A stretch of 64,000 bases of DNA from an uncultured delta proteobacterium (GTDB lineage: Bacteria; Desulfobacterota; Binatia; Binatales; Binataceae). The stretch is taken from NCBI GenBank assembly GCA_963833025.1, contig CAWHWI010000001.1, positions 596,855 through 660,854 on the forward strand, in the 5' to 3' direction. The translations under genes and the position numbers were made by a program. Positions within the stretch are counted from its first letter, which is position 1. Every line of letters starts with the position of its first letter. Positions 1 to 64,000 of the stretch are shown one piece after another. The notes beneath the pieces were generated by a model, which was not told the DNA's origin, did no database searches, and worked only from the letters and a program-made list of their open reading frames with translations.

Positions 1-1339
1 AGTAGCAAATCACAAGCGCAAGTGAGCGCTGGCACAGTCGCCGCAGCTTAGCCAGGTCCAGAGTCCTTTTGAGACTCTTGCCATGAACCAAAAGACTTCG
101 ACTATCGTACGCCCTCTTCACAAAATCGCGAACGAAATCGGCTTCGCGATCATCGCGTCCGACGAGAAGGGCACATGTGACTGCAAGCTTCTCAGATAGT
201 GCATTGTTTCCGTCGCCAGCTAGAAGCGCTTCCAAGGAAAACACGTAATGGAGTAGAGCATCTTCGAAAACATCTCCCCGATCGCGCCGGAACCCTCCGA
301 TCCATGGATATTCGACAAGCTCCAGTTCGGGTGTCCAATCTGGAAAGATATCACCGCTGGCGAAGGTAGCTTGCAAATAGCGATGGGACGCCGTTGTTAC
401 TGCTCGTGACCCTTTCGCGGCCTCTAGTCCCAATTCATACAATTGCAACCAACGTTCGAACATTGGCCACTGATGCTCTTCGACCTGGTATCTTTCTCCT
501 CTTTGAGGGGCGTGGTACCGGACCCGGATTCTGCGCCATTTCTCTTCACAAACGAGAATAACTGGAATCTCAAAAAATTCAGGGTTGTGCAGAGCCAAAC
601 CCAGCAATGTTTGCAGGTAACCCGGCAAGGAAACGTTAGTTTGCGCTCCCGTCGCAAAGTGCCCAGCCGCAACTTCGAAATCGCCGGTTACGCTTTCCTT
701 AGACCGGTCGCCGTGATTGTCTATGCGCTCGTCACCATCGAGGTCATAGTTGTAGGCTGTGTAAACTGACTTCGTAACTCTCAGAAACCAATAGTCCGCG
801 AGACCTTTCGAATCGATCGCTTCATTTTGAAAGAAATAGGCACACACTTCAGGTGGTGGTCCTAGTCTTTGTAGTTGGCTTGGCGAGAGCCGCTCGATGG
901 AATGACCGGCGATATTAAAGCAACTCTTTGGGAATCTGCAATTGTCCAGCAGATATAGGATCGTGAGCGACCGATTCGCCGGTGCGACCCTATTCACGAT
1001 TTCTTGATAGTAAGATTTAGGTCCTTTCCCGCTAATGACGCCAAGGTAGTAACCGGTACGCCGCAAGAGTTCCGGCACGACCCGTTTGGCAAATGTCAGG
1101 TGGTTTTCCCAAACCTTTCGAGAAGAATATTCCTCAGGGGTTCCGATGCCAAACAGATCGGGAACCGCTCGAAGGAATTCCGGCCGATTCTCTGCGACGC
1201 GTGCCAATTGCGGTGCGGTTAAAGGAAGAGTCCGTAACTTATTTGTTTGTGCTGCAGACTCACGTCTGACAATGCCCGTAAGGTACCGATGAAGTTGAAG
1301 AAAAGATTCCGGGACCTCAGCTTTTGACACTTTGGACAA
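1..1339 (-). CDS. Partial CDS (N-terminal ~445 codons; C-terminus runs off the window start). Hypothetical protein in a low-GC segment with a HEPN-like Rx4H motif (..AYDSRSLLVHGKS..) near the visible C-terminal end
   Basis: Manual translation of the minus strand gives ~445 codons with no stop, from a TTG/GTG start near 1330-1339 to the window edge. The frame opens after a TAA at 1400-1402. It is missing from the ORF track because it is incomplete. GC content is ~50%, against 65-70% elsewhere. Confidence 0.5.
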   Translation of the reverse strand, partial: MSKVSKAEVPESFLQLHRYLTGIVRRESAAQTNKLRTLPLTAPQLARVAENRPEFLRAVPDLFGIGTPEEYSSRKVWENHLTFAKRVVPELLRRTGYYLGVISGKGPKSYYQEIVNRVAPANRSLTILYLLDNCRFPKSCFNIAGHSIERLSPSQLQRLGPPPEVCAYFFQNEAIDSKGLADYWFLRVTKSVYTAYNYDLDGDERIDNHGDRSKESVTGDFEVAAGHFATGAQTNVSLPGYLQTLLGLALHNPEFFEIPVILVCEEKWRRIRVRYHAPQRGERYQVEEHQWPMFERWLQLYELGLEAAKGSRAVTTASHRYLQATFASGDIFPDWTPELELVEYPWIGGFRRDRGDVFEDALLHYVFSLEALLAGDGNNALSEKLAVTCALLVGRDDREADFVRDFVKRAYDSRSLLVHGKSLKRTLDLAKLRRLCQRSLALVICY

Positions 1340-1440
1340 GGCATCTCCCCTGTTCGAAAGGTTTGGTTCCGGTCGAACACCTCGAAGGACTATACGCGTT
1401 TAAGCCTTCGCGCAATCAGCTCAGAGGCCGGAGCGAGAGG

Positions 1441-2223
1441 TTAAGAGGCTGGCGGAAGCCTGAACACGCGCGCGGCGTTGGCGATTACTTGCGCTCCTAG
1501 CGTGGTCGGGCTGGTGCGTCGAAGATTCGCGAGCATTTCCAGCGTGCGCGTCACGTAGGATGGCTCGTTGCGCTGGCCGCGATATGGTTCCGGCGCGAGA
1601 TAGGGTGAGTCCGTCTCGACCATCACACGGTCGTCCGGAACGATCGACGCCGCGACGCGAATCGGCGCGGAATTCTTGAACGTGATGATTCCCGAGAACG
1701 AGATGCAGAAGCCGAGCGCGAGGAACTCGCGCGCCGCATCGGCGTCGCCGGTGAAGCAGTGAATCACGCCGCCGCGCGGCGGAATGCCGGTCTCGCGCAC
1801 GATTTCGACCAGACGGCGCTCCGCGTCGCGGCAATGAATCACGATTGGCAGGCCGAGTTCGGCGGCGAGCGCGAGATGCGCTCGCAAGGACGCTTCCTGC
1901 GCTGCGGGCGGCGAGTGCATGTAGTGGAAATCGAGTCCGCTTTCGCCGATCGCGACGACTTTTTTCGATGCGGCTAGGCTGCGCAACTGCGCGATTCGTT
2001 CGGGCGTGCAGTCCTTTGCGTCGTGCGGATGCACGCCGACGACCGCGAAGACATCCGGGTGGCGCTCGGCGATTTCGACAGTCAATCGATCGTTCTCGAT
2101 CGGTCCGATCGCGCCGACCGAGATGATTTGCGCGACGCCGGCCGCCGATGCGCGCGCGATTACGGCTTCGACATCGTCTCGAAACTTCGCATCGGCAAGG
2201 TGGCAGTGCGTGTCGATGATCAT
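1441..2223 (-). CDS. tatD: TatD family hydrolase (Mg-dependent DNase)
   Basis: 260 aa; His motifs HCH / HCF / ETDSPYL typical of the TatD/YchF family. Confidence 0.9.
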   Translation of the reverse strand: MIIDTHCHLADAKFRDDVEAVIARASAAGVAQIISVGAIGPIENDRLTVEIAERHPDVFAVVGVHPHDAKDCTPERIAQLRSLAASKKVVAIGESGLDFHYMHSPPAAQEASLRAHLALAAELGLPIVIHCRDAERRLVEIVRETGIPPRGGVIHCFTGDADAAREFLALGFCISFSGIITFKNSAPIRVAASIVPDDRVMVETDSPYLAPEPYRGQRNEPSYVTRTLEMLANLRRTSPTTLGAQVIANAARVFRLPPAS

Positions 2224-2284
2224 CGTTCAGGGAGCAGAACTTCTGCCGTCCCGAATTCGAGAAGCGGTGCCTGCGCTGTCGCGG

Positions 2285-3526
2285 CTATGCGCCGAATTGC
2301 TTGCGCACGACCTCGAACGCTTGCTCGGTGACGTTCAAAGTCTGCTCGATGTCGCGCTCGGTGTGCGCGGCCGAGATGAACCAGTTGTGCCGCGGCGCGA
2401 GGTACACTCCGCTCCGCGAGCACACGCCGCAGAAAACCTTGGCGCGATCGAAATGCCCGGCGTCGGCCTTGAACGTCATGTACGGAATCGCCGGCGGTCC
2501 GGAGTACGTCACCTCGAGTCCGGCGCCGCGCGCTTGCGCGAGCAGGCCGGTGCGCAACTTTTCGCCGGTCGCGCGCATCCGCTCGATTCCGCCGCTCGCC
2601 TGCAGCTCCTTGAGATTCGCCAGGCTCGCCGCCATCGGGACGGCGCTGGTGAAGTACGATCCCGTGAAAAATACCTCCTGCGCCGCCTGTTTCAGGCTGT
2701 CGCGCCCGAGGCATGCGGCCAGCGGATATCCATTGGCGATGGCCTTGCAGTAGGTCGTGAGGTCGGGACGCACTCCGAACAGCTCGCCCGAGCCACCCAT
2801 GTGCAGGCGGAAGCCGGCGCGAACGTCATCCAGGATGAGCACGATACCGTTGTCGTCGCAGATTTTCCGCACGCCCGAGAGAAATCCCTCGACCGGCAAT
2901 TCCGAGTCGTGTCCGGCGTCGTGCTTGAACGGCGACACGATCACGCCGGCGAGCTTGCCGCTGTTTTCCTCGACCGCGCGGCGAACGCTTTCGAGATCGT
3001 TGAATCGAAAATAAACCACGTTCGCGCGATCTTCCGGCGTCACACCGCCGGGCATCGGCGTGCACCACGCATGAGTGCCGTGGTATGCGCCCGAACACAT
3101 AGCAATCTTCGGCCGTCCGGTCGCCTGACGCGCGACCTCGGTCGCCCACGTGCAAACGTCGGAGCCGTTTTTCGCGAACACCGCCCAGTCGGCGAGCGGC
3201 GTGATCGAGACGAGATGCTCCGCGAGCTCGACCCACACCGGCCCCGGCGCGTTGAAACAGTTGCCAAGCTCCATCTGCCGACGCGCGGCTTCCTCTACTT
3301 TGGGATGCCGATGACCGAGCACGATAGGACCGTACGAGCACATGAAGTCGATGTACTCATTGCCGTCGACGTCCCAAATGTGCGAGCCCTCGCCGCGCGA
3401 AAAAAATGACGGGTAAGCGCCCCTGGTCAGGACCAGCGGCGTCTGATGGCCGTAGATTCCGCCGGGAATAACTTTCTTGGCGCGCTCCATCAGCGCGTCG
3501 CTGTTCTCGAATGTGTAGGGTTTCAC
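2285..3526 (-). CDS. Class III PLP-dependent aminotransferase, glutamate-1-semialdehyde 2,1-aminomutase-like family
   Basis: 413 aa; aligns across the whole length with GSA aminomutase-like enzymes (GGIYGHQ, DDVRAGFR, CKAIANGYP with candidate PLP lysine). Confidence 0.8.
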   Translation of the reverse strand: MKPYTFENSDALMERAKKVIPGGIYGHQTPLVLTRGAYPSFFSRGEGSHIWDVDGNEYIDFMCSYGPIVLGHRHPKVEEAARRQMELGNCFNAPGPVWVELAEHLVSITPLADWAVFAKNGSDVCTWATEVARQATGRPKIAMCSGAYHGTHAWCTPMPGGVTPEDRANVVYFRFNDLESVRRAVEENSGKLAGVIVSPFKHDAGHDSELPVEGFLSGVRKICDDNGIVLILDDVRAGFRLHMGGSGELFGVRPDLTTYCKAIANGYPLAACLGRDSLKQAAQEVFFTGSYFTSAVPMAASLANLKELQASGGIERMRATGEKLRTGLLAQARGAGLEVTYSGPPAIPYMTFKADAGHFDRAKVFCGVCSRSGVYLAPRHNWFISAAHTERDIEQTLNVTEQAFEVVRKQFGA

Positions 3527-3626
3527 GCCAACTCCTGGGCGACGATTTTCGCCAAATGCAGTCTCGTCTGCCGCCGAGCAGACCGTCAGCGAGAATCCTA
3601 TTTGCCGGCGCGAGGGTCAAGCCCGC

Positions 3627-3664
3627 AAAAAAAAAGGGGCTGGAGTCATTACAACTCACAGCCC
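3627..3664 (-). terminator. Rho-independent terminator downstream of the response regulator gene
   Basis: On the minus strand: stem GGGCUG / CAGCCC followed by a 9-nt U run (plus-strand A9 at 3627-3635). Confidence 0.55.
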
Positions 3665-3694
3665 TCCCCCACCCCAATATGAGATTGATTTTGC

Positions 3695-4177
3695 CTAGTG
3701 GCGATATGCCGGGTCGTTCGGCCGCTGCGACATCGGCAGAGCGCCGACGCGCACCAACTCGTCGCGCAGCTTGGCGCGCGACAGCGGCTTGCACAGCACG
3801 GCCGACGCGCCGAGCTGATAGCTCTCGGCAATGTCGCGGTCGTAGAGCGAGCTGGTGATCACGAACATCGGCACGGTTGTCAGCGCCTCGTTCGCGCGCG
3901 CCGCCTGCAGCACGGAGAATCCGCCATTGTCGGGCAGGCGTAGATCCACAAGGAACAGGTCGGGGCGATCGTGCTCGGTGAACTGCGCGATCATGAGCAA
4001 CGCCTCGTCGGCGTTCGACGCATGCACGAGTTCGATATCGTCGCCGAGCACCTGCCTGACCACAGTGAGCGCGATAAAAACGTGGTCCGGATTGTCCTCG
4101 ACGAGAAAAATCCTGACCGCGGGACTCAACGTGCCCAGGTCTTTATCTTGTTCCTTCTCTTTATCTTGGTCGTTCAT
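3695..4177 (-). CDS. Stand-alone response regulator receiver (CheY-like) with a Lys/Glu/Asp-rich N-terminus
   Basis: 160 aa; receiver motifs (VEDNPDH.., LFLVDLRLPD, K near C-term); no output domain. Confidence 0.8.
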   Translation of the reverse strand: MNDQDKEKEQDKDLGTLSPAVRIFLVEDNPDHVFIALTVVRQVLGDDIELVHASNADEALLMIAQFTEHDRPDLFLVDLRLPDNGGFSVLQAARANEALTTVPMFVITSSLYDRDIAESYQLGASAVLCKPLSRAKLRDELVRVGALPMSQRPNDPAYRH

Positions 4178-4512
4178 AATCCCCCATCACCTCACGAAAT
4201 CCGGACCCAACGGATTTCATAACGGTCCCCTACAGTTGCCTCGGACGAGCCGGGTGAAATCTCTGATAGGCTGATGATCCAATTGCCGTGCCATTTCTTT
4301 GAGCTTGGATTCGAGTCGTGACATGACGAGGGACAACGTGCCTAGCCTCCGTATGATGTTGCGAATCTATTTGAAGCCCTCGATGACCCGCAAATCCCCG
4401 ATTTGGACGTTGAACATCGCTTCCGCCCCGCAATCCCCGCCGAACCATCCCTGCAATCAATCTCCCGCAACGGCCTGCTTGTGGCAATTGTGCTACACGC
4501 GTTGCTGACACT

Positions 4513-6357
4513 GTGCCACTGCGACACATAGTGTTAAGCATTGATCTGTACATTTCACTCGCAGCGCCGGTTCCAAGCCGGGAAAGGATCGCCGCTTTGG
4601 GAATCTTCGCGAACTTCCTGGATTCGAGATTCTCCAAACATCCCTTACTTCGAAAGTACACCGCCCTGGTCAGCGAAGACCTGACGGCAACGTACTCGCG
4701 CGACATCCAGAAATGGCTCCTCGTCGCCCCTGTCATCGGCATTCTGGCTGGCCTTATCATCACCGGAATCGCCGTGCTCGTGCTCGACGTGATCTGGGCG
4801 GCACTACTTCCCTACTACCTTGCTCATCATTGGGCAATCGTGGTTGGCCTCGTCGGCGGCTTCTTTGTGACGGGCCTGATAATGCAATTTTGCACGCCCG
4901 ATCCTGACGAACACTCGACCGAGGAAATCGTTCGTTCCTACCACGAGCACCAGGGCGACATCGACATTGGTCCATTCTGGTGGAAGCTGCTCGCCGCGGT
5001 GACCACGGTCGGCTCGGGCGGCAGTGCGGCGCTCGAGGGACCGAGCATCTACAGCGGCGGCGCGATCGGATCGTGGCTATGGACCAAGCTGCGCCGTTTC
5101 GGTCTCGAGTCGCGCGACCGGCGCATCATGTTGATCAGCGGCGCGGCTGCCGGCATGTCAGCGGTCTTCCGCGCTCCGCTCACCGGGATCGTGTTCGCGC
5201 TGGAGATGCCGTACAAGGACGACCTCGCGCACGAGGCGTTGCTGCCGTCGCTGATCGCGTCGGTGGTCGCGTACGCGACGCTGGTGTCGATCGTCGGCGC
5301 GCAGCCGTTGTTCGGTTTCGCAGGCAGCACCAGCTTCAGGGCAAGCGACGTCTGGTGGTCGGCGTTGCTCGGCGCAGGCATCGGCCTCATCGCAATCGTG
5401 TTCGACATCACGTTTCGCCGCGTGCGCAGGTTTTCCATCGCCAGCCGAATACCGCACACGCTGAAGCTCACGATCGGCGGGCTCGGTACGGCGCTGTGCG
5501 GCCTGGCGTTCGTCACGATTTACGACGGCCCGCTCATCCCGATTGGCCCGAACTACGAAGCGGTGCGCTACGTGCTCAAGCATCCGATTCCCACCGAAGT
5601 GCTGCTGGCGTTCGTCGCGTTGAAGCTGCTCGCAACGATCTTCTCGCTCGGCTCGGGCGGCGTCAGCGCGATGTTCGTGCCGTTGCTGCTGGTCGGCGGT
5701 GCACTCGGCAACGCCTACGCGCAATCCGTCGTCCACGCGCCGACGCACGATCTCTATGCAGCCGTTGGGATGGCGGCTTTCATCGCGGCCGGCTACAAAG
5801 CTCCGCTCACCGCGGTCGTCTTCGTCGCGGAGACCACGGGCGGCCATTCGTACATCATCCCGAGCCTTATCGGCGCGGCGGTCGCGTATGCAGTCTCGGG
5901 CGAGGCGTCGGTCTCCGGCGATCAGCATGTTCATGAGACCACAAAACTCGCGGAACTGTCCGGGATGGCGGTGCGGGACGTGATGCAGCGCCACGTCATT
6001 TCCGTGCAAGCCAGCTCGACGATTCGCGAATTCGTCGCGAGCGTCGCGGCTCATCACCGGCACACAGTTTTTCCGGTATATGAAGGCAAACAGGTAATCG
6101 GGACCATTGCGGTATCGGATATCAGCCAGGTAGCACCTGAGGATTGGGACAAAACCACCGTCGGCGAATTATCGGACCGCGACGCGATTCACGTAACAGA
6201 CGACTGCGACCTAAGTGAGGCATTGCGGCTGCTGGTGCGCGAGCGCGGCGCCCAGATGCTCTTGGTGACGGACGACGCCGGCACTCTCCAAGGAATCGTG
6301 ACCAAGACCGACGTGCTGCGCGCAGTACGAATGTCGTCAGGAACGCCGAATCATTGA
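4513..6357 (+). CDS. Voltage-gated chloride channel (ClC) family protein with C-terminal CBS pair
   Basis: 614 aa; ClC motifs GSGGSAALEGP and GIVFALEMP; multiple TM helices; C-terminal tandem CBS domains. Confidence 0.85.
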   Translation: MPLRHIVLSIDLYISLAAPVPSRERIAALGIFANFLDSRFSKHPLLRKYTALVSEDLTATYSRDIQKWLLVAPVIGILAGLIITGIAVLVLDVIWAALLPYYLAHHWAIVVGLVGGFFVTGLIMQFCTPDPDEHSTEEIVRSYHEHQGDIDIGPFWWKLLAAVTTVGSGGSAALEGPSIYSGGAIGSWLWTKLRRFGLESRDRRIMLISGAAAGMSAVFRAPLTGIVFALEMPYKDDLAHEALLPSLIASVVAYATLVSIVGAQPLFGFAGSTSFRASDVWWSALLGAGIGLIAIVFDITFRRVRRFSIASRIPHTLKLTIGGLGTALCGLAFVTIYDGPLIPIGPNYEAVRYVLKHPIPTEVLLAFVALKLLATIFSLGSGGVSAMFVPLLLVGGALGNAYAQSVVHAPTHDLYAAVGMAAFIAAGYKAPLTAVVFVAETTGGHSYIIPSLIGAAVAYAVSGEASVSGDQHVHETTKLAELSGMAVRDVMQRHVISVQASSTIREFVASVAAHHRHTVFPVYEGKQVIGTIAVSDISQVAPEDWDKTTVGELSDRDAIHVTDDCDLSEALRLLVRERGAQMLLVTDDAGTLQGIVTKTDVLRAVRMSSGTPNH

Positions 6358-7370
6358 AACTTCGGCATCACTCGATCCGCGAACAGGCGCATCGCGGCGA
6401 GCACGTTCTGATGGCCACTGATGCCGCCTATTTCGAACCAGCATACGAGGCGCGTGAAGCCGAATTGCTCTTTCAGTTGCGCGATTCGGTCGACGCAGTA
6501 TTCGGAGTCGCCGAAAATTCCCATGATTGAATCGACTGTCGAGTAGTCGATCGTGCGCAGGCGGTCGCGGACTTTCTGGAATTCCGCCTGATGGCCCGCG
6601 GCGAGACTTTCGGGCTCGATAATTTCGCTGACCGCGTCGAAGTAGTTGCGGATGCTTGGCTCGATCGTCGCCCGCACCTGCGCGCGATCGCGTCCGACGA
6701 ACACCATCAGCGCCGCGGCCAGCCAATCGTCGGGACGCTCGTGCCCCGCACCTCTCAGCGCGTTCTCATAGATCTTGAGCCGCTCGGCCAGCACGGGAAT
6801 CGGATTTACCGGACCGCCGGCGAAGATTGGATAACGATTCGCGCCGGCGAAGGTGAACGTGTCGGCGCTGTTGGCGGCGAGTCGAATCGGCGGATGAGGC
6901 CGCTGAAGCGGCTTGGGAACGACCTCGACTCCATCAGATCGCTTCTGCGTCCACGCCGCCTTGATCGTTTCGAGTCCGTCCTCGAACAGCTTGCGGCTAT
7001 CCGCCATCTCGACGCCGTAGCCCCGATAGTTGAGCGGGAACGCGCCGCGCCCGGCGCCGAACTCGACCCGGCCGCCGCTCAGCACGTCGAGCGTCGCGAC
7101 TTCTTCGGCAAGCCGGATCGGATGATGCAACGGCATCAGGTTGACCGCCATGCCGAGGCGGATGTTGGTCGTGCGCTCTGCGATCGCGGCGAGAAGCATG
7201 AGCGGCGCAGGCATCACCGAGAAGCGCGGCGCGAAATGCACCTCGGCAAGCCACACAGTGTTGAAGCCGAGCCTGTCCGCTTCGGCCGCTTCCGCGATCA
7301 ACTCACGATAGCGCTCGGTGGTGATTTGATTGGCGGCTTCGGGGAGCTGATAGAAGATGTCGAATTTCAC
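6351..7370 (-). CDS. LLM-class flavin/F420-dependent oxidoreductase (luciferase-like monooxygenase)
   Basis: 339 aa; luciferase-like TIM barrel signature (GFNTVWLAEVHF.., LGMAVNL). Confidence 0.8.
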   Translation of the reverse strand: MKFDIFYQLPEAANQITTERYRELIAEAAEADRLGFNTVWLAEVHFAPRFSVMPAPLMLLAAIAERTTNIRLGMAVNLMPLHHPIRLAEEVATLDVLSGGRVEFGAGRGAFPLNYRGYGVEMADSRKLFEDGLETIKAAWTQKRSDGVEVVPKPLQRPHPPIRLAANSADTFTFAGANRYPIFAGGPVNPIPVLAERLKIYENALRGAGHERPDDWLAAALMVFVGRDRAQVRATIEPSIRNYFDAVSEIIEPESLAAGHQAEFQKVRDRLRTIDYSTVDSIMGIFGDSEYCVDRIAQLKEQFGFTRLVCWFEIGGISGHQNVLAAMRLFADRVMPKFQ

Positions 7371-7395
7371 TTTTTTTACTTCTTACTGGCTCGCT

Positions 7396-8499
7396 TCAAT
7401 ACGCGCCGAGTGCCGCGACGCGCTCGCGATGGAACGCGGGTGAGCCGAAGTAGGACTCGTTGAAGCGCGCGCGCTTGAACCACAGATGCATATCGTGCTC
7501 CCAGGTGAAACCGATTCCACCGTGCATCAGAACCGCGCGGTCGGTGCCGCGGCTGTAGATATCGCACAGGCGCGCCTTCGCCATCGCCGCGGTGCGCGAC
7601 GCGTCGTCGGCCCCGATGTCCTGTGCATAGGCGGCGTACCAGAGCATCGCGCGCGCGGGCTCGAGGTCGGCGACGATTTCGGCGGCCGCATGCTTGAGTG
7701 CCTGGAACGATCCGATCGGCTTGCCGAACTGCTCGCGGACTTTCGAGTAATCGACGGCCATCTCGAGCGCGCGTTCGGTGCCGCCAAGCGAGTCAGCCGC
7801 GACGGCAACGGCAGCGACGTCGATCAGCTTTGCGAAAAGACCGGTGCCGCCGTGAAGCCGCTCGGCGGGAGCGCCCTTTAGCTCGACGCTCGACACGCGG
7901 CGCGTGAGGTCCAGGTTTTTCAGCGGACGAATCGTGACGCCCGGCGCTTTCGCGTCAACGACGAACAGAAAAATGTCAGAGTCATGTTTCGCCGCGACGA
8001 CGATGAAGTCGGCGACGTGGGCATACGGCACAAACATCTTGGCGCCGCTTAGATGCCACCCGGCGCCGCTCTTCATCGCTATCGCATTAATGTCGCGCGA
8101 ATCGACGCTGCCGGCGCTCTCGACCACCGCGACGGTGCCGATCGCTTTGCCCTCGGCGAGCGCGGTGAGCCACTTCGCCTTGAGCTGTTCGGAGCCGCTG
8201 AGCTTGAGCGCGCCCGCCGCGAGCACGGAGGAGAACAGGAACGGACCCGGCATCGCAGCGTAACCGCCCTCTTCCAGAATCATCGCCATCTCAAGCATCC
8301 CGAGTCCCGCGCCGCCGAATTTCTCGGACACGATCAGGCCGGTCCATCCGAGCTTCGCGATATGGTCGTAAAGTTCGCGCGGATAGCCGTCGTCAGTCGC
8401 CATAACTTTGCGTACGAACGTAGTCGGGCACTCGCCGTTCAGAAATGCGCGCCCGCTTTCCTTGAGCTGCTGTTGTTCTTCGCTTAGTCCGAAATCCAT
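7396..8499 (-). CDS. Acyl-CoA dehydrogenase family protein
   Basis: 367 aa; ACAD N/M/C domain architecture; C-terminal catalytic region. Confidence 0.85.
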   Translation of the reverse strand: MDFGLSEEQQQLKESGRAFLNGECPTTFVRKVMATDDGYPRELYDHIAKLGWTGLIVSEKFGGAGLGMLEMAMILEEGGYAAMPGPFLFSSVLAAGALKLSGSEQLKAKWLTALAEGKAIGTVAVVESAGSVDSRDINAIAMKSGAGWHLSGAKMFVPYAHVADFIVVAAKHDSDIFLFVVDAKAPGVTIRPLKNLDLTRRVSSVELKGAPAERLHGGTGLFAKLIDVAAVAVAADSLGGTERALEMAVDYSKVREQFGKPIGSFQALKHAAAEIVADLEPARAMLWYAAYAQDIGADDASRTAAMAKARLCDIYSRGTDRAVLMHGGIGFTWEHDMHLWFKRARFNESYFGSPAFHRERVAALGAY

Positions 8500-8558
8500 A
8501 CCTAACCCCTAACCCCTTCCCATTGTGGGAAGGGGAACCGGATTATCGGGTTTTGCAT

Positions 8559-9746
8559 TCATCGCGATTTCGGCATTTTCATGCCGCGTTCTGCGATTAT
8601 GTTTTTCTGGATGTGCGACGTTCCGCCGCCGATCACCAGCCCCAGCGAGAACATCCACTCGTACGGCCAGTAGGCGTGATCGAGCGCGGCTTCGTCGTCG
8701 CGCGCGAGCATCGAGTAGTCGCCCAGCGCTTCCATCGCGGCGGTGGCGAGGTCGTGATTCAGCTCGGTGCCGACCAGCTTGTTGATCATCGCCTCGACGC
8801 CCGGGTTTTTGCCGCGAACATGATCGGTGAGCTGGCGCAGCGCGTGAAAGCGCATCGCCTCGACCCGGGTCTCCAGCTCGACGAGCCGCTGGCGGAAGAC
8901 AGGATCCTCGGTGAGCGGGCGTCCGCCGCGCGTGATCGATTTGGCCAGCGCCAGCAGGCGGTTGAAGCGTTGCTCGCTGCCGCTGGCGGAGCCGAGCATG
9001 TTGCGCTCGTGAAAGAGCGTGGCGTTGGCGACGATCCATCCTTCGTTGAGCTTGGCGACCAGGTTTTTGCGCGGCACGCGGACGTTGTCGAAGAAAACCT
9101 CGTTGAAGCCGCGATCGCCGGTCATCTGCACCAGCGGGCGCACGGTGATTCCGGGCGTGTGCATGTCGATGAGGATGTACGAGATGCCGCGATGCTTGGG
9201 CGCCTCGGGGTCGGTGCGCACCAGGCAGAACATCATGTCGGCGTATTGCGCGCCCGAGGTCCAGACTTTCTGCCCGTTGACGACGAACTCGTCGCCGACG
9301 ATTTCCGCGCGCGTTTTCAGCGACGCGAGGTCGGAGCCTGCGCCGGGCTCGGAATAGCCCTGACACCATATTTCTTCGGCGCTGAGAATTTTCGGCAGAT
9401 AACGCTGCTTCTGTTCCTCGCTGCCCCACGAGATGAGCGTCGGCCCGAGCATCCCGAGCCCCGACCCGCCGACGAGGTATGGCGCCTTCGCGCGCACCAT
9501 CTCGTCGTTGACGATCGATTGGCGCACCGGGTCCATCGCCTGCCCGCCGTATTCCTTCAGCCACGCGAGCGCGACGTAGCCGGCTTCGTACAAGCGGCGC
9601 TGCCATGCCTTGGCCCTGCCAAGCCAGGTTTTGTCGTCGCGACCTTCGCGATCGGCGGAGAGGCCGCTGGTCGCCATGTTCTCGGCGAGCCACTCGCGAA
9701 CCTTCAGGCGAAATGCTTCTTCCTCGGGCGTGAATTGAAGATCCAT
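8559..9746 (-). CDS. Acyl-CoA dehydrogenase family protein, in tandem with the previous one
   Basis: ACAD fold; the likely start is the internal Met (MDLQFTPEEEAF..) of the 428-aa track ORF. Confidence 0.85.
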   Translation of the reverse strand: MDLQFTPEEEAFRLKVREWLAENMATSGLSADREGRDDKTWLGRAKAWQRRLYEAGYVALAWLKEYGGQAMDPVRQSIVNDEMVRAKAPYLVGGSGLGMLGPTLISWGSEEQKQRYLPKILSAEEIWCQGYSEPGAGSDLASLKTRAEIVGDEFVVNGQKVWTSGAQYADMMFCLVRTDPEAPKHRGISYILIDMHTPGITVRPLVQMTGDRGFNEVFFDNVRVPRKNLVAKLNEGWIVANATLFHERNMLGSASGSEQRFNRLLALAKSITRGGRPLTEDPVFRQRLVELETRVEAMRFHALRQLTDHVRGKNPGVEAMINKLVGTELNHDLATAAMEALGDYSMLARDDEAALDHAYWPYEWMFSLGLVIGGGTSHIQKNIIAERGMKMPKSR

Positions 9747-9948
9747 CTGCGAGACACTCCTGCGGTCGTGATTGAATTTTGCGCGTACCGCGGCTACGCG
9801 CCCAGCATAGTCAAAACCGCGCCGCCGAGAAAATGCGCGTGTCACACGCGGGAGTCGCCGCCAGAAGCCGATTGCCCGCTGAAATCAGCGTTGTTAGAGT
9901 TTGAAGTTGATCAGGACCAAGATTCGGCGATAGACCGGGGTTCACCAG

Positions 9949-10791
9949 ATGGCGACGACGATCACGAGCGAATGTATCAACTGCGGAGCATGCGAGCCGG
10001 AGTGTCCTAACACCGCGATTTACGCGGGCGGAGTGCCGTGGGAGCTTAACGGCGCAACGAGTCCCGCGATCGCGCAGGACATCTATTACATCGTGCCGTC
10101 GAAGTGCACCGAATGCGTCGGCTTTCACGACCATGAGGCGTGCGCCGCGGTATGTCCCGTCGACTGTTGCATCCCCGACCCGGCGAATCTCGAGACTGAA
10201 GGCGTACTGCTCGCGCGCGCCCGCGAGCTGCATCCTGAAACGACTTTCCCCGACGACGCACCGTCGCGCTTTCGCAAAGAAGGTGGAGCGGGAGCGCCGT
10301 CGTCCGCGGAACCCGCGGCCAATGGCGCAGCAGTCGCGGCGACCAAGCCGGCACCGGCCGCGGCGCCAAAGCCGGCGGCGGCTCCAGCAGCGGCCGCGCC
10401 CGCAGCGGCGACTTCAGCGTCGAGCACGGAATTCAATCCGCTAACGTGGGAAGTCCCCGTCATCTGCAAGGACTGCAACGAGCCGTGGACGATTCCGTAT
10501 CGGCTGTTCGAAAAGGGCGTCGTGTTCCATTGCCCGTCATGCTCCGGATCGTTCGTGCCGAAAACCGCGATGTACCGCGCAGTGAAGGAGACCTTCGAGG
10601 GCTTCTATAATCGGCGACGGTCGGATCGCGAGGCGTTCGAGCGCAAGCGCGCGCGCGAGGCGGCGGCGTTCGAAGCGAAGCAGGCCGCCGAGATGGAAGC
10701 GTTCAAGGAGAAGCTCGAGGCGCTGGCGCATTCGATGAAGCCGGCAGGCAAGCTGGTGAAGCCGACCGGCATCGCGTCGATGTTCACGTAA
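9949..10791 (+). CDS. YfhL-like 4Fe-4S ferredoxin fused through an Ala/Pro-rich linker to a C-terminal CxxC..CxxC zinc-ribbon and a Lys/Glu-rich coiled-coil tail
   Basis: N-terminal CINCGACEPECP / CTECVG..CPVDC ferredoxin motifs; poly-A/P low-complexity region at aa 110-160; C-terminal CKDC...CPSC. Confidence 0.75.
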   Translation: MATTITSECINCGACEPECPNTAIYAGGVPWELNGATSPAIAQDIYYIVPSKCTECVGFHDHEACAAVCPVDCCIPDPANLETEGVLLARARELHPETTFPDDAPSRFRKEGGAGAPSSAEPAANGAAVAATKPAPAAAPKPAAAPAAAAPAAATSASSTEFNPLTWEVPVICKDCNEPWTIPYRLFEKGVVFHCPSCSGSFVPKTAMYRAVKETFEGFYNRRRSDREAFERKRAREAAAFEAKQAAEMEAFKEKLEALAHSMKPAGKLVKPTGIASMFT

Positions 10792-10811
10792 GTAGTCGAA
10801 GAACGCTATTG

Positions 10812-10997
10812 AAATGAAACCCACGGTGGGTTTCAAACTTCCTTCGGCAGGGGTGACCCCTGCACCCAGTCTTAAGAGAAAGAGAAGATGCGGGACTTCG
10901 TCCCTGTTAGAAGTGGTTGGGGGAGTTTTCCCGTTACTAAAGTGCAGGGTTTAACCCTGCCCAGGGAAGCGTGAAACCCACGGAGGGGTTTCACTTA
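10812..10997. repeat. Cluster of five perfect hairpins bounded by direct copies of tgaaacccacgg..gggtttca (MITE/REP-like element). Related copy at 47085-47175
   Basis: Palindromes tgaaacccac.gtgggtttca, gcagggg-tga-cccctgc, gggac-ttc-gtccc, caggg-tttaa-ccctg, gtgaaaccc-acggagg-ggtttcac. Confidence 0.5.
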
Positions 10998-11012
10998 CAA
11001 TCAAGTTCCCTG

Positions 11013-12242
11013 TTAGCCGAGCGCCGGCACTTCAAACAGGTAGCCGTGGCGTTTCAGTTGCTCGCGGATTGTTTCGATGTGGGCGGGGCCGCGGGTTTCG
11101 AGTTCGAGCATCACGCGAGCGCCGCCGATTGCCACATCGCGACGCGTGCGATCGTGATCTATCGCGCGAACGTTGGCGCCGGTCGCGGCGATCGCCGAGA
11201 CCAGCTTGCCGAGCTCGCCGGGGCGATCGCGCAAATCGACGGCGACTCGAAACAGGCGCCCGACCTTCACCAGTCCATGGCCGATAATCCGATCGAGCAG
11301 GTTGATATCGATATTTCCGCCGCTCACGACCAGCACCACGCTCTTGCCTTTGAGCTGGTCCTTGATTTTGAGCGCGCCCGCGAGCGCGGCGGCGCCGGCC
11401 CCTTCTGCAAGAAGCTTCAGCCGCTCGAGCATCAGCAGGACCGCCTCGCCGATCTCGAAATCGTTGACGGTGACGGCGCGTTTGACGCGACCGCGCATCA
11501 CCTCGAACGGAATCGCGCCGATGCGGCCGGTGGCTAGACCGTCGGCAATCGTATCGACAGGACGGCCGATCGATGCGGGCGCGTCGGCCGCGAGACTCGC
11601 GGACAGTTGCGGTGAGCCTGCCGCCTCGACGCCGATCATCTCGGCGTTGGGCGCGCGCGTCGCGAGCGCGGCCGCGATTCCCGCGATCAATCCGCCGCCA
11701 CCGACCGGGACGATCACCACGTCGGGCGTTACTTCGTCGGCGATTTCCAGTCCGACTGTGCCCTGCCCCGCAATCACGTACGAATCGTCGTACGCGTCGA
11801 TGAAGCTTGCGCCGCGTTCGCCGCAAATCTTCGCCGCCGCCGCGCGCGCCTCCTGGTAGTCGACGCCTTCGAGCACGACCGACTGGCCGTAACTGCGGGT
11901 CGCGTCGATTTTGGCAATCGCGGCCGTCGTCGGTATCACGATCGTCGCGGTCACTCCCGCGCGAGAGGCTGCGTAGGCCAGCGCCTGGCCATGATTGCCG
12001 GCGGACGCTGCTACGACGCCGCGCGATTTTTGCTCGTCAGTGAGCGTCATGAGACGGTTATAGGCGCCGCGAATTTTGAACGAGCCGGTCTTCTGCAGAT
12101 TTTCGGGCTTGATGCGCACGTGCGCGTCGAGGATTCGGTCGAGCGTCGCGCTGCGAATCAGCGGCGTCGGCTTGATGATGCCCGCCAGACGGGCGCGAGC
12201 CTGTTCAATTTGTTCCGGCAACAGCGTGCGGATAGATGGCAT
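11013..12242 (-). CDS. ilvA: Threonine ammonia-lyase (threonine dehydratase) with C-terminal ACT domain
   Basis: 409 aa; PLP motif SFKIRGA, GGGGL glycine loop, C-terminal regulatory domain. Confidence 0.85.
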   Translation of the reverse strand: MPSIRTLLPEQIEQARARLAGIIKPTPLIRSATLDRILDAHVRIKPENLQKTGSFKIRGAYNRLMTLTDEQKSRGVVAASAGNHGQALAYAASRAGVTATIVIPTTAAIAKIDATRSYGQSVVLEGVDYQEARAAAAKICGERGASFIDAYDDSYVIAGQGTVGLEIADEVTPDVVIVPVGGGGLIAGIAAALATRAPNAEMIGVEAAGSPQLSASLAADAPASIGRPVDTIADGLATGRIGAIPFEVMRGRVKRAVTVNDFEIGEAVLLMLERLKLLAEGAGAAALAGALKIKDQLKGKSVVLVVSGGNIDINLLDRIIGHGLVKVGRLFRVAVDLRDRPGELGKLVSAIAATGANVRAIDHDRTRRDVAIGGARVMLELETRGPAHIETIREQLKRHGYLFEVPALG

Positions 12243-12251
12243 CGGAGAGAG

Positions 12252-12602
12252 CTAATGATGAGTGGGCGGAGCGAATTGGCGCGGGACCGCGTCGCCGAAA
12301 GAGTCACCGTCGAAGTCGATTTGCGTGCAGGCGCCGGTCTTGTAGTCGAGATCGAGCAGGAGATTGCGGATCGCGCGGCGCTTGATCGAGGCGATCAGAC
12401 CGGCGACGGCTTCCGTATCGCCAGTCGAGATCGCGGCGACCTCGGCGGCGTCGAGATTGCTGACGCGGCAGAACTCGCGCGCCTGCTCTTCGCTCGAGAA
12501 CGCGACCACGCCGGCCCATGTTGCGCCTTTTTCCTGAAACACGATCAGCGCGCCCGCGGAATCAAGAAGCAGATGCAGCTCTTTGGGAAGCGCCGCGCTC
12601 AC
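12252..12602 (-). CDS. Hypothetical protein (116 aa)
   Basis: Complete ORF; its start overlaps the stop of the upstream gene by 4 nt (translational coupling). Confidence 0.5.
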   Translation of the reverse strand: MSAALPKELHLLLDSAGALIVFQEKGATWAGVVAFSSEEQAREFCRVSNLDAAEVAAISTGDTEAVAGLIASIKRRAIRNLLLDLDYKTGACTQIDFDGDSFGDAVPRQFAPPTHH

Positions 12603-12937
12603 GTGCCTTCGACCATGAGCTTGCCGGTGCGAATGGCCGCGGCGCGCTCGCGAACCAGCGCCGGATACGTGTAATAGTGTTCGCCGCTCAGGTGCAGGAA
12701 CGAATCGATGTCGACGTCGTCGAGTTCGAGCTCCGCAATTGCGCGCTCGGCAGCCTTGCGGTCGGGAGATTTGACGATCGAATCGTAGAGCGCGCGGCCT
12801 TGCGCGGACTGGAAATCCTCGCGCGGCGGCGGTCCGCCGGCGCCCAGTTTGCCCGAATGAAAGTTGTCCAGGATGAAGCGCAACGCTTTCAATTCGTGGC
12901 GCAGGATGTCGATTGGTTTCAGCGAATCGCGCGGCAT
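12599..12937 (-). CDS. Hypothetical protein (112 aa)
   Basis: Complete ORF, 4-nt overlap with the downstream gene; no recognisable family. Confidence 0.5.
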   Translation of the reverse strand: MPRDSLKPIDILRHELKALRFILDNFHSGKLGAGGPPPREDFQSAQGRALYDSIVKSPDRKAAERAIAELELDDVDIDSFLHLSGEHYYTYPALVRERAAAIRTGKLMVEGT

Positions 12938-12974
12938 AGCAGCGAGCTTATCGCCGCGAGTTGTCGTGATTCAA

Positions 12975-13799
12975 TCAGTCGCCCTTGATCAGGCGATGGA
13001 TGGCGCTCAGGTGGCGCTGCGAGTCGCGCTTGCGGCCCATCGCCTCGTACATCTCGGCGGCGTTGCGATGCGCCTCGACGTTGGCGGGGTCGCATTCGAG
13101 CGTGCGCAGAAAACTGCGCAGCGCATTCTGATGCTCCTCTTTCTTGCGGTAGAGAAGTCCGAGCTTGAGGTGCACCTCGGCGCTGGCGGGAACTATCGCG
13201 GCCGCGCCGAGCAAATGGCGCATCGCACCGGCCAGATCGCCCTCGCGCTCGAGCAGCGTGGCGAGACGCATATGCGCCTCAAAGTTGCCGGGCTCGCGGC
13301 CGACCAGCTCGCTGTAGATGGTGAGCGCCTTGAGGGGATCCTCGTCAGCGACTCGGCGCGCCTCCTCGAAACGCTCGCGCACGCGGGCGGGCCCGAAACC
13401 GTCCTCGACCTTGCCGGGCTGATAGCTGCCGCTGAAGTCGAAAATCAACTGTCCCGTCTCGGCCTCGATCAGCGATGGACCGTCGCGCACGACGATGCGC
13501 CCTTCGTCGTTGACGAGTTTCAGCGAGGTGACGGAGCGGTCGGGATCGACGAGCGTACGCACCCGCTCGAGAGTCCGCTGGATCGGATCGATATGCTGAC
13601 GGGTGCCGAGCAGTTCCTTGGCTAGGCGCATCTCGAGCAGGTCGTTGAATGCGAAACGATACTTGCGGCCGCCCGCATTCAACGGCCGCACGAGATTGCG
13701 CTTGACCCAGTAGCGAATACGCTCGGGCGTGACCGCGAGAATTCTCGCAGCCGTGCGCGTGGAAAAAGTCTCAGCCCCGCCGCCCGCCTCTGCCGTCAT
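12975..13799 (-). CDS. MerR-family HTH regulator fused to TPR repeats
   Basis: N-terminal HTH (TRTAARILAVTPERIRYWVKRNLV); C-terminal TPR-like repeats; likely start at the internal Met MTAEAGG. Confidence 0.7.
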   Translation of the reverse strand: MTAEAGGGAETFSTRTAARILAVTPERIRYWVKRNLVRPLNAGGRKYRFAFNDLLEMRLAKELLGTRQHIDPIQRTLERVRTLVDPDRSVTSLKLVNDEGRIVVRDGPSLIEAETGQLIFDFSGSYQPGKVEDGFGPARVRERFEEARRVADEDPLKALTIYSELVGREPGNFEAHMRLATLLEREGDLAGAMRHLLGAAAIVPASAEVHLKLGLLYRKKEEHQNALRSFLRTLECDPANVEAHRNAAEMYEAMGRKRDSQRHLSAIHRLIKGD

Positions 13800-13891
13800 C
13801 TTCACCACCAACGTCGAAGAGTATAGCAGTCGCGCGCATGCTCTCAACGACGCGCGTCGCGCTTTCTCAACACCTGTGGAGCGCTTGGCGG

Positions 13892-14305
13892 CTAGCCGCG
13901 AATTTCCTTGAGCGCGCGAATAACGCCGACTACTGCGTTGACGCCGTTTTTGGCGTTGTCGATTCGCGCGACGGCCTGCTCGTCGGTCATCGCGGGTCCT
14001 ATGATCGAGAGGCCGACGGGCTTGTCGAACTCGAGCGACAACTCGATCCCGGCGCGGGCGATCGCGTGCGCGATCACTTCATCGTGATTGGTCTCGCCCT
14101 TGATCACCGCGCCAATCATCACGACGCCTTCGATTTCCTTGCGCTGCAGGAGGGCTTTCACGACCGGCGCCATGTCGTACACGCCGGGGACGCGGACCAC
14201 GCGCGCGACCTCGGCGCCGAGCGACTCGGCGTGGCGTCGCGCCCGCTGTTCCATCGGCGTGGTCACTTCGGAATTGAACTCCGAAACTACGAAAGCAATT
14301 TTCAT
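13892..14305 (-). CDS. ribH: 6,7-dimethyl-8-ribityllumazine synthase family protein
   Basis: 137 aa; flavodoxin-like lumazine synthase pattern (KIAFVVSEFN.., VPGVYDMAPV, GAVIKGETNHDEVIA). Confidence 0.7.
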   Translation of the reverse strand: MKIAFVVSEFNSEVTTPMEQRARRHAESLGAEVARVVRVPGVYDMAPVVKALLQRKEIEGVVMIGAVIKGETNHDEVIAHAIARAGIELSLEFDKPVGLSIIGPAMTDEQAVARIDNAKNGVNAVVGVIRALKEIRG

Positions 14306-14333
14306 TTTTTCATTTTTTTCACTTTTTTACTTT

Positions 14334-15134
14334 TTACTGTGCACCCAGGTCGACCGAGACAGCGTCGCGAATCTCGACGCCGTTGCTTTTGAGATAGGAC
14401 TTCAGCGCGGGAATCGGATGCTCTCCGTAGTGAACGATGGACGCGACGATGGCAGCGTCCGCGAATCCCGTCGTGAAGGCGTCGCGCAGATGAGCGGGTT
14501 CGCCGGCGCCGCCGGAAGCGATCACGGGAATCGAGACGGCTTCGCTGATGCGGCGCGTGATCTCGAGGTCGTAACCGAGCTTGGTGCCGTCGCGATCGAT
14601 CGAGTTGATGCACAACTCACCAGCGCCAAGCCTCTCGCCTTCGAGCGACCATGCCAGCGCGTCGCGCCCGGTTGGCTCGCGTCCGCCGTCGATCACGACT
14701 TCATAGCCGGTCGGCACCTCGGGACGGGCACCGGTTTTTTTCACCTGCATCGAGAGCACGATGCACTGGCTGCCGAACGCGCGCGCGCCCTCCGAGATGA
14801 GTGCGGGATTGCGAACGGCGCCAGAGTCGATCGAGACTTTTTCCGCCCCCGCCAGCAGGACGGCGCGCATGTCCTCGAGGGTGCGAAGTCCGCCGCCGAC
14901 GCTGAAGGGAATGAAAATTTCGCGCGCCACCGCGCGCACCACGTCAAGCATGATGCCGCGGCGCTCGTTGGACGCGGTGATGTCGTAGAAGACGATTTCG
15001 TCGGCGCCCTCCTTATAGTAGTAACGCGCCATCGCGACCGGATCGCCGACATCGACGTTCTCCAGGAACCGCACGCCCTTGGTGACCTTGCCGTCACGGA
15101 CGTCGAGGCATGGGATGATTCGTTTCGCGAGCAT
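14334..15134 (-). CDS. hisF: Imidazole glycerol phosphate synthase cyclase subunit HisF
   Basis: Start taken at [12 protein letters not shown]; canonical HisF motifs throughout; the track ORF carries a spurious 112-aa N-terminal extension. Confidence 0.9.
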
Positions 15135-15136
15135 CG

Positions 15137-15757
15137 TCAGCCGCTCAGCCGGCAGAAGTTGTCGAGCAGCTTGAGGCCCGCCGCGCCGCTCTTTTCGAGA
15201 TGGAATTGAGTCGCGATCACATTGTCGCGCGCTACCGCCGCAGTGAACTCCACGCTGTAGTCGCACGCGCCAATCGCAATCGAAGGATCGTCGGGAATCG
15301 GATAGTACGAATTGACGAAATAGAAATGCGTATTGTCGGGCACGCCGGCGAAGACGCGATGCGGCCTCATCTGGCGCACGCGATTCCATCCGATTTGCGG
15401 GACCTTGAGCGGGCGACCGTCGATCGCGCGCGGATAACGCGCGACGCGGCCCGCAATGATGCCGAGGCAATCGGCGCCGTCCTCTTCGCTGCGATCGAGC
15501 AGCACCTGGATACCGATGCAGATGCCGAGGAATGGTTTGCCGGCGCGGGCTACGTCGTTGCGCAGAACCTCGACGAGTCCGAGCGCGCGCAGATTTTCCA
15601 TCGTGGCGCCGGCCGCTCCGACGCCCGGCAGTATCACGCGATCGGCGGCGACGATACGCTCGGCGCGATCTGTAATCTCGGACTTATGGCCGAGAAACTC
15701 CAGCGCGCGCTGAACGCTGGTCAGGTTGCCAGCTTTGTAATCGACGATTGCGATCAT
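15137..15757 (-). CDS. hisH: Imidazole glycerol phosphate synthase glutamine amidotransferase subunit HisH
   Basis: 206 aa; class I GATase ([12 protein letters not shown].., catalytic Cys in GICIG, His-Glu near C-terminus); stop abuts the hisF start. Confidence 0.9.
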
Positions 15758-15825
15758 GCCTCGATCCCGAGAAAGCGATCATAGCTGGAGTCGCATCGCC
15801 ACCCAAGGCGCACTAAGAATCCGAA

Positions 15826-17775
15826 TCAGATTTCGGCGCGGATGTCCCGCTGGTCGGAGAGCACGCGCACGTTGACGTGACGCTCGTCCGAGTCGCCGAG
15901 CGATCCCCAATGCATCGCGAAGTTCTCGAGCTGGACGTCCGGGTTGAAGCGTTCCGACACGCCCATCACGACTTCGTCGACGCCGAGCAGGAACGCCATC
16001 CGCGCGATCGCATAGACCTGGTCGTTCGAGACGACCACCAGCGGCGTGACGGCGCGGCCGTGGTCCTCGCAAACCTTGACGACCTTGCTGAACAATTTTC
16101 CTTCGGCGTCGGTGAAGACTTGACCGCCGTCGCTCGACGCGAGCCCTTTCTCGGTTCGCACCGTCAGAGCAATCAGCTCGGCGTCATCGCGCTCCGACAG
16201 GTAGCGATGCAGATGCGCGAGGTTGTTTGGATCGCGGATCGCAATCAGCCGCTTGTGCGGTGCGAACAGGCCCAGCCCGATCGAATCCACCTGGCTTTCC
16301 TCGATCAGCTGCAGATTAAATTTCTCGGGCTCCTCGCCGTAGGCATGCTGCGCCTGGCCGTTGATCTTTTCCGAAATCTCAAAAATCACGAACAGCGCGA
16401 GCGTGAAGCTGACGCCTGAGATCGTCGCGACCTGCTTGGTGAACAGGTTGATGACCGCGGTCGCGAACAAAACCGTGAAGGTCAACGCGAGGCCGAGCGG
16501 GAAGTCCTTACCCCAGGGGCGGAACCATGTCAGGTTCAGCGGCATCCGCCACAGGCGATGGTACTGGTCCTTGTAACGCAGAATCAGCACGGAGAGCGTT
16601 TTGAAAACGAAGCTCCAGATGACGCCGAACGCGTAAGCCTCGCCCAGCACGAACATATCGCCGCGCGAGAGCACAATCGTGGCGATTTGCAGCATCGCGA
16701 CCATGTTCACGATGCGATAATTCGTGCCGTAGCGCTTGTGCGGATGGCGGAACCAGTCGAGCAGCACGCCGTCTTCCGCGACGCGCGTCAGCACGCCGGT
16801 CGAACCGACGATCGCGGTGTTGACCGCGCCGGCGAGAATCAGGAATCCGACAAATACCACGAATGCGCGTAGCGCGATCCGCGCCCACAGCGGCCCGACC
16901 ATGAACATCGCGAGTCCGCCGATCAGATCGTCGCCGTAGTTGGACATCCGGACGCTGTCCGGGATGATCATCACCGCGAAAAATGACACCAACGAAGTGA
17001 GCAGCAGGCTGTAGATGAAGATGACCAGCCCCGTGCGCAGCAGATTCTTGAGCTTGGGCGCCTCGATCTCGCGATTGATTTGTGCCAGTGATTCCTCACC
17101 CGACATCGCGAGGATCGAATGCCCGAATGCGATCAGGATTCCGAGCGTGCCGATAGTGCGCGCGCCCGGAAAATGCTTCAGCCATCCGAGCGAGTCGTCG
17201 GTGAACTTCAACTCGAACGGCGGCAGATGCGCCCCTCGCATATAAATCGTCAGCCCGCACCACGCGATCATGAGCACGGCCATCACCGTCGTGATCTGCA
17301 TGATTCGCATCGCCTTGCCGCTGGATTCCTCGATGCCGAGAATATTCTGGCGCCAGAAATAAACGGTCACGGCTATCGCGAAGAATGCGGCCGTGAAATC
17401 CGGCGGCAGGATGATGCTGGAGTGCGCCAGCTTGAGCAGCTCGTTGATCAAGCCGACCAGGTACTGGCCAGCCGAGACGCCGCTGATCGGCCCGGTCAGG
17501 ATATAGTCGAACATCAAGGCCGACACCGAGATTTTTGCCAGCGTCGAGCCCATCGCTTCTTTGACGACCCGATAGACGCCGCCGCGCGTGAACATCGAGC
17601 ACGATTCCACGTACACGGCGCGCACTGCATACGAGAACAGCATTACGGCTAGTATGAAATATGGCGCGGAGCGTCCGCAGGCCTGCTCGACGATGCCGCC
17701 GATGTAGTAAGCTGTCGAGGCGAGGTCGCAAAGCACGATCGCGGACGCTCGCCAGAACGAGATGAAGGCGAGCAT
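15826..17775 (-). CDS. APC-family amino acid/polyamine permease fused to a C-terminal universal stress protein (UspA-like) domain
   Basis: 12 predicted TM segments followed by a ~150-aa Usp-like domain; start set at the ATG before TM1 (MLAFISFW), since the N-terminal part of the track ORF looks non-coding. Confidence 0.7.
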   Translation of the reverse strand: MLAFISFWRASAIVLCDLASTAYYIGGIVEQACGRSAPYFILAVMLFSYAVRAVYVESCSMFTRGGVYRVVKEAMGSTLAKISVSALMFDYILTGPISGVSAGQYLVGLINELLKLAHSSIILPPDFTAAFFAIAVTVYFWRQNILGIEESSGKAMRIMQITTVMAVLMIAWCGLTIYMRGAHLPPFELKFTDDSLGWLKHFPGARTIGTLGILIAFGHSILAMSGEESLAQINREIEAPKLKNLLRTGLVIFIYSLLLTSLVSFFAVMIIPDSVRMSNYGDDLIGGLAMFMVGPLWARIALRAFVVFVGFLILAGAVNTAIVGSTGVLTRVAEDGVLLDWFRHPHKRYGTNYRIVNMVAMLQIATIVLSRGDMFVLGEAYAFGVIWSFVFKTLSVLILRYKDQYHRLWRMPLNLTWFRPWGKDFPLGLALTFTVLFATAVINLFTKQVATISGVSFTLALFVIFEISEKINGQAQHAYGEEPEKFNLQLIEESQVDSIGLGLFAPHKRLIAIRDPNNLAHLHRYLSERDDAELIALTVRTEKGLASSDGGQVFTDAEGKLFSKVVKVCEDHGRAVTPLVVVSNDQVYAIARMAFLLGVDEVVMGVSERFNPDVQLENFAMHWGSLGDSDERHVNVRVLSDQRDIRAEI

Positions 17776-18084
17776 CCCGGTGGTAACTACGATTGCTTTG
17801 GTTTGTTTGCCGAAGGTCGCCTGCGGCTGAGGCCGCTCGGCGCCAAGGACTTTTGGAGTGGCTGCCAAGAATAAATCTCCCCGAGCAAACGCCGAAAACG
17901 CGGCGATGCCAGGTATTTCAATCTGCAAGATGCAGACCGCAATGATTCTACATGATTTAGTTGCGGTTCCTAAACTTGAATATGCGAACGGCAATGCATT
18001 GAGCGATTGAGGCCGTGCAATTTGCAATAATCTGGGCGACGAACGATCTTGATGCCCCCGACCCATTGAACACTAGAATGCTAA

Positions 18085-19437
18085 TTGAACAGCTCCCCGG
18101 GGAATCACTTGGCTAACATTCTTGTCGTCGACGACGACCGCAACATTCGCCGGACCCTGGCGGCGAGCCTTGAGTCCGCTAGTCATTCAGTGACTGTTGC
18201 GGAAAGCGCCGAACACGCACTGGAACTTTTCGGGCCGTCGACGCCCGCCGTGGTCGTCTCCGACGTCCGAATGGAAGGGATGGGCGGCCTGAAGCTGCTC
18301 GAAGCGATCAAACGACTCAACCCTGCCCTGCCGGTCGTGATGATGACCGCGTTCGGTTCGATTCCCGACGCGGTCGAGGCGATGCGTCTGGGGGCGTACG
18401 ACTATGTGACCAAGCCGTTCACCGCCGACCACATCGTGCACGTCGTCGCGCGCGCACTGGAGGTGCATGAACTGCGCACCGAGAACAAAGAGCTGCGGGA
18501 TCGGATCGAGAGCATTACCGAGCCCGAGCCGTTCCTCACCTACAGTCCGCATTCGCGAAAGCTCGCGGAGACCGCGGCGCAGGTGGCCGATAGCGACGCG
18601 ACCGCCTTGATCACCGGCGAAAGCGGCACCGGCAAGAGCATGCTGGCGTCGTACATACATCGCTTGAGTCCGCGCAAAGATGGGCCGTTCGTGCAGGTCG
18701 CGTGCACGACGCTCAGCGAGCATCTGCTGGAGAGCGAACTTTTCGGGCACGTGCGCGGTTCGTTCACGGGGGCAATCAAGGACAAACCCGGGCGTCTCGA
18801 AGCGGCCGAGGGTGGAACTGTTCTGCTCGACGAGATCGGTGACCTGACGCCGGTCGTTCAATCCAAGCTGCTGCGTTTTCTGCAGGAGCGGACCTTCGAG
18901 CGCGTCGGCGGTGCGCAGACCATCAAAGTGGACGCGCGCATAATCGCCGCGACCAATCAGCATCTCGAGCAACTGGTCAAGGAAAAGCGCTTCCGCGAGG
19001 ATCTCTATTACCGTCTCAACGTCATCGAATTGCAGGTGCCCGCGCTCCGCGACCGGCCGGGAGAAATCCTGAAGCTCGCGGAGCACTTCGCCGCGCAAGC
19101 CGCGCATACCCATCATAAGCCGGCCCACTCGCTCGCCGCCGAGGCGCGCGAGGCGCTGGTGTCCTACTCGTGGCCGGGCAACATCCGCGAGCTTCGCAAC
19201 GTGATGGAGCGCGCGGTGATCTTAAGCCGCGGCGAGACGATCAATCTAAGCGATCTGCCCGACAAGATTCTCGCCTCGCCCGACAAACTCGATCACAGCC
19301 ACACGCTGGAGCAGATGGAACGCCGGCACATCGAGGTAGTCCTCGAGCAAGCAATGACGCTCGAAGAAGCCGCCGAAATGCTCGGCATCAACGTCGCGAC
19401 ATTATGGCGAAAGCGCCGGCGATACGGCCTCGACTAG
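18085..19437 (+). CDS. Sigma-54-dependent transcriptional activator (NtrC family: receiver + AAA+ + HTH)
   Basis: Receiver (ILVVDDD..), Walker A GESGTGKS, GAFTGA-like ESELFGH loop region, C-terminal Fis-type HTH. Confidence 0.85.
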   Translation: MNSSPGNHLANILVVDDDRNIRRTLAASLESASHSVTVAESAEHALELFGPSTPAVVVSDVRMEGMGGLKLLEAIKRLNPALPVVMMTAFGSIPDAVEAMRLGAYDYVTKPFTADHIVHVVARALEVHELRTENKELRDRIESITEPEPFLTYSPHSRKLAETAAQVADSDATALITGESGTGKSMLASYIHRLSPRKDGPFVQVACTTLSEHLLESELFGHVRGSFTGAIKDKPGRLEAAEGGTVLLDEIGDLTPVVQSKLLRFLQERTFERVGGAQTIKVDARIIAATNQHLEQLVKEKRFREDLYYRLNVIELQVPALRDRPGEILKLAEHFAAQAAHTHHKPAHSLAAEAREALVSYSWPGNIRELRNVMERAVILSRGETINLSDLPDKILASPDKLDHSHTLEQMERRHIEVVLEQAMTLEEAAEMLGINVATLWRKRRRYGLD

Positions 19438-19716
19438 CGGGCTTTGTCGGCGGCGTTTGACGCGTCGCCAAGATAGCGGTCGTGAATGCTGGATCGGCAA
19501 ACAATCGCTTGAAAGCGTCCGACAGTGAACCCTGAAGCTCAAGTGTGGCGCACTTTCTGACCCAGAGGAACGAAAGCGAGTGCAACGAGGATCAATCGCC
19601 ATGTCAGATGTACGCCCGCATGGAATCGGCAGCAGCAACTCATTTCGAAATAAACTATCAGTTGCCGGGGGGCATCGAAAAATCGCGCGAGCGGCCGAAG
19701 CAGAAATCGAACCGGC

Positions 19717-19746
19717 GCGCTCCCGCGATGGAGCGCGCCGGCATTC
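19717..19746 (-). terminator. GC-rich hairpin downstream of the small secreted-protein gene
   Basis: 12-bp perfect stem ccggcgcgctcc / ggagcgcgccgg with a 6-nt loop, then a moderately U-rich tract on the minus strand. Confidence 0.4.
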
Positions 19747-19766
19747 AAAGCGAGCGGACGGCGCGG

Positions 19767-20183
19767 CTACTTTTTCATCGCGCCTTCGAGGCGGCTGTGA
19801 TTCTTCACGCACACACCGAGGCTGGTGAACGGATCCGGCCAGTCGTGCTTGACGCAATAGGGCAGCGCGGCCATATCGTTGTCGGTGTAGCCGCGCGCCG
19901 AGAGATCCTTCTTCAGGCAGTCGCTATGCGGCTGGTTGGCGCCCGCGACACCGGCGGCATCGTCGGCGGCTTCGGTGATTAACGCGTTGCGAAGTGCGAT
20001 CTTCACCTGCGGATCGGTACTCTTACCGATTGAGCCCGCGACGTTGCTTGAGGGACCGCAGGTCCCAACCGCGTCGATGAACGCCTCTTCGAGCCCGACC
20101 GTGCTGAGATCCTTTGCGAGTCCCGCAGTCACCGCAGTCATCAGAATGCTTGTCGCGATCAATGCCACAGCAAATCGTTTCAT
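19767..20183 (-). CDS. Small secreted hypothetical protein (signal peptide, 4 Cys)
   Basis: Start at MKRFAVALIATSILMTAVTAG (signal peptide); the upstream in-frame extension in the track is unlikely. Confidence 0.55.
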   Translation of the reverse strand: MKRFAVALIATSILMTAVTAGLAKDLSTVGLEEAFIDAVGTCGPSSNVAGSIGKSTDPQVKIALRNALITEAADDAAGVAGANQPHSDCLKKDLSARGYTDNDMAALPYCVKHDWPDPFTSLGVCVKNHSRLEGAMKK

Positions 20184-20375
20184 CGCACTGCTCCTCCAGG
20201 TTGAGGATGAGACCAGGAAAAAACGGCCGCATCGTTGGCAATGCAACTATCTGTAGAATCGACAGCCAAAAAAGTCCAGCGACCGCCCCCACGCCGGTTC
20301 CGCGAGCACCACGGCTTGACGGAAACCGGCGCTTGATGAAAGTGTCGCCTGAATTCTTACGAAGGAAAATTCACA

Positions 20376-21314
20376 ATGGCCAAAATTGCACTCGCCTGCA
20401 CTATTCTTCCCGACGGTCCGCCCGCGCGCCTGATCGAATGGTCTCGAGCCGCCGAGGATGCCGGCTTTTCCGGCGTCTTCATGACCGAGGCGAACAACGA
20501 TTCGCTCGCCTGCTCGCTCGCGCTCGGCCTTCATACCAAGCGAATCAAACTCGGCACGGCTATCACGAACATCTATCTGCGCCACCCGAATCTGCTCGCC
20601 AATGAAGCCGCCGCGGTCCAGGAATTCACCGGCGGAAGATTTATTCTCGGCCTCGGCACGGGGCATCGCGAGGGCAATTCGGCGCTCGGCATCGATATGG
20701 GCGTTCCGCTGACCAGGATGCGCGAGACGGTAAAAATTCTTCGCGCCGCGCTCGACGGTGGCAAGACCGGGCCGCGCGTCAGCGCGAAGCTGCCGCTTTA
20801 CCTGGCGGGCGTTTCGCGCCCGATGGTGAAGCTGGCCGGCGAAATCGGCGACGGTGTCATCTTCAACTTCTTTCCGCCGGCGCGCGTCAAGGAAGCGCTC
20901 GGCGAGTTGGCCGAGGGCGCAAAGGCGGGCGGCCGCGACCCCAAACAGATCGAGGCGACGCTGTTCGCGACCGCATTTATTTCAGACGATCTCGAAGCCG
21001 CGCGCCGTCCGGCGCGCAAGCTGCTCTCGCGTTACGGCGCGCTCAAGTTTTACGGCAACATGATGGTGCATTCGGGATTCGAGCGGGAAATAGCGGCGAT
21101 TCGCGCGGCCGGACGGGACGCCGACGCTGCCCTCGCGGCCGTCAGCAACGAGCTGATCGACGCGACCCTGCTGGTCGGCTCGGAAGCGCGCGTTCGCGAG
21201 CGGTTGCAGGAGCTATGCGCGCCGGGAATCGGCACCGCGATCGTATTCACGAATCCGGTCAACGAAGATCGCAACGCCGCCGTGCTGCGGACGATTCGCG
21301 CGCTCAAGCAATAA
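20376..21314 (+). CDS. LLM-class F420-dependent oxidoreductase
   Basis: 312 aa luciferase-like fold (FSGVFMTEANNDS, FILGLGTGH). Confidence 0.8.
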   Translation: MAKIALACTILPDGPPARLIEWSRAAEDAGFSGVFMTEANNDSLACSLALGLHTKRIKLGTAITNIYLRHPNLLANEAAAVQEFTGGRFILGLGTGHREGNSALGIDMGVPLTRMRETVKILRAALDGGKTGPRVSAKLPLYLAGVSRPMVKLAGEIGDGVIFNFFPPARVKEALGELAEGAKAGGRDPKQIEATLFATAFISDDLEAARRPARKLLSRYGALKFYGNMMVHSGFEREIAAIRAAGRDADAALAAVSNELIDATLLVGSEARVRERLQELCAPGIGTAIVFTNPVNEDRNAAVLRTIRALKQ

Positions 21315-21323
21315 CGACGCGCC

Positions 21324-22094
21324 TCACGGCTGGTCTACCTGATCGCCGGTGTTCTGATCGTTGGCGTCGCGGGCCATCGCGACGCGATCGAAGAAGCGCC
21401 GGATGCGCCGCGCGTTGACGCCAAAGTCGCCGATCCCGTCGCGCGACTTCGATCGCATCTCGATCAGGCTGGCGCCGTCGGGAGTCGGCCGCACCTGGAT
21501 CACGACATCGTCGTTGAAGTGCCACAGCTTGGATGTCGCGACCACCTCGAGCGTGTTCGTAGCCGGGTCCGAGTAAGTAATCGTCCACGTCGGTGAAGCC
21601 TTGGCGACCTCGGTCACGCGCGCGAACGCGTCGGCCGGCGAAAGGCGTTCCTTGATCGGACCGATCGGGCCGTAACCGGCGAGCTGACGGTCGGCATACT
21701 TCGCCTTGTTGTACTTCATGTCGCGATTCGGTTCATGCTGTAGCTTCTGCGCGTTAACGAATTCGGGCGGATTGTTGAAATCCGTCGTGATGTCATTGAT
21801 CGGTGGATACTTGGAACTGCGCAGCACGGTGACGATCAATGGCAATGCGATCACAGCGCATACCACCGTGGCCATCACCGCCCGATTGCGCCCGGCCGCC
21901 AGTTGAGGTTTGCGCGTCTGGAAAGTGGCGATGAGGCCGACCGCTAAACCGAGAATGCTAAGCAGAAATCCCAGTGCGAACAGCTGAAAACCCATGAACG
22001 GCGCGATCAGGGAGAAATGCGCGCCAACCATCCCCGCACCGATCATCGCGATCGCCAGGATTGCGTCATAGAATGCCAGCCATGCAAATGTCAT
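21324..22094 (-). CDS. DUF1499-family membrane protein
   Basis: N-terminal TM helices; C-terminal conserved SKSRDGIGDFGVNARRIRRF motif. Confidence 0.6.
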   Translation of the reverse strand: MTFAWLAFYDAILAIAMIGAGMVGAHFSLIAPFMGFQLFALGFLLSILGLAVGLIATFQTRKPQLAAGRNRAVMATVVCAVIALPLIVTVLRSSKYPPINDITTDFNNPPEFVNAQKLQHEPNRDMKYNKAKYADRQLAGYGPIGPIKERLSPADAFARVTEVAKASPTWTITYSDPATNTLEVVATSKLWHFNDDVVIQVRPTPDGASLIEMRSKSRDGIGDFGVNARRIRRFFDRVAMARDANDQNTGDQVDQP

Positions 22095-22127
22095 CCGTTT
22101 TTCCCTCGAAAGAGATTTGCGTTCACA

Positions 22128-22934
22128 CTAAGACGCCTGGTTCCTGATTCCGCGTACCACAAACTGCGGCAATACGAACAGAAACGATCCTTTCGACACG
22201 GCGCGATCGATGTCGGCGAACCAACCCTCGACCTCGGTAGTCGCGATCTTGCCCGAGTCGCGCGCATACCGGGCGAAACTGGCCTTCAGCATCGGTAGCG
22301 AACGTCCCACGGTATCCGCGCCGGTGTGAATCTCGACTTTCACGTCGCCAAGACCAGCCTCGCGAAACAACCGATAGAGCTGGCGGCCAATCTGCGGCTC
22401 CCTGATCGCAATCGACTTAGACGCCGCGAGGATTCGGTCGCTGCGCTCGCGTGCCGTGGGACCGATGTCGAGCGCCAGCATGTCCCAGTCGCTATCGACC
22501 GCGACGACCACGCCGCCCGGCGCCGTCACGCGCGCCATTTCCGCGACAGTATCGGCTGCGGAATCGACATATTCAAGAACATTTTTGCACCAGACGCGGT
22601 CGAATGAGGCGTCTGGAAACGGGAGCGGCGGAAAAGCGCTCTGCACGAATTCTGCCGCCAGCTTTGCTTCGCGCGCGCGAGCGCCCGACCGCTCGACGAA
22701 CTCGGCGTTGATATCCACGCCCGTCACCTTACCGCCGGGAGCGACCCGCCGCGCAAGTTCGAGACTGGTGTGGCCGGGTCCGGAGCCAACGTCGAGCACG
22801 CGCTGACCCGCCTTGAGATCGAGCGGCCGCAGCAACGGCTCCATCGCGGGATGATACGCGAGGATCTTGTCGTATGCGCTGTGACGATCCGAGTCGATGT
22901 CGACCCAGTGCTGCTTGTAGTAAGGCTCGGCCAT
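22128..22934 (-). CDS. Class I SAM-dependent methyltransferase
   Basis: Motif I VLDVGSGPGHTS; start at internal Met MAEPYYK, which overlaps the dapA stop by 1 nt. Confidence 0.75.
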   Translation of the reverse strand: MAEPYYKQHWVDIDSDRHSAYDKILAYHPAMEPLLRPLDLKAGQRVLDVGSGPGHTSLELARRVAPGGKVTGVDINAEFVERSGARAREAKLAAEFVQSAFPPLPFPDASFDRVWCKNVLEYVDSAADTVAEMARVTAPGGVVVAVDSDWDMLALDIGPTARERSDRILAASKSIAIREPQIGRQLYRLFREAGLGDVKVEIHTGADTVGRSLPMLKASFARYARDSGKIATTEVEGWFADIDRAVSKGSFLFVLPQFVVRGIRNQAS

Positions 22935-23806
22935 CAGACGAGGCGGAGTTCCTTCATCGCGATGCCCAATCTCTCCGCGGGACCCGCGGTCATCGGCACC
23001 AGCGGCAGCCGCAACTCGTTGGTGCACTTGCCCATGAACGCGAGCGCCTGCTTGATCGGAATTGGATTGATCTCGACGAACAGCGATCGGATCATTGGCA
23101 GCAAGCGGTAGTGGATCTCGCGCGCCTTGACGAAATCGCCGCCGAGCGCGGCCGCCGCAAGATCATGCATCTCGCGCGGGACTACGTTGCTGCAGGTCGC
23201 GATCACACCCTTCGCGCCGAGCGCTATCAGGGGCAGCGTGTGGGCGTCGTCGCCAGAAAAGATCGCGAGTCGGTCGCCACACAACTTTAAGATGTCCGAC
23301 GTCTGATCCATCGAGCCCGACGCTTCCTTGACGCCAACGATGTTTTTGATTTCGCTGAGTCGCGCGAAGGTTTCGGGCCCGATGTTCGAGGCCGTGCGGC
23401 CGGGGATGTTGTATACGAACATCGGGATGTCCACGCTCGCAGCGATGGCTTTGTAGTGTCTGAAGATGCCGTCCTGGGTGGGCTTGTTGTAGTAGGGCGA
23501 CAGCAACAGCGCGCCGTCGGCGCCCATCTCGCGCGCCGCTGCGGTCAGCCGAATCGCTTCGGCGGTCGAGTTCGAGCCTGTGCCCGCGATCACCGGGACG
23601 CGCCTTCGCACCTGCTCGATGGTGAGCTTGATTACGTTGTCATGCTCGGCGTGCGAGAGGGTGGCGGATTCCCCGGTCGAGCCGCAGGGGACTAGACCGT
23701 CGATGCCACTCTGAATCTGCCATTCGATCAGATCGCGCAACGCCGGTGCGTCCACCTCGCCGTCGCGAAATGGCGTTACGAGAGCAGTCAGTGCGCCACT
23801 GAACAT
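22934..23806 (-). CDS. dapA: 4-hydroxy-tetrahydrodipicolinate synthase
   Basis: 290 aa; DapA signature (ALVTPF, GSTGE, catalytic Lys region). Confidence 0.9.
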   Translation of the reverse strand: MFSGALTALVTPFRDGEVDAPALRDLIEWQIQSGIDGLVPCGSTGESATLSHAEHDNVIKLTIEQVRRRVPVIAGTGSNSTAEAIRLTAAAREMGADGALLLSPYYNKPTQDGIFRHYKAIAASVDIPMFVYNIPGRTASNIGPETFARLSEIKNIVGVKEASGSMDQTSDILKLCGDRLAIFSGDDAHTLPLIALGAKGVIATCSNVVPREMHDLAAAALGGDFVKAREIHYRLLPMIRSLFVEINPIPIKQALAFMGKCTNELRLPLVPMTAGPAERLGIAMKELRLV

Positions 23807-23828
23807 CGTTGTAAACCTCCGACCTTAT

Positions 23829-24734
23829 TCAACTCACCGGAACCATCTCGTCCGCGCCCATCTCGAGCTCGCCGCGAAAAACCTCGACGGCGTTGCCGGT
23901 CATGAAAACGTGATTCGCAGCGGCACCGTCGGCGCGCCACTCGATTTCGAGATTGCCGCCGCGCAACTCCACCGTCGCGGTTCGCTCGGTGTGATTCGTC
24001 AGGACAGCCGCCACCAGCGCCGCGCATGCTCCGGTACCGCAAGCCCAGGTCTCGCCCGAGCCGCGCTCCCATACGCGCATCCGCAGCTTGCGGCGCGAGA
24101 CGGGCAGTATGAACTCGGTGTTCACCCGGCGGGGAAAGAACGGATGATGCTCAAACTCGCGGCCCAGCGCGGCGAAATCGCGATCCTGGAGCTTGAAGAC
24201 GCCATCATCTGCAACGAACAAGACGCAATGCGGATTGCCCATCGACACTGCCGTGATCGACTCGCGCCGGCCTGCGACCTCGAGCGGATAATCGATAATT
24301 CGGCCGTCGGCATTGACCGGGATGTCGCGGCCTTCGAGAATTGGCTCGCCCATATCGACCGTCGCGCCGATCACGCGGCGGCCTTCCAGCCGCAGCTCGA
24401 CCGTCTTGAGGCCGGCGTCGGTCTCGACGACCATCGGATTGCGGCGTACGAGGCCGCGCTCGAAGGCGAGCCGCGCGACGCATCGGATCCCGTTGCCGCA
24501 CATGTCGCCGCGGCTGCCGTCCGCGTTGTACATCTCCATTCGGATGTCGGCGATGCTCGACGGCGCGAGCATGATCAGGCCGTCGCCGCCAATCCCGAAG
24601 TGGCGATCAGAAAGTTTGACCGATAGTGCGGACGGATCGGCGGGACGCGCGCGCAACGCGACAATATAGATGTAGTCGTTGCCGGTTCCGTGCATCTTGG
24701 TGAATTCGAGGGTTGCCATCGCGCTATTAGGCAC
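23829..24734 (-). CDS. dapF: Diaminopimelate epimerase
   Basis: MHGTGNDY start region and two catalytic Cys motifs. Confidence 0.9.
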   Translation of the reverse strand: MPNSAMATLEFTKMHGTGNDYIYIVALRARPADPSALSVKLSDRHFGIGGDGLIMLAPSSIADIRMEMYNADGSRGDMCGNGIRCVARLAFERGLVRRNPMVVETDAGLKTVELRLEGRRVIGATVDMGEPILEGRDIPVNADGRIIDYPLEVAGRRESITAVSMGNPHCVLFVADDGVFKLQDRDFAALGREFEHHPFFPRRVNTEFILPVSRRKLRMRVWERGSGETWACGTGACAALVAAVLTNHTERTATVELRGGNLEIEWRADGAAANHVFMTGNAVEVFRGELEMGADEMVPVS

Positions 24735-25994
24735 TCAGGCCGGCTTGAGGCTGACAATGTGTTCGCCGCGGATCAGGTCCTCGAAATTCTCGCGCTCGCG
24801 GATCACGTGCACGTCGGCGCCGTCCACCAGGATCTCGGGCGCGCGCGGGCGGCTATTGTAGTTCGACGACATCACGAAGCCGTATGCGCCGGCGCTCATC
24901 ACCGCGAGCAAGTCACCCTCGATGGGCTCGGCCATCTCACGCTCGCGCGCGAAGAAATCGCCGCTCTCGCATACGGGCCCCACGATGTCCGCGGTGACGG
25001 TCTTGCCGAGCTTGCGCCGATCGACGGGAACGATCTCGTGATACGCCTCGTAGAGCACCGGGCGAATCAGGTCGTTCATCGCGCCGTCGATAACGACGAA
25101 GCGCTTCACGTCGGTCTCCTTGTTATAGAGGACTCGCGTCACCAACACGCCCGCGTTGCCAACCATCACGCGTCCCGGCTCGGTGATTATCTTGAGGCCG
25201 AGCCCCGCGATCGGTTTGAGCAGGGCGTGCGCGTATTCCGAGGGGGGCGGCGGCAGCTCCTGGTATGGGATTCCGAGGCCGCCGCCGAGATCCAGGTACT
25301 TGAGTTGGATTCCCGCGCTGCGCAGCCGCCCGACGATCGCGGCAACCTTCTGTCCGGCTTCGGTAAACGGCGCCATCTCGGTTATCTGCGAGCCGATATG
25401 CGTGCTGAGCCCGACGATTTCGAGCTGCGCCAGCGCGCTCGCCTCCGCGTAATATTCGTCCACCTGAGATAGCGGCACGCCGAACTTGCTGTCGCGATGA
25501 CCGGTGGAGATGTGCGGATGGGTGCCCGGATCGAGATCGGGATTCACGCGCAGGCTGACGGGCGCGCGATGCTTCATCCGGCCCGCGACCTCGGCCACAC
25601 GATGCAGCTCCGGGCGCGACTCGACGTTGATCATCAGAATGCGCGCTTCCAGAGCGGCCGCGATCTCCTCGTCGGTCTTGCCAACGCCGGAGAACACAAT
25701 CTTGCGAGGGTCGGCGCCGATTCGGAGGCATCGCATCAGCTCACCGACAGAGACGATGTCGAAGCCCGCGCCCATCGAGGAGAACAATTTCAGGATGCTC
25801 AGGTTCGAGAGCGCCTTCATCGCATAGCAGATCAGATGGTCGGTGCCAGCGAAGGCCTCGTCGAAGACCCGGAAATGCCGCCTGAGCGTGCGCGCGCTAT
25901 AAACGAAAAAAGGCGTGTTGATGCGCCGCGCCAGGTCGGCGATCGGCACATCTTCCGCATAGAGTTGGTCGTTGCGGTATTCGAAGTAGTTCAT
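24735..25994 (-). CDS. lysA: Diaminopimelate decarboxylase
   Basis: 419 aa fold-type III PLP decarboxylase; abuts the dapF start. Confidence 0.9.
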   Translation of the reverse strand: MNYFEYRNDQLYAEDVPIADLARRINTPFFVYSARTLRRHFRVFDEAFAGTDHLICYAMKALSNLSILKLFSSMGAGFDIVSVGELMRCLRIGADPRKIVFSGVGKTDEEIAAALEARILMINVESRPELHRVAEVAGRMKHRAPVSLRVNPDLDPGTHPHISTGHRDSKFGVPLSQVDEYYAEASALAQLEIVGLSTHIGSQITEMAPFTEAGQKVAAIVGRLRSAGIQLKYLDLGGGLGIPYQELPPPPSEYAHALLKPIAGLGLKIITEPGRVMVGNAGVLVTRVLYNKETDVKRFVVIDGAMNDLIRPVLYEAYHEIVPVDRRKLGKTVTADIVGPVCESGDFFAREREMAEPIEGDLLAVMSAGAYGFVMSSNYNSRPRAPEILVDGADVHVIRERENFEDLIRGEHIVSLKPA

Positions 25995-26088
25995 TGCTAT
26001 GTGACGACTGGGTGAAGTTTCGTTTTTATCATAGCGCAGCCCGCCGAATAAACGGACGCAGGCCGCGCGGTTCCGCTCGCGCTCCAGG

Positions 26089-26598
26089 CTACTTGAGCGG
26101 CACTGGCGTTGGCACTACGAAGGTATCCGGGTTCGGCGGCGGCGCCGAGCCGGCCTTGCGCACGATCGTCACGTCGTTCGACGGCTCGCTGACGTAGTTG
26201 TCGGTTGTGTGGGACGTCACGTCGTAGTGATAGGTCTTGCCGATGACGGTCGAGCCGTCGATGAACTCAAAAGTGTTTTGTACCTGGAAACGCCCTTCGT
26301 CATGCACCTCGATTTCGCCGACCTTCTCGGCGGGCTTGCCTTCCTCGGTGCGCGAGATCGCGAAGCCGCCAAGGTCGCGCATCTTTCCGCCGCCGGCGTA
26401 GAGGTCGGGGCGATCCCAGTTCAGCCGGATTCCGTCTTTCGTATTGGCAGCCTCGAGGCTGAGGATTTTCTCGGGACGCGCCGCCTCCGGCGGTATCGGC
26501 TGCGACTTCACACCGCAGCCGAGGAACGCCGCGTTTGCAAGCGCGACAATCGTGAGCGCGAACGTCAGCCACTTCGCACCGTTGGTCTCCAGATTCAT
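26089..26598 (-). CDS. Lipoprotein, hypothetical
   Basis: Signal peptide with lipobox LGC; its start overlaps the argH stop by 4 nt. Confidence 0.6.
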   Translation of the reverse strand: MNLETNGAKWLTFALTIVALANAAFLGCGVKSQPIPPEAARPEKILSLEAANTKDGIRLNWDRPDLYAGGGKMRDLGGFAISRTEEGKPAEKVGEIEVHDEGRFQVQNTFEFIDGSTVIGKTYHYDVTSHTTDNYVSEPSNDVTIVRKAGSAPPPNPDTFVVPTPVPLK

Positions 26599-27989
26599 CG
26601 ACGTCCGAGCTCCTTGAGGCGGCGCTTGACCGTGGACGGGGCAGGACCGCCTTCGATCGTGCGCCGGGCGACCGAGTTGTCGGCGCTGAGGATCGCGATC
26701 GCGTCGTCGCCAAACGCGCTGGAATACACTTTCAGCTCCGCGATGCCCAGGTCCTCGAGCGTCTTGCCCGCTTCGGCCGTCTGGCGGACGATCGCGCCGA
26801 CGATCTCATGCGCCTGGCGAAACGCCGTGCCGCGACCGACCAGGTATTCCGCGAGGTCCGTCGCCAGCGCAAATCCTCCCGCCGCCGCGCGCATGCGATT
26901 CGCGTCGAAGCGCAGCGTCGGCCACAACTTCGCCAGCAGATCGAGCGCGGGCTTCAGCGCGTCGAGCGCATCGAACACGCGTTCCTTGTCTTCCTGTAAA
27001 TCCGAGTTATAGGCCAGCGGAAGGCCCTTCAACACCGTAAGCATCGCGACCAAATCGCCAATCACGCGGCCGGTCTTGCCGCGAATCAGTTCGAGCAGGT
27101 CGGGATTCTTCTTCTGCGGCATCATCGAGCTACCGGTCGAAAATTCGTCGGGAATCGCCGCGAATCCGAACTCGGCGCTCGTCCAGAGAATTATTTCCTC
27201 GCTCATGCGCGACAGATGCACCTGCGTGAGCGCGGCGGCCGAAAGAAAATCCACGACGAAATCGCGATCCGACACCGCGTCCATGCTGTTGGCGGCGATC
27301 GCCTTGAAGCCCAGCGCCCGCGCGACCATCCTGCGGTCCAGCGGCAGCGTGGTCCCCGCCAAAGCGCCCGCGCCAAGCGGCATGACCGCGGTGCGCGCCG
27401 CGGCCTGCTCGAAACGCTCGCGATCGCGGCAAAGCATCTCGACGTAGGCAAGCAGGTGATGCGCGAGCGTCACGGGCTGCGCGCGCTGCAGATGCGTGTA
27501 GCCGGGCATGATCGTGGCGACGTGGCGCCTTGCGAGTCGGATCAACACGGCGCGCAGCCCGGCGACCAGCGCGATCACGGCGCCAAGCTCGTCGCGCAGA
27601 TAGAGCCGCACGTCGAGCGCGACCTGATCGTTGCGCGAGCGCCCGGTATGGAGCTTGCGCCCGGGCTCGCCGATCAGCGCGATTAGCCGGCGCTCGATCG
27701 CGAGGTGGATGTCTTCATCGGCGATATCGAAGTTAAAGCGGCCGCGCGCGATTTCACCTTCGATCTGCTCGAGTCCGATCTCGATTGCCCGCAACTCGCC
27801 CCGCTTCAGCAGCCCGACCTTCGCGAGCATCTGCGCATGCGCTATCGACCCCCGAACGTCGTGGCGAAAAAGCCGCTGGTCGAAAGGCAGCGACGCGGTG
27901 AAAGCCTCGACCTCGGGCATGCGGCCGCGCGCAAATCTTCCCCGGATGAGATTGCGCGGGGCGCTCTGCTTCTGGCGGCGCGCCTTCAC
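26595..27989 (-). CDS. argH: Argininosuccinate lyase
   Basis: Fumarate-lyase signature GSSMMPQKKNPD; N-terminus aligns with ArgH from LIRGRF, so the true start is probably the GTG near 27987 rather than the GTG at 28064 used by the track. Confidence 0.9.
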   Translation of the reverse strand: MKARRQKQSAPRNLIRGRFARGRMPEVEAFTASLPFDQRLFRHDVRGSIAHAQMLAKVGLLKRGELRAIEIGLEQIEGEIARGRFNFDIADEDIHLAIERRLIALIGEPGRKLHTGRSRNDQVALDVRLYLRDELGAVIALVAGLRAVLIRLARRHVATIMPGYTHLQRAQPVTLAHHLLAYVEMLCRDRERFEQAAARTAVMPLGAGALAGTTLPLDRRMVARALGFKAIAANSMDAVSDRDFVVDFLSAAALTQVHLSRMSEEIILWTSAEFGFAAIPDEFSTGSSMMPQKKNPDLLELIRGKTGRVIGDLVAMLTVLKGLPLAYNSDLQEDKERVFDALDALKPALDLLAKLWPTLRFDANRMRAAAGGFALATDLAEYLVGRGTAFRQAHEIVGAIVRQTAEAGKTLEDLGIAELKVYSSAFGDDAIAILSADNSVARRTIEGGPAPSTVKRRLKELGRR

Positions 27990-28020
27990 TGTGAAACGCG
28001 CGGATTCTCCCGCGGGCGAA

Positions 28021-28197
28021 TCAATTGACGGGCCGCAACTGGCAGGTGCATCCGCGCGCCGCACAACTCATCGATCCGTCGGGATGCGTGATGTGGACGT
28101 CCATCTTGTGATGGCAGTGATCGCAATCTCCGGTGCGCGGACGGGGCACGAGCTTGGGCTGGGTGCGCGGCGGCTTGAACTGGATGACTTTGCCCAA
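28021..28197 (-). CDS. Candidate 58-aa Cys/His-rich small protein (MGKVIQFKPPRTQPK..CDHCHH..CAARGCTC..)
   Basis: TTG-initiated ORF 5 nt after the argG stop, ending just upstream of the probable argH start; third-position GC ~81%; not in the track, which lists only ORFs of 60 aa or more. Confidence 0.3.
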   Translation of the reverse strand: MGKVIQFKPPRTQPKLVPRPRTGDCDHCHHKMDVHITHPDGSMSCAARGCTCQLRPVN

Positions 28198-28202
28198 ATC
28201 GA

Positions 28203-29420
28203 TCAGCCCTTTTTGCTCGCGCTAGCCAGCGCCCGAAGCCTCAAGCCCGCGAGCCTGATCAGTCCGTCGGCGTCGGCCTGGTTGTATCCGCCGGCTTCCT
28301 CGAAACTCGCAATCTTCGGGTCGTACAGGGAGTTCGGCGATTTGCGGCCGGCGATCCACACGCCGCCCTTGAAGAGCTTCAGCCGCGCCACTCCGTTCAC
28401 GTTTTTCTGCGTATCGTCCACCAGCGCCTGCAGCGCCTCACGCTCGGGCGCAAACCAATAACCGTAATACACCATTTCCGCGTAGCGTGGGATAAGCGAG
28501 TCGCGCAGATGCATCACCTCGCGATCGAGGGTGAGCTGCTCAACCGCGCGATGCCCGTGGAAGAGGATCGTCACGCCGGGCGTCTCGTAAACGCCACGCG
28601 ATTTTATTCCGACGTAGCGATTCTCGACCAAATCGACGCGGCCGATTCCGTGCCGTCCCGCGATTTCGTTGGCGCGCTCGATAATCCGCACAGGCGCGAG
28701 GCGCTCACCATTAATCGCGACCGGGTTGCCGCCTGCGTATTCGATTTCGACATACTCGGGCTTGTCCGGCGCGTCTTCGGCGGAGACGGTCATGCGGAAC
28801 ATGTCGTTGTAAGGCTCGCGCCACGGGTCTTCGAGGATACCGCCCTCGTAGCTGACGTGAACGAGGTTGCGATCCATCGAGTACGGCTTCTCTTTGGTCA
28901 CACCCACGGGAATTTTCTTCTCGTTGGCATAAGCGATCATCTCGGCGCGGCCTGTGAACGTCCAATCGGCACGGCGCCACGGCGCGATGACCTTGAGATC
29001 GGGCGCGAGCCGCGCGAACGTCAACTCGAACCGCACCTGGTCGTTGCCCTTGCCGGTGCATCCGTGAGCGACCGCGTCGGCGCCTTCCTCGCGCGCAATC
29101 TCGACCTGCTTCTTGGCGATCACCGGCCGCGCGATCGACGTGCCGAGCAGGTAGTAGCCCTCGTAGACGGCGCTCGCGCGCAGCATCGGGAATACGAAGT
29201 CGCGCGCGAATTCCTCGCGAAGATCGACGATATGAAGTTTGCTCGCGCCGGTCTTGAGCGCCTTCTCTTCAAGGCCGTCGGTCTCGTCGCCCTGCCCGAC
29301 GTCGGCGCAGTACGCGATCACTTCGCATCCGAACTGATCTTTGATCCAGCGCAGGATGACCGAGGTGTCGAGTCCGCCCGAGTAGGCGAGCACCAGTTTT
29401 TTTATTTTCTCGGTTGCCAC
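28203..29420 (-). CDS. argG: Argininosuccinate synthase
   Basis: [11 protein letters not shown]-loop and full-length ArgG similarity. Confidence 0.9.
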
Positions 29421-29436
29421 GATTTAAATCTCATCG

Positions 29437-30378
29437 TCACTCTGGCGGCGGCGCAGTCTGCAAAATTTCGGGACGTATCAGCCAGACCATCACAGCTTTC
29501 TGTGCATGGAGACGGTTCTCGGCCTGGTCGAGCACGACCGAGCGCGGTCCATCGATCACGTCGTCGGTGATTTCCTCGCCGCGATGCGCCGGCAGGCAAT
29601 GCATCACGAGCGCGCCCTTGCGCGCATTCTTCAGCAGCGCGTCGTTGACCTGGAAACCCTTGAAGTCGCGGCGGCGCTGCACGGCTTCCTTCTCACGACC
29701 CATCGAGGTCCAAGTATCGGTGTAAACCACGTCCGCGTCCTTGACCGCCTCGGCAGGATCGTCGGTGAGCGTGCCGATCTCCTCGTTGCGCAGCCGATCC
29801 ATGAACGCCTTCTCCGGCTCGTAGCCTTTCGGGCACGCCAGCCGCAACTCGAAACCCGCGAGCGAGGCCGCCTCGATCCAGCTCTGCGCGAGGTTGAATC
29901 CATCGCCCACAAACGCGACGCGCACTTTCCTGAGATCACGCCCGAAACGTTCCTGCAGCGTCATCAGATCTGCCAGCAACTGGCACGGATGCAGCAAGTC
30001 GGTGAGGCCGTTGATGACGGGCACGGTGGCCTCGCGCGCGAGTTCGACGGCGGTCTCGTGCGAGAAAGTGCGAATCATGATCAAATCCACGGCCCGCGAG
30101 ATGTTGCGTGCGACGTCCTTGACCGACTCGCGCTCGCCAATACCGATATCATTCGGCGCGAGATAAATCGCATGCCCGCCAAGCTGCGCCATGCCCGTCT
30201 CGAACGTGACTCGCGTCCGCAACGACGGCTTCTGAAAGACCATTGCGAGCGTCCGGCCGCGCAGATACGGATGCTCGAGCCCGATCTTGAGCTCGGCCTT
30301 CAGACGCGCGCCAAGCGCAAGCAGTCCGTTGAGTTCAGCCGCCGAGAGCGAACTGAGGTCGAGAAAGTCGCGTTTCAT
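29437..30378 (-). CDS. argF: Ornithine carbamoyltransferase
   Basis: STRTR carbamoyl-phosphate motif and HCLP ornithine-binding motif. Confidence 0.9.
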   Translation of the reverse strand: MKRDFLDLSSLSAAELNGLLALGARLKAELKIGLEHPYLRGRTLAMVFQKPSLRTRVTFETGMAQLGGHAIYLAPNDIGIGERESVKDVARNISRAVDLIMIRTFSHETAVELAREATVPVINGLTDLLHPCQLLADLMTLQERFGRDLRKVRVAFVGDGFNLAQSWIEAASLAGFELRLACPKGYEPEKAFMDRLRNEEIGTLTDDPAEAVKDADVVYTDTWTSMGREKEAVQRRRDFKGFQVNDALLKNARKGALVMHCLPAHRGEEITDDVIDGPRSVVLDQAENRLHAQKAVMVWLIRPEILQTAPPPE

Positions 30379-31574
30379 TTCGGAATCGGCACGCTGTTTA
30401 GCACATTTTCAATAATCGCGAGACCGGCGTCGGCCTCTTCGCGCGTGAGGTTCAACGGCGGCAGCAAGCGCAGCACGTTGCCCGCGGTGCCGTTGACGAG
30501 GAGGCGATTCTTGACGCACTCCTCGACGATTGGACGCGCGTCGTGCTTCAGCACCGCGCCGATGATCATGCCGAGTCCGCGCACCTCGACGATTCGATCG
30601 CACGAGCGCGCAAACTTGCGGAGCCGCTCGAGCATATAGGCGCCGACGCTCGACGCGTTCTCGAGCACGCCGTCCTGCTCGAGCGCGTCGATCATACCGA
30701 GGGCCGCCGCACACGCCACCGGATTGCTGCCGAAGGTGCTGCCGTGGCTGCCGGGCGTGAAGCTCGACGCGATTTCATCGCGCGCAATCATCGCGCCGAT
30801 CGGAAGCCCACCGCCGAGCGCCTTGGCCAGCGTCACGATGTCGGGTTTGACGCCGACGTGTTCGTAGGCGAAAAATTTTCCGGTGCGCCCCATCCCGGTT
30901 TGCACTTCGTCGAGAATCAGCAGCAGCTTGTTGCGATCGCACCAGTCGCGCATTCGTTTCAGATAATCCGCATGCGGCACGACCACGCCGCCTTCGCCCT
31001 GGATCGGCTCGACCATCACGCCGACGGTTTCGTCACGCCGCGCGCGATCGAGCGCCGCGAGATCGTCGAAGGGCACCATCCTGAAGCCGGGCATCAGCGG
31101 TTGAAACCCCTGATGGTACCGCTCCTGGCCGGTCGCGCTCACGGTGGCGAGGGTGCGTCCGTGGAACGATCCGAGCGTCGTCAAAATCTCGAAGCGTCCG
31201 TTGCCGGCGTTGCTGCCCCATCGCCGCGCGAGCTTTATAGCAGCCTCGTTGGCCTCAGCCCCGGAGTTGCCTAAAAAGACTTTTCCGTCGCCGAAATGAT
31301 TCGCCAGCCGCTCGACCAATCGCGCACTCGCCTCGGTGTGAAAGACGTTGGAAACGTGCGTGAGCCTTTCCGCCTGCTCCTTGATCGCGCGCACGACGCG
31401 GGGATTTCCGTGACCAAGGCTGGTTACAGCGAGCCCGCAGAAAAAATCGAGATAGCGATTGCCGTCGGCGTCGTACAGATACGCGCCATGCCCGCGCGCG
31501 AACGCGATTGGGAGGCATCCGTAAACATCGACCATGTGTCGATGCGTGAGTTCTACAATCTCGGCGTTGTTCAT
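30375..31574 (-). CDS. argD: Acetylornithine aminotransferase
   Basis: Class III aminotransferase, ArgD-type; 4-nt overlap with argF. Confidence 0.9.
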
Positions 31575-32512
31575 CGCGGCTTGCCACCCCCCGCGCTGCG
31601 CGCGCTATCGGTCAGGGCCGACACCTTCGCGCGGCGCTGCACCACTTCGGTGCCGATTCCCGAGCGGGTGAAAATTTCCAGCAGCACCGCGTGTTTGTTG
31701 CGGCCATCTATTATATGGGTCTTCGCGACGCCCTTGTTGAGCGCCTCGATGCAGCATTCGACCTTCGGAATCATCCCTTCGTGAATGACGCCGCGCGCGA
31801 TCAAGCGCCGCGCTTCGGCCGCGTCGAGCGTCGAGAGCAATTTTCCGTCCTTGTCCTTCACGCCTTCGACGTCGCTCAGCAGGATCAATTTTTCCGCCTT
31901 GAGCGCCGCCGCGATCTCGCCCGCCGCGGTGTCGGCGTTGATATTGTAGGTCTGGCCGTCGCGGCCGAACCCGGTCGGCGCGATTACCGGGATGAAGTTG
32001 TTCACCTCGAGCGTGCGCAACAACTCCGGATTCACGCGATCGACTTCGCCGACCAGCCCGATATCGACGCGCGAGCGCTTGCCGTTGTCGTCCGTCACCA
32101 CCATCCGCATCTTGCGCGACCTGATCAGGTCACCGTCCTTGCCCGACAGGCCGACCGCGCGGCCGCCCATGCGCGAAATCGTCGCGACGAGATCTTTATT
32201 GATTCTCTGCAGGACCATTTCGGCCGCTTCCATCGTCGCCGGATCGGTCACGCGCATCCCGCGCACGAAGCGCGACTTGAGCCCGAGCTTGCCGACCAGT
32301 TCAGTAATCTGCGGGCCGCCGCCGTGTACGATAATCGGGTTGATGCCGACCAAATCGAGCAGCACGACTTCCTGCGCGAAGCTCTCACGCAGCTCCTCGG
32401 TCTGCATCGCATGGCCGCCGTACTTGATGACGAAGGTTTTGCCGCGAAACCGCCGGATGTACGGCAGCGCCTCGATGAGCACGTCGGCTCGATTGTGAGT
32501 GGCGTCTTTCAA
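31571..32512 (-). CDS. argB: Acetylglutamate kinase
   Basis: Amino-acid kinase family; VIKYGG motif; 4-nt overlap with argD. Confidence 0.9.
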
Positions 32513-32625
32513 GCCCGAAACCTCGGAGCCCCTTCACTGAAAAAGGAAATCAAAACAGTAATGCACGCGCCGCGCAATCCATCGCCTGCGCAGCCGTTAA
32601 CGCCAGTGTAACGATTGAGCGGCAG

Positions 32626-33996
32626 CTACAGAATATAGCGCGAGAGATCTTCGTCCTTGACGATTTCGTCGAGGCGGCCGTGAACGTAGGCGGCGTCGAT
32701 AGTCAGTTCGCGTTCCTGCAGTTCCGGCGCGTCGAACGACAGCTCTTCGAGCAGCCGCTCGAGGACAGTATGCAGCCGGCGCGCGCCGATATTTTCCGAG
32801 CGCGCGTTGACCTTGGCCGCGATCTCCGCCAGCGCCGCGACCCCGTCCTCGGTGAAGCGCATGTGCACGCCCTCGGTCTCCATCAGCGCCACGTATTGCC
32901 GCGTAAGCGCGTTCTCGGGCTCAGTGAGGATGCGAATAAAGTCCTCGCGGGTGAGCGCCTTCAGCTCGACGCGAATCGGAAAGCGTCCCTGGAATTCGGG
33001 AATCAGGTCCGACGGTTTCGAGGTGTGAAACGCCCCCGACGCGACGAACAAAATGTGGTCGGTCTTGACGGCTCCATATTTCGTGTTGACCGTCGATCCC
33101 TCGACTATCGGCAGCAGGTCGCGCTGCACGCCCTCGCGCGACACGTCCGGACCGTGCGACTCGCGCCCCGCGATTTTGTCGATCTCGTCGATGAACACTA
33201 TCCCCGACTGCTCCGCGCGCGTGATCGCCTCGTGCGCCACCGCCTCCATATCTACCAGCCGCGCCGCTTCCTCCGTCGTCAGCAACTCAAGCGCCTCGGG
33301 AATCTTCACTTTGCGCGTGCGCGTCTTCTTGGGCATGAGCTGATTCATCAGCTCCTTCATGTTGAGGCCCATCTCTTCCATGCCTTGCGGCGTGAAGACT
33401 TCGATATTCGGCACGGCGTTCGCGCTGACTTCGAGCTCGACTTCGCGATCGTCCAGATGGCCGCCGTTCAGCAGCTTGCGCAACTTCTCGCGCGTCTCCT
33501 TGTGCGAGTTGTTGTCGACTACCTCCATATGCCCCTCAGGCGTGATCCCCGCGGGACGGCGAACTTTGGTCGGCGCCGGGAACAGCAGATCGAGCAATCG
33601 CTCCTCCGCATTCTCGCGCGCCTTGTGCGCGACGCGCTCGCGCGCTTCGTCGCGCACCATCTTGACCGCACACTCGGCCAGGTCGCGAATCATCGACTCG
33701 ACGTCGCGCCCGACGTAGCCGACCTCGGTGTAGCGCGACGCTTCCACCTTGACGAACGGCGCCTGCGCCAGCCGCGCCAGGCGCCGCGCGATTTCGGTCT
33801 TGCCGACGCCGGTCGGCCCGATCATCAGGATATTCTTCGGCGCAATTTCGTCGCGCAGATCCGGCGCGACATTCTGCCGCCGCCATCGGTTGCGCAACGC
33901 GATCGCGACTGCGCGTTTCGCGTCGTGCTGCCCGACGATATAGCGGTCGAGCTCAGAGACGATCTCGCGCGGCGTCATTACTTGAGGGATTGCCAT
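32626..33996 (-). CDS. hslU: ATP-dependent protease ATPase subunit HslU
   Basis: MTPREIV..YIVGQ N-terminus; Walker A GPTGVGKT; full-length HslU. Confidence 0.9.
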
Positions 33997-34015
33997 ATCT
34001 TCTTGAAGGTAGTGG

Positions 34016-34588
34016 CTACAATTCTTCGAAAACAAATTGGTCGTTGGTGTAAACGCAGACTTCGGCCGCGATCTTCATCGCGCCTTCCGCGATCTGTCGC
34101 GCCGTCATCCCCGAGCCGTGGCGAATCAGCGCGCGCGCCGCCGACAACGCATAGTTGCCGCCCGATCCGATCGCGAGGATTCCATCGTCCGGCTCGAGCA
34201 CGTCGCCGACGCCCGAAATCAGCAGCGAGCTCTCCTTGTCCGCGACCACCAGCATCGCCTCGAGCCGCCGCAGGATTCGATCCGTGCGCCAGTCTTTGGC
34301 CAGCTCGACGGCCGCGCGCCGGAGCACTCCATTATATTCCTGCAGCTTCGATTCGAACTTGTCGAACAGCGTCAGCGCGTCCGCGGTCGAGCCCGCGAAG
34401 CCCGCCAGCACGCGATCCTGATGCAGCCGGCGCACTTTCTTCGCCTTGCTCTTCATGATCGTTTGTCCAACGGTCACCTGCCCGTCACCCGCGATAACCA
34501 CGTGCCCCTCGTGGCGCACGCTCAGAATCGTCGTGTGGCGAACTACAGCGCCCGGCTCAAGACCCCGCTCAGACTCGTGGGAAGGCAC
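34016..34588 (-). CDS. hslV: ATP-dependent protease subunit HslV (GTG start gives a 17-aa extension before the catalytic Thr)
   Basis: [21 protein letters not shown].. matches the HslV N-terminus; there is no ATG/GTG/TTG immediately before the Thr-Thr. Confidence 0.85.
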
Positions 34589-35483
34589 GTCGATAAACCT
34601 CTTTCAAATGATTCACGCTGACATGAGTATAGCGCTGCGTCGTCGCGAGGCTCGCATGGCCGAGCATCTCCTGTATCGACCTCAGGTCGGCCCCATTGCC
34701 CAGCATATGCGTCGCGAAACAGTGACGCAGCCCGTGCGGCGTTAGTCCCGCGCTCACGCCGGCCGCCTCCAGACGCCGCTGCAGGATCGTCTCGACGCTG
34801 CGCGTGGTCAGCCGTCCGCCGCGAAGATTCGTAATCACCGGACCGTTGTGCTCCCACGCAATCGGCATCGCGGTCTTCCACTTCTTCAACGCATCCAGCG
34901 CGGGCTCGCCGAGCGGCACCAGCCGATCCTTGTTGCCCTTGCCCGCCCGGATCATCACCATCCCGAGCTCTTCGTCGATATCGCGCCAGTCGAGCCCGAC
35001 CAGCTCGCCGACGCGCAGCCCCGACGAGTACAGCGTCTCGAATATCGCGCGATCGCGTATCGACGCCGGCGTCGACTCACCTGGCGACAGCGAGAACTCG
35101 ATCAGCCGACGAACCTCGTCCTCCTGCAATATCGACGGCAAGCGCCGCTCGTTCTTCGGCGAGCGAATCGATCGCGCCGGACTTGCCGCGCCAATCGTCG
35201 TCTCGCGGTAGCGAAAAAACGCCTTGATCGCGCTAAGTCGGCGCTGGACGGTGGCGCGGGCGGCTTTGTTCTTCATCAATTCGGCCAGGTAGCTGCGGAT
35301 ATGATCCGCCGTGATACTCGCAACGTCGATCTCGTCCACTCTTCTGCCGACGATCGCCGCCCGCTCGAGCAAAAAACTTCGGAACGCGAGCAGGTCGCGG
35401 CGATAGTTCGTCACCGTGTTGTCCGCCGCGCGCGACGCCTTCCTCAGCGCCGCCGCAAACGCCTCGACCTCCACCTCCATCGT
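34569..35483 (-). CDS. xerC: Tyrosine recombinase XerC/XerD family
   Basis: Catalytic R..HxxR..Y residues ([21 protein letters not shown]); start taken at MEVEVEAF. Confidence 0.8.
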
Positions 35484-35610
35484 CTCGCGCGCACCCACTT
35501 GAGCGGCTATGCTATCAGCGGCGATTCGCCCGAAAAAGCGTGCATTCCCAAGCCGTTCGCATTCCAGTCCCGCGGAGCACCATGCCGCACGAAGAAACCC
35601 GGCCTGCGTT

Positions 35611-35916
35611 ATGAACTGCTGGCATTGCGCCCGAAAGATCGAAGTCGTCACCGGCGAACGAGTCGGTTTTCGCGACGAGTGCCCCGGATGCGGCCGCGCG
35701 CTCCACTCATGTCGCAACTGCGGCTTTTACGATCCGTCCTACAACAACAGTTGCCGCGAGCCGATGGCGGAGCGGGTGGTCGATAAGGAACGATTCAATT
35801 TCTGCGAATATTTTATCCCGGGCGACGCGGCTGCCAGGCCGCCAGCAAAAACAAAAGCAAAAACAACAACTGGCGCCCAAAAAGAGCTGGAGGCTCTCTT
35901 CAAGAAAAAATCATGA
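35611..35916 (+). CDS. Small zinc-ribbon protein (four CxxC pairs)
   Basis: MNCWHC..CPGC..CRNC..C pattern; Lys-rich C-terminus. Confidence 0.55.
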   Translation: MNCWHCARKIEVVTGERVGFRDECPGCGRALHSCRNCGFYDPSYNNSCREPMAERVVDKERFNFCEYFIPGDAAARPPAKTKAKTTTGAQKELEALFKKKS

Positions 35917-36341
35917 CCTCGCGCCGACTCCAGTTTCGTGACCGATGCGTCGAGCTTCTATTCATCGCGGCGTTCGCTTCGACAGTCGCCACCGGATGCC
36001 ATCCGGCCAACAGCGCGCGCGGGGTCGTCGATCGCTTCATCGACCAATATTATGTAGCGATCGATCTGAAGGCGGCCGAGCCATTCTGCACCGGCCTCGC
36101 ACTCGACAAACTGCATAAGGAAATGCAGCTGATCGGCAATCAGAAAATCGACGCGAACACCCGCAAGCCCGTCGTGCATTACAAGCTCACTGCCGAGCGC
36201 GACGGCACCGACCATATCGAATTCCTGTTTCGCGCTACCATCGACGTGCCCGAAGGCGGCACCTTCAACCGCAACTGGCTGATAACCGCGCGCAAGGACG
36301 CCGACACGTGGAAAGTCTCGAACTTCGATGACTACGAATAG
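35913..36341 (+). CDS. Lipoprotein, hypothetical
   Basis: Signal peptide with lipobox ATGC; 4-nt overlap with the upstream gene. Confidence 0.55.
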   Translation: MTSRRLQFRDRCVELLFIAAFASTVATGCHPANSARGVVDRFIDQYYVAIDLKAAEPFCTGLALDKLHKEMQLIGNQKIDANTRKPVVHYKLTAERDGTDHIEFLFRATIDVPEGGTFNRNWLITARKDADTWKVSNFDDYE

Positions 36342-37764
36342 CGTCGCCGCGATCATCCTCGCCGCCGGCAAGGGAACCCGGATGCGCTCGAAGCGCGCCA
36401 AGGTCCTGCACGAGCTAGGCGGCGAACCGATGATCGCGCGCGCAGTTCGCGCCGTCGCGGCACTCGAACCAGATCCAATCGTGATCGTCGTCGGCCACCA
36501 GGCTCGCGAGGTCGAAGCCGCCGTAACTTCATCGAAGGCGCGATTCGCTTTCCAGGAGCCGCAGCGCGGCACCGGCGACGCCGCGCGATGCGCCCTCGCG
36601 CAGCTTCCCGCAAACTTCACCGGCGACGTGCTGATCACTTATGGCGACATGCCCGCGATCACGTCGGCGACGCTGCGCGCGTTCCTCGACGCACATCGAA
36701 AGCGCGGCGCCAAACTCTCGTTCATCAGTATTGTTCTCGACGACCCCGCGGCATACGGCCGCGTCATTCGCGATACGTCCGGCAACGTCGATAAAATCGT
36801 CGAGTTCCGCGACGCGTCGCCCACCGAACGCGCCGTCAAGGAAATCAACACCGGCTTTTACGTCGTCGATAGCGCCCTGCTGCGCTCCGCGCTCGCGGAA
36901 CTGAAACCGTCCAACGCGCAGGATGAGTACTATCTGACCGATATCGTCGCGATTGCGCGTGCGCGCAGTGAAAACGAAAAAGTTGAAGCGTGGGTTGCTA
37001 CCGACCCGGCGGAATTCGCCGGTATCAACTCGCGCGAGGAGCTGGCAAATATGGAAGCCGAAGTTCGTGCCACCGTTAACCGAAAGCTGATGGCGTCCGG
37101 CGTGACGCTCGTCGATCCCGCATCCGCCTACATCTCGGAGCAGGCCGAAATCGCGCCCGATTGCGTAATCGGTCCCAACGTCCAGATTTTCGGCGCCTGC
37201 AAGCTCGGCGAGGGCGTGCGAATCGACGGCACCGCGTGGCTCAGCAACGTGACGATTGGCCCGCGATGCCATCTGAAGCTCGGCGTGCGCGCCGAAGATT
37301 GCTCAATCGGCGAGGAATCCGAAATCGGCCCGTTCGCCAACTTGCGCGCCGGCACCGAACTCGCCGGCCACAATCGCATCGGCAATTTCGTCGAGACCAA
37401 AAAGGCGCGCATCGGACGCGGCACCAAGGCCAGCCACCTGAGCTACCTCGGCGACACCACCATCGGCGCCGACACCAACATCGGATGCGGCGTCATCACC
37501 GTGAACTACGACGGCTACGACAAGCATCACACGGAAATAGGCGACCGCTGCATGGTCGGATGCGACACGCAACTCGTCGCGCCAATCAAGGTCGGCAGCG
37601 ACGTGTACGTCGCGTCAGGCACGACGATTATTCGCGAGGTGCCCGACGGTGCGCTAGTGATGTCGCATCATCCGCAACGCGAAAAGGCCGGCTGGATGGC
37701 AACCTGGCGCAAACGCCACAACGACACCCCCGACGGCACCCTGCGGCGCAAAAAGGATCACTAA
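36328..37764 (+). CDS. glmU: Bifunctional UDP-N-acetylglucosamine pyrophosphorylase / glucosamine-1-phosphate N-acetyltransferase
   Basis: AIILAAGKGTRM N-terminus; left-handed beta-helix hexapeptide repeats at the C-terminus. Confidence 0.9.
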   Translation: MTTNSVAAIILAAGKGTRMRSKRAKVLHELGGEPMIARAVRAVAALEPDPIVIVVGHQAREVEAAVTSSKARFAFQEPQRGTGDAARCALAQLPANFTGDVLITYGDMPAITSATLRAFLDAHRKRGAKLSFISIVLDDPAAYGRVIRDTSGNVDKIVEFRDASPTERAVKEINTGFYVVDSALLRSALAELKPSNAQDEYYLTDIVAIARARSENEKVEAWVATDPAEFAGINSREELANMEAEVRATVNRKLMASGVTLVDPASAYISEQAEIAPDCVIGPNVQIFGACKLGEGVRIDGTAWLSNVTIGPRCHLKLGVRAEDCSIGEESEIGPFANLRAGTELAGHNRIGNFVETKKARIGRGTKASHLSYLGDTTIGADTNIGCGVITVNYDGYDKHHTEIGDRCMVGCDTQLVAPIKVGSDVYVASGTTIIREVPDGALVMSHHPQREKAGWMATWRKRHNDTPDGTLRRKKDH

Positions 37765-37864
37765 GTCTGTTGTCATCCTGACGAACCGTCGCTTGTACTC
37801 GCTCAACCGAGCGAGAATAATCATCACAACGAGGTGACGGTCGAGGCGATAGAAAACAAAGTGC

Positions 37865-38045
37865 GAGAGTAGCGCCAGGACTCATGGCCGCATCTGGCCA
37901 TGAGTTGACGAGGTGGAAGCAGCATCGAAAGATTCGGCGGATGGCTTCCCGGCTCCACGGTCGATAGAGGCGAGAGTGAAACCGCGCGGGTGACCGCGCG
38001 ACAAAACGCGCCTCGAGTGGCAGAGCATCCGGCTCTGATGTGATT
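37865..38045 (+). ncRNA. glmS ribozyme: glmS ribozyme (GlcN6P-responsive self-cleaving riboswitch) in the glmS 5' UTR
   Basis: AGCGCCAGGACU..UUGACGAGG..AUCGAA..UUCGGCGGAUGGCUUCCCGGCU matches the conserved core. The P1 hairpin is ACUCAUGGCC/GGCCAUGAGU. The P2 pairing GGAAGC/GCUUCC covaries relative to Bacillus GGAGG/CCUCC. Confidence 0.8.
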
Positions 38046-38148
38046 TCCTAAACTCTCCTCCAAAAGTCATTTCGCTATCGCTCCGTCCGTGTGGGTTCGG
38101 ACAACTCCGTAACCTTCCCTGCAAATCAGGGGAAAGGAGCGAACGCTC

Positions 38149-39978
38149 ATGTGCGGAATAATTGGATACGTCGGGCCGAGCGAGGCCTACCCGATCCTGC
38201 TCGAAGGGCTCAGCCGCCTCGAATATCGCGGCTACGATTCGGCGGGCATCGCAACTCTATCCGACAACAAGCTCGAAATTCGGCGCGCCAAAGGCAAGCT
38301 CGAGAACTTGCGCCACCTGTTGGCCGACTCCCCCCTTAAAGGCCGCATCGGAATCGGGCACACGCGATGGGCGACGCACGGCCGCCCGTCCGAGGAAAAC
38401 GCGCATCCGCACCAGGCCGGCCCGGTCGCGGTCATCCACAACGGCATCGTCGAGAACTTCATCGATCTGCGCACCGAGCTGCTCGCGCGCGGCCACAAAC
38501 TCCGCTCCGAGACCGACACCGAGCTGATCTCGCACCTTATCGAGGAGAAGCTCAAAGGCGGCCGCGGTCTCGCCGAGGCCGTGCGCGAGGCCGTCCTGCG
38601 GCTCCGCGGTTCGTTCTCAATAGTCGTGCTGTCGGAGACCGAGCCAGACAAATTGGTCGCCGCCAAGACCGCGACGCCGCTGGTGCTGGGGCTTGGCGAC
38701 GGCGAGAATTTCGTCGCCTCGGATATTCCCGCGATTCTCGAGCACACGCGCCGCGCGATTGTCCTCGAAGACGGCGAGCTGGCCGAGGTCACCGCGGCCA
38801 CGGCGCGCATCATGAAGTTCGACGGCACCGCAGTCACTCGCGCGCCGCGTCAAGTTGAATGGGATGCCGTCGCGGCCACCAAGGGCGGCTTCCGCCACTA
38901 CCTGCGCAAGGAAATCAACGATCAGCCGCAGGCGTGGATCGACACGATGGCCGGACGCGCGGACGCCGGCTCACCTATCGTGCGTTTCGAAGGCGAGCTG
39001 CTGCCGGCGGGCGGTCCCGCGTCGATCGGGCGAATCGTGATGCTCGGTGCGGGCGCCTCATGGATCACTGCGCAGGTCGCCAAGTTCATGATCGAGGAGC
39101 TCGCCGGGATTCCGGTCGAGGTCGATTACTCATCCGAGTTCCGCTATCGACGCCCGCCAATCGACGGCCGCACGATGATCATAGCCGTGTCGCAGTCGGG
39201 CGAGACCGCCGACACGATCGCTGCGATGGAAGAGGGCCGCGCGCGCGGTGCGCATCTGCTGGCGATCACCAACACCGTGGACTCGTCGATCGCGCGCAAG
39301 GCCGACGCGCAGTTGTACACGCGATGCGGTCCCGAGACCAGCGTGACAACCACCAAGTGCTTTCTCACGCAGCTCGAGGCTTACTATCTGTTCGCGATTC
39401 ACCTGGCGGCGCGGATGGGCCGTCTTTCAGGCTCCGATTCCGGGAAATTGTTGCAGCCGGCGTTCGCGATTCCCGGACAGATCAAAACTATCTTCGAGAG
39501 CGAGCCGAACATTCAGCAGATCGCGCGCAAGTACGCGCAGGCGCGCGACTTCCTGTTCCTCGGCCGCGGCATCAACTACCCAATCGCGCTCGAGGGGGCG
39601 CTCAAGCTTAAGGAAATTTCCTACATCCACGCCGAAGGTTACTCCGCAGGCGAGATGAAGCATGGGCCGATCGCGCTAATCGACGACAAGATGCCGGTGG
39701 TCGTGATAATTCCCAACGACGAGCTGTTCGACAAGTCGATGTCGAATCTGAAGGAAGTCGAATCGCGCAACGGCCGCATCATAGCAGTCACCAATCACGC
39801 AACCGCCGAGTTGAAAAGCGTAGCCGCGGAAATTATCGAGGTGCCGGAGACTAACCACATGTTAACGCCGGTACTGATGACAGTCCCACTACAACTGCTC
39901 GCCTACCACATAGCAGTGGAACGAGGCACCGATGTCGACCAACCGCGCAACCTCGCAAAGTCGGTAACTGTCGAGTAG
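38149..39978 (+). CDS. glmS: Glutamine--fructose-6-phosphate aminotransferase
   Basis: MCGIIGYVG N-terminal nucleophile; two SIS domains; ends ..NLAKSVTVE. Confidence 0.95.
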   Translation: MCGIIGYVGPSEAYPILLEGLSRLEYRGYDSAGIATLSDNKLEIRRAKGKLENLRHLLADSPLKGRIGIGHTRWATHGRPSEENAHPHQAGPVAVIHNGIVENFIDLRTELLARGHKLRSETDTELISHLIEEKLKGGRGLAEAVREAVLRLRGSFSIVVLSETEPDKLVAAKTATPLVLGLGDGENFVASDIPAILEHTRRAIVLEDGELAEVTAATARIMKFDGTAVTRAPRQVEWDAVAATKGGFRHYLRKEINDQPQAWIDTMAGRADAGSPIVRFEGELLPAGGPASIGRIVMLGAGASWITAQVAKFMIEELAGIPVEVDYSSEFRYRRPPIDGRTMIIAVSQSGETADTIAAMEEGRARGAHLLAITNTVDSSIARKADAQLYTRCGPETSVTTTKCFLTQLEAYYLFAIHLAARMGRLSGSDSGKLLQPAFAIPGQIKTIFESEPNIQQIARKYAQARDFLFLGRGINYPIALEGALKLKEISYIHAEGYSAGEMKHGPIALIDDKMPVVVIIPNDELFDKSMSNLKEVESRNGRIIAVTNHATAELKSVAAEIIEVPETNHMLTPVLMTVPLQLLAYHIAVERGTDVDQPRNLAKSVTVE

Positions 39979-40038
39979 CGCAAGGCGGACGGCTGCTGCC
40001 CGCATAGCTCGTCGAGCAGCTCCTTCGCGCCTTTAGGG

Positions 40039-40078
40039 GGCGCAGACAGCGCCGGTAGTCACACCGGCGCTGTCCGCC
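40039..40078. terminator. Strong hairpin between convergent genes glmS (+) and a hypothetical gene (-)
   Basis: ggcgcagacagcgccgg / ccggcgctgtccgcc 15-17 bp stem with an 8-nt loop. Confidence 0.5.
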
Positions 40079-40121
40079 CTAGATTTGCCGTTAAGCGATA
40101 CGGCGTAAGACGCGTGCCTTA

Positions 40122-40442
40122 CTAGCCGATCGGCTGCTCTTCGTACATCGCGGTACTGACCAGGTCGGCGGCCGGTTCGCGGTCGCCCTCAAGCTCCGCC
40201 AAAAACGCGCGCCACTCGGGATCGGCGCCGAGTTTTGCGGCGTACTCTCCGAAGCTCTTGTAGTTCGCGGTTTCGATTCCGATCGCGATCGTCCCCGGCT
40301 CACCGCCAGTAGCGGTGTTCCACTGTCGGACCTTGCCGCCATCGCGGTGTACAATCCTGGTGCCCTTGACCACGTTTTTCATGAAACTCTGAAGCTTTCC
40401 GGGTCGCGGGCGGTAGACGAACACTTGTAGAATTGTCGACAT
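40122..40442 (-). CDS. Hypothetical protein (106 aa) inside the glmS-downstream insert
   Basis: Complete ORF with high-GC codon usage; no family recognised. Confidence 0.5.
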   Translation of the reverse strand: MSTILQVFVYRPRPGKLQSFMKNVVKGTRIVHRDGGKVRQWNTATGGEPGTIAIGIETANYKSFGEYAAKLGADPEWRAFLAELEGDREPAADLVSTAMYEEQPIG

Positions 40443-40656
40443 GGCACAATCTCCCGCCTCAAGCCATCATGTGGCTTGAAGCAATATGAATAGACGATGG
40501 GGTTGGTTCAGCGGGACGGGCGTCGCAGGGCGCGCAGTCGGGCCAGGCTCAAGTCGGACTCAATCCTTATATCGATCCCGACGCTCTGACCCTTTGCTTA
40601 ATCGGCGCCGAAGTCAAGTCACAGGAATCGGAGTTGTGTCCACGTCAAGATGTTCT

Positions 40657-40722
40657 GCACGAGACCGCGGCACCGACATAGGCCAAGCGCGCAACCTCGC
40701 CAAGTCAGTGACTGTCGAGTAG
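40657..40722 (+). repeat. Diverged direct repeat of the glmS 3' end (last ~18 codons plus stop), including synonymous substitutions
   Basis: 46/54 nt identical to 39925-39978; translates to ..GTDIGQARNLAKSVTVE* against the GlmS C-terminus ..GTDVDQPRNLAKSVTVE*. Confidence 0.6.
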
Positions 40723-40735
40723 GACGACTTAAGTC

Positions 40736-41464
40736 CTAGTCCAATAGTTTGCCGAATCTGTTCCAGCGCAGTGGTAACACTCCTGGAGCGTCGTGATCCC
40801 ATGAGAAGTAGATCACTGACGCGCGCCCTTCGACGTCGTTCTCGTCGGCGAAACCCCAGAAGCGGCTGTCGAAGCTGTCGTCGCGGTTGTCGCCCATCAT
40901 GAAAAGCCTTCCGGGCGGCACTACCACCGGCCCCGGATCGAGTTCCGGATGACGCGGATCTCGCGGCGGAAAATTGTCAGCCGCTGAGAACGGTGAGCGA
41001 GCCGCCTCGCGCGGAGCGAAGTACGCATGCGGATCCGGCACTCGCGCGCCGTTGCGCCATACGACGCCGTCGATCACCTGGATCCGGTCGCCCGGCAGGC
41101 CGATCACGCGCTTGATCAGGTCGACGCCGCGCTCGCGCGGAGACTCGAACACGAGAATATCGCCGTGATGTACCGGCGCCAGGTGTATCAGGTACTTCCC
41201 GGTCGACAGCCTCGGCACCGGCAGGCCCGCGATCGTATCCGGGATGCGCAGGCCGTATGCGAGCTTGTTGACGAAAATATGGTCGCCCACCAGGATGGTC
41301 GGCTCCATCGACCCCGACGGAATCACGTAGGCCTGCACGAAAGACGAACGCATGACTATCGCGAGTATCAGCGCGATGCCGAGCGACTCGGCATACTGCC
41401 GCGCAGTCGACTTAGGCGGGCGTTGTTTTGGACTCATCATCGATTGCTCCTCGAGATTGTCCAC
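40736..41464 (-). CDS. lepB: Signal peptidase I
   Basis: SGSMEPTL (catalytic Ser), GDNRDDSFDSRFWG box E; N-terminal TM anchor. Confidence 0.85.
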   Translation of the reverse strand: MDNLEEQSMMSPKQRPPKSTARQYAESLGIALILAIVMRSSFVQAYVIPSGSMEPTILVGDHIFVNKLAYGLRIPDTIAGLPVPRLSTGKYLIHLAPVHHGDILVFESPRERGVDLIKRVIGLPGDRIQVIDGVVWRNGARVPDPHAYFAPREAARSPFSAADNFPPRDPRHPELDPGPVVVPPGRLFMMGDNRDDSFDSRFWGFADENDVEGRASVIYFSWDHDAPGVLPLRWNRFGKLLD

Positions 41465-41512
41465 TATGGCGCTGTAATCGTCGAGAGTGGGAGACCCCAG
41501 GCGGGAATCCCG

Positions 41513-44500
41513 CTATTCACCGGACCCGCTTAGCGGGATCGTCTGGTGCGCACTCGGTTGCGAGCCAGAGGTGATCGCATTTGCCGCGTTGTCAAAGATA
41601 GTCACCGCCGAGGGAGGTTGCGGGCCCGGCGCAGCCGGAATAAATTCCACCGTCAGGTTGCACGTTTTCTGCGGGAACAATTGCGGGGGGCAGTTCGTGG
41701 CCGATCCGGCAAACCCGAATTCCTGCGGCGTCATCACCGGGACCGAAAACGGGCTCGCAAAGGTGATCGGCGGCCCTTCCTCGGCCGAATTGCTCAGCGT
41801 GAATGTCACCGATTTCTCCTGTCCTACTTTTACACTGCCGAAATTACCCGACGGCGGATTGATAACCAGGTTTCCGGGAACTGGGGTCGCGGTCGGAGTG
41901 GGGGTCGGTGTCTTTCTGCCCTTCCGGACTTTGCCTGTCCCCTTGAGTGTAATCGTCCGCGACGGATCTGTTCCATTGTTCGCGATGACGAGCGTCGCGG
42001 TGCGAACGCCCGTATCGACGGGGGCGAAGGTGATCGCGACCTCGCACTTGGCGCCCGCGGCGAGCTGACCCACGCAGTTCTGCGAGGCGGAGAACTCGCT
42101 GTTGCTGGACTGGATCGAGCTGATCACGATGGGTGCGTCTTCTGTCATTTTATCGCTGAGCGTGAGCTCGGCAGGCTTGCTCACCGAACCAAGGTTAACG
42201 TCGCCGAAGTTAATCGCGTCCGGCTTGGTCCCGAGCGTCGCTTGTACCGGCGTTGGCGTGGCCGTAGGCGTGACGGTCGGAGTGGCTGTCGCGGTCGATG
42301 TCGCCGTCGCAGTAGCCGTGGCAGTCGCGGTCGCTGTGGGCGTAGCCGTGCCGGTTGCGGTGGCAGTTGGCGTCACAGTCACCGTGGCTGTCGCCGTAGC
42401 GGTCGCTGTTGGAGTTGCGGTTTGAGTCGCAGTGGCTGTCGGAGTTGAGGTTAATGTCGCCGTGGCGGTCGCAGTTGCCGTGGCCGTTGCAGTCGGCGTC
42501 GATGTGGCAGTGGCAGTCGGAGTTGCGGTTCGAGTCGCGGTGGCCGTGGCAGTTGCCGATGCCGTCGGCGATGCGGCGATGCTGATATTTGCAACGTAAG
42601 CGTTCTCACTTCCGCCGAGAGTCGGCTGCTCGCCGCTCGATGCGCCATTGAAGTTTGGAGAATCGGTGTACCCGGTCACATATGCGGAGCTGCCACCCGG
42701 ATCCGCTGAAATACCTGTACCAAAATCCCACTTGCTTCCACCCAGGTAGGTGGAGAAAGCCGCAGTCGAGCCAGCCGGATTGAGTTGAGTAACGAAGCTG
42801 TCGACTTCCTCGAAATCCCCTGCATATATGGTTCCGGTTACACTTGGGGTGACGGCAAGCGCATTGAAGTTGCCGGGGTGAAAACCATTGGGATAAATCG
42901 GGCTGAAGCTCGTGCCGGCATCGGCGCTCTTCAGAATTGTGTATTGATTATTGCTGCCGAAATATATTGTTCCGGGAGTGGTAGTCGGATCGACTGCAAC
43001 GCCCCCGCCATCCGTTCCGTATTCGAAAGTATTGTAGCTCGGACAGCCGAAGCAGTTGGCGAAGCCCCCGCTGCTTCCTACCAATCCTTGAAACTGAGTG
43101 CTCCCGTATATGACCGTTGGGTAGCTGGTCGGGTCCGCCGCCATGGACAGAATTGGAGAATATCCTATGGTCCGCAGGAAAGTGTTGTTGTTGGGATCGT
43201 AAAGTTCCGAAAACGATTCCGGAGGATTAGGCTCCCCTAATTGACCGCCAGCCCAAAGGACCTTTCCATTATTGAGCAGGATCGCAGGTGCAGACACGCC
43301 AAAGCCCGCAATATGAAAGGCGTTCATCAGGGTCGTAGGCGAAAATGTGGCGGTGGCTGGGTTATACAATTCAGCAGCGGTGAGCGCCGATGTATCACTG
43401 GCAACCCCTCCTGCCACCAGCACGAGCCCGTTGGTGAGGAGAACAGCCCCATGATCCGCCCTCGGCGTCGTCATGTTTCCGACCGAAGAAAATGTGCCCG
43501 ACGATGGGTCGTACAGCTCGGCGCCCGCCAAGTCGCCTATCCCCTCGTCTTGCCCGTCGGACGTGTTGGCGGTGCCGCCGGTGATCAACACCTTGCCATC
43601 TGGAAGCAACGTGGCCGTGTGAGCATGGCGGGCGTTAGCCATGCTGCCCGTGGCTGAAAAAGAGTTGGTCGAGGGATCGTATATCTCCGCAGTGGCCGTA
43701 GCCGCATTCGAGGACGTGATTCCGCCGGCGATCAACACCTTGCCGTTCGCCAGAAGAGTGGCAGTATGCTTGTAACGCAGCATCGTCATGTTGCCGGCCG
43801 TCAGAGTGAACGTTCCAGTCGTGGGATTGTAAAGCTCAGCGGTTCCGCCGGCGTCGAAGAAGTCGCCGCCCGCGACCAACACATCTCCGTCGAGATCGGT
43901 GCCGGTCCCCTGGAGAAGGGTGGCCGTGTCCAGGTAGCGTGGGGTCGTCATATTGCCTGTCGCAGTGAATGTGCCCCCGCTGAAAAGCTCAGCGCTCTTA
44001 AGAACGCTATCGGAAGAGTCGAGTCCTCCGGTCACCAGTACAGAGCCGTTCTCAAGCGTCGTCCCCGTGTGAATGGCCCGCGCCGTGATCATGCCGCCAG
44101 TGGTTGTCCAGCTACCGGCCGAGGGGCTGAAGATTTCCGCGCTCGCGGTGGGACTGGCGTAATCGGCGGCGGTATAACCGCCACTGGCTAGCACTGTGCC
44201 ATCGGAAAGAAGATCCAATGGAAAGATCTGGCGCGCGACGTTCATGCTGCCGGTCGCCTGAAAGTTGCTGGTTCGGAACAGTCCGTTCGCGGTACCCGCG
44301 TAGAGATTAGCGGGCGATTGCGGATCGACCAGCAGTGACAATACTTCAGTGTTTGGCAAAGTCGGAACAACCTGGAAACTGGCGCCCGCATCGGTGCTCT
44401 TCACGACCCCGCTCAATTGAGTGCCCGCATAGATCGTCGTGGGCGACGTGCTTGGGTCCTGGGCAAGGGACCTGACAATCTGGCCTGTCAGCGCAGTCGC

Positions 44501-46930
44501 ATTGAAAGTAGTGCCGCTGTCAGTACTTTTTAACAAGCCATTCGGAGTAGCGGCGTACACCGTGGTATGGTTATTCAAATCAACCAACGCGCCTGCTGGT
44601 TGGCCGGTAAGCCCGGTTGGGCTGAACGAAACGCCGCCGTCCGTACTCTTCAGAATTCCGCTTCGATTGGTTCCAACGTAGATCGTGCTGGTGTTAACCG
44701 GATCGATCGAGATGTCCAGCACAGCGCTCGCCATCGTGCTCTGCGCCGTCGGATTGAAGGTGGCGCCGTCGGTCGCTTTGAAGAGCTGGAAGAAAGGAGA
44801 CGATGGGCCTTGCAACGGACTCGCGAGCGGAAAATTCGTAAATGTCGTGACTCCGGTAACGTGGGCGCTTCCCCTCGAGTCCACCGATATCGCTTCCGCG
44901 GCATCAGCTCCGGTGTCACCAAGATAGGTGGAGTAAACAATTGAGCCACTGCTGTTGAGCTTCGTCACGAAAGCATCGTCGAAGCCCCCAAAAGTAGTCT
45001 GGAAGGCACCTGCAGTCGTCGGGAAATCCGTCGACCAGGTGAAGCCGGCGACGTAACTGTTGCAGTTCGATTGGCAACCCGGTTCCAGGGCGATTCCGTC
45101 GCCCTGGTCATAGCCTATACCGCCGAGATACCGTGCAAAGATCAGGTTGGTACCGGAACTGTTGAACTCGGCCACAAAGCAATCAGCGCCACCGTGATAC
45201 GCACCACCAACGGTGGTCGGTAAAGTCGCCACGTTGGCAATCCCCGTTATGAAGGCGTCGCCGGAGCCGTCCACCGCTATCGAGGCGCCATACAACCCAA
45301 TTCCATCATTCGCGGGTCCCGGACCGCCGGAATAGTAAGTCGAGTAGAGAAGCTGAGAACCGTCCGCGCTCACACTGGTAACGAAAGCATCAAACGCATT
45401 GGGCGCGGAGGTCTGGTACGCGCTCTCTGTCACGGGGAAATCACTCGTAGTTGTTTGACCGGTTATGAACGCGGTGCAGTTCGAGCTGCATCCGGCCGGA
45501 ATGGCGACGGAGGTCGCTACCGAGCCACCCACTCCTAGCGTGGGGTCCGTCGACGTGGAACCGCCAAGAAGTATCCCAAACACCAGAGACGAACCGTCGG
45601 AACTGAGTTTCGCTACGAAGGCGTCGTAGAGCCCGGCAAAACTCTGTCCCGCAGTTGTCGGAAAGTCTGAGGAATAAGTCTCTCCCGCGACATAGACCGC
45701 GCCAGTCGAATCGACCGTTATTCCGAGGCCCTCGTCGAATGACGAGCCGCCAAGGTAGGTGGAATAAACCAGTGCTCCGGCAGAATTAAACTTTGTGACA
45801 AAGGCATCGCAGCCGCCCTGCGCGGTGCCCAGATAGACCCCTGCGGTCACCGGGAAATTGGCCGAGCATGCGAATCCCGTCACGTAGGCATTGCTGCTCG
45901 CATCCGAAGCGACTGCAAGAGCCCCGTCCGGCCCTGAACCGCCCAGGTAGGTCGAGAAAGTCAGAATCGGATCGATGACGATCGGCCTGCTCCGATCGTA
46001 CTCCCCCACTTGCATTCCCGCCTCATGCGCGCCATGCAGCCGCCATCCGCCTCCTATCGTCCGCCGCGCGCCGCCGCGCTCCTGGTAAATCGCCGGCGCA
46101 TGCTCGACTAGCTTGCCCTTGCCGACGCTCACGATCAGATCGCCCTGCTTATCGAGGGCCAATTTGCCCGCACCGCGGAAGCTCAGCCGAATCGCATTCG
46201 GGTCGGCGCCGGGCGCAAGGCGGAAATCATACTCGAGCTGGCCCTGCGCGCTGCCGTGGTAGATCAGATCGATTCCCGGATAGACATTCTTGAGCTCGAC
46301 TTTGGCGTAGTTGGGAACATCCGTCCGCCATTTCTTCGGGTCCTTGCCGATGAAATAGTTGCTGCGGGCCGCCATCCGATCGACGCCGATAATTTGTGGC
46401 GTGCGCGCGGCGCCCTTGAGCCCGATTCGCACTACTGCCGGCTTGCCAACCTTCCCCAATGCCTCTTTCGCACCGCCAGCGGGCAACAACGAACGCGGCT
46501 GAAGCTTCTCGCGCAACCCGTCGCCTGCGGTCTTTCCGCGAATGGAAAATGTGGATGACGGCCCTCCTATCGCGCCGTGCAAACGGACCGCATCGCGCGA
46601 CGCGGCATCGCGCATCGACAACACCGCCTCGCGCGCAGTCAGAAACAGCGTGTATCCCTGTCCACGCGTTAGAAACTTCACCGCCGGATCGCTCTGGCCC
46701 AGGTTCGGCTCGAAGCTTAGCGGCATCTTCGATAAGGAAATTCGCGGCGCATGATTGGCCGCGACCATCGCCCGCGGCGACGGCAGCTCCGCATGATCGC
46801 TCGCGCGCGCGGACTGCGACGACGCGATCGTTCGCGGCGCGCGCATCGCCACCATCGCGGCGATCGCCGGTACAGCGATGCAGGCGACCACAATTACACC
46901 GATGTGGACGCTTCCGCCCCGTTTTTTCAT
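41513..46930 (-). CDS. Giant secreted protein (1805 aa): signal peptide, N-terminal DUF7948-like domain, SBBP beta-propeller repeats, Kelch/galactose-oxidase-like repeats, Thr/Ala/Pro-rich linker, two C-terminal choice-of-anchor-D (ASH/HYDIN-like) domains
   Basis: Repeated YSTYLGGS..DxGxGIAVDxxGxAYVTGxTxSxDFP units; ..GKVLxxGG.. Kelch blades; ATATATPTATAT linker; GDVNLGS..C..L..C.V.F.P domains. Confidence 0.85.
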   Translation of the reverse strand: MKKRGGSVHIGVIVVACIAVPAIAAMVAMRAPRTIASSQSARASDHAELPSPRAMVAANHAPRISLSKMPLSFEPNLGQSDPAVKFLTRGQGYTLFLTAREAVLSMRDAASRDAVRLHGAIGGPSSTFSIRGKTAGDGLREKLQPRSLLPAGGAKEALGKVGKPAVVRIGLKGAARTPQIIGVDRMAARSNYFIGKDPKKWRTDVPNYAKVELKNVYPGIDLIYHGSAQGQLEYDFRLAPGADPNAIRLSFRGAGKLALDKQGDLIVSVGKGKLVEHAPAIYQERGGARRTIGGGWRLHGAHEAGMQVGEYDRSRPIVIDPILTFSTYLGGSGPDGALAVASDASSNAYVTGFACSANFPVTAGVYLGTAQGGCDAFVTKFNSAGALVYSTYLGGSSFDEGLGITVDSTGAVYVAGETYSSDFPTTAGQSFAGLYDAFVAKLSSDGSSLVFGILLGGSTSTDPTLGVGGSVATSVAIPAGCSSNCTAFITGQTTTSDFPVTESAYQTSAPNAFDAFVTSVSADGSQLLYSTYYSGGPGPANDGIGLYGASIAVDGSGDAFITGIANVATLPTTVGGAYHGGADCFVAEFNSSGTNLIFARYLGGIGYDQGDGIALEPGCQSNCNSYVAGFTWSTDFPTTAGAFQTTFGGFDDAFVTKLNSSGSIVYSTYLGDTGADAAEAISVDSRGSAHVTGVTTFTNFPLASPLQGPSSPFFQLFKATDGATFNPTAQSTMASAVLDISIDPVNTSTIYVGTNRSGILKSTDGGVSFSPTGLTGQPAGALVDLNNHTTVYAATPNGLLKSTDSGTTFNATALTGQIVRSLAQDPSTSPTTIYAGTQLSGVVKSTDAGASFQVVPTLPNTEVLSLLVDPQSPANLYAGTANGLFRTSNFQATGSMNVARQIFPLDLLSDGTVLASGGYTAADYASPTASAEIFSPSAGSWTTTGGMITARAIHTGTTLENGSVLVTGGLDSSDSVLKSAELFSGGTFTATGNMTTPRYLDTATLLQGTGTDLDGDVLVAGGDFFDAGGTAELYNPTTGTFTLTAGNMTMLRYKHTATLLANGKVLIAGGITSSNAATATAEIYDPSTNSFSATGSMANARHAHTATLLPDGKVLITGGTANTSDGQDEGIGDLAGAELYDPSSGTFSSVGNMTTPRADHGAVLLTNGLVLVAGGVASDTSALTAAELYNPATATFSPTTLMNAFHIAGFGVSAPAILLNNGKVLWAGGQLGEPNPPESFSELYDPNNNTFLRTIGYSPILSMAADPTSYPTVIYGSTQFQGLVGSSGGFANCFGCPSYNTFEYGTDGGGVAVDPTTTPGTIYFGSNNQYTILKSADAGTSFSPIYPNGFHPGNFNALAVTPSVTGTIYAGDFEEVDSFVTQLNPAGSTAAFSTYLGGSKWDFGTGISADPGGSSAYVTGYTDSPNFNGASSGEQPTLGGSENAYVANISIAASPTASATATATATRTATPTATATSTPTATATATATATATLTSTPTATATQTATPTATATATATVTVTPTATATGTATPTATATATATATATSTATATPTVTPTATPTPVQATLGTKPDAINFGDVNLGSVSKPAELTLSDKMTEDAPIVISSIQSSNSEFSASQNCVGQLAAGAKCEVAITFAPVDTGVRTATLVIANNGTDPSRTITLKGTGKVRKGRKTPTPTPTATPVPGNLVINPPSGNFGSVKVGQEKSVTFTLSNSAEEGPPITFASPFSVPVMTPQEFGFAGSATNCPPQLFPQKTCNLTVEFIPAAPGPQPPSAVTIFDNAANAITSGSQPSAHQTIPLSGSGE
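42235..42575. repeat. Imperfect 6-nt-periodic tandem repeats (GCN GTN) encoding the Thr/Ala/Pro linker of the giant protein
   Basis: Direct reading of the sequence; opposite-strand ORFs giving AVAVAV peptides are artefacts of this repeat. Confidence 0.7.
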
Positions 46931-47084
46931 CCCTCTTTTCCCCCGGCTGGAGCAACCTGCCCGGAAGTCTCAAGTAACAGCAAGCCGCGCGCCCAGCAAA
47001 AAGCGAAGACCAGCCGCTTAGCTAGCAAAGCGGCGCGCGAGTGTCGAGGCAGTTTCTATGACGCCGCACAACCCGCTCCGCCAA

Positions 47085-47175
47085 ACCCGTTCTAACAGGG
47101 ACGAAGTCCCGCATCTTGATACTGGGTGCAGAGCCTGTCCTGAGCGAAGCCGAAGGAGGTCACCCCTGCTACATC
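47085..47175. repeat. Second, inverted copy of the hairpin-rich dispersed repeat seen at 10812-10997
   Basis: The reverse complement contains ..gcaggggtgacc-tccttcggc..ctgcacccagt..aagatgcgggacttcgtccctgttagaa.., shared with 10840-10912. Confidence 0.5.
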
Positions 47176-47915
47176 GCGAGGCCGCCGTCTACCTGGATTA
47201 CCGCGCCTGTGATGTAGGACGCGGCGTCGCTTAGCAGGAATGCCGCCATAGGTACTACGTCTTCGACTTTGCCGAAGCGGCCTAACGGGATCATCGTAAG
47301 TGCTTGCGCTCGATTCTCTTCGGGTAGTGACGCTGTCATGTCGGTTTCTATGAATCCCAGTGCGAGTGCGTTGACGCGGACACCTAGCCGACCTACTTCC
47401 TTTGCTATCGACTTTGTAAGTCCTATAAGTCCCGCCTTAGCGGCCGAATAGTTAGCCTGGCCCGGCAGTCCTATAAGCCCGCTGACCGATGTTATATTGA
47501 GAATCGATCCGCGCTTCGCTTTCATCATCATGAACGCCGCCGCGCGCGCGAAGTTGAACGCACCGGTCAGGTTCACGCGGATAACCTCGTTCCAGTCCTC
47601 TTCCGACATCATCACGAAGACCTTGTCGCGCGTCATGCCGGCGTTATTGACCAGCCCGTCGATTTGCCCGAATTCCTTCTTGGTCGCGTTGACCATCTCG
47701 CGCACGCTCTTCAAATCGCCGACATCGACCTTGTAGGCGAGCGCCTTCCCGCCGAGCTTCTCGATTTCGGCCTTGAGTTGCTCCGCCTGCTGATCGCTCT
47801 TGAGATAGTTGAACGACACGTTGGCGCCGCGCCGCGCGACTTCAATCGCGATCGCCCGGCCGATTCCGCGCGTCGCGCCGGTCACGATAACTCCCCGCCC
47901 TTCGAGATCTTTCAT
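47169..47915 (-). CDS. fabG: 3-oxoacyl-ACP reductase (SDR family)
   Basis: TGATRGIGRAIA Rossmann motif; catalytic S..YxxxK; 248 aa. Confidence 0.85.
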   Translation of the reverse strand: MKDLEGRGVIVTGATRGIGRAIAIEVARRGANVSFNYLKSDQQAEQLKAEIEKLGGKALAYKVDVGDLKSVREMVNATKKEFGQIDGLVNNAGMTRDKVFVMMSEEDWNEVIRVNLTGAFNFARAAAFMMMKAKRGSILNITSVSGLIGLPGQANYSAAKAGLIGLTKSIAKEVGRLGVRVNALALGFIETDMTASLPEENRAQALTMIPLGRFGKVEDVVPMAAFLLSDAASYITGAVIQVDGGLAM

Positions 47916-47936
47916 CTTTGGCTCCTACAAAAAACT

Positions 47937-48512
47937 TCACGCCGTGTCCGCAGCGGCCATTTCGCGCTCGAGCGTCGGCCGATACTGATCGATGTACGAC
48001 AGATAATTGTATCCGAAGGCGCGCTCAAGCTCGGCGTCGTACTTCGGCGGCTCGGCGCCGAGGTCCTTCGCGAGCCACGTCAGCACCATCCACTCCTCGG
48101 AGCGCGGCGCCTTGCGCAGCGCGTCGCGCCGGAGCATCACCTGGATCGGCTTGACGCCCGCAATATGCGCCAGCAGCGGGATCATCTCGCTCTCGTTGTT
48201 GGTCATTTCGTCGCGCGCGAACAGATTCACCGCGTAGATCAGCATCGTCGCGATACACGCCGCCACCGTCGCGGGCGTCGCGCGATCGCAATACATCCTG
48301 AGCGGGCCTTTGGGTGACAGCGCGTAGGCAAGGAAGTCGGCGTTGGCGTCGAGAATCGTCGAGATGAACTGAACGGCGCGCGGCGACCCTGCTTCGGCCA
48401 GGCGTGCGCGCGTCGCGTCGAGTCCCGGCTTCGCCAGCCGCCGCATGAAGCGCCGCCGCGCCGGAGACAGCCAATAGAGCAGACCCGCGAGCATCATTGA
48501 TCCGTGTAACAC
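47937..48512 (-). CDS. Hypothetical protein (191 aa)
   Basis: Complete ORF; no family recognised. Confidence 0.45.
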   Translation of the reverse strand: MLHGSMMLAGLLYWLSPARRRFMRRLAKPGLDATRARLAEAGSPRAVQFISTILDANADFLAYALSPKGPLRMYCDRATPATVAACIATMLIYAVNLFARDEMTNNESEMIPLLAHIAGVKPIQVMLRRDALRKAPRSEEWMVLTWLAKDLGAEPPKYDAELERAFGYNYLSYIDQYRPTLEREMAAADTA

Positions 48513-48523
48513 GGGGCCTTCTC

Positions 48524-48600
48524 CCTGAAAAGAAAAAGGCCGCCCGGTGAAGGCGGCCTGTCCGTCTGATCTCGGTTCCCCTCTCCTGAAGGGAGAGGGG
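48524..48600 (-). terminator. Two consecutive perfect hairpins downstream of erpA, the second followed by a U run
   Basis: cccctctcc-tgaag-ggagagggg (48578-48600) and ggccgcc-cggtgaa-ggcggcc (48538-48558), then UUUUUCUUUUC on the minus strand. Confidence 0.6.
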
Positions 48601-48617
48601 CTAGGGGAGAGGTGTCG

Positions 48618-49049
48618 CTACGCGCTGAACGATGACCCGCATCCGCAAGTGCGGCTCGCGCGCGGATTGTCAAAGCGGAATCCCGCGCCGTGCAGCCCTT
48701 CGACGTAGTCGAGCGTCGTGCCCGCGATATACGGCAGCGAGATCTCGTCGACGAACACCAGCACGCCGCCAAAATCCGTCACCCGGTCGCCTTCTTTCTG
48801 CGTGTCGAAGTTCAGCGAATACTGAAACCCGGAGCATCCGCCACCGACCACGCCGATTCGCATACCGTGATCCGCGCCAAGGCCTTCCTTCGCGCGCATC
48901 TTGCGGACCATCTCGACCGCCGTCGGCGTCAGCTTCACGTCGGGCAGCGACGCGGTGTCGATACGCTCGGCCGGCGCTTGCTGCTCGACATGCCCGTGTT
49001 CATGTTCATGCTCGTGCCCGTGATGCTCGATATGAAGTCCTTCGGCCAT
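48618..49049 (-). CDS. erpA: Fe-S cluster insertion protein, IscA/ErpA family, with a His-rich N-terminal extension
   Basis: C-terminal CGCGSSF motif and conserved internal Cys; N-terminal HIEHHGHEHEHEHGH. Confidence 0.8.
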   Translation of the reverse strand: MAEGLHIEHHGHEHEHEHGHVEQQAPAERIDTASLPDVKLTPTAVEMVRKMRAKEGLGADHGMRIGVVGGGCSGFQYSLNFDTQKEGDRVTDFGGVLVFVDEISLPYIAGTTLDYVEGLHGAGFRFDNPRASRTCGCGSSFSA

Positions 49050-49209
49050 TTTTGCTAGAAACCTCCGGTAAGCCGTAAAAAGTGAAGCAGTGCTTACAAG
49101 TCGATCGTGCGCCGCATCAAGAACCTAATCATAGCAAATAGTCGAGTCAATGCATCCACAATCAAACGGCGCGAAAAGGCCGCGCAGATGCTAGCGTTTT
49201 GACATCGCT

Positions 49210-50319
49210 ATGAATGTTTCACGCGAAACATTGACGCGCGCCGCCAACGAGTTGGGATTCGTCCTGGTTGGGTTCGCGCGGCTGCGTCAATTAAAGGAGC
49301 GCGAGGCGTTTTTTCGCCAATGGCTCGCCAGCGGCGGTCACGCCTCGATGACTTACCTGGGGCGCGAGCCTGAGCGCCGGTTCGACCCGCGCCGTCTCGA
49401 CGCTCGCTTCAAGTCGGTCGTGAGCCTGGGCTATCCGTACGCCACGTGCGCAATTCCGAACGTCGACTGGCGCGCGGAGATGCGCGGCAGAATCGCAGCG
49501 TACGCGCTCGGCCGCGATTATCACGAGGTCGTGCGGCGGCAGGCGCGCGCGGTTGGCAGGATGATCGCGCAACTTCGTCCCGGCTCGATCACGCGCTCGT
49601 ACGTCGACACCGGGCCGGTCTTCGAGCGCGAATGGGCGTCGGATGCGCGCATCGGATGGTTCGGCAAGAACACGATGATCCTGAACCGCGAGCACGGTTC
49701 GTACTTTTTTCTCGCCGAGATTTTTACCGATGCGGAATTCGAGGCGACGACCGAGCCTTACCGCGACCATTGCGGGACGTGCCGGCGATGCCTCGACTTG
49801 TGTCCGACCGGCGCGCTCGCCGACGGCTACGTGATGCGTTCGGACTTGTGCATCTCGTATCAGACGATAGAAAATCGCGGGCCGATTCCGTGCGAGTTGC
49901 GGCCCATGCTCGGCAACTGGATCTTCGGCTGCGACATTTGCAACGACGTCTGTCCATGGAACGGCGAGTCGGCGGCTGACGATGACGTGGACGAGCTCCT
50001 GCCGCGTTTGCCAGAGCTGCTCGCGCTCAGCGAGGACGAGTTCGGCCGCCGCTTCACCGTCAGCGCCGTGAAGCGCGCCAAGCGGCGCGGTCTGCTGCGC
50101 AACGTCGCGATCGCCCTGGGCAACACGCGAAATCCCGACGCGGTCGCGCCGCTTAGTCGCGCGATGCAGACCGAGAACGAGCCGTTGATCCGCTCGCATG
50201 CCGCGTGGGCGCTAGGACAGATCGGGGGAGTCGCCGCGCGACGCGCACTCGAGCGCGCGCTCCGCGACCGCGACACCGCGGTGCGCGACGAAGCTAAGGT
50301 GGCGCTGGAAACAATCTGA
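49210..50319 (+). CDS. queG: tRNA epoxyqueuosine(34) reductase
   Basis: CGTCRRCLDLCPTGAL 4Fe-4S motifs; C-terminal HEAT-like repeats; N-terminus LGF.LVGFAR. Confidence 0.85.
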   Translation: MNVSRETLTRAANELGFVLVGFARLRQLKEREAFFRQWLASGGHASMTYLGREPERRFDPRRLDARFKSVVSLGYPYATCAIPNVDWRAEMRGRIAAYALGRDYHEVVRRQARAVGRMIAQLRPGSITRSYVDTGPVFEREWASDARIGWFGKNTMILNREHGSYFFLAEIFTDAEFEATTEPYRDHCGTCRRCLDLCPTGALADGYVMRSDLCISYQTIENRGPIPCELRPMLGNWIFGCDICNDVCPWNGESAADDDVDELLPRLPELLALSEDEFGRRFTVSAVKRAKRRGLLRNVAIALGNTRNPDAVAPLSRAMQTENEPLIRSHAAWALGQIGGVAARRALERALRDRDTAVRDEAKVALETI

Positions 50320-50384
50320 ACAAACTGATCGTGGCGGCTTGTCAAAGCGTCCGCGCAAAGCAAGACTGTTACGAACGGGGCCAT

Positions 50385-51212
50385 GCAATGAACGACGCAC
50401 GACGGGAATTTGCGACGCTTGCGGCGAAGGAGCCGGTGCCATTGGCGCGCGGCGCGCTGCTGATCGCGAAGGAAGAGTATCCCGGCCTCGACATCGAAGA
50501 GTACCTCGACAAGATTGCGACGCTGGCGCGCGAAGCCGAGCCGATCGTGCGCGCGGGCGAGGATACCGTCGAGCGCGTGCAGTTGCTGTCGCATTTTCTG
50601 TTCGAGCTGAAAGGCTTCGAAGGCAACGCCGAGAACTACAACGATCCGCGCAACTCATATCTGAACGACGTGATCACTCGCCGGCTCGGAATTCCGATCT
50701 CACTTTCGGTGGTGTATCTCGAAGTGGGCCGCCGGCTCGGCATCAACCTCTACGGTGTTTCTTTCCCGACGCATTTCCTGGTCAAGGCGGTGGACGAGCG
50801 CGGCGAGTTGATTATCGATCCGTTTGTCGGTGGAAAGATTCTCGCGCTCGACGAGATTCGCGCGCGCCTGACGCAGATTTACGGACAACCGGTGGAGTTG
50901 AATCCCGCGATGCTGAAGCCGCGCGGCGCGCGCCACATTCTGGCGCGGATGCTCCGCAACCTGAAGATCATCTATATGGAGGCGTCGGACTGGACGCGCG
51001 CGCTGGCCGCCTTGGACCGCATCATCATGCTGGAGCCGCGCGCGGTCGACGAGCTGGTGGAGCGCGGCGCCCTGTTCGAGCGGCTGGAATGCTTCAAGGC
51101 CGCGCTCGACGACTATCAGAGTTTTCTTTCGCAGGCCCCCGAGCATCCGGCGGCCGAAGCGGCGCGCGAAGCGGTGATGCGGCTGATTCGGCAGGTTGCC
51201 TTAATAAACTAA
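50385..51212 (+). CDS. SirB1/YchA-like transglutaminase-core plus TPR protein
   Basis: GIPISLSVVYLEVGRRLGINLYGVSFPTHFLVK matches the conserved UPF0162 core; C-terminal TPR-like helices. Confidence 0.65.
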   Translation, partial: AMNDARREFATLAAKEPVPLARGALLIAKEEYPGLDIEEYLDKIATLAREAEPIVRAGEDTVERVQLLSHFLFELKGFEGNAENYNDPRNSYLNDVITRRLGIPISLSVVYLEVGRRLGINLYGVSFPTHFLVKAVDERGELIIDPFVGGKILALDEIRARLTQIYGQPVELNPAMLKPRGARHILARMLRNLKIIYMEASDWTRALAALDRIIMLEPRAVDELVERGALFERLECFKAALDDYQSFLSQAPEHPAAEAAREAVMRLIRQVALIN

Positions 51213-51274
51213 AGTCCCGTTGATAAACTTGACGCCGCGCCGATCGACTTACTACTGACGCGCGACACCTCCAG

Positions 51275-52705
51275 ATGGCCGAAATTCCGAAAGCCCGCGA
51301 TTTCTTCGAGTCCAGCCGCGCCGCCGTCGGCGACCATGAGCTGCGGCGCAAGCTCGAGAGCGCCAGCGCGCGCCATCTCGATCACTTCGCGCAAGTCAAA
51401 GCCGAGTTTCCGGAGTATGACGACGAGCGCGACGCGGCGCATCGAATCAAGACCGACGCGATTGCGCATCTCGACGAATTGCTCATCGAGCTGACGTCGA
51501 AGCTCGAAGCGCGCGGATGCAGGGTCTTCTTCGCCGAGGATGCGGCGCAGGCGCGCGACTATATCGTCGAACTCGCCAAGGCCAAGGGCGCGAAGCGCGT
51601 CGTCAAGGGCAAGTCGATGACGACCGAGGAGATCGATCTCAACGACGCGCTCGCGCACGCGGGAATTGACGCCGTCGAGACCGACCTTGGCGAGTATATC
51701 GTGCAGCTTCGCGGCGAGCGTCCGTCGCATATCATCACGCCCGCGATTCATCTGTCGAAGGAAGACATCGGCCAACTGTTCACCGACAAGTTCGGTATCG
51801 AGTACACTGCGGAGCCCGAAAAACTCACGGCCGAGGCGCGTTCCCGATTGCGCGCGATTTTCCTGGCCGCGGATTTCGGAGTTACCGGCGTCAATTTTGC
51901 GATCGCGGAAACCGGCACGCTGATCGTCGTCGAGAACGAAGGCAACGGGCGCCTGTCGAGCACGATGCCGGAGACGTTCGTGGCCGTGATGGGGATCGAG
52001 AAGGTCATCCCGCGGCTCGAGGACCTGAGCCATTTTTTGGAAATCCTGGCGCGCACTGCGACCGGGCAGAAGCTGACGACCTACACCAGTTTCATCACGG
52101 GGCCCCGCCGCGAGGGCGAGCTCGACGGGCCGGGCGAGATGCACGTCGTGATCCTGGACAACGGACGCAGCGCGATGCTCGCCGATCCGGTGCTGCGCGA
52201 GGCGTTGAATTGCATCCGGTGCGGCGCGTGCCTGAACGTGTGCCCGATTTACCGGCGAATCGGCGGTCACGCGTATCGCTCGGTGTATCCCGGACCGATC
52301 GGATCGATAGTCAGTCCGAATCTTTTCGGCAGCGCCGCGGGATATCTGCCGTTCGCCTCGACCCTGTGCGGTGCGTGCAAGGATATCTGCCCGGTCAAGA
52401 TCGACATCCCGCGAATCCTGCTCCATCTGCGCTGGAAAGAGAGCGTCGGCGGGCATCCGCTCAAATGGCCGCGAGCGATCGAGCGAGCGCGGCGCGGTGC
52501 GCGACGATTCGCGAAGACGGCGCGCTATCCGCGGACGGTCCGAGCGCTTGGAAAATTCGCCGCGATGGTGCTGAAGCCATTCGCGCACAATGGTTATCTG
52601 CGCCGGATGCCGGGGCCGTTCGGCAACTGGACGAAGTATCGCGACTTCCCACGGCCGCGGCCGCATAAGCGGCCCGAGTCCGGCGCGGAGCGTCCTCAAA
52701 GCTGA
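51275..52705 (+). CDS. lutB: Lactate utilization protein B (LUD domain + 4Fe-4S ferredoxin)
   Basis: CIRCGACLNVCP and CGACKDICPVKIDIP cluster motifs plus the N-terminal LUD domain. Confidence 0.85.
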   Translation: MAEIPKARDFFESSRAAVGDHELRRKLESASARHLDHFAQVKAEFPEYDDERDAAHRIKTDAIAHLDELLIELTSKLEARGCRVFFAEDAAQARDYIVELAKAKGAKRVVKGKSMTTEEIDLNDALAHAGIDAVETDLGEYIVQLRGERPSHIITPAIHLSKEDIGQLFTDKFGIEYTAEPEKLTAEARSRLRAIFLAADFGVTGVNFAIAETGTLIVVENEGNGRLSSTMPETFVAVMGIEKVIPRLEDLSHFLEILARTATGQKLTTYTSFITGPRREGELDGPGEMHVVILDNGRSAMLADPVLREALNCIRCGACLNVCPIYRRIGGHAYRSVYPGPIGSIVSPNLFGSAAGYLPFASTLCGACKDICPVKIDIPRILLHLRWKESVGGHPLKWPRAIERARRGARRFAKTARYPRTVRALGKFAAMVLKPFAHNGYLRRMPGPFGNWTKYRDFPRPRPHKRPESGAERPQS

Positions 52706-52707
52706 AC

Positions 52708-53400
52708 GTGGCCGAGCTGCACAAAATAATCGCGAGCGTAAAAGACGCGCTCGGCGCCGGTGCGAAGAACAGCTCGCACGACGCCACCGCGAGCGAGGCG
52801 ATGCCAGTGTCACCGTCGGCGCATCGCGCGGAACTCGCATCGACGTTCGCGCGTGAGCTCGAAGAGGTCGGCGGCAAGTTCCTGGGAATACTCACTCCGG
52901 CCGAAGTGACTAATCGAACAGTTACTCTGGCCGGCGAGATTGGTGCAAAGACAGTCGCGCTTGGACAAGGCATCGCATGCGACATGGACGCAATCGGCGA
53001 GGCGCTCGAACGCGCGGACTTCAGGATTGTCCGCACGATACCGGTGGCAGACACGGAACGCGCCGCGATGCGCGCGCGCGTCGCGGATGCCGACCTCGGA
53101 ATCGCGGAGGCGGACTTCGCGATTGCGTCGACCGGCACGCTGGCGGTCGTTTCGACCGCTCAGCGGCCGAGTTCGCTGACGTTGCTGCCGCCGGCGAGCC
53201 TGGTGATCGTTCAGATCGATCGCGTGATGACAAATCTCGCGGCGGTGCTCGCCCAGTTGACCCCTGGCGGCGTTGCGGCGAATCGATTGACGTTGATCAC
53301 CGGCCCGAGCCGGACCGCGGATATCGAAAAGCGAATCGTGCTTGGCGTGCACGGCCCGAAATCGCTACACGTGATCGTGGTGTGGCCGCAAAATGACTGA
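52708..53400 (+). CDS. lutC: Lactate utilization protein C (LUD domain)
   Basis: 230 aa LUD/DUF162 family; starts 2 nt after lutB. Confidence 0.8.
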   Translation: MAELHKIIASVKDALGAGAKNSSHDATASEAMPVSPSAHRAELASTFARELEEVGGKFLGILTPAEVTNRTVTLAGEIGAKTVALGQGIACDMDAIGEALERADFRIVRTIPVADTERAAMRARVADADLGIAEADFAIASTGTLAVVSTAQRPSSLTLLPPASLVIVQIDRVMTNLAAVLAQLTPGGVAANRLTLITGPSRTADIEKRIVLGVHGPKSLHVIVVWPQND

Positions 53401-54115
53401 AGTCCAATTATTCTCGACCTGCCTCGCCGAGGAATTTTTTCCCGAAGTCAACGACGCCGCCGCGACCGTGCTCGAGCGCCTGCGGCTCAAGGTGACACCG
53501 ATTCGCGGCGCGTTTTGCTGCGGCCAGGTGGCTTTTAATGAAGGCATGCGCGAACAGGCCGTCGATCTCGCGCGGCGATTTCTGAACTCTGTCCAACCCG
53601 GCGTTCCGATCGTCGTGCCGTCGGGCTCATGCACGAGCATGCTGAAAATTTTCTACAGCGACTTGCTCGCCGGTGATCCCGCGCTCGCCGCCAAGGCGAC
53701 GGCGATTCGGCCGTGGGTCTTCGAGCTCTCGCAATTCATCGTCAACGTGCTGAAGGTGAAATATCTGGGCGCGCGCTACGAGCGGCCTGTCGCGTATCAT
53801 CCATCGTGTCATCTGATGCGGGAGCTCGGCGTACGCAACGAACCGATGACGCTGCTGAGTGCGGTGGCGGGAATCAAAATTTGCGAATTGCGCGATCGCG
53901 AAGAGTGCTGCGGCTTCGGCGGGATGTTCTCGGTGAAATTCCCGCACATTTCGGCGTCGATGCTCGACGACAAGATGGCGGGCATCAAGGAGAGCGGCGC
54001 GGAAGTGGTCGTCGCCAACGATTGCGGATGCCTGATGCAGATCGGCGGAGGCTTAAGCCGCGCAGGAGAGAAAATCGAGGTGCGCCATCTGGCGGAAGTG
54101 CTGGCCGCGCGGTAG
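53393..54115 (+). CDS. lutA: Lactate utilization protein A ((Fe-S)-binding CCG-domain protein)
   Basis: Two CCG cysteine-rich motifs (FSTC.., CCGQ, HPSCH, CCGFGG). Confidence 0.85.
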   Translation: MTEVQLFSTCLAEEFFPEVNDAAATVLERLRLKVTPIRGAFCCGQVAFNEGMREQAVDLARRFLNSVQPGVPIVVPSGSCTSMLKIFYSDLLAGDPALAAKATAIRPWVFELSQFIVNVLKVKYLGARYERPVAYHPSCHLMRELGVRNEPMTLLSAVAGIKICELRDREECCGFGGMFSVKFPHISASMLDDKMAGIKESGAEVVVANDCGCLMQIGGGLSRAGEKIEVRHLAEVLAAR

Positions 54116-54126
54116 GTCTGCGCCGG

Positions 54127-55839
54127 TCAGTGGCGTTCGTGGACGTATAGGCCTGGGGCTGGCTCTCCTGCTTTGTATAGGTCGCTGCCGAGAGTCTTAG
54201 GCGCGGGGCGTTCGTTGCCTGAGCGGGCGGCTACCCACTTTACCCAGTGGTCCCACCAGGTGCCTTTGTTCTCGACCGCGGCTTTGGCCCATTCGTCGGG
54301 ATCTTCGGGGAGGCGCGCGCCGACATAGTAGCGGGCTTTGAAGTTGCCGGGCGGATTGACGAGGCTCTGGATGTGGCCGCTCGAGCCGAGCACGAATTCG
54401 ACTCGTCCGCCAAACATCCGGGTCGCGCGATAGCATGCGCGCCATGCGCAGATGTGGTCGGTCATACCGGCGACCAGGTAAATGTCGTTCTTGACCGCGT
54501 GCAAATCGATCGGCGTGCCCAGCACCGAGACCTCGCCGCCGCCGTTGGCCAGCGGATTTCTCAGGAACAGATCGAGAAAGCCCGCGTGCAGCTTGGCCGG
54601 AAGATTGGTCGCGTCGGCGTTCCAGTAGAGGATGTCGAACGGCGCGGGATCGTTGCCGAGCAGGTAGTTGTTGACCCAATAGTTCCACACCAGATCGTTC
54701 GGACGCAGCCACGCGAACACGCGCGCCATGTCGCCGCCGTCGAGCACGCCTTTTTCCGCCGAGCGATCGCGCGCGGCCTTGATCGCATCCTCAGTCGCGA
54801 ACATCCCGGTCATCGAGGGCAGGCTCGTGTCGAGCATCGTCACCAGCAGCGTCACCGCGTTGACGCGCTTGTCGCCCGACGCCGCGAGATGCCCGAGCAT
54901 GAGCGACGTCGTGATGCCGCCGGCGCATACGCCGAGCACATTGCAATCGGGACTGCCGGTGATCTCGCAGGCGGCGGCAATCGCGTCTTTGCACGCGGTC
55001 ACGTATTCGTCGAGTCCCCAGTTGCGATCGCGCGGCGTCGGGTTGCGCCAGCTAATCGTGAACATCGGCAGGCCGTGCTTGACCGCGTACTCGACGAAGC
55101 TGCGCCCCGGCGCGAGATCCATGATGTAGAACTTGTTGATTTGCGGCGGGATGAACACGAGTGGGCGCTCGTAGACCTTGTCGGTCGCGGGCGCGTACTG
55201 GATCACCTCGCAAACCGGGCTGCGGAACACCACCGCGCCTTTTGACAGCGCGAGATTTCTGCCGACTTCGAACGGCCGCTTGTCGACCGTCTCTGGCATC
55301 CCGCCGTTGTTCCACAGGTCGCCGAGGAAGTTGCGCAGCCCCCACATCACGCTCATCCCCGCCGTGTCGAAGGCGCGCTTGAGCGCGGCGGGATTGAGCC
55401 AGAACGCGTTGGTGGGCGCGAGCGCCTCGGTCATCAGCGTAACCGCGAACTTCTGCTGCTCGACACTCTTCCACTCGATGCTCTCGTCCTCGTTGACGAG
55501 ATCGTGCATCGCGGTGCGCCACGCCAGGTACGCCTGCATCATGCGATGGTAGAGCGGATGCTGCGTCCAGGCGGGATCGCCGAAACGCTTGTCGCCGGCT
55601 TCTGGAGCCACCGACGATACGCCCGCCACGATCTGCCCCAGCTCGAGCGACAGTTGAAATGCGCGCGAGGCGACGGTGGCGGGCTGCGACGCGATATGCG
55701 TCAGCAGGGTCGTCAGCGTTCCGACAACCTGGGTGGTATCGAGGCCGACGAACGGATTGGCGCCGAGGAGCGCGTTGAGCGCGGGATGGTTTTCCTCGGG
55801 GGTCAGAATTTCAGGCTGCCGCTTGGCTGCACTGTCCAT
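54127..55839 (-). CDS. phaC: Class I poly(R)-hydroxyalkanoate synthase
   Basis: 570 aa alpha/beta hydrolase with lipase-box-like GVCAGG and a PhaC N-terminal domain. Confidence 0.85.
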   Translation of the reverse strand: MDSAAKRQPEILTPEENHPALNALLGANPFVGLDTTQVVGTLTTLLTHIASQPATVASRAFQLSLELGQIVAGVSSVAPEAGDKRFGDPAWTQHPLYHRMMQAYLAWRTAMHDLVNEDESIEWKSVEQQKFAVTLMTEALAPTNAFWLNPAALKRAFDTAGMSVMWGLRNFLGDLWNNGGMPETVDKRPFEVGRNLALSKGAVVFRSPVCEVIQYAPATDKVYERPLVFIPPQINKFYIMDLAPGRSFVEYAVKHGLPMFTISWRNPTPRDRNWGLDEYVTACKDAIAAACEITGSPDCNVLGVCAGGITTSLMLGHLAASGDKRVNAVTLLVTMLDTSLPSMTGMFATEDAIKAARDRSAEKGVLDGGDMARVFAWLRPNDLVWNYWVNNYLLGNDPAPFDILYWNADATNLPAKLHAGFLDLFLRNPLANGGGEVSVLGTPIDLHAVKNDIYLVAGMTDHICAWRACYRATRMFGGRVEFVLGSSGHIQSLVNPPGNFKARYYVGARLPEDPDEWAKAAVENKGTWWDHWVKWVAARSGNERPAPKTLGSDLYKAGEPAPGLYVHERH

Positions 55840-55917
55840 TTCGCCACCTCCTGGTGCCGATCACGAATGGCAGAACGCGATTCCAGCACAAAGCGGTGCG
55901 GACGCCAAACGAAGAGT

Positions 55918-56947
55918 TCAGGATGACACAAGTTCCAAGCCGTGCTCGAACATTCGCGGCGCCGACAGCGCCGTGTCTTCCCATAATGGATCGTGGCGCT
56001 TGCCGCGCCTGTGCAGCATCAGGTTGAAGCAGGTGATCACGCCGAAACGGTAGCCCGCGAATGCGCGAAACCATCGCACTTCGGGAATCGAAACCGGAAA
56101 GCCGGCCGCTTCAGCGTACGTATCGACGATCTCGTCGGCGTTGAGCAGCGAGCCGCGGCCGGGATCCACCCCCGCGCCGGTGGCGACGACCCAGCTTCCG
56201 GGGTCTGAAAAAAAGCAAATCCAGCCGAGGTCGAGCAGCGTCGCGCCGACCAGCGAGATTTCCCAATCGATCAGCGCGACGACGCGTTCCTCGTTGAACA
56301 GCACGTTCGACCATTGGAAGTCGCCGTGGACGCATCCGATGCGAGCGCCGGTGGGCAGGCTTGAGCGCAGGCGCTCGCGAAGTTCGGGCGCGCGCGCGAC
56401 GACGGCGGGATCGAGCGTCGGACGATCGAGTAGGTAGTCGAGGCGCTTGAGCTCCTCGCTGAGTGCGAACGGCTCGCCCCACGCCTCGCGTCGCGGCTCC
56501 CAGGGAACGTTGTGCAGCGCGGCCATCGTCGCGATCCCCGCTGCGCGCCAGACGTTTCAGGTGCGCGTGAGGTAGGGGAGATTCGCTGAGCTTGAATCCC
56601 TCGACAAACCCGGCGACGAGATATGGCCGATCGAAGAACTCAGGCTCGTCGCCGTACCAGATGATCGGCGGCACCGCGACCGGCGTGCCGGCCAGCGACG
56701 CCATCACACGCGCCTGCCGCACGATGTCGGCGGGGCCCGAGATTTTGACGCCGGGCGGCGCGATGCGCACGACATATTTTCCCGCGGGCGTCACGTTCGG
56801 ATCGCTGCGCTCGAGGATGAAGCTGTAGCTGAAGCCGGCGTGGCCCGGCAGCGATTCGAGTGAATGCGCTCGCGCGCCGGAGTCACCGGTCTTCGCACGC
56901 ACCAATGCGGTCAGCTGCGCGGTTACCTGTTCGAAATTTCCCGGCAT
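55918..56947 (-). pseudogene. Aminoglycoside/choline-kinase-type phosphotransferase (APH family) disrupted by a frameshift at a G4 run
   Basis: N-terminal half in ORF 56111-56947, C-terminal half (HGDFQWSNVLF, IDWE motifs) in ORF 55918-56526; the frames join if GGGG at ~56536 is read as GGG. Confidence 0.6.
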
Positions 56948-56966
56948 GGCAGACGAGCTGGCGCTG

Positions 56967-57617
56967 CTAACCCTTCATCCCGGTTTTCGCCGACGCGGGA
57001 TGCAGGCTCGACTTGGCGCTGGGTCGCGAATCGACGCGCTTGAACCACCCGTTCACGTTCTTCAGCGACGGGTCGAGCGGCTGCCTGACGCTGCCGCCGA
57101 AGTCGAGCGCGCAATACAAAATGATGTCGGCGACAGTGAAGCGATCGCCCGCGATGTACTGCTTGCCCTCGAGCAGCTTGTCGAGCCACTTGAGCTTGTC
57201 CTGGACGATTGCCTTCAAGCCGGCCGCCGCCTCGGGCAGGATGCGCATCCGATCCTTGAACATCTGCGCGCCCTCGGAATAGCGGAAGCCATTGTAGAGA
57301 TGCTCTGTTATGAGCAGCTCGACGCGGCGCTGCCACTGGCGGGCCTCGGCGCGTTCCTCGGCGGTCGTGCCGATCAGCGCAGGCGTCGGATGCTTCTCCT
57401 CAAGGTATTCCCAAATCGCGACGGTCTCGCCGATACACTTGCCGTTGTCGAGCTCGAGCGCCGGCACTTGTCCGCCGGGATTGCGGTCGGTGTAGGGCGG
57501 CTTGCGATTTTCCGCCGTCATCATGTCGACGTTCTTGCTGGGAATCGTAATTCCCTTCTCGGCCAGGAACATTCGCATCGCGCGCGGGTTGGGTCCAAAA
57601 GCATCGTAGAGCTGCAT
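56967..57617 (-). CDS. Glutathione S-transferase
   Basis: Thioredoxin-like N-terminal domain (MQLYDAFGPNPRAMRMFLAEKGI) and alpha-helical C-terminal domain; start at the internal Met. Confidence 0.8.
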   Translation of the reverse strand: MQLYDAFGPNPRAMRMFLAEKGITIPSKNVDMMTAENRKPPYTDRNPGGQVPALELDNGKCIGETVAIWEYLEEKHPTPALIGTTAEERAEARQWQRRVELLITEHLYNGFRYSEGAQMFKDRMRILPEAAAGLKAIVQDKLKWLDKLLEGKQYIAGDRFTVADIILYCALDFGGSVRQPLDPSLKNVNGWFKRVDSRPSAKSSLHPASAKTGMKG

Positions 57618-57733
57618 AGTCAGTAGCCTCGCGAAAATAGACTTTTGCGGGACTATACAACGGACGCTCGAAGGCGGGAACCCGAATTCGGGGCATGTTG
57701 CGCTGCGATCAGGCCGCATGTAGGAATTTGCTG

Positions 57734-59125
57734 ATGCGATTTTGTCCGCAATGTGGCGCGCCGCTGATGGCCGGAGCGAAGTTCTGCGTGGACTGCGGCT
57801 GCGCGCTGGCCACTCCAGCGTCGGGCGCAGGCGAGGCGGGCGGCTTCAGGGGCGGCGCGAACATCGGACGTAACAAGATTACGACGGCGTTCGTGTTCGT
57901 GTTCGCCGCGATCACCGTGGTGGGTCTGGGGGCCGCCGCGTGGATAATGATGCGGACGCCCGACGTGGTGCGCGAGCAACTCGCCGTCGCACCGCCGGTC
58001 GCAATCGCTCCCAGCGCCGCTCCCGCGTCGAATCCAGCCAATGCCGCGCCGCCCGCGGCTGCGCCGGACCAGAACGCCGCGGCGGAGGGAAGTCAGAACG
58101 GCGGCTTGCCGCCGGGACATCCCACCGTCGAGCTCCCGACAGAGGCTCGCACGTTTATCGACAAGATCGAAAAAGAAGCTCTCGCAAAGCCCCGCGACGC
58201 CGGCGCCTGGGACAAGCTGGGCACGGTTTCGATGCGCGCCGCGATGTTCGATCAAACCTACTACGCCAAGGCCGAGGACGCGTACGGCCACGTGCTCAAG
58301 TTGGAGCCTGACAACCTCGAAGCGCTCCGTGGCATCGGCGATATCGACTACGACAAGCAGCATTACGACGAAGCGGTGGCGGCATACGAGCACTATCTGA
58401 AGAAGAAACCGGACGATCCGGAAGTTCGCACCGACCTCGGCACGATGTATCTCTACACGGGCAACGCCGATCAGGCGGTGGTGCAGTACAAGAAGGCGAT
58501 CGCCGCCAAGCCCGGATTTTTCCAGGCGTACTACAACATGGGAATCGCGTACGCGCAGGAAAATAAACCCGATGACGCGGACGCGACCCTCAAGCAGGCG
58601 ATGGCGCTAGCGCCTGACGATAATGCGCGGGACAGGGTGAAGGAGCTGATCGCAAAACTCAGCGGTGCGCCCACTCCGACCGCGTCGATACAGGCAGCGT
58701 CCGCAGCGACTCCCGCCGGATTGGCAGCCGCGAAGAGTTCAGGGGCGGCGGCGAAGAGTCCAGCTGCGGCGGCGGGCTCTCCCGCAGCGTCAGCGGCGCT
58801 CGCCGCGCAGGCATCCGGATCGCCGGCAGCCTCGCCAACGGCTGGAGCACAGGATTTTCACGGCGCTATCGAGCAGATGGTGCGTGGGCTGCCGATCGCA
58901 GGACCAAAGGTCGGCTCCGTCGAGTGGCCAGACAAGCTCAAGGCGCGGGTCTTGATGGACAACTTTCCGATGGATGAAATGCCGCCGTTTGCAAAAACCA
59001 AGTTCCTGACCGACTTGAAGGCCGGAATCGACAGCGCCAAGAAAGACAACAACATTTCATCGCCGGTCGAGCTCAATATCGTTGACGGCGCAAGCGGCCG
59101 CGTGATGGAAACCATTACTCAGTAG
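57734..59125 (+). CDS. Zinc-ribbon / single-TM / TPR-repeat protein
   Basis: MRFCPQCGAPL..CVDCGC zinc ribbon, one TM helix, Ala/Pro-rich spacer, 4-5 TPR repeats; ends ..GRVMETITQ*. Confidence 0.65.
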   Translation: MRFCPQCGAPLMAGAKFCVDCGCALATPASGAGEAGGFRGGANIGRNKITTAFVFVFAAITVVGLGAAAWIMMRTPDVVREQLAVAPPVAIAPSAAPASNPANAAPPAAAPDQNAAAEGSQNGGLPPGHPTVELPTEARTFIDKIEKEALAKPRDAGAWDKLGTVSMRAAMFDQTYYAKAEDAYGHVLKLEPDNLEALRGIGDIDYDKQHYDEAVAAYEHYLKKKPDDPEVRTDLGTMYLYTGNADQAVVQYKKAIAAKPGFFQAYYNMGIAYAQENKPDDADATLKQAMALAPDDNARDRVKELIAKLSGAPTPTASIQAASAATPAGLAAAKSSGAAAKSPAAAAGSPAASAALAAQASGSPAASPTAGAQDFHGAIEQMVRGLPIAGPKVGSVEWPDKLKARVLMDNFPMDEMPPFAKTKFLTDLKAGIDSAKKDNNISSPVELNIVDGASGRVMETITQ

Positions 59126-59126
59126 C
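59097..59126 (+). repeat. 30-bp direct repeat, copy 1 (3' end and stop codon of the TPR gene)
   Basis: gccgcgtgatggaaaccattactcagtagc; 28/30 identical to 62754-62783. Confidence 0.6.
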
Positions 59127-59224
59127 CAGCCGCGCCATCCGACCGCCGCAACGCTCAATCGTCGATAGCGGTCGATCGTCGCATTCAAGCGATAAAGCTG
59201 GCCCGGCCAAAATAATGGTCAAGC

Positions 59225-59271
59225 GCGGGACTCGAACCCGCATGGAGGTTGCCCTCGCGAGAATTTTAAGT
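59225..59271 (-). repeat. Partial copy of tRNA-Leu(UAA), anticodon loop through T-stem only (attL-like tRNA fragment)
   Basis: 43/47 identical to the corresponding part of the full tRNA at 62466-62551; no matching 5' acceptor/D-arm upstream. Confidence 0.6.
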
Positions 59272-59486
59272 GCGCTTCAGATGATCTAGAATCGCTGATT
59301 AGCCGAGTCGGGCTACATAGGGAGTCCGTTAGGTTACTTGGAGAAGAAATTTTGAGAAATTCACGCTTCGATGAAAACTTTGCTTGTAATAAACCATCTA
59401 AGTGTGATTAAACGACGGGTGGCAATCGGCGGCTCGTAGTGAAGGCACCGTTCTGACCGCTGCCAAGTGGGGAGGGACTGTGCCGT

Positions 59487-62423
59487 ATGCGCCGTATCGC
59501 GGTTGCCGTCTGGTCGCTTGCGCTCGCCCTGGTTACGCTCGGTTTTAGTGTACCTGCCGCTGCGGCCGGGCTGACGGTCACCGCCAGCGTTGCGTTCGGC
59601 AACGTGGACTTCGGCGTTACCGGTGCGACCAGCGCTAGCAAGAGCGTCAGGATAACCAATCCTCTCACCGGCCAGCCGGTTACAGGATTGAGTGTTCAGA
59701 TCACCGGTGCGGACGCCAGCGAGTTTGCAATCAGCAGCAACGGATGCACGTCAACGCTGGCCAAAGACACCAACTGCACGGTGATGCTGACCTTCACGCC
59801 CGCCGCGCTTGGCACACGCAACGCATCGCTGGCGGTCAGCGATACAGCGAACGCGAATGCCGGGTCGGCCGCTCTAAGCGGCGTCGGTGTCCCGGGCAAG
59901 CTTACGATCACTCCCCTGACCTCGAACTTCAGCAATATAGTTGTTGGAGCTACCAGCGCTGCAAAGACGACTACGCTTAAGAATCTCACCGGCGCGACTC
60001 TCCACATCGACAGCGTGGCGCCGTCGGGAGACTTCTCGAAGGCGAGCGACGGATGCAGCGGCAACGATCTGGTGCCGAGCGCGATCTGCGCAATCACCGC
60101 GACCTTCAGTCCCACCCAGACAGGTGCTCTCAGCGGAAACATGAGTATTACCGACGACGCGGCGAGCAGCCCCCAGTCGGTCACGCTTGAAGGGACCGGA
60201 ATACTGGCGAAGCCGACGTTCTCGTCGCCCTCGATTTCGTTCGGCAGGGTGCGGGTAGGCACTACGTCGGAGCCGACTAGCATCACGCTGTTCAACCCCA
60301 ACGTCCTGGCTATGCAAATTACGTCGATCACCACGAGCGGACCGTTCGCGGCAAATGGTGCCGCATGCGGCTCGCAGATTGGGGCGGGCGGAAACTGTCA
60401 AATCTCGATTACGTTCGATCCGACCAGCGACCCTACTCAGACAGGCACATCCGAGACCGGCAAACTGATCGTCGCCGACAACGCGACCGGGAGCCCGCAG
60501 ACCTTGAGTCTCAGCGGTGTAGCATTCGGCATCGCGCCGTCACCAACACCCACAGCAACCGCGACCGCAACTGCCACTGCCACAGCGACCGCGACCGCAA
60601 CTGCCACTGCCACAGCGACCCCAACTGCAACCGCGACCCCTTCGGTCGCGATTATCGGAACGGTGGAGGGTGGGCTTGGCCCCGTCTCAGGCGCTACGGT
60701 GACGCTCTATGCGGCGGGCACGGCTTACGGCTCGGGTGCTACAAGCTTGGGCAGCACAACCACATACGATGGCTACTTCATCCTGCCTTACACTCCGCCG
60801 GCCGCGCCCACAGTACTCTATCTGGTCGCGCTCGGAGGTAATGCCGGGTCCGGGAGCAACTCGGCGATCGGTTTGATGGGAGTGTTGGGGATGTCCAATG
60901 CCCTGCCTCAAGGGCTGCTCACGATCGACGAATTTACTACCGTGGCCGCCGAGTGGGCGCTGGCGCAGTTCATCGACTCGACGGGCCAGATCATCGGGGC
61001 GCCATCGAGCAACGCGACCGGCTTTGTCAATGCGGTCAACCAGTTGCAGGCTGATCTCGTCGATATCTCGACGGGCGAGCCAACGAGTTTCTGGAGCACT
61101 CAGCTCTCCGGTGACGGCCTGCAGCGGATGGTTACGATTGCGAACATCCTGGCGGCGTGCGTGGAGAGTTCCGGATCGTCGTCGAGCGCATGCACCACGC
61201 TGGTGAGCGGCGTCGGCACCACGTTGACGGCGGCGCATATGATGGCGACCGAACCGTCCGCGAACGTAGCTGCGTTTTTCGCTCTTCAGGGCGCGTCTCC
61301 GCCCTTTGCTGACGGTCTGAGCACCCAGCCCGACGGCTTTGAGATCGCGCTCGGTTTGGGTTATGACCCTGATCCCTCATCATTTAGCGGCTCCTTTTTC
61401 GACGGCCCCCAATTTCTGGCAATCGACGCCGCCGGCAACGTCTGGGTGACGAACACTGGTATGACCTTTGGTAACGACATCAGCGTGACCGAGTTGACCC
61501 CCAGCGGCGGCTTCATCTTCAACAACATCAACACCAGCGGCGCAAACTTCGACTTCCCGCAGGGCGTGGCAATCGACGCTGTCGGCAACGTCTGGGTGGC
61601 GAACTACGATGGCAACAGCGTGACTGTGTTGCCGCCCGGCTGCACCCCCACCGAATTCGGAGGTTGCACAGCCGGCAACTTCAACAACTCGTTAATCAGC
61701 AGCGCCAACTTCAACGGGCCGGTCGCAGTGGCAATCGACGCCGCCGGCAACGTCTGGGTGGCGAATAACGGCGGCAACAGCGTGACCGAATTGATCTCCA
61801 GAGTCGAATGGGCGGCGGCCCTCTATTTCGGTTTCGACAACTTCGACGGCCCGGCCGGCGTGGCAATCGACGCCGCCAGCAACGTCTGGGTGACGAATGA
61901 ATTGGGCGACAGCGTGAGCGAGGCCTCCGGCGGCGTTTTCGACTTCAACTTCACGAACAACTTCTTCGACGCAAACTTCGACTTCCCGCAGGGCGTGGCA
62001 ATCGACCCCGCCGGCAACGTCTGGGTGACGAACAACGCTGGCAACAGCGTGACCGAGTTTACCTCCAGCGACTTTTTCTTGCCCTTCACCAACGACGACA
62101 CCACCGGCGCCAACTTCGACGGCCCGGCCAGCGTGGCAATCGACGCCGCCGGCAACGTCTGGGTGACGAACAACCTTGGCAACAGCGTGACTGAGTTGCC
62201 GGCCGGCTGCTTCCCTGGAAGTTGCACAGCCAACAACTGGGGCGCCAGCGGCGCCAACTTCAAGGGGCCGGGCGGCGTGGCAATCGACGCCTCCGGCAAC
62301 GTCTGGGTGGCGAACAAGGACAGCGACACCGTGACCGAGATCTTGGGCGTGGCGCGCCCGGTCCTGACGCCGCAGGTCGCCTGTCTTAAGAAAACGCCGC
62401 CGCAAGCCGTCTGTCTGCCGTAG
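59487..62423 (+). CDS. Secreted protein (978 aa): signal peptide, three choice-of-anchor-D domains, Thr/Ala/Pro linker, central domain, six NHL-type beta-propeller repeats
   Basis: Repeated GVAIDAAGNVWVxNxxGNSVTE units; N-terminal domains with the G.V..G..S..K...I.N.G...L.I..C..L....C.V.F.P pattern. Confidence 0.85.
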   Translation: MRRIAVAVWSLALALVTLGFSVPAAAAGLTVTASVAFGNVDFGVTGATSASKSVRITNPLTGQPVTGLSVQITGADASEFAISSNGCTSTLAKDTNCTVMLTFTPAALGTRNASLAVSDTANANAGSAALSGVGVPGKLTITPLTSNFSNIVVGATSAAKTTTLKNLTGATLHIDSVAPSGDFSKASDGCSGNDLVPSAICAITATFSPTQTGALSGNMSITDDAASSPQSVTLEGTGILAKPTFSSPSISFGRVRVGTTSEPTSITLFNPNVLAMQITSITTSGPFAANGAACGSQIGAGGNCQISITFDPTSDPTQTGTSETGKLIVADNATGSPQTLSLSGVAFGIAPSPTPTATATATATATATATATATATATPTATATPSVAIIGTVEGGLGPVSGATVTLYAAGTAYGSGATSLGSTTTYDGYFILPYTPPAAPTVLYLVALGGNAGSGSNSAIGLMGVLGMSNALPQGLLTIDEFTTVAAEWALAQFIDSTGQIIGAPSSNATGFVNAVNQLQADLVDISTGEPTSFWSTQLSGDGLQRMVTIANILAACVESSGSSSSACTTLVSGVGTTLTAAHMMATEPSANVAAFFALQGASPPFADGLSTQPDGFEIALGLGYDPDPSSFSGSFFDGPQFLAIDAAGNVWVTNTGMTFGNDISVTELTPSGGFIFNNINTSGANFDFPQGVAIDAVGNVWVANYDGNSVTVLPPGCTPTEFGGCTAGNFNNSLISSANFNGPVAVAIDAAGNVWVANNGGNSVTELISRVEWAAALYFGFDNFDGPAGVAIDAASNVWVTNELGDSVSEASGGVFDFNFTNNFFDANFDFPQGVAIDPAGNVWVTNNAGNSVTEFTSSDFFLPFTNDDTTGANFDGPASVAIDAAGNVWVTNNLGNSVTELPAGCFPGSCTANNWGASGANFKGPGGVAIDASGNVWVANKDSDTVTEILGVARPVLTPQVACLKKTPPQAVCLP
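60561..60620 (+). repeat. Perfect 30-bp tandem duplication (gcgaccgcaactgccactgccacagcgacc x2) inside the Thr/Ala linker coding region
   Basis: Exact repeat read directly from the sequence. Confidence 0.8.
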
Positions 62424-62465
62424 CGCGGATTCGGCGCGATCGATTCCGCGCGCGACGTATTTCAA

Positions 62466-62551
62466 TGCCGGGGGGCGGGACTCGAACCCGCACGGAGGTC
62501 GCCCTCCTGAGAATTTTAAGTCCTCTGCATATACCATTTCACCACCCCGGC
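62466..62551 (-). tRNA. tRNA-Leu(UAA): tRNA-Leu (anticodon UAA), class II with long variable arm
   Basis: Reverse complement reads GCCGGGGUGGUGAAAUGGUA..GAGGA-CUUAAAA-UUCUC..GCGGGUUCGAGUCCCGC.., close to E. coli tRNA-Leu(UAA); CCA not encoded. Confidence 0.8.
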
Positions 62552-62753
62552 TACTGACTGCGCGGGACCGTTAAATCATAGACACACCCGGTTACGCATC
62601 GTCTTTTGACCTTCTACCGAACTGCGCAACCTGTCTCTGGTGTGGGGATCCAGGCCTAATCGTCTCGGCACCGCCCAAAAAGAGCGATTGAGGTACGACG
62701 GTTTCGCCCCGCGCCAGTTTGGGGTATTAGAAATCCGGGTTGAGTTCGCTGGC

Positions 62754-62783
62754 GCCGCGTGATGGGAGCCATTACTCAGTAGC
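62754..62783 (+). repeat. 30-bp direct repeat, copy 2 (reads ..ARVMGAITQ* in frame, a relic of a TPR-gene-like 3' end)
   Basis: gccgcgtgatgggagccattactcagtagc. Confidence 0.6.
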
Positions 62784-62819
62784 TAATTGCGCGAATAGCC
62801 AGTCGCGCGATGGAGTCAG

Positions 62820-63353
62820 ATGCAGGGCGAACTGGTCAGGCTGCGCGCTTACGAAAAAGCCGATGCCGACGCGTTGTTCCGATGGTTCTCGGACGAGGAA
62901 GTCACGCGATGGCTGGGGCCGCCCAATCTGCTCTCGCGCGCGCAGCAGGAAAAATTCATCGAGCTGGCGTCGGCCGGCGGCGACGACGCGAAGTACTTCG
63001 CGATCGAAACGCTCGACGGCAAGCTGGTCGGCGATTGCGGACTCAGGTTTATCGACTGGAAGAGCCGCAAGGCGGAATTCTTCCTCACGATCGGCGAGAA
63101 ACAGCTCTGGGGCAAGGGCTTGGGCACCGACGCGCTCCGCATCGTGATTCGATTGGCGTTCGACAAAATGAACTTGAATCGATTATGGCTCACCGTCCTG
63201 GCCGATAACTCCCGCGCCGTGCGATGCTACCAGAAATGCGGCTTCGTCCGCGAAGGACTGCTGCGACAGGAGAGTTTCGTCGACGGAAAATATCGCGACG
63301 TTCACCTGATGGCCCTGTTGCGCGAGGACTACCTGCGAACTCGAGGTGCATAG
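62820..63353 (+). CDS. GNAT family N-acetyltransferase (RimJ/RimL-like)
   Basis: 177 aa; acetyl-CoA binding region LWGKGLGTDAL and the conserved GNAT fold. Confidence 0.8.
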   Translation: MQGELVRLRAYEKADADALFRWFSDEEVTRWLGPPNLLSRAQQEKFIELASAGGDDAKYFAIETLDGKLVGDCGLRFIDWKSRKAEFFLTIGEKQLWGKGLGTDALRIVIRLAFDKMNLNRLWLTVLADNSRAVRCYQKCGFVREGLLRQESFVDGKYRDVHLMALLREDYLRTRGA

Positions 63354-63356
63354 ACT

Positions 63357-63752
63357 ATGGCATCGAAATCTTTCGAACGGCTGCAGCGCGCCGGCGACCA
63401 TCAGACGCTCCGTCTCACTCACTATGGACGCAAGAGCGGCCGCCCCTACGAAGTGACTATCTGGTACCTGGTCGACAACGGCCGGCTGTATCTCATCTCC
63501 GCCAATGCGAATCGCAACTGGGTGCGCAATGTGAAGGTGCGCCCGGCCATCTCGCTGCGGGTTGGCGACGAAGTCTTCAACGGCAACGTGCGCGTGATTA
63601 CCGACAAGCAGGAGCGCGACAAGGTGAACGGCCTCACCTTGCGCAAGTATTGGTACCTCGCTCCGATGCTTCGAGTTGGACAGTTTCTGATGTCGATGGG
63701 GATGGTGCGCGACAACACCGCCCACTTTGAAGTGATCCTCGCGGACGAATAG
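63357..63752 (+). CDS. Deazaflavin-dependent nitroreductase (Ddn/DUF385) family protein
   Basis: LTHYGRKSGRPYEVTIWY..DNGRLYLISANA..NWVRNV pattern typical of F420H2-dependent PNPOx-like reductases. Confidence 0.7.
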   Translation: MASKSFERLQRAGDHQTLRLTHYGRKSGRPYEVTIWYLVDNGRLYLISANANRNWVRNVKVRPAISLRVGDEVFNGNVRVITDKQERDKVNGLTLRKYWYLAPMLRVGQFLMSMGMVRDNTAHFEVILADE

Positions 63753-64000
63753 CTACGACGGATCTCCGCCTTCGGCTACGCGCTTGAGGCTCTCGACCCA
63801 GTTCTGATGCCCGCGCTCGAGCATCGGCCGCAAATACCACCACGCGAGTTTCGGCACGAGGCCGTTCTGACATTCCTCGGTGACGACGCGGCATCCGCCA
63901 CGCCCATCCGGTTCGATAAGCCAGCCGTGATAGGCGCGCAGCACTCCGCGCGCGTCCCATCCGAGTTCGTGCGCCGGTTCGAAGGTGATCACGCGGCTCG
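63753..64000 (-). CDS. SRPBCC (polyketide cyclase/dehydrase-like) family protein, probably partial (N-terminus beyond the window end)
   Basis: C-terminal 79 aa show the SRPBCC pattern; the ORF is open to the window edge. Confidence 0.45.
   Translation of the reverse strand, partial: SRVITFEPAHELGWDARGVLRAYHGWLIEPDGRGGCRVVTEECQNGLVPKLAWWYLRPMLERGHQNWVESLKRVAEGGDPS

Follow-up and report, generated by a model that had tools for sequence, protein, structure and literature searches.

A canonical glmS ribozyme, probably a working riboswitch, with two accessory helices ahead of glmS in Candidatus Binatus

What occupies the long gap between glmU and glmS in a high-GC bacterium of an uncultured soil phylum, and does it control glmS? 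The glmS ribozyme is, to our knowledge, the only natural ribozyme that uses a metabolite as its catalytic cofactor. It is an antibiotic target and has been studied almost entirely in Firmicutes. More than 450 glmS ribozymes are known, most of them in Firmicutes, and five are in Gram-negative bacteria, none of which has been verified as active (PMC10099748). A sequence-only reading of the window, the whole 64-kb stretch of DNA analysed here, had placed such a ribozyme in the glmU-glmS gap. We ask whether the element truly belongs to the family, what selection acts on it and how it would serve its host.

The spacer is as that reading had described it. The glmU stop lies at 37764 and the glmS ATG at 38149, leaving 384 nt, and both genes are identified by TIGR01173 and TIGR01135. 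On the plus strand the order is a 142-aa unknown ORF, glmU, the ribozyme and glmS, with lepB next, and the minus strand bears argB, hslU, hslV and a xerC-like recombinase gene ahead of them. Farther out in the window are genes for the biosynthesis of arginine and lysine, for F420-type oxidoreductases and for a sigma-54-dependent regulator. An Rfam 'tRNA-Sec' match elsewhere in the window was rejected, being tRNA-Leu.

In a scan of one genome per GTDB species, the window GlmS is 92–94% identical to the GlmS of Candidatus Binatus and Binataceae MAGs. The next Binataceae follow at 68–79% and, after a gap, Geobacterales, Myxococcota, Acidobacteriota and Elusimicrobiota at 47–55%. The window GlmU is 88–91% identical to that of Binatus MAG loci, and an exact-protein look-up with the window GlmS gave no match. 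Judged from protein sequence, the host is Candidatus Binatus of the candidate phylum Binatota, where the NCBI taxonomy places Binatus. Database records call many of these MAGs 'delta proteobacterium'.

The whole window was searched with cmscan against all 4227 families of Rfam 15. The glmS ribozyme family RF00234 matches the plus strand at 86.5 bits and an E value of 1.6e-18, the gathering score being 37. The alignment covers positions 1–167 of the 167 in the model and is not truncated, so the RF00234 search that had been proposed as a check came out positive over the full model. The ribozyme fold is more stable than 200/200 dinucleotide shuffles (z = -3.2). A conserved promoter precedes the ribozyme, and 125 nt separate its 3′ end from the glmS ATG. 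All coordinates are collected in Table 1.

A resemblance by chance, or a Firmicute or Chloroflexi fragment misbinned into a Binatus genome, would also put such a match in this place, and what favours it is only the general risk that comes with metagenome assemblies. The E value speaks against chance. Against misbinning, the same arrangement recurs on independent Binatus/Binataceae contigs that come from several studies and reach 942 kb, both flanking genes are 88–94% identical to those on these contigs, and the window is an ordinary, uniform housekeeping chromosome. We give next to no credence to either origin.

Table 1. Features of the glmU-glmS region, in window coordinates
Feature	Position	Strand	Details
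glmU	36328..37764	+	478 aa, upstream gene; TIGR01173 526 bits, cutoff 367
Sigma-70-like promoter (predicted)	37793..37821	+	-35 TTGTAC 37793-98, 17-nt spacer, -10 AATAAT 37816-21
Outer leader-linker helix (tentative)	37845..37852 with 38075..38082	+	GGCGAUAG with CUAUCGCU; RNAalifold
glmS ribozyme RF00234	37860..38023	+	predicted scissile bond between A37871 and G37872
P0, 5′ strand	37865..37870	+	GAGAGU, immediately 5′ of A-1; closes the whole ribozyme domain
Catalytic core double pseudoknot	37873..37939	+	P2.2, P1, P2.1
P2.2	37873-76 and 37878 with 37935-39	+	A37877 bulged; C37873-G37939, G37874-C37938, C37875-G37937, C37876-G37936, G37878-C37935
P1	37879-89 with 37896-906	+	11 bp
P2.1	37909-11 with 37925-27	+	C37909-G37927, G37910-C37926, A37911-U37925
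P2	37915-20 with 37944-49	+	GGAAGC with GCUUCC, 100% paired
Peripheral domain	37950..38020	+	P3, P3.1, P4, P4.1
P3	37950-53 with 37960-63	+	standard pairs
P3.1 pseudoknot	37955-58 with 38017-20	+	CCAC with GUGG, standard pairs
P4	37967-72 with 38009-14	+	standard pairs
Internal-loop adenines	37979-81 and 38001-06	+	AAA and ACAAAA
P4.1	37983-89 with 37994-38000	+	stem capped by GNRA loop GUGA 37990-93
P5 hairpin	38021..38037	+	CAGAGC-AUCCG-GCUCUG, directly 3′ of P3.1; outside the Rfam consensus structure
P0, 3′ strand	38052..38057	+	ACUCUC, partner of GAGAGU; within conserved block AAACUCUCC
Shine-Dalgarno and glmS start	38134-39 and 38149-51	+	AAGGAG and ATG, from the sequence letters
glmS	38149..39978	+	609 aa, regulated gene; TIGR01135 786 bits, cutoff 418

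The helices were mapped to the window from the published architecture (PMC7125110, PMC11602151). All eight of them, including the three pseudoknots, can form, and 46/46 pairs are standard. In the family the cleavage dinucleotide AG is followed by CGCC, and P2.2 is formed with CGGCG, a nucleotide at position 6 being bulged (PMC7125110). The core motifs lie where they had been reported: A↓GCGCC (the arrow marking the scissile bond) at 37871↓37872-37876, UUGACGAGG at 37905-37913, AUCGAA at 37924-37929, UUCGGCGGAUG at 37933-37943 and CCCGGCU at 37948-37954. P2.1 and P2.2, whose folding had been named as a second check, form entirely from standard pairs with the conserved nucleotides.

The sequence-only reading erred in two details of the core. 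It took AUCGAA as a bulge, whereas the UCG of this motif makes up the 3′ strand of P2.1 and pairs with the CGA of GACGAGG. Pseudoknots are beyond a covariance model, and the nested Rfam consensus accordingly draws a small hairpin here. It also described P1 as a 10-bp hairpin of different sequence; the sequence does differ, but the helix is one base pair longer. Its account of P2 was right, as GGAAGC/GCUUCC departs from the Rfam consensus gGaGg/cCuCc on both strands with the pairing kept.

In the known structures the GNRA tetraloop of P4.1 docks on a G-C pair in P1, and the A-rich internal loop packs on P2.1 (PMC11602151). The window copy carries the parts for both contacts and presumably makes them. 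Every feature of RF00234 that can be tested in a sequence is present, so the element is a member of the family and not merely similar to it.

We then turn to what relatives tell of the structure. Since the search that led to twelve ribozyme loci went by the GlmS protein, the 13-sequence RNA alignment built with them is unbiased with respect to the RNA. In this alignment 98.1% of the pair cells are paired against 32–37% with slid partners, and seven pairs show compensatory double changes; 0/500 shuffles reach the observed values. A metagenome scan with the core pattern, from which the flanks were deliberately excluded, gave 78 further loci, in which parts of P2.2, P1, P2.1 and P2 were fixed by the pattern by construction. 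Among 67 distinct Binataceae-type sequences, 97.9% of the cells are paired against 33–40% when slid, with 20 compensatory pairs over 123 cells and 0/500 shuffles matching on every measure. Both alignments thus bear out the earlier argument from covariation for a functional RNA.

By helix, the compensatory pairs of the 67 sequences include six in P1, one in P3, five in P4 and three in P4.1. P2.1, P2.2 and P3.1 never vary in any sequence, so they are consistent with the structure and give no covariation evidence. P1, P2, P3, P4 and P4.1 all differ in sequence from the Rfam consensus and keep their pairing. The P4.1 loop is GUGA or GCGA throughout, and the AAA/ACAA adenines of the internal loop and the P1 receptor pair C37881-G37904 are invariant. 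In mutational work, the receptor pair, the GNRA loop and the internal-loop adenines are the nucleotides critical to the tertiary contacts (PMC11602151). The GlmS proteins of this set differ by up to ~25%. An invariant core, with helices that change only by compensation or wobble, is the signature of ongoing selection on the structure.

Two conserved helices extend the domain beyond the Rfam model. Of 71 distinct sequences, ~66 form P5, and its stem occurs in no fewer than six variants, for example CGGAAC/GUUCCG, CGGGAC/GUCCCG and CAGGGC/GCCCUG. Over the 67 sequences, pairing holds in 97.3% of the P5 cells, and compensatory changes affect three of the pairs, in 6–9 sequences each. A scan flagged P5 as an intrinsic terminator, which is unlikely with a 6-bp stem and a U-tract both interrupted and offset.

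P0 pairs the leader end with a linker strand that lies 28–36 nt past P3.1 in nearly all Binataceae-type loci and 31 nt downstream of the ribozyme in the window. It is paired in 99.3% of cells over the 67 distinct sequences. Its 5′ strand changes in two sequences only, both times with a matching change opposite. These two independent compensatory changes, AAGAGU/ACUCUU (L152) and GAAAGU/ACUUUC (L154), are accompanied by G·U intermediates in three sequences (L092, L137 and L148), and RNAalifold predicts P0 independently and unprompted. The likeliest role of P0 and P5 would be to insulate the folding of the domain from the sequences around it. Flanking helices of this kind find no mention in the literature searched, which left out key survey papers.

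Farther out, RNAalifold pairs the leader with the linker once more. For the window's cluster (representative L001), the leader-linker energy is -21.1 kcal/mol against -10.7 ± 3.7 with shuffled leaders, 0/100 of which are as good. By this shuffle test the outer helix is supported in 4/14 clusters, the window's included, and not in the others. A comparison of cognate with non-cognate best helices gave p 0.32, a test that is confounded by shared leader motifs. The outer helix is tentatively viewed as lineage-specific and not general. A pairing of leader GGUCGAGGCG with the 3′ strand of P4, considered as an anti-ribozyme fold, was rejected because leader variants in L004, L007 and L009 are unmatched by changes in P4.

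How far does the ribozyme reach among relatives? Within Binataceae it lies upstream of glmS in 12/29 loci (L001-L010, L017 and L023), at 78–92 bits by Rfam. Its carriers are the Binatus genus clade, the sister of that clade, L010, and L017, so that its spread in the family is patchy. The remaining 17 Binataceae loci, two of them truncated upstream, lack it, as do 51/51 non-Binataceae glmS loci examined. The absences are based on an nhmmer profile of both ribozyme groups, which at E ≤ 10 recovers only the same 12 loci; the Rfam run covered 20 loci (L010-L029) and 10 outgroup loci. The glmU-glmS gap is mostly 10–150 nt without the ribozyme, and the spacer is at least 369 nt with it.

A bootstrapped GlmS tree joins Binatus and L010 with 80% support, and 4.5% of the replicates unite all ribozyme-bearing lineages in a clade that holds no others. 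The latter value makes a minimum of one loss or one transfer likely, and a single-gene tree cannot say which. Such patchiness among close relatives makes a natural experiment on the gain and loss of a riboswitch before an essential gene.

Eight metagenomic loci with the same core pattern are of another kind (L104, L120, L125, L129, L130, L146, L151 and L153; Rfam 71–84 bits). The proteins downstream of them are true GlmS, 31–37% identical to the window's, with Chloroflexia/Chloroflexota MAG proteins as their nearest named relatives at 59–67% identity. One contig of this group also bears a 16S rRNA gene. Their P2.2, the P1 base, GACGAGG of P2.1 and GGAAGC of P2 are letter-identical to the window's, these stretches being the ones fixed by the search pattern (TAGCGCCAGGACUC ... 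GAGUUGACGAGGUGGA). Overall these ribozymes are 67–72% identical to the window's, with quite different P3/P4 sequences. Unlike the window, the Chloroflexota group has no P5, no P0 and no consistent leader-linker pairing, and glmU is not adjacent. The core variant is thus common to two unrelated soil phyla, which is compatible with lateral transfer and no proof of it.

Some of the Chloroflexota copies read AGAGAA for AUCGAA, which should break P2.1, and this would favour another reading, that the window copy is an inactive relic, one that still scores as a glmS ribozyme and neither cleaves nor regulates. Candidate glmS ribozymes from Fusobacterium, two Gram-negative species of it, had no activity in vitro (PMC10099748), so membership by sequence is no guarantee of activity, and the element has been lost altogether in many close relatives of the window's host. 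However, the constancy of the core and the restriction of helix changes to compensatory and wobble ones over the 67 distinct sequences speak against a relic, as does the window copy itself, in which no disabling substitution is found at the positions marked essential by mutational studies. We regard a relic as very improbable.

The setting of the ribozyme bears on what it would control. A promoter matching at no fewer than 8/12 positions is found in 49/73 distinct leaders. Among the leaders the -35 element TTGAAC occurs 37 times, the spacer is 17 nt in 46/49 and the -10 element is AATAAT in 44/49, with the -10 ending 46–51 nt before the cleavage site in the matching leaders. The window -35 matches the consensus in only 3/6 positions, which is why a consensus promoter scan missed the window promoter. 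Transcription would start near 37828, giving a leader of ~44 nt ahead of the cleavage site.

The promoter, ribozyme and glmS are kept as a module where glmU is >700 nt away or absent (L002, L003, L004, L008, L009, L010 and L023). When the genes are separated, the ribozyme stays with glmS and not with glmU. The conserved promoter and the persistence of the module without a nearby glmU point to a 5′ UTR that belongs to glmS alone and holds the ribozyme, the arrangement known from Bacillus.

The adjacency of the two genes would fit another main role, that of an intra-operon processing site. One transcript would carry both genes, and cleavage in response to GlcN6P would release the expression of glmS from that of glmU, much as RNase E processes the glmUS transcript in E. 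coli. In the window and most relatives, glmU is directly upstream on the same strand, and the short gaps of the ribozyme-less relatives look operon-like. A terminator scan finds no intrinsic terminator on the plus strand between glmU and the ribozyme, so read-through from glmU may still occur. The conserved promoter lying between glmU and the ribozyme, and the survival of the module where glmU is distant or missing, argue against processing as the main role, which we consider unlikely. The processing role is compatible with feedback on glmS and not exclusive of it.

Our preferred reading is therefore feedback: very probably, the element is a functional glmS ribozyme-riboswitch in the glmS 5′ UTR of Candidatus Binatus that responds to glucosamine-6-phosphate (GlcN6P). 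In its ligand, its cleavage chemistry and the direction in which it regulates, it would follow the family. Transcription would most likely come from the dedicated sigma-70-type promoter in the glmU-glmS spacer. The nascent RNA would fold into the canonical double-pseudoknot core (P2.2, P1, P2.1 and P2), stabilised by P3/P3.1/P4/P4.1. Accumulating GlcN6P, the product of GlmS, would bind the preformed pocket and act as the catalytic cofactor. The cleavage would leave a glmS message with a 5′-hydroxyl end, and the inactivation of this message would exert negative feedback on GlmS synthesis. P0 would meanwhile hold the 3′ end of the 5′ cleavage fragment on the linker downstream.

In B. subtilis, cleaved glmS mRNA with its 5′-OH is degraded by RNase J1 (PMC3997798, PMC10810187). 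The 64-kb window encodes neither RNase J nor another decay route that depends on a 5′-OH. A broader proposal is that Binataceae carry a structurally extended glmS ribozyme subclass, laterally acquired, with Chloroflexota or other high-GC bacteria of the soil as possible donors. There P0, with the outer helix in some lineages, would tether the 5′ fragment to the mRNA, and cleavage would be read out by a structural change of the linker instead of or besides RNase J-type decay from the 5′-OH end. We find this proposal doubtful as a whole; if true, a Gram-negative-type phylum would use the ribozyme in an RNase-J-independent manner.

Cleavage may also be coupled to translation, instead of or besides decay, if the severed leader frees the linker strand of P0 and the outer helix to occlude the Shine-Dalgarno sequence. 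At the Shine-Dalgarno and glmS start, AAAGGAGCGAA is kept throughout the Binatus group. Removal of the leader lowers the predicted Shine-Dalgarno accessibility in most clusters, from a mean of 0.39 to 0.14 (Wilcoxon p 0.0002). However, the effect is not significant against a shuffled-leader control (p 0.10), the window accessibility is 0.26 in both states, and the severed leader could remain annealed. With that control and the unchanged window, we did not adopt the translational switch, which the modelling leaves improbable.

As to novelty, the window element is, from its sequence, a canonical glmS ribozyme, so the RNA class is known, and the phylum is one for which no report of it was found. 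No paper in the literature searched treats Binatota and a riboswitch together, Rfam hit lists and MAG annotations lying outside that search. The sequence-only reading had called the occurrence phylogenetically notable. This is right in that the host is a non-Firmicute of Binatota and overstated in that the class is already known in several phyla besides Firmicutes and a routine Rfam scan finds the copy. The only new anatomy is that of P0 and P5, accessory helices with a putative role.

The current understanding of the family is not overturned. The finding extends the documented hosts of the glmS ribozyme to an uncultured soil phylum and offers G+C-rich, well-sampled natural variants as a test case for the mechanism outside Gram-positives and for the clearance of 5′-OH mRNA. 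The two add-on helices are conserved and have no description in the family model. Together with the patchy and possibly transferred distribution, they are worth specialist attention.

Compared with Firmicute members of RF00234 (such as those of Bacillus subtilis, B. anthracis and Thermoanaerobacter tengcongensis), the window ribozyme has the same A↓GCGCC cleavage context and the same invariant core of GACGAGG, the UCG of AUCGA, and CGGCGG. Both have P1, P2, P2.1, P2.2, P3, P3.1, P4 and P4.1, a GNRA loop on P4.1 and A-rich internal-loop strands, and both occupy the same place, the glmS 5′ UTR after its own promoter. The window differs in its high-GC candidate-phylum host and in its G+C-rich helices of different sequence. 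Its upstream flank is GAGAGUA whereas that of Firmicutes is A-rich, it has the extra P5 and P0 outside the model, and its upstream gene is glmU.

The GlmY/GlmZ/RapZ system of Enterobacteriaceae follows the same logic of GlcN6P feedback on glmS at the mRNA level. The glmU-glmS order there is as in the window, with processing between the genes (PMC2377431). That system works through trans-acting small RNAs, RNase E and an adaptor protein, whereas the window element would be a cis-acting self-cleaving RNA. The likeness between the two is one of analogy only, with no homology.

The leader, the RNA 5′ of the cleavage site, carries a motif that is conserved in most Binataceae-type loci (see the table) and reaches well outside the Binatus genus. 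This motif resembles the ribozyme's own ACGGUCGAUAGAGGCG (37957-37972), and no covariation between it and the 3′ strand of the peripheral-domain helix P4 was seen across the compared loci. The sole candidate reason for its conservation is the tentative outer helix between leader and linker, 37845-37852 with 38075-38082.

In several Binataceae lineages a further G+C-rich stretch that looks like a hairpin is inserted after the −10 element and ahead of the conserved GAGGTRAYGGTC motif, roughly 45-75 nt 5′ of the cleavage site. It is found at the relatives' loci L083, L086, L090, L095, L098, L117, L118, L136 and L149, one example being GGGGCACGGTCGGCCC, and their leaders are longer than the window's because of it. 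At the other end, the glmS Shine-Dalgarno region GGAGCGAAC is predicted in the Binatus group to pair with a conserved upstream GUUCGG..ACUCYG. In the window the two lie within 38095-38144, and the predicted Shine-Dalgarno accessibility is low, 0.26, with or without the leader.

Features in the window and at relatives' loci (L numbers)
Feature	Location	Strand	Remark
Leader motif GAGGUGAYGGUC...GCGAUAGAAAA	37830-37856		conserved in most Binataceae-type loci
142-aa ORF	35913-36341	+	gene-like GC3 0.76
1805-aa protein gene	41513-46930	−	domain matches
tRNA-Leu, long variable arm	62466-62551	−	ARAGORN
Interrupted glmS reading frame	L009:3001-4831		long-read MAG contig
Interrupted glmS reading frame	L023:3001-4831		long-read MAG contig
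glmS ribozyme, Chloroflexota	L129:5871-6029		AGAGAA for AUCGAA
glmS ribozyme, Chloroflexota	L104:6233-6391	−	AGAGAA for AUCGAA
glmS ribozyme, Chloroflexota	L153:7438-7596		AGAGAA for AUCGAA
Bacterial 16S rRNA gene, 5′ 815 nt	L130:3051-3865		cut by contig end

Among the ribozyme-less Binataceae, the glmU-glmS gap is unusually long at L019 (534 nt), L029 (403 nt) and L027 (223 nt), and these spacers gave neither Rfam nor nhmmer matches. They could be remnants of a lost ribozyme or leaders of another kind. The glmS translations of L009 and L023 end after 184 and 396 aa, and tblastn spans residues 1-609 with 92-94% identity; the interruptions are probably assembly frameshifts rather than pseudogenes.

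Elsewhere in the window, the 142-aa ORF shares 14 nt with the beginning of glmU and has no match in Pfam or NCBIfam. The 1805-aa product, with DUF7948, SBBP beta-propeller, Kelch-repeat and Ig-like (ASH/HYDIN) domains, is probably a large protein that is secreted or displayed on the cell surface, and the GC3 of its gene (0.68) is below that of its neighbours (0.76-0.84). Rfam labels the tRNA gene tRNA-Sec at 47.8 bits, just above the gathering score of 47. ARAGORN, by contrast, gives tRNA-Leu with anticodon TAA, and Rfam's own alignment shows CUUAAAA as the anticodon loop. This is a tRNA-Leu and no selenocysteine tRNA.

The three tabulated Chloroflexota ribozymes score 75-79 bits with Rfam and lie with their cleavage sites 470-560 nt upstream of the glmS start codon. 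In them AGAGAA replaces the AUCGAA of all the others. Of the three pairs in pseudoknot helix P2.1, which form the cofactor pocket, two should be lost through this change. Either these copies have become inactive or they represent a variant of the core; both readings are possible. On another Chloroflexota-like contig, L130, the 16S rRNA gene follows the ribozyme-controlled glmS by about 620 nt and may allow exact placement of that lineage.

Follow-up and report, generated by a model that had tools for sequence, protein, structure and literature searches.

Organization of the glmS-lepB locus

The DNA analysed here, a 64-kb stretch that we refer to as the window, derives from an uncultured soil bacterium, Candidatus Binatus, and its glmS product shares 92-95% amino acid identity with those of 11 Candidatus Binatus genomes. 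Between glmS and the convergent lepB gene lie a short insert (39982-40661, 680 bases) that holds a single gene and a second copy of the glmS 3' end. Pfam scans of the flanking genes gave lepB, a giant beta-propeller protein, SDR, IscA, QueG and others. Nested tRNA-Leu/TPR-gene-tail repeats were also noted in the same 64-kb window, at 59.1-62.8 kb. The features of the locus are as follows.

38149-39978, forward strand: glmS (609 aa), the target gene, with Pfam SIS and GATase_6/7 domains
39919-39978, forward strand: tail 1, the working glmS 3' end and left copy of the repeat, TAG included
39979-40041, reverse strand: 13-nt spacer, GCTG, then a decayed 3'-end relic of an AAA_16/TPR adenylate-guanylate cyclase gene (from alignment to locus L086)
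40042-40077, reverse strand: stem-loop 3' of the 106-aa gene (inverted-repeat search)
40122-40442, reverse strand: cargo gene for a 106-aa protein with a predicted NIPSNAP fold, of the dimeric alpha/beta-barrel type (Pfam, AF2, Foldseek)
40443-40648, reverse strand: conserved leader of the cargo gene (13-sequence alignment)
40649-40662, no strand assigned: cassette end, the junction between spacer and glmS tail copy (read in the window and in L086, L091 and L092)
40663-40722, forward strand: tail 2, a non-functional glmS 3' end forming the right copy of the repeat, TAG included
starting at 40723, right flank: 13-nt spacer before lepB, with the palindrome GACTTAAGTC
40736-41464, reverse strand: lepB (signal peptidase I, Pfam Peptidase_S26), convergent with glmS and forming the right flank of the insertion site

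Duplication of the glmS 3' end

A repeat search returned the two tails as a direct repeat of 60 nt (39919-39978 and 40663-40722) with starts 744 nt apart, 50 of 60 positions identical (83%) and TAG at the end of both copies, in agreement with the 46/54 identity that the initial annotation had reported over a 54-nt span. The genuine glmS product ends ..ERGTDVDQPRNLAKSVTVE, and tail 2 translates as ..DRGTDIGQARNLAKSVTVE. A 35-nt degenerate pattern of the tail matched only these two sites within the 64-kb window and had 0 matches in 100 dinucleotide-preserving shuffles; the initial annotation had allowed that the repeat might be common genome-wide, and the tail repeat is not common in the 64-kb window. 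By permissive tblastn (E<=5) the glmS remnant at 40657-40719 comprised residues 589-609 only, and this sensitive search found no glmS homology 5' of tail 2 beyond the last ~21-25 codons, which does away with the decayed tandem glmS duplicate that had been named as the other possible refutation.

The differences between tail 1 and tail 2 are almost all synonymous. In the inferred ancestor of the window and L105, a second genome with the same structure, 5 of the 5 fixed differences between the tails are synonymous, and the six sites at which tail 1 differs between the window and L105 are synonymous as well (6/6). After the split of the window and L105, four of the five changes in tail 2 are nonsynonymous and fall at invariant GlmS residues, so that tail 2 is a decaying relic. 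The initial annotation had proposed an element that supplies its own replacement 3' end; the mainly synonymous differences agree with the import of a gene end that worked at the time, but tail 2 is decaying now. Nearly synonymous divergence followed by decay argues that the two copies stem from different functional genes and would not be the product of duplication in situ. Such a duplication at insertion, by a staggered break leaving a long target-site duplication or by template switching during replication, would have produced tails identical at birth and we regard it as very unlikely. It could accommodate the flanking repeats of 37, 60, 71 and 78 nt around different cargos, including a perfect 78-nt one in L003, but a copy that is non-coding from birth should gather nonsynonymous changes, and the ancestor's tails differed by synonymous changes only, in spite of the neutral evolution of tail 2 since then. 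Likewise, the repeat copies in L086 have 7-9 nt differences with no amino acid change and the stop kept. Comparison of the tail alleles with those of an empty site (L107) and of cassette relics (L086/L092), aimed at telling the native tail from the imported one, yielded few informative sites, which are homoplastic, and within the 60-nt tail the alleles do not give a clean mosaic of native left and imported right sequence.

The insert carries a single expression unit

The hairpin and the opposite-strand 106-aa ORF that had been described between the tails are both real. The insert consists of a leader, the 106-aa gene and the hairpin, plus the 3'-end relic of an adenylate/guanylate cyclase gene, and leader, gene and hairpin form one conserved expression unit. 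The 106-aa ORF has a coding-like GC3 profile, and the dN/dS of the gene, 0.06-0.27, points to purifying selection; the 32 homologues of the protein are 57-90% identical, and none were found in IMG/VR viral contigs or in PLSDB plasmids. Pfam NIPSNAP (PF07978) matched the protein with E=0.004 and 17.7 bits, below the 22.3-bit cut-off, and a precomputed PF07978 match exists in two of the homologues. The AF2 model (pLDDT 85) has the order b-a-b-b-a-a-b, and a Foldseek search of the PDB gave 1vqy, a NIPSNAP family protein, as the best match (TM 0.69-0.70), with NIPSNAP proteins making up all of the top 15 PDB matches (TM 0.63-0.70). The protein is thus predicted to have the ferredoxin-like beta-alpha-beta fold of NIPSNAP/dimeric alpha-beta-barrel proteins.

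The arms of the hairpin, 40042-40056 and 40063-40077, are 15 nt long and 93% complementary with a 6-nt loop. The hairpin lacks a T-run and was not called by a simple terminator scan; it follows the cargo gene in nearly all related loci and is a probable terminator. On the other side of the gene, the leader showed a mean column identity of 76% with many invariant columns in an alignment of 13 sequences, and its conserved block reads GTCGGGATCGATATARGGATCGAGTCCGACTTGAG. Its elements include an invariant TTGACT (~40612-40617), which may represent the -35 element of the cargo promoter, a conserved stem-loop block, a hairpin just 5' of the RBS (~40456-40482) and GGGAGA (40450-40455); a scan for consensus promoters found none for the cargo gene. 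The predicted stems of the leader are conserved with a compensatory change in only 1 of 31 pairs, and a riboswitch was considered and is unsupported, there being almost no covariation in the stems. Rfam searches of 39800-40900 at E<=10 returned two chance-level matches only.

The segment between tail 1 and the hairpin is related to the 3' end of a cyclase gene in another genome, as window 39918-40034 aligns to L086 5780-5664 with 73% identity over 120 nt, a stretch in which L086 has, in order, a glmS-tail relic, 13 nt, GCTG and the real cyclase tail. This collinearity suggests that the cyclase-tail relic came in together with the cassette. At the other end, the junction 'ctgcac|g(a/g)(g/a)(c)cgcggcacc' is common to the window and L086, and the homology of L109 stops at the same point between spacer and glmS tail. 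The inverted-repeat list of the window holds no inverted repeat joining both ends of the insert.

Occupied and empty sites in related genomes

The neighbourhoods were compared with homologues of the window lepB as queries. In L107, glmS lies 13 nt from lepB with a single tail and without window 39982-40661, as would be expected if, as had been proposed, the insertion took place at the glmS 3' end with duplication of the tail. Window 34000-39981 and 40662-41483 both align to L107, the latter with 88% identity, the 64-nt overlap of these alignments being the tail. An expected empty-site junction would have the glmS tail followed directly by GACGACTTAAGTC and lepB. The occupied structure is found in three assemblies, the window, L108 (99.9% identical) and L105 (93-94% identical), the latter two being independent of the window, and is therefore not an assembly artefact. 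The insert is a true insertion. The 13-nt spacer between glmS and lepB differs strongly between L107 and the window/L105, so no single simple step links the empty and the occupied sites.

That tail 2 is what remains of a tandem glmS duplicate or of a Tn7-like attTn7 site, or that the structure arose during assembly, is in our view extremely improbable. The glmS gene is the classic Tn7 attachment region, the conserved 3' coding end marking the site, and glmS paralogues exist in some bacteria; against this, only the last 21-25 codons are duplicated here, relatives including the empty site in L107 have one glmS, and the structure is common to the three independent assemblies. Tn7 inserts past the glmS stop with a 5-bp duplication, TnsB-binding ends and tnsABC(D/E), but the insertion studied here is inside the coding tail and not ~25 bp past the stop. 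No tns genes (tnsA/B/C, tnsD/E or CAST) are present in the insert, which holds one 106-aa NIPSNAP-like ORF, and neither a 5-bp duplication nor terminal inverted repeats were found, the duplication being a 60-nt coding tail with its stop.

The gene content directly 3' of glmS varies among Binatus genomes, which bears out the description of this region as an attachment hot spot. In L003, a perfect 78-nt glmS-tail repeat flanks a 1.26-kb islet of two genes, and judging from the identity of the repeats this insertion looks recent. The glmS-tail relics start at about -60 in the window and in L086 and at about -57 to -63 in the upstream copy of L003, and the downstream copy of L003 starts at -78.

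The same cassette at the end of a cyclase gene

L086 and L091 match the window from 40722 to 40039 over 693 nt with 83.5% identity and have the hairpin, gene, leader, spacer and glmS-tail copy in common with it, and there is no glmS within 6 kb of their cassette. On either side of this cassette lie 71-nt repeats, 90% identical, that correspond to the 3' end of a cyclase gene. The L086 copies each keep a stop codon (TGA and TAG) and the translated relic matches the C-terminal 21 residues of the cyclase with 100% identity. When the repeat period of L086 (788 nt) is rotated, it runs collinear with that of the window (744 nt): positions 121-731 of the window period correspond to 19-624 of the L086 period, and 1-116 to 645-760. 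The arrangements in the window and in L086/L091 are circular permutations of each other. The initial annotation had left a choice between a minimal non-autonomous cassette and a larger element that is mostly deleted. A cassette that carries a glmS-tail relic and sits elsewhere between duplicates of a cyclase 3' end fits the former best, and the latter is disfavoured by the sharp boundaries, which are conserved in at least 11 unrelated contexts.

More than 10 contexts place the sharp upstream boundary at 40617-40638 of the window, and in L100 a cyclase-tail relic is also present 3' of the hairpin. Significant flanking repeats are found only in the window/L105, in L086/L091 and in L098/L099, where a 37-nt repeat corresponds to the 5' end of the neighbouring gene, and are absent in nine other contexts. 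The repeats that bracket the cassette are thus of three unrelated sequences, from the 3' ends of glmS and of a cyclase gene and from the 5' end of a further gene, and have no apparent common core.

One way to obtain the window without a circle is a linear donor fragment, in which copies of the glmS-tail/cyclase-tail junction flanked the cassette on both sides, that recombined by a double homologous crossover with its left arm in the glmS body and its right arm in the 60-nt tail relic. The junction of spacer and glmS tail already exists in L086/L092, and the last ~200 nt of glmS in the window/L105 are 20% divergent from L107 compared with 7% upstream, as an imported arm might leave behind. This account is nevertheless distinctly unlikely, considering that the needed donor structure is seen in no locus and that it does not by itself explain the L086 arrangement. 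As for the divergence between the window and L107, its rise over the last ~200-210 nt had suggested an imported glmS 3' tract of ~200 nt, an idea that was dropped; a three-way site-pattern test and a breakpoint scan for such a tract were not significant because the window and L107 lineages both diverge there.

Search for a recombinase

Neither the insert nor the surroundings of any related locus contained integrase, transposase or Tn7 genes. The initial annotation had suggested looking for copies of the cargo gene beside tyrosine recombinases, and in more than 20 cassette loci none was linked to the cassette. The only recombinase found was the XerC-like gene of a syntenic xerC-hslVU cluster; tblastn with this protein returned only the syntenic xerC copy in each glmS or cassette locus. 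Apart from it, no integrase was present in the 4-6 kb around glmS or the cassette in more than 40 loci, and Pfam scans identified none in the 64-kb window. The initial annotation was largely right and its reading partly supported, the integrase part being unsupported.

Could the insert be what is left of a tyrosine-integrase element specific for the glmS 3' end, or a satellite of one, similar to a cis-mobilizable element (CIME), with the integrase lost or acting in trans? Its attP would have carried the replacement glmS tail, and the crossover would have taken place where the block of identity begins on its 5' side. We judge this unlikely, if a serious candidate. The anatomy fits: the direct repeats end precisely with the stop codon and have diverged synonymously, and an empty site exists. 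Independent glmS-tail relics begin at similar positions, a hint of a preferred site, and the islet of L003 lies between perfect glmS-tail repeats. There is a precedent in e14 and the icd/icdC pair (PMC13626634), and CIMEs have been defined (PMC5704250). Against this stand the negative integrase searches described above, the three unrelated bracketing repeats without a common core, which are unexpected for one site-specific enzyme, and boundaries that are those of a minimal expression unit, unlike those of a decayed larger element.

A model for integration through captured gene ends

On balance, and only just, we think it probable that the insert is an imported, non-autonomous cassette of ~0.7 kb that integrated at the glmS 3' end by recombination within its own copy of the glmS tail. 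The cassette would be one promoter-to-terminator unit for a NIPSNAP-fold protein, adjoined by two convergent gene ends in the order glmS tail, 13 nt, GCTG and cyclase tail. If it were present as a small circle, one crossover between the glmS tail of the circle and that of the chromosome would give the order glmS, tail 1, cyclase-tail relic, hairpin, gene, leader, tail 2 and lepB, which is exactly the order in the window. Such a crossover would leave glmS intact and turn one tail into a relic. A crossover through the cyclase tail of the circle would instead yield the order of L086/L091, between two cyclase tails with the glmS-tail relic inside. We infer the circular intermediate, and the recombination inside the tail, from these arrangements; no circular form or junction read was observed.

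Candidate agents would be the homologous recombination system of the host, working on a conserved coding stretch of 60-70 nt, or a site-specific recombinase that is encoded at an unlinked locus and acts in trans, and the mechanism may be homologous recombination instead of site-specific integration. Several points speak against the model. RecA recombination is inefficient on 60-70 nt at 85-90% identity, and a donor arrangement, with glmS convergent with the AAA_16/TPR cyclase gene at a distance of 17 nt, was found in 0 of 29 Binataceae glmS loci. The tail alleles form no clean mosaic, the 13-nt spacer differs between the empty and the occupied sites, and most other contexts of the cassette lack flanking repeats.

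A broader proposal, speculative and to which we give a low probability, is that Binatia may carry recombinase-less single-gene cassettes, complete from promoter to terminator, that move as sub-kilobase circles and enter the ends of conserved genes by means of short gene-end segments captured at earlier insertion sites. A working replacement end would be swapped in at each insertion and relics of past targets would pile up, such as the two tails (glmS and cyclase) and the 5' end of a further gene; this mobility would involve no dedicated att site or integrase. If true, it could help to explain the variable genes 3' of glmS and possibly also the tRNA-Leu/TPR-gene-tail repeats. Accessory genes could then spread in an uncultured soil phylum without a mobility gene, in units that would escape annotation pipelines searching for integrases or transposases. 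The conservative reading is of an insertion hot spot at glmS in Binatota, for which empty and occupied alleles are both documented. A diverged, codon-preserving duplicate of a gene end is a signature with which further cases could be searched for. The titles and abstracts that were checked among papers naming Binatota or Binatia contained nothing on mobile elements.

Comparison with known systems

In E. coli, e14 and phage 21 integrate in the icd 3' end, leaving icd intact and the displaced copy as the icdC pseudogene (PMC13626634). The locus described here is alike in that a conserved gene is kept intact by a second 3' end, the displaced C-terminal copy is at the far end and the two copies differ mainly by synonymous changes; direct repeats of the gene 3' end and an empty site were both found, but not a recombinase gene. 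Whereas e14 is a 15-kb prophage with its own integrase and SOS-induced excision, the insert measures 0.68 kb and has a single cargo gene without a recombinase; in other genomes its cassette makes use of the tail of a different, unrelated gene. CIMEs are remnants of ICEs or IMEs that keep attL and attR without integration and transfer genes (PMC5704250). The insert resembles them in having flanking tail repeats, no integration or transfer genes and one cargo gene. CIMEs, however, descend from an integrase-bearing element and have att sites recognised by that integrase, whereas here neither a parent element nor an integrase was found in 29 glmS loci of Binataceae and more than 20 loci with the cassette, and the flanking repeats are different gene ends in different genomes. 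Nor does the cassette resemble an integron cassette, having a simple 15-bp stem only, no nearby integrase and no relevant Rfam match. With Tn7 it has the chromosomal neighbourhood in common and none of the insertion features.

A likeness in mechanism would be to Campbell-type integration by a single crossover, known from suicide plasmids and from Hfr formation via shared IS copies, in which duplication of the homologous segment flanks the insert and two segments on one circle lead to permuted products; these, however, are mostly laboratory constructs and large episomes. To our knowledge, there is no described class of natural single-gene circles of 0.7-0.8 kb that use captured gene ends of 60-70 nt. 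In Prochlorococcus, Hackl et al. 2023 reportedly described tycheposons and tRNA-flanked cargo islands in which cargo without integrases is located at hot spots, flanked by repeated pieces of the 3' end of the target gene; these differ in having tRNA/tmRNA targets and integrase-bearing relatives, whereas in Binatus the ends are those of protein genes and no integrase-bearing relative is known. Prophages and islands with an integrase gene of their own are well known to integrate at the 3' ends of conserved genes and to supply a replacement end. Here the footprint of such 3'-end integration is seen for a 0.7-kb unit of cargo only, and the circularly permuted unit at the end of a second, unrelated gene is documented as well.

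The glmS tail duplication and insertion

The source genome of the window belongs to Candidatus Binatus (Binataceae, Binatota), and its GlmS shares 92-95% identity with that of 11 Binatus MAGs and 68-79% with that of other Binataceae. The local gene order is as follows.

Genes around glmS in the window
34569-35717, minus strand, xerC-like gene
between xerC-like and glmU, 142-aa ORF
36328-37764, plus strand, glmU
38149-39978, plus strand, glmS
40122-40442, minus strand, 106-aa ORF (cargo gene)
40736-41464, minus strand, lepB
after lepB, gene for a 1805-aa beta-propeller protein

The final 60 nt of glmS (tail 1, 39919-39978) are repeated at 40663-40722 (tail 2) with 50 of 60 positions identical, a spacing of 744 nt and a TAG terminating each copy. 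A degenerate 35-nt tail pattern matched twice in the 64 kb, at the two tails, and never in 100 shuffles, bearing out the duplicated glmS 3' tail described in the initial annotation; the hairpin (15-bp arms, 40042-40077) and the 106-aa ORF that it had placed between the copies are both present.

The feature is an insertion at the glmS 3' end, with empty and occupied sites in relatives. Each of the 11 close relatives is syntenic with the window up to the stop codon of glmS (39978-39988) and no further. Neither the 106-aa gene nor lepB occurs within 6 kb in any of them, and their regions downstream of glmS match nothing anywhere in the window. We found the empty and occupied sites via the genomic contexts of lepB homologues. 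At L107, a related locus whose lepB is 90% identical to that of the window, glmS and lepB are convergent, with 13 nt between them and one tail only. Window 34000-39981 and 40662-41483 both align to L107 with an overlap of 64 nt, the tail, and the window has in addition 39982-40661 and the second tail. The structure of the window recurs at two further loci, L105 (93-94% nucleotide identity, on a 972-kb contig) and L108 (99.9%, on a contig of short reads from a different sample), and an assembly artefact is therefore excluded. A decayed tandem glmS is also ruled out, since permissive tblastn finds only the last 21-25 codons duplicated and nothing upstream.

The 13-nt stop-to-stop spacer between glmS and lepB (40723-40735) is GACGACTTAAGTC in the window and L105 and includes the perfect palindrome GACTTAAGTC; at the empty site of L107 it is CGCGGCGCGGGTA, although both flanks are 88-90% identical.

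Variable gene content around glmS

Gene content just 3' of glmS differs between Binatus genomes.

Content downstream of glmS at the compared loci
L008, nothing before the conserved CDP-alcohol phosphatidyltransferase block
L004, L009, L023, L028, prolyl oligopeptidase
L001, cyclase-TPR gene
L005, L007, luciferase-like oxidoreductase
L003, a pair of lipoprotein genes flanked by perfect 78-nt glmS-tail repeats
L107, lepB alone
window, L105, L108, cassette and lepB

Three glmS tails lie at 2864-2926, 7752-7829 and 9094-9171 in the Binataceae MAG locus L003. Besides the real tail, there is a perfect 78-nt copy 1.26 kb downstream of it, with PEGA and Lipoprotein_16 genes in between, and a degenerate tail, directly after glmU, that opens a low-GC islet of 2.7 kb. 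This glmU-glmS islet is of restriction-modification type, starts with the glmS-tail relic and its native downstream flank, and encodes an HTH controller-like protein, a 182-aa ORF, an N6_N4 DNA methylase and a SnoaL-like protein. At L002, a 100-nt direct repeat (3405-3504 and 7925-8024, 89% identical), with copies just after glmU and ~95 nt past the glmS stop, encloses a 2.2-kb insert and the entire glmS. Across Binatus genomes, glmU and glmS are separated by 0.37 to 3.2 kb.

The window lepB appears to be an accessory paralogue: its homologues form a group of 73-100% identity and a separate group of ~55-62%, the latter also from Binatus/Binataceae, and at the glmS-adjacent position it is missing in most close relatives. 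At L107 it is the sole gene separating glmS from the conserved downstream block, and lepB may likewise have inserted at this hot spot as a single gene.

Gene-end duplicates also occur elsewhere in the window. A 39-nt repeat (59097-59135 and 62754-62792, 85%) comprises the 3' end and stop codon of a TPR/zinc-ribbon gene (57695-59125), and a 58-nt partial copy (59225-59282, matching 62475-62532, 86%) derives from tRNA-Leu(taa) at 62466-62551. The two repeats are nested and enclose a 978-aa NHL/ASH-repeat gene (59487-62423), with no integrase near 59097-62792.

A conserved expression unit

The 106-aa protein has 32 homologues with 57-90% identity, almost all of 106 aa, and a dN/dS of 0.06-0.27; it was absent from the viral contigs and plasmids searched. 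Its Pfam NIPSNAP match is weak and under cut-off; the AF2 model is confident (pLDDT 85) and its closest PDB matches are NIPSNAP-family proteins (TM ~0.7). At ~20 loci the gene is accompanied by a conserved upstream leader of ~200 nt and a downstream hairpin. In the leader, TTGACT is invariant, a stem-loop block is conserved, and a hairpin lies immediately 5' of a GGGAG ribosome-binding site. Homology of other loci to the window starts sharply at 40617-40638 and ends at ~40039, and the unit is found in at least 11 unrelated gene contexts; the cassette is therefore a compact, repeatedly relocated expression unit of ~600 nt. The leader stems display almost no covariation and the leader region has no relevant Rfam match.

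An 85-nt leader block (40546-40631, minus strand) is conserved above the coding sequence across 13 aligned loci; GTCGGGATCGATATAAGGATCGAGTCCGAC lies within it, as do two GACTTGA repeats separated by ~70 nt. The block may serve as a promoter/operator or as a 5' RNA element; it gave no Rfam match itself and no covariation.

Circular permutation at a cyclase gene

At two related loci, L086 and L091, the hairpin, gene, leader, spacer and glmS-tail copy are homologous to window 40722->40039 (693 nt, 83.5%), with no glmS within 6 kb of the cassette. L092, a 1-kb contig that ends inside the cassette gene, has the upstream half of this arrangement. At L086 and L091 the cassette lies directly downstream of a gene for a 949-aa adenylate/guanylate cyclase-AAA_16-TPR protein. 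Direct repeats of the cyclase gene 3' end (71 nt, 90% identical) flank it, each copy with its own stop codon (TGA, TAG) and the next four bases. At L086 the elements run cyclase tail, stop codon, CAGC, 13 nt, reverse-strand glmS-tail relic, spacer, leader, gene, hairpin and second cyclase tail. In the window, the elements after tail 1 are 13 nt, GCTG, a decayed cyclase tail on the reverse strand (39979-40041) and the hairpin. The stretch from tail 1 to the cyclase relic aligns to the L086 junction (73% over 120 nt), and the window repeat period (744 nt) is collinear with the rotated L086 period (788 nt). Each arrangement is a circular permutation of the same unit: the cassette together with the ends, in convergent orientation, of glmS and a cyclase gene.

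The cassette repeatedly adjoins DZR-cyclase-AAA_16-TPR adenylate/guanylate cyclase genes or relics of their conserved C-terminal tail (..FDTADLKEAKALLEEL), even at loci where no flanking repeat is detectable.

Loci where the cassette lies near a cyclase gene or tail relic
L086, 2853-5702
L090, 1682-7517
L088, 852-3095
L100, ~4420-4520
L081, ~5570-5590

Origin of the repeats and mechanism

The L086 cyclase tails differ at 7-9 nt, both retain a stop codon, and the relic translates to a sequence 100% identical to the last 21 cyclase residues. Between the window and L105, all six differences in tail 1 are synonymous, whereas in tail 2 four of five are nonsynonymous and alter residues that are invariant in GlmS (window: V->I, D->G, P->A; L105: G->S). 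The reconstructed ancestral tail 2 coded a perfect GlmS C-terminus, and 5/5 of its fixed differences from tail 1 are synonymous. Duplication of the target in situ, or by template switching, is disfavoured because a copy that had never been coding would not give such synonymous-only fixed differences. From these substitution patterns, the repeats were most likely functional gene ends before coming together, and the two glmS tails most likely derive from separate functional glmS genes, a resident gene and an imported one. The sites informative on which tail is resident are few and homoplastic, and an apparent excess divergence of the window glmS in its last ~200 nt failed a site-pattern test.

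With the insertion, the permutation and the signatures of selection observed, the simplest account of both arrangements would be a small circle comprising the cassette, glmS tail, 13 nt, GCTG and cyclase tail. One crossover between its glmS-tail segment and an L107-type chromosome, which we infer to lie within the tail, would give the window arrangement, and one between its cyclase-tail segment and a cyclase gene would give that of L086.

The same cassette is bracketed by three unrelated repeats, namely the tails of glmS and of the cyclase gene and, in L098/L099, 37 nt from the 5' end of a further gene, which argues for homology-driven recombination and against a single site-specific enzyme, as does the cassette being a minimal expression unit and not a decayed larger element. 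A trans-acting integrase may still be the agent of integration, since independent glmS-tail relics have comparable start points (roughly -57 to -63, and -78). No recombinase gene was found in the insert, the rest of the window or any related locus, with the sole exception of the XerC-like gene, which belongs to a conserved xerC-hslVU cluster. A non-autonomous integrative cassette is the best explanation of the feature. The initial annotation, which had proposed an integrative element bringing a replacement glmS 3' end, was largely right, apart from the integrase, for which there is no support.

Comparison with known systems

A Tn7-type insertion, an integron cassette and a glmS paralogue remnant were each rejected by feature tests. 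The footprint is the same as that of e14 and phage 21 in icd, in which the gene stays intact beside a displaced C-terminal pseudogene carrying synonymous differences (PMC13626634), and the cassette resembles CIMEs, which keep att sites and have no mobility genes (PMC5704250). Unlike these systems, the glmS-tail cassette lacks both an integrase and a detectable parent element, is sub-kilobase with a single gene, and in other genomes makes use of the end of a second, unrelated gene.

Follow-up and report, generated by a model that had tools for sequence, protein, structure and literature searches.

A tRNA-Leu(UAA) gene that came with its cargo: a probable old integration scar in an uncultured Binataceae genome

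How did a complete tRNA-Leu(UAA) gene and a partial copy of its 3′ half come to bracket a single gene for a putative secreted protein? The locus lies in the 64-kb stretch of DNA analysed here (the window), and the initial annotation read it as an att-like signature of integration into a tRNA gene. The geometry is indeed that of an integration scar, but integration at a tRNA resident in this place is not what the comparisons indicate. Exactly one tRNA gene is called by ARAGORN in the window, tRNA-Leu(taa) at 62466–62551 on the minus strand, in agreement with the intact tRNA-Leu(UAA) of the annotation; it is also the sole Rfam match within 58500–63500. Its cloverleaf is full except for one bulged C and two G·U pairs in the D stem. 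Compared with the recovered Binatus copies that reach the same positions, the gene carries three C-to-T changes in the D arm and one additional C between the T stem and the acceptor strand, located within a G6/C6 run.

The partial copy, a decayed tRNA-Leu(UAA) 3′ half (59197–59282, minus strand; core 59225–59271), was delimited by repeat searches and by comparison with the locus L013 of a sister genome. It forms a direct repeat of the 3′ part of the tRNA on the 3′ side of the intact gene. The core is identical to the tRNA at 43 of 47 positions in the same orientation, as first described, and the match extends to 50 of 58 positions (59225–59282 against 62475–62532; BLAST E value 9e-14). A degenerate 47-mer spanning both tRNA copies occurs at only 2 places in the window, with 0 matches in 100 dinucleotide-preserving shuffles. 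The fragment comprises the T and variable arms, the anticodon loop and the 3′ strand of the anticodon stem; D arm and 5′ acceptor strand are missing. Had it belonged to a second complete tRNA gene, this would have spoken against a scar; it does not, since ARAGORN calls no tRNA in 59151–59350. To the left of the core lie a degenerate acceptor strand (‘caagc’ instead of 7 nt), a CCA-like ‘tggt’ and a 28-nt flank, which BLAST finds to be homologous to the flank of fragment L012b in another metagenome-assembled genome (MAG). The L013 copy retains both an acceptor-like 7-mer, ‘gcgaggc’, and the CCA-like ‘tggt’. It suggests that the fragment formerly extended to an acceptor-like strand and a CCA-like end.

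The cargo is a single gene, 59487–62423 on the plus strand; no other long open reading frame (ORF) that lies between the repeats has native GC at third positions. It encodes a 978-residue putative secreted protein with three choice-of-anchor-D stretches (NF012200, 111.9 bits), NHL repeats forming an NHL β-propeller, a Thr-Ala linker and an N-terminus that by eye resembles a signal peptide, which agrees with its earlier description as a secreted NHL/choice-of-anchor-D protein and sole cargo. The protein belongs to a large Binatus paralogue family. Its only full-length orthologues are P0122 (85%, on L013/L025) and P0121 (86%), the latter in a different context, following a TetR gene, on a 5,829-bp contig of JGI metagenome 3300050821, with gaps of 550 nt before and 340 nt after the gene. 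A metagenome scan with P0121 as query returned only distant paralogues. The composition and codon usage of the cargo are native and host-like, with a GC content of 0.624 and a GC3 of 0.772, compared to 0.76–0.83 for GC3 in the other genes of the window.

Upstream of the cargo lies an AT-rich leader (59272–59486, plus strand), recognized from its GC content and from the L013 comparison, which is presumed to be a promoter and 5′ untranslated region and is possibly a former element arm. The AT-richness noted at 59272–59420 is real: GC is 42.3% there, compared to 61.9% for the window, and the segment falls within the window’s lowest-GC stretch (quantile 0.0005). The whole 215-nt leader is atypical (GC 0.42–0.49) and is the only atypical part of the inserted unit, so a compositional deviation of the segment is found for its leader but not for its cargo. 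The leader is 93% identical to that of L013 and is better conserved than the cargo. It matches no Rfam family, shares no homology with the leaders of other fragment-bounded modules beyond the tRNA-derived part, and found nothing as a query against viral contigs. At the other end, the gap from the cargo stop codon to the tRNA 3′ end is 42 nt long and contains a GC-rich hairpin read from the sequence, GCGCGGA ... TCCGCGC (62423–62451), a possible terminator. It was not flagged by a consensus terminator scan, and consensus promoter and terminator scanning yielded nothing useful.

Searches for the enzyme that might have built this arrangement came back negative. A six-frame motif scan of the window revealed no tyrosine-recombinase-like box, and together with Pfam searches of the neighbouring ORFs it revealed no integrase; the cargo, the sole gene between the repeats, has no recombinase domain. 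The term ‘decayed islet’, chosen earlier for the missing integrase, is therefore apt. Tycheposon-type genes (a tyrosine recombinase and a replication/packaging module) turned up neither in the window nor in the tested ORFs of L008–L017. Among the tested long ORFs of fragment-bearing loci, none encodes the type of integrase expected for 3′-half fragments, so that geometry and analogy are what speaks for an integrase having produced the fragments. With the cargo stopping only 42 nt short of the tRNA, any integrase module would have had to be lost very cleanly. The repeated site of the unit is tRNA-derived and appears unlike the attC site of an integron cassette.

The evidence on the position of the tRNA comes from relatives. 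The left host flank is a conserved gene that we call X (57695–59125, plus strand; stop codon 59123–59125), an ORF with TPR and zinc-ribbon Pfam matches. X has 836 homologues, of which those with a named source are mostly from Candidatus Binatus, and it is syntenic in L001–L004, L024 and L025. The zone between X and the downstream GNAT gene varies among Binatus genomes. In L001 and L002, X is followed by 37 nt and the GNAT gene; in L003 and L004, it is followed by an F420H2-type gene; ARAGORN calls no tRNA in any of the four. In L024, whose X belongs to the same 90% protein cluster as that of the window and whose shared flank is 93.65% identical at the nucleotide level, the order is X, two hydrolase genes, a segment P, a repeat A′ and GNAT, with neither tRNA nor cargo. 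No tRNA is present within ±10 kb of the site in L001, L002 or L024. Wherever relatives are without the cargo, they are without the tRNA too. The tRNA therefore belongs to an inserted unit (about 59137–62659) and is not the resident target that the initial annotation took it for. The comparison with empty tRNA-Leu sites that this proposal called for found no relative with an uninterrupted tRNA here. The 41 nt upstream of the tRNA (62552–62592, minus strand) contain a conserved TATGAT and are homologous, by pairwise alignment and BLAST, to the DNA just upstream of a canonical tRNA-Leu(UAA) on L014. The tRNA and 41 nt of its own upstream flank came with the cargo.

The edges of the unit were placed by alignment to the same relatives. 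On the left, the L024 alignment ends at 59135, and the unit begins 11 nt past the X stop codon with a segment, r (59137–59196), whose sole homologue is in L013/L025. On the right, a segment v (62593–62659) has no homologue in any locus compared; its right edge is a deletion junction, and the L024 alignment restarts at 62660 (L024 13252–14604 against window 62660–64000; for L025, 16493–17816 against 62700–64000). There follow P (62660–62753), which in relatives lies between the hydrolase genes and A′; A′ itself (62754–62782, plus strand), a non-coding duplicate of the X 3′ end (‘RVMGAITQ*’) that is also found in L024 and L025; and the right host flank (62783–63353, plus strand), colinear with L001 and L002 and made up of the ancestral 37-nt X–GNAT spacer and the GNAT gene (62820–63353; Pfam Acetyltransf_3). 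An alignment with L001 and L002, A1, identifies 62754–62850 as the ancestral junction between the X end and GNAT. The counterpart of A′, repeat A (59097–59125, plus strand), is the final 29 nt of X. It matches 62754–62792 at 85%, with a longer match of 43 of 55 positions (E value 4e-8) and weaker similarity extending from 59081 to 59135. We considered the A/A′ pair as the att site of a larger element in the 3′ end of the TPR gene and rejected this on account of L024: it has neither tRNA nor cargo but carries P followed by A′, and there the hydrolase genes lie between A and A′. Direct and inverted local alignment of 59128–59230 with 62552–62760 gave no terminal repeats above shuffles, the original right end being deleted. 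Terminal inverted repeats and a target-site duplication of transposon or IS type were likewise not found for the 3.5-kb unit, its right end having been lost to deletions. These deletions occurred independently in both carrier genomes, and they obscure the right end so that the mechanism of insertion is not readable from the junctions.

The second carrier, L013/L025, is colinear with window 56189–62545 at 91.5% identity and has X, the fragment, the cargo and the tRNA in place. Its flanks are 93.9% identical to those of the window and its cargo 91.5%. The tRNA of this sister copy is truncated at its 5′ end, and ARAGORN calls none. L014, the contig with the canonical tRNA-Leu(UAA) (57 bits on RF00005), comes from the same MAG bin; that these contigs belong to one genome relies on binning. 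The 91.5% sister copy, its truncated tRNA and the canonical tRNA elsewhere in the bin argue for an old, vertically inherited and immobile unit. Judged by a divergence of the sister copy like that of the flanks, the unit is evidently neither recent nor active. The window genome, L013/L025 and L024 form a trichotomy, so that a gain on a single branch is indistinguishable from a loss in L024.

Fragments of the same tRNA recur in Candidatus Binatus. The tRNA-Leu(UAA) 3′-half pattern is found in 10 stretches in five Binatus MAGs, a single MAG having at most four matches to the pattern and six fragments by BLAST, and nearly all fragments have the acceptor end and CCA. In at least 10 of these other fragments, homology stops at antisense position 56–59, just beyond the anticodon loop, which is also the inner boundary of the fragment in the window. 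They adjoin accessory genes for surface proteins, STAND-like cyclases, transporters and efflux pumps. At several loci, tRNA-Leu fragments enclose modules of a single gene or a few genes, and the long ORFs tested there include no recombinase. One such module encodes another NHL protein and ends 35 nt before the next fragment, comparable to the 42 nt between our cargo and the tRNA. A conserved 200-nt sequence adjoining other Binatus fragments belongs to no Rfam family, and viral contigs scanned with the tRNA 3′-half pattern and with the conserved end of other Binatus elements returned nothing. The recurrent fragments fit serial site-specific integration followed by decay. In Binatus, tRNA-Leu(UAA) appears to be a much-used target of integration, several fragments being present per genome.

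An intact tRNA and a same-sense 3′-half repeat bracketing cargo are most likely an old site-specific integration scar, and this scar was probably moved to its present place within a lineage-specific unit, inserted between two conserved Candidatus Binatus genes and holding the tRNA, the fragment, the leader and the cargo. The segment 59225–59271 would be the worn distal att scar of an old integration beside a tRNA-Leu(UAA) gene. At its origin, the scar would have spanned the anticodon loop to the CCA end, and a tyrosine-type integrase presumably made it. The integrated element would then have been reduced to one gene with its own AT-rich leader, the recombinase being lost. The scar probably formed elsewhere than at its present chromosomal position, and the unit may have been copied or moved from a canonical tRNA-Leu(UAA) locus, either through illegitimate recombination or through capture at a DNA break. 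What was inserted would begin with the 60-nt left end and go on through fragment, leader, cargo and intact tRNA to the 41-nt native upstream flank of the tRNA and a further 67 nt, extending from about 59137, 11 nt past the X stop codon, to between 62592 and 62659. The unit would now be immobile and its cargo a resident surface or secreted protein gene.

Integration in situ, into a tRNA-Leu(UAA) resident between the TPR and GNAT genes, would have left attL and attR, with only the integrase lost later. The geometry suits it (intact tRNA, same-sense repeat on the 3′ side, AT-rich leader beside the fragment), yet we hold it to be very unlikely: no examined relative has a tRNA here, including L024 at about 94% nucleotide identity, the ancestral X/GNAT junction is intact to the right of the tRNA, and the 41-nt upstream flank of the tRNA matches that of the canonical locus on L014. 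Alternatively, no recombinase was ever involved, and slippage or unequal exchange duplicated part of the tRNA locally to give the fragment, with the cargo placed in between by an unrelated rearrangement. Such a history would account for the absent integrase and for a cargo of native composition from a large Binatus paralogue family, in a rearrangement-prone zone with independent deletions and a hydrolase block. It would not explain why the inner boundary of the fragment coincides with that of many independent fragments in other genomes, why its 28-nt outer flank is homologous to that of L012b, or why it seems once to have extended to the CCA end. A common boundary, a homologous flank and a CCA end are predicted by fixed-site recombination, not by random duplication breakpoints, and we regard the duplication as quite unlikely.

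Could the unit instead be a cassette-like module, a tRNA-derived site with one gene, that the recombinase of another locus moved in trans to a secondary site after the TPR gene, where the full tRNA seeded a new integration hot spot? The Binatus modules between tRNA-Leu fragments, whose tested long ORFs show no recombinase, would be of this kind, the NHL-protein module ends at a similar distance from its fragment as the cargo does from the tRNA (35 and 42 nt), and the orthologue P0121 sits in a different context, after its TetR gene. Against this, there is no sign of movement, the unit being vertically shared at flank-like divergence; fragment and tRNA are both decaying; the leader shares no conserved recombination-site structure with other modules; and the viral contig scans were empty. 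We rate this origin as conceivable though on balance unlikely. Its wider form, in which Binatus tRNA-Leu(UAA) 3′ halves serve as sites for recombinase-less modules moved in trans, a module with a full tRNA transplants the hot spot, and the window unit is a silenced example, strikes us as a long shot. A chimeric join or collapsed repeat in assembly is barely credible. The source is probably a MAG, as the relatives are, the many tRNA-Leu fragments could mislead an assembler, and the additional C in the G6/C6 run could be a homopolymer error; nevertheless, an independent assembly of a different sample, ERZ25039474 (L013/L025), has X, fragment, cargo and tRNA in the same order, with 8.5% scattered differences.

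Returning to the preferred reading, a moved scar, its nearest known counterparts are degenerate islets at tRNA genes. Integration sites in tRNA and tmRNA genes were reportedly treated by K. P. Williams in 2002, and tyrosine-integrase elements whose crossover point is the anticodon loop leave such islets. The window unit resembles them in having an intact tRNA at one end, a same-sense 3′ repeat from the anticodon loop at the other, AT-rich DNA adjoining the repeat, and accessory cargo. It differs in its lack of an integrase and in the native codon usage of its cargo, and in that its tRNA is not ancestral at the site: tRNA, islet and scar were inserted together. Mobile elements and phages can bring along a complete tRNA gene, or take neighbouring host DNA with them by imprecise excision, as in specialised transduction. 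The unit likewise places a full tRNA and a short native upstream flank at a new chromosomal position, but it lacks element genes, outer att repeats and terminal repeats. In the tycheposon islands of Prochlorococcus, repeated integration at one tRNA pushes older elements inward, leaving remnants of degenerated elements and scattered partial tRNAs (bioRxiv 10.1101/2020.12.28.424599). The presence of several tRNA-Leu(UAA) fragments in a Binatus MAG bin matches this description; in contrast, no hallmark genes turned up in the tested ORFs, the phylum and the tRNA are different, and the window unit is located away from the canonical tRNA locus.

The window unit is an ordinary, long-dead islet, unusual only in that the tRNA itself was inserted. 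This calls for caution with island-finding rules, which usually interpret a tRNA with a partial repeat as a resident target that was integrated into. In the present case the tRNA belongs to the cargo, and the true boundaries of the insertion are found beyond the two repeats, so that automated calling would get both the target and the limits of the element wrong. The locus also offers an early view of genome plasticity in an uncultured soil phylum. Finally, we infer that the tRNA copy at 62466–62551 is redundant and drifting; if it is redundant, it provides an example of a duplicate tRNA gene in early decay.

The 64-kb window holds a single tRNA gene, a tRNA-Leu(taa) on the minus strand at 62466-62551 (ARAGORN), which is also the sole Rfam match within 58500-63500. 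A repeat finder and pairwise BLAST recovered a partial copy in the same orientation: 59225-59282 matches 62475-62532 at 50 of 58 positions (E 9e-14), and the core of this fragment, B' (59225-59271), is identical to the tRNA at 43/47. A degenerate 47-mer fitting both copies occurs at these two window sites only and matched 0 of 100 shuffles. B' comprises the T arm, the variable arm, the anticodon loop and the 3' strand of the anticodon stem; the D arm and the 5' acceptor strand are absent and ARAGORN calls no tRNA there. This confirms the intact tRNA with a same-sense partial copy described in the initial annotation, and shows that the copy is not a second tRNA gene.

The single secreted-protein-like cargo and the AT-rich leader of that annotation were likewise borne out. 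The only credible gene between the two tRNA copies (59487-62423, 978 aa) encodes a protein that begins with a signal-peptide-like sequence and contains NHL repeats as well as three stretches of choice-of-anchor-D type (NF012200, 111.9 bits). At 42.3% GC, the leader (59272-59420) falls in the stretch where GC content is lowest anywhere in the window. The cargo itself does not deviate in composition: its GC3 of 0.772 is host-like (0.76-0.83). A Thr-Ala/Thr-Pro linker in the cargo (60538-60651) is coded by degenerate 6-nt and 12-nt repeats. The corresponding linker of the sister-genome orthologue (L013 4367-4476) also matches window 42252-42547, within a minus-strand 1805-aa ORF (41513-46930) whose GC3 of 0.675 is below that of its neighbours.

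The zinc-ribbon/TPR gene to the left (X, 57695-59125) has hundreds of close homologues, the source-named ones mostly from Candidatus Binatus. Two relatives' loci (L001, L002) have the order X, 37 nt, GNAT acetyltransferase gene, F420H2-type gene; two others (L003, L004) are without the GNAT gene, and a tRNA is missing from all four out to 10 kb in each direction. In alignment A1, window 62754-62850 runs colinear with the junction of X end, spacer and GNAT in L001 and L002, so the stretch from the X stop codon to about 62753 is extra, the tRNA gene included. A close relative (L024), whose X belongs to the same 90% protein cluster as that of the window, carries neither tRNA nor cargo at the locus; its order is X, 60 nt, two minus-strand alpha/beta-hydrolase genes, a segment P, a duplicate of the X 3' end (A'), spacer and GNAT. 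The window order is X, inserted unit, P, A', spacer, GNAT. In the sister genome (L025, the extended L013 locus), X is followed by the unit, made up here of fragment, cargo and a tRNA truncated at its 5' end. Next come 46 nt that duplicate the start of GNAT and the region upstream of it, then four hydrolase/HAD genes, P, A', spacer, GNAT and the F420H2 gene. Over the flank they share, the three genomes lie at equal distances from one another (93.65-93.9% identity), which is compatible both with a gain of the unit in one branch and with its loss in L024; either may have occurred.

The alignment of the window with L024 ends at 59135, and the start of the unit is therefore placed at about 59137, 11 nt past the X stop codon. 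Its original right end is masked by deletions in the window and in L025. From left to right, the unit (about 59137-62659) consists of a 60-nt left segment; B' with a 28-nt outer flank; the leader; the cargo; a 42-nt gap holding a GC-rich hairpin; the tRNA-Leu; 41 nt matching the sequence upstream of the canonical tRNA-Leu(UAA) in L014 (a contig of the sister genome's MAG bin), including a conserved TATGAT; and 67 nt with no homologue in any locus compared. Neither direct nor inverted repeats above chance connect its two ends. Identity between the window and L013 is 91.5% for the cargo, 93% for the leader and 89% around the fragment, against 93.9% for the flanks; from these flank-like values, the unit dates back at least to the divergence of the two genomes and has been inherited vertically since.

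A second repeat pair brackets the insertion. The last 29 nt of X (A, 59097-59125) recur as A' at 62754-62782, just after P (62660-62753), with an extended match of 43/55 (E 4e-8); in L024 the pair lies at 11361-11389 and about 13346-13374, and in L025 the duplicated stretch is at about 16549-16594. We considered A/A' as the att site of a larger element and dropped this, as the L024 and L025 arrangements contradict it. The gene orders in L024, L025 and the window instead assign the pair to an earlier event in which the hydrolase block was inserted by duplication: it looks like the footprint of a Campbell-type or tandem insertion in the X-GNAT spacer. The hydrolase genes were later lost from the window, with a junction near 62659/62660, and L025 lost the 5' end of the tRNA and the DNA beyond it; its deletion junction and the spacer share a short microhomology, GCCA. 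The duplication stands just upstream of GNAT in three related genomes, and what lies between the paired copies differs among them: hydrolase genes in L024, the tRNA unit in the window and both in L025. Two short metagenome contigs (L005 2170-2355, L006 1492-1707; X proteins 88% and 82% identical to that of the window, respectively) have a convergent minus-strand gene directly after X, in L005 one with an alpha/beta-hydrolase-like C-terminus joined right after the X stop codon. The point just after this stop is therefore a recurrent rearrangement boundary. Another indel lies nearby: L025 2443-4669 carries an extra ~2.2 kb between the CCG-domain and PhaC genes (relative to window 54113-54129), coding a 633-aa protein with a faint AAA_10 match and absent from the window and L024.

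The tRNA copy in the unit is itself altered. Compared with the other recovered Binatus copies reaching the same positions, it has one extra C between T stem and acceptor strand, within a C6/G6 run, and its D arm carries three C-to-T substitutions unique to it, by which two G-C pairs become G.U. The tRNA's best match to an Rfam clan scores 47.8 bits, against 57 bits for the canonical L014 copy (general tRNA model). In the sister genome, the unit's tRNA is truncated and the canonical copy lies on another contig of the same MAG bin. We infer that the unit's copy is redundant and under relaxed constraint; the changes could be early pseudogenisation or, for the extra C, a homopolymer sequencing error.

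A scan for the 3'-half pattern in one genome per species returned 10 stretches from five Binatus MAGs. ARAGORN called a tRNA at one match only (L017, with a broken acceptor stem) and a second, canonical one elsewhere in L014; the remaining matches are fragments that retain the 3' strand of the acceptor and in most cases encode the CCA. tRNA-Leu(UAA) 3' fragments lie at L009 3358-3409, 5762-5814 and 6805-6851, L011 3706-3759, L012 2160-2211 and 4686-4738, L014 6997-7048 and L016 3180-3231. In L009a, L011, L012a, L012b, L014b and L016, tRNA homology gives out shortly beyond the anticodon loop, at antisense positions 57-59; in B' it ends at 56. The L013 copy of B' retains an acceptor-like 7-mer and a CCA-like 'tggt', and the 28 nt flanking B' on the outside match the flank of L012b. 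B' therefore belongs with the other fragments, as a full 3' half in decay. Bin MFD09556 contains six fragments, and MFD01248 four tRNA-derived sequences plus one canonical gene. The fragments bracket cyclase-AAA-TPR proteins, a methyltransferase, an MFS transporter, an RND efflux operon and a 721-aa NHL protein that is a remote relative of the cargo (26% identity, E 9e-29). After six of the fragments comes a conserved, AT-rich stretch of ~200 nt ('...tattgg.tttatttc...atgtgaaa.tgtgtaa.ttt'); neither Rfam nor viral contigs gave a match to it. Fragments sharing a locus (L009, L012) are spaced 1-2.5 kb, with single accessory genes between.

Multiple fragments of one tRNA resemble the Prochlorococcus islands, for which repeated integration at one tRNA and subsequent decay have been described (bioRxiv 10.1101/2020.12.28.424599). 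No tyrosine integrase was found in the window, as initially annotated, or among the long ORFs tested in the relatives' loci, so a recombinase origin of the fragments is read from their geometry. We consider the following course of events, taken as a whole, reasonably probable. An integrase-type element would have inserted next to tRNA-Leu(UAA) at the canonical locus and shrunk to one gene; a 3.5-kb segment (scar, gene, tRNA and promoter flank) would then have been transferred or copied to the variable zone that follows X, by illegitimate recombination or break capture that left no terminal repeats, and have become fixed and immobile on the chromosome. Local duplication without a recombinase could also create a partial copy, but the common boundary and common outer flank of the fragments make this quite unlikely. 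A cassette-like module moved in trans is hinted at by the single-gene modules elsewhere and by an 86% cargo orthologue in a TetR context; with no sign of movement, it is a doubtful alternative.

Integration in situ into a resident tRNA, as originally proposed, is contradicted by the empty sites, since L001-L004 and L024 have no tRNA there, and is highly improbable. An assembly artefact is close to negligible, the same order being present in an independent assembly. By resemblance, the unit is a degenerate tRNA-associated genomic islet: it has the intact tRNA and a same-sense 3' repeat on its 3' side, but lacks an integrase and an empty site that keeps the tRNA. The annotated decayed, integrase-less islet flanked by tRNA sequences thus stands, except that the tRNA was not the resident target. 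The twist is that the tRNA itself lies within the inserted DNA; nothing points to a new kind of system.

In two MAGs, a near full-length tRNA-Leu(UAA) (L010 5650-5721, L017 6898-6983) loses homology at the 5' acceptor strand and then runs into shared sequence. L010 6798-8000, 1.1 kb from the tRNA copy in that locus, holds a DUF2924 gene together with a large, frameshifted serine recombinase, which suggests a second, serine-recombinase type of element targeting the 5' end of tRNA-Leu(UAA).
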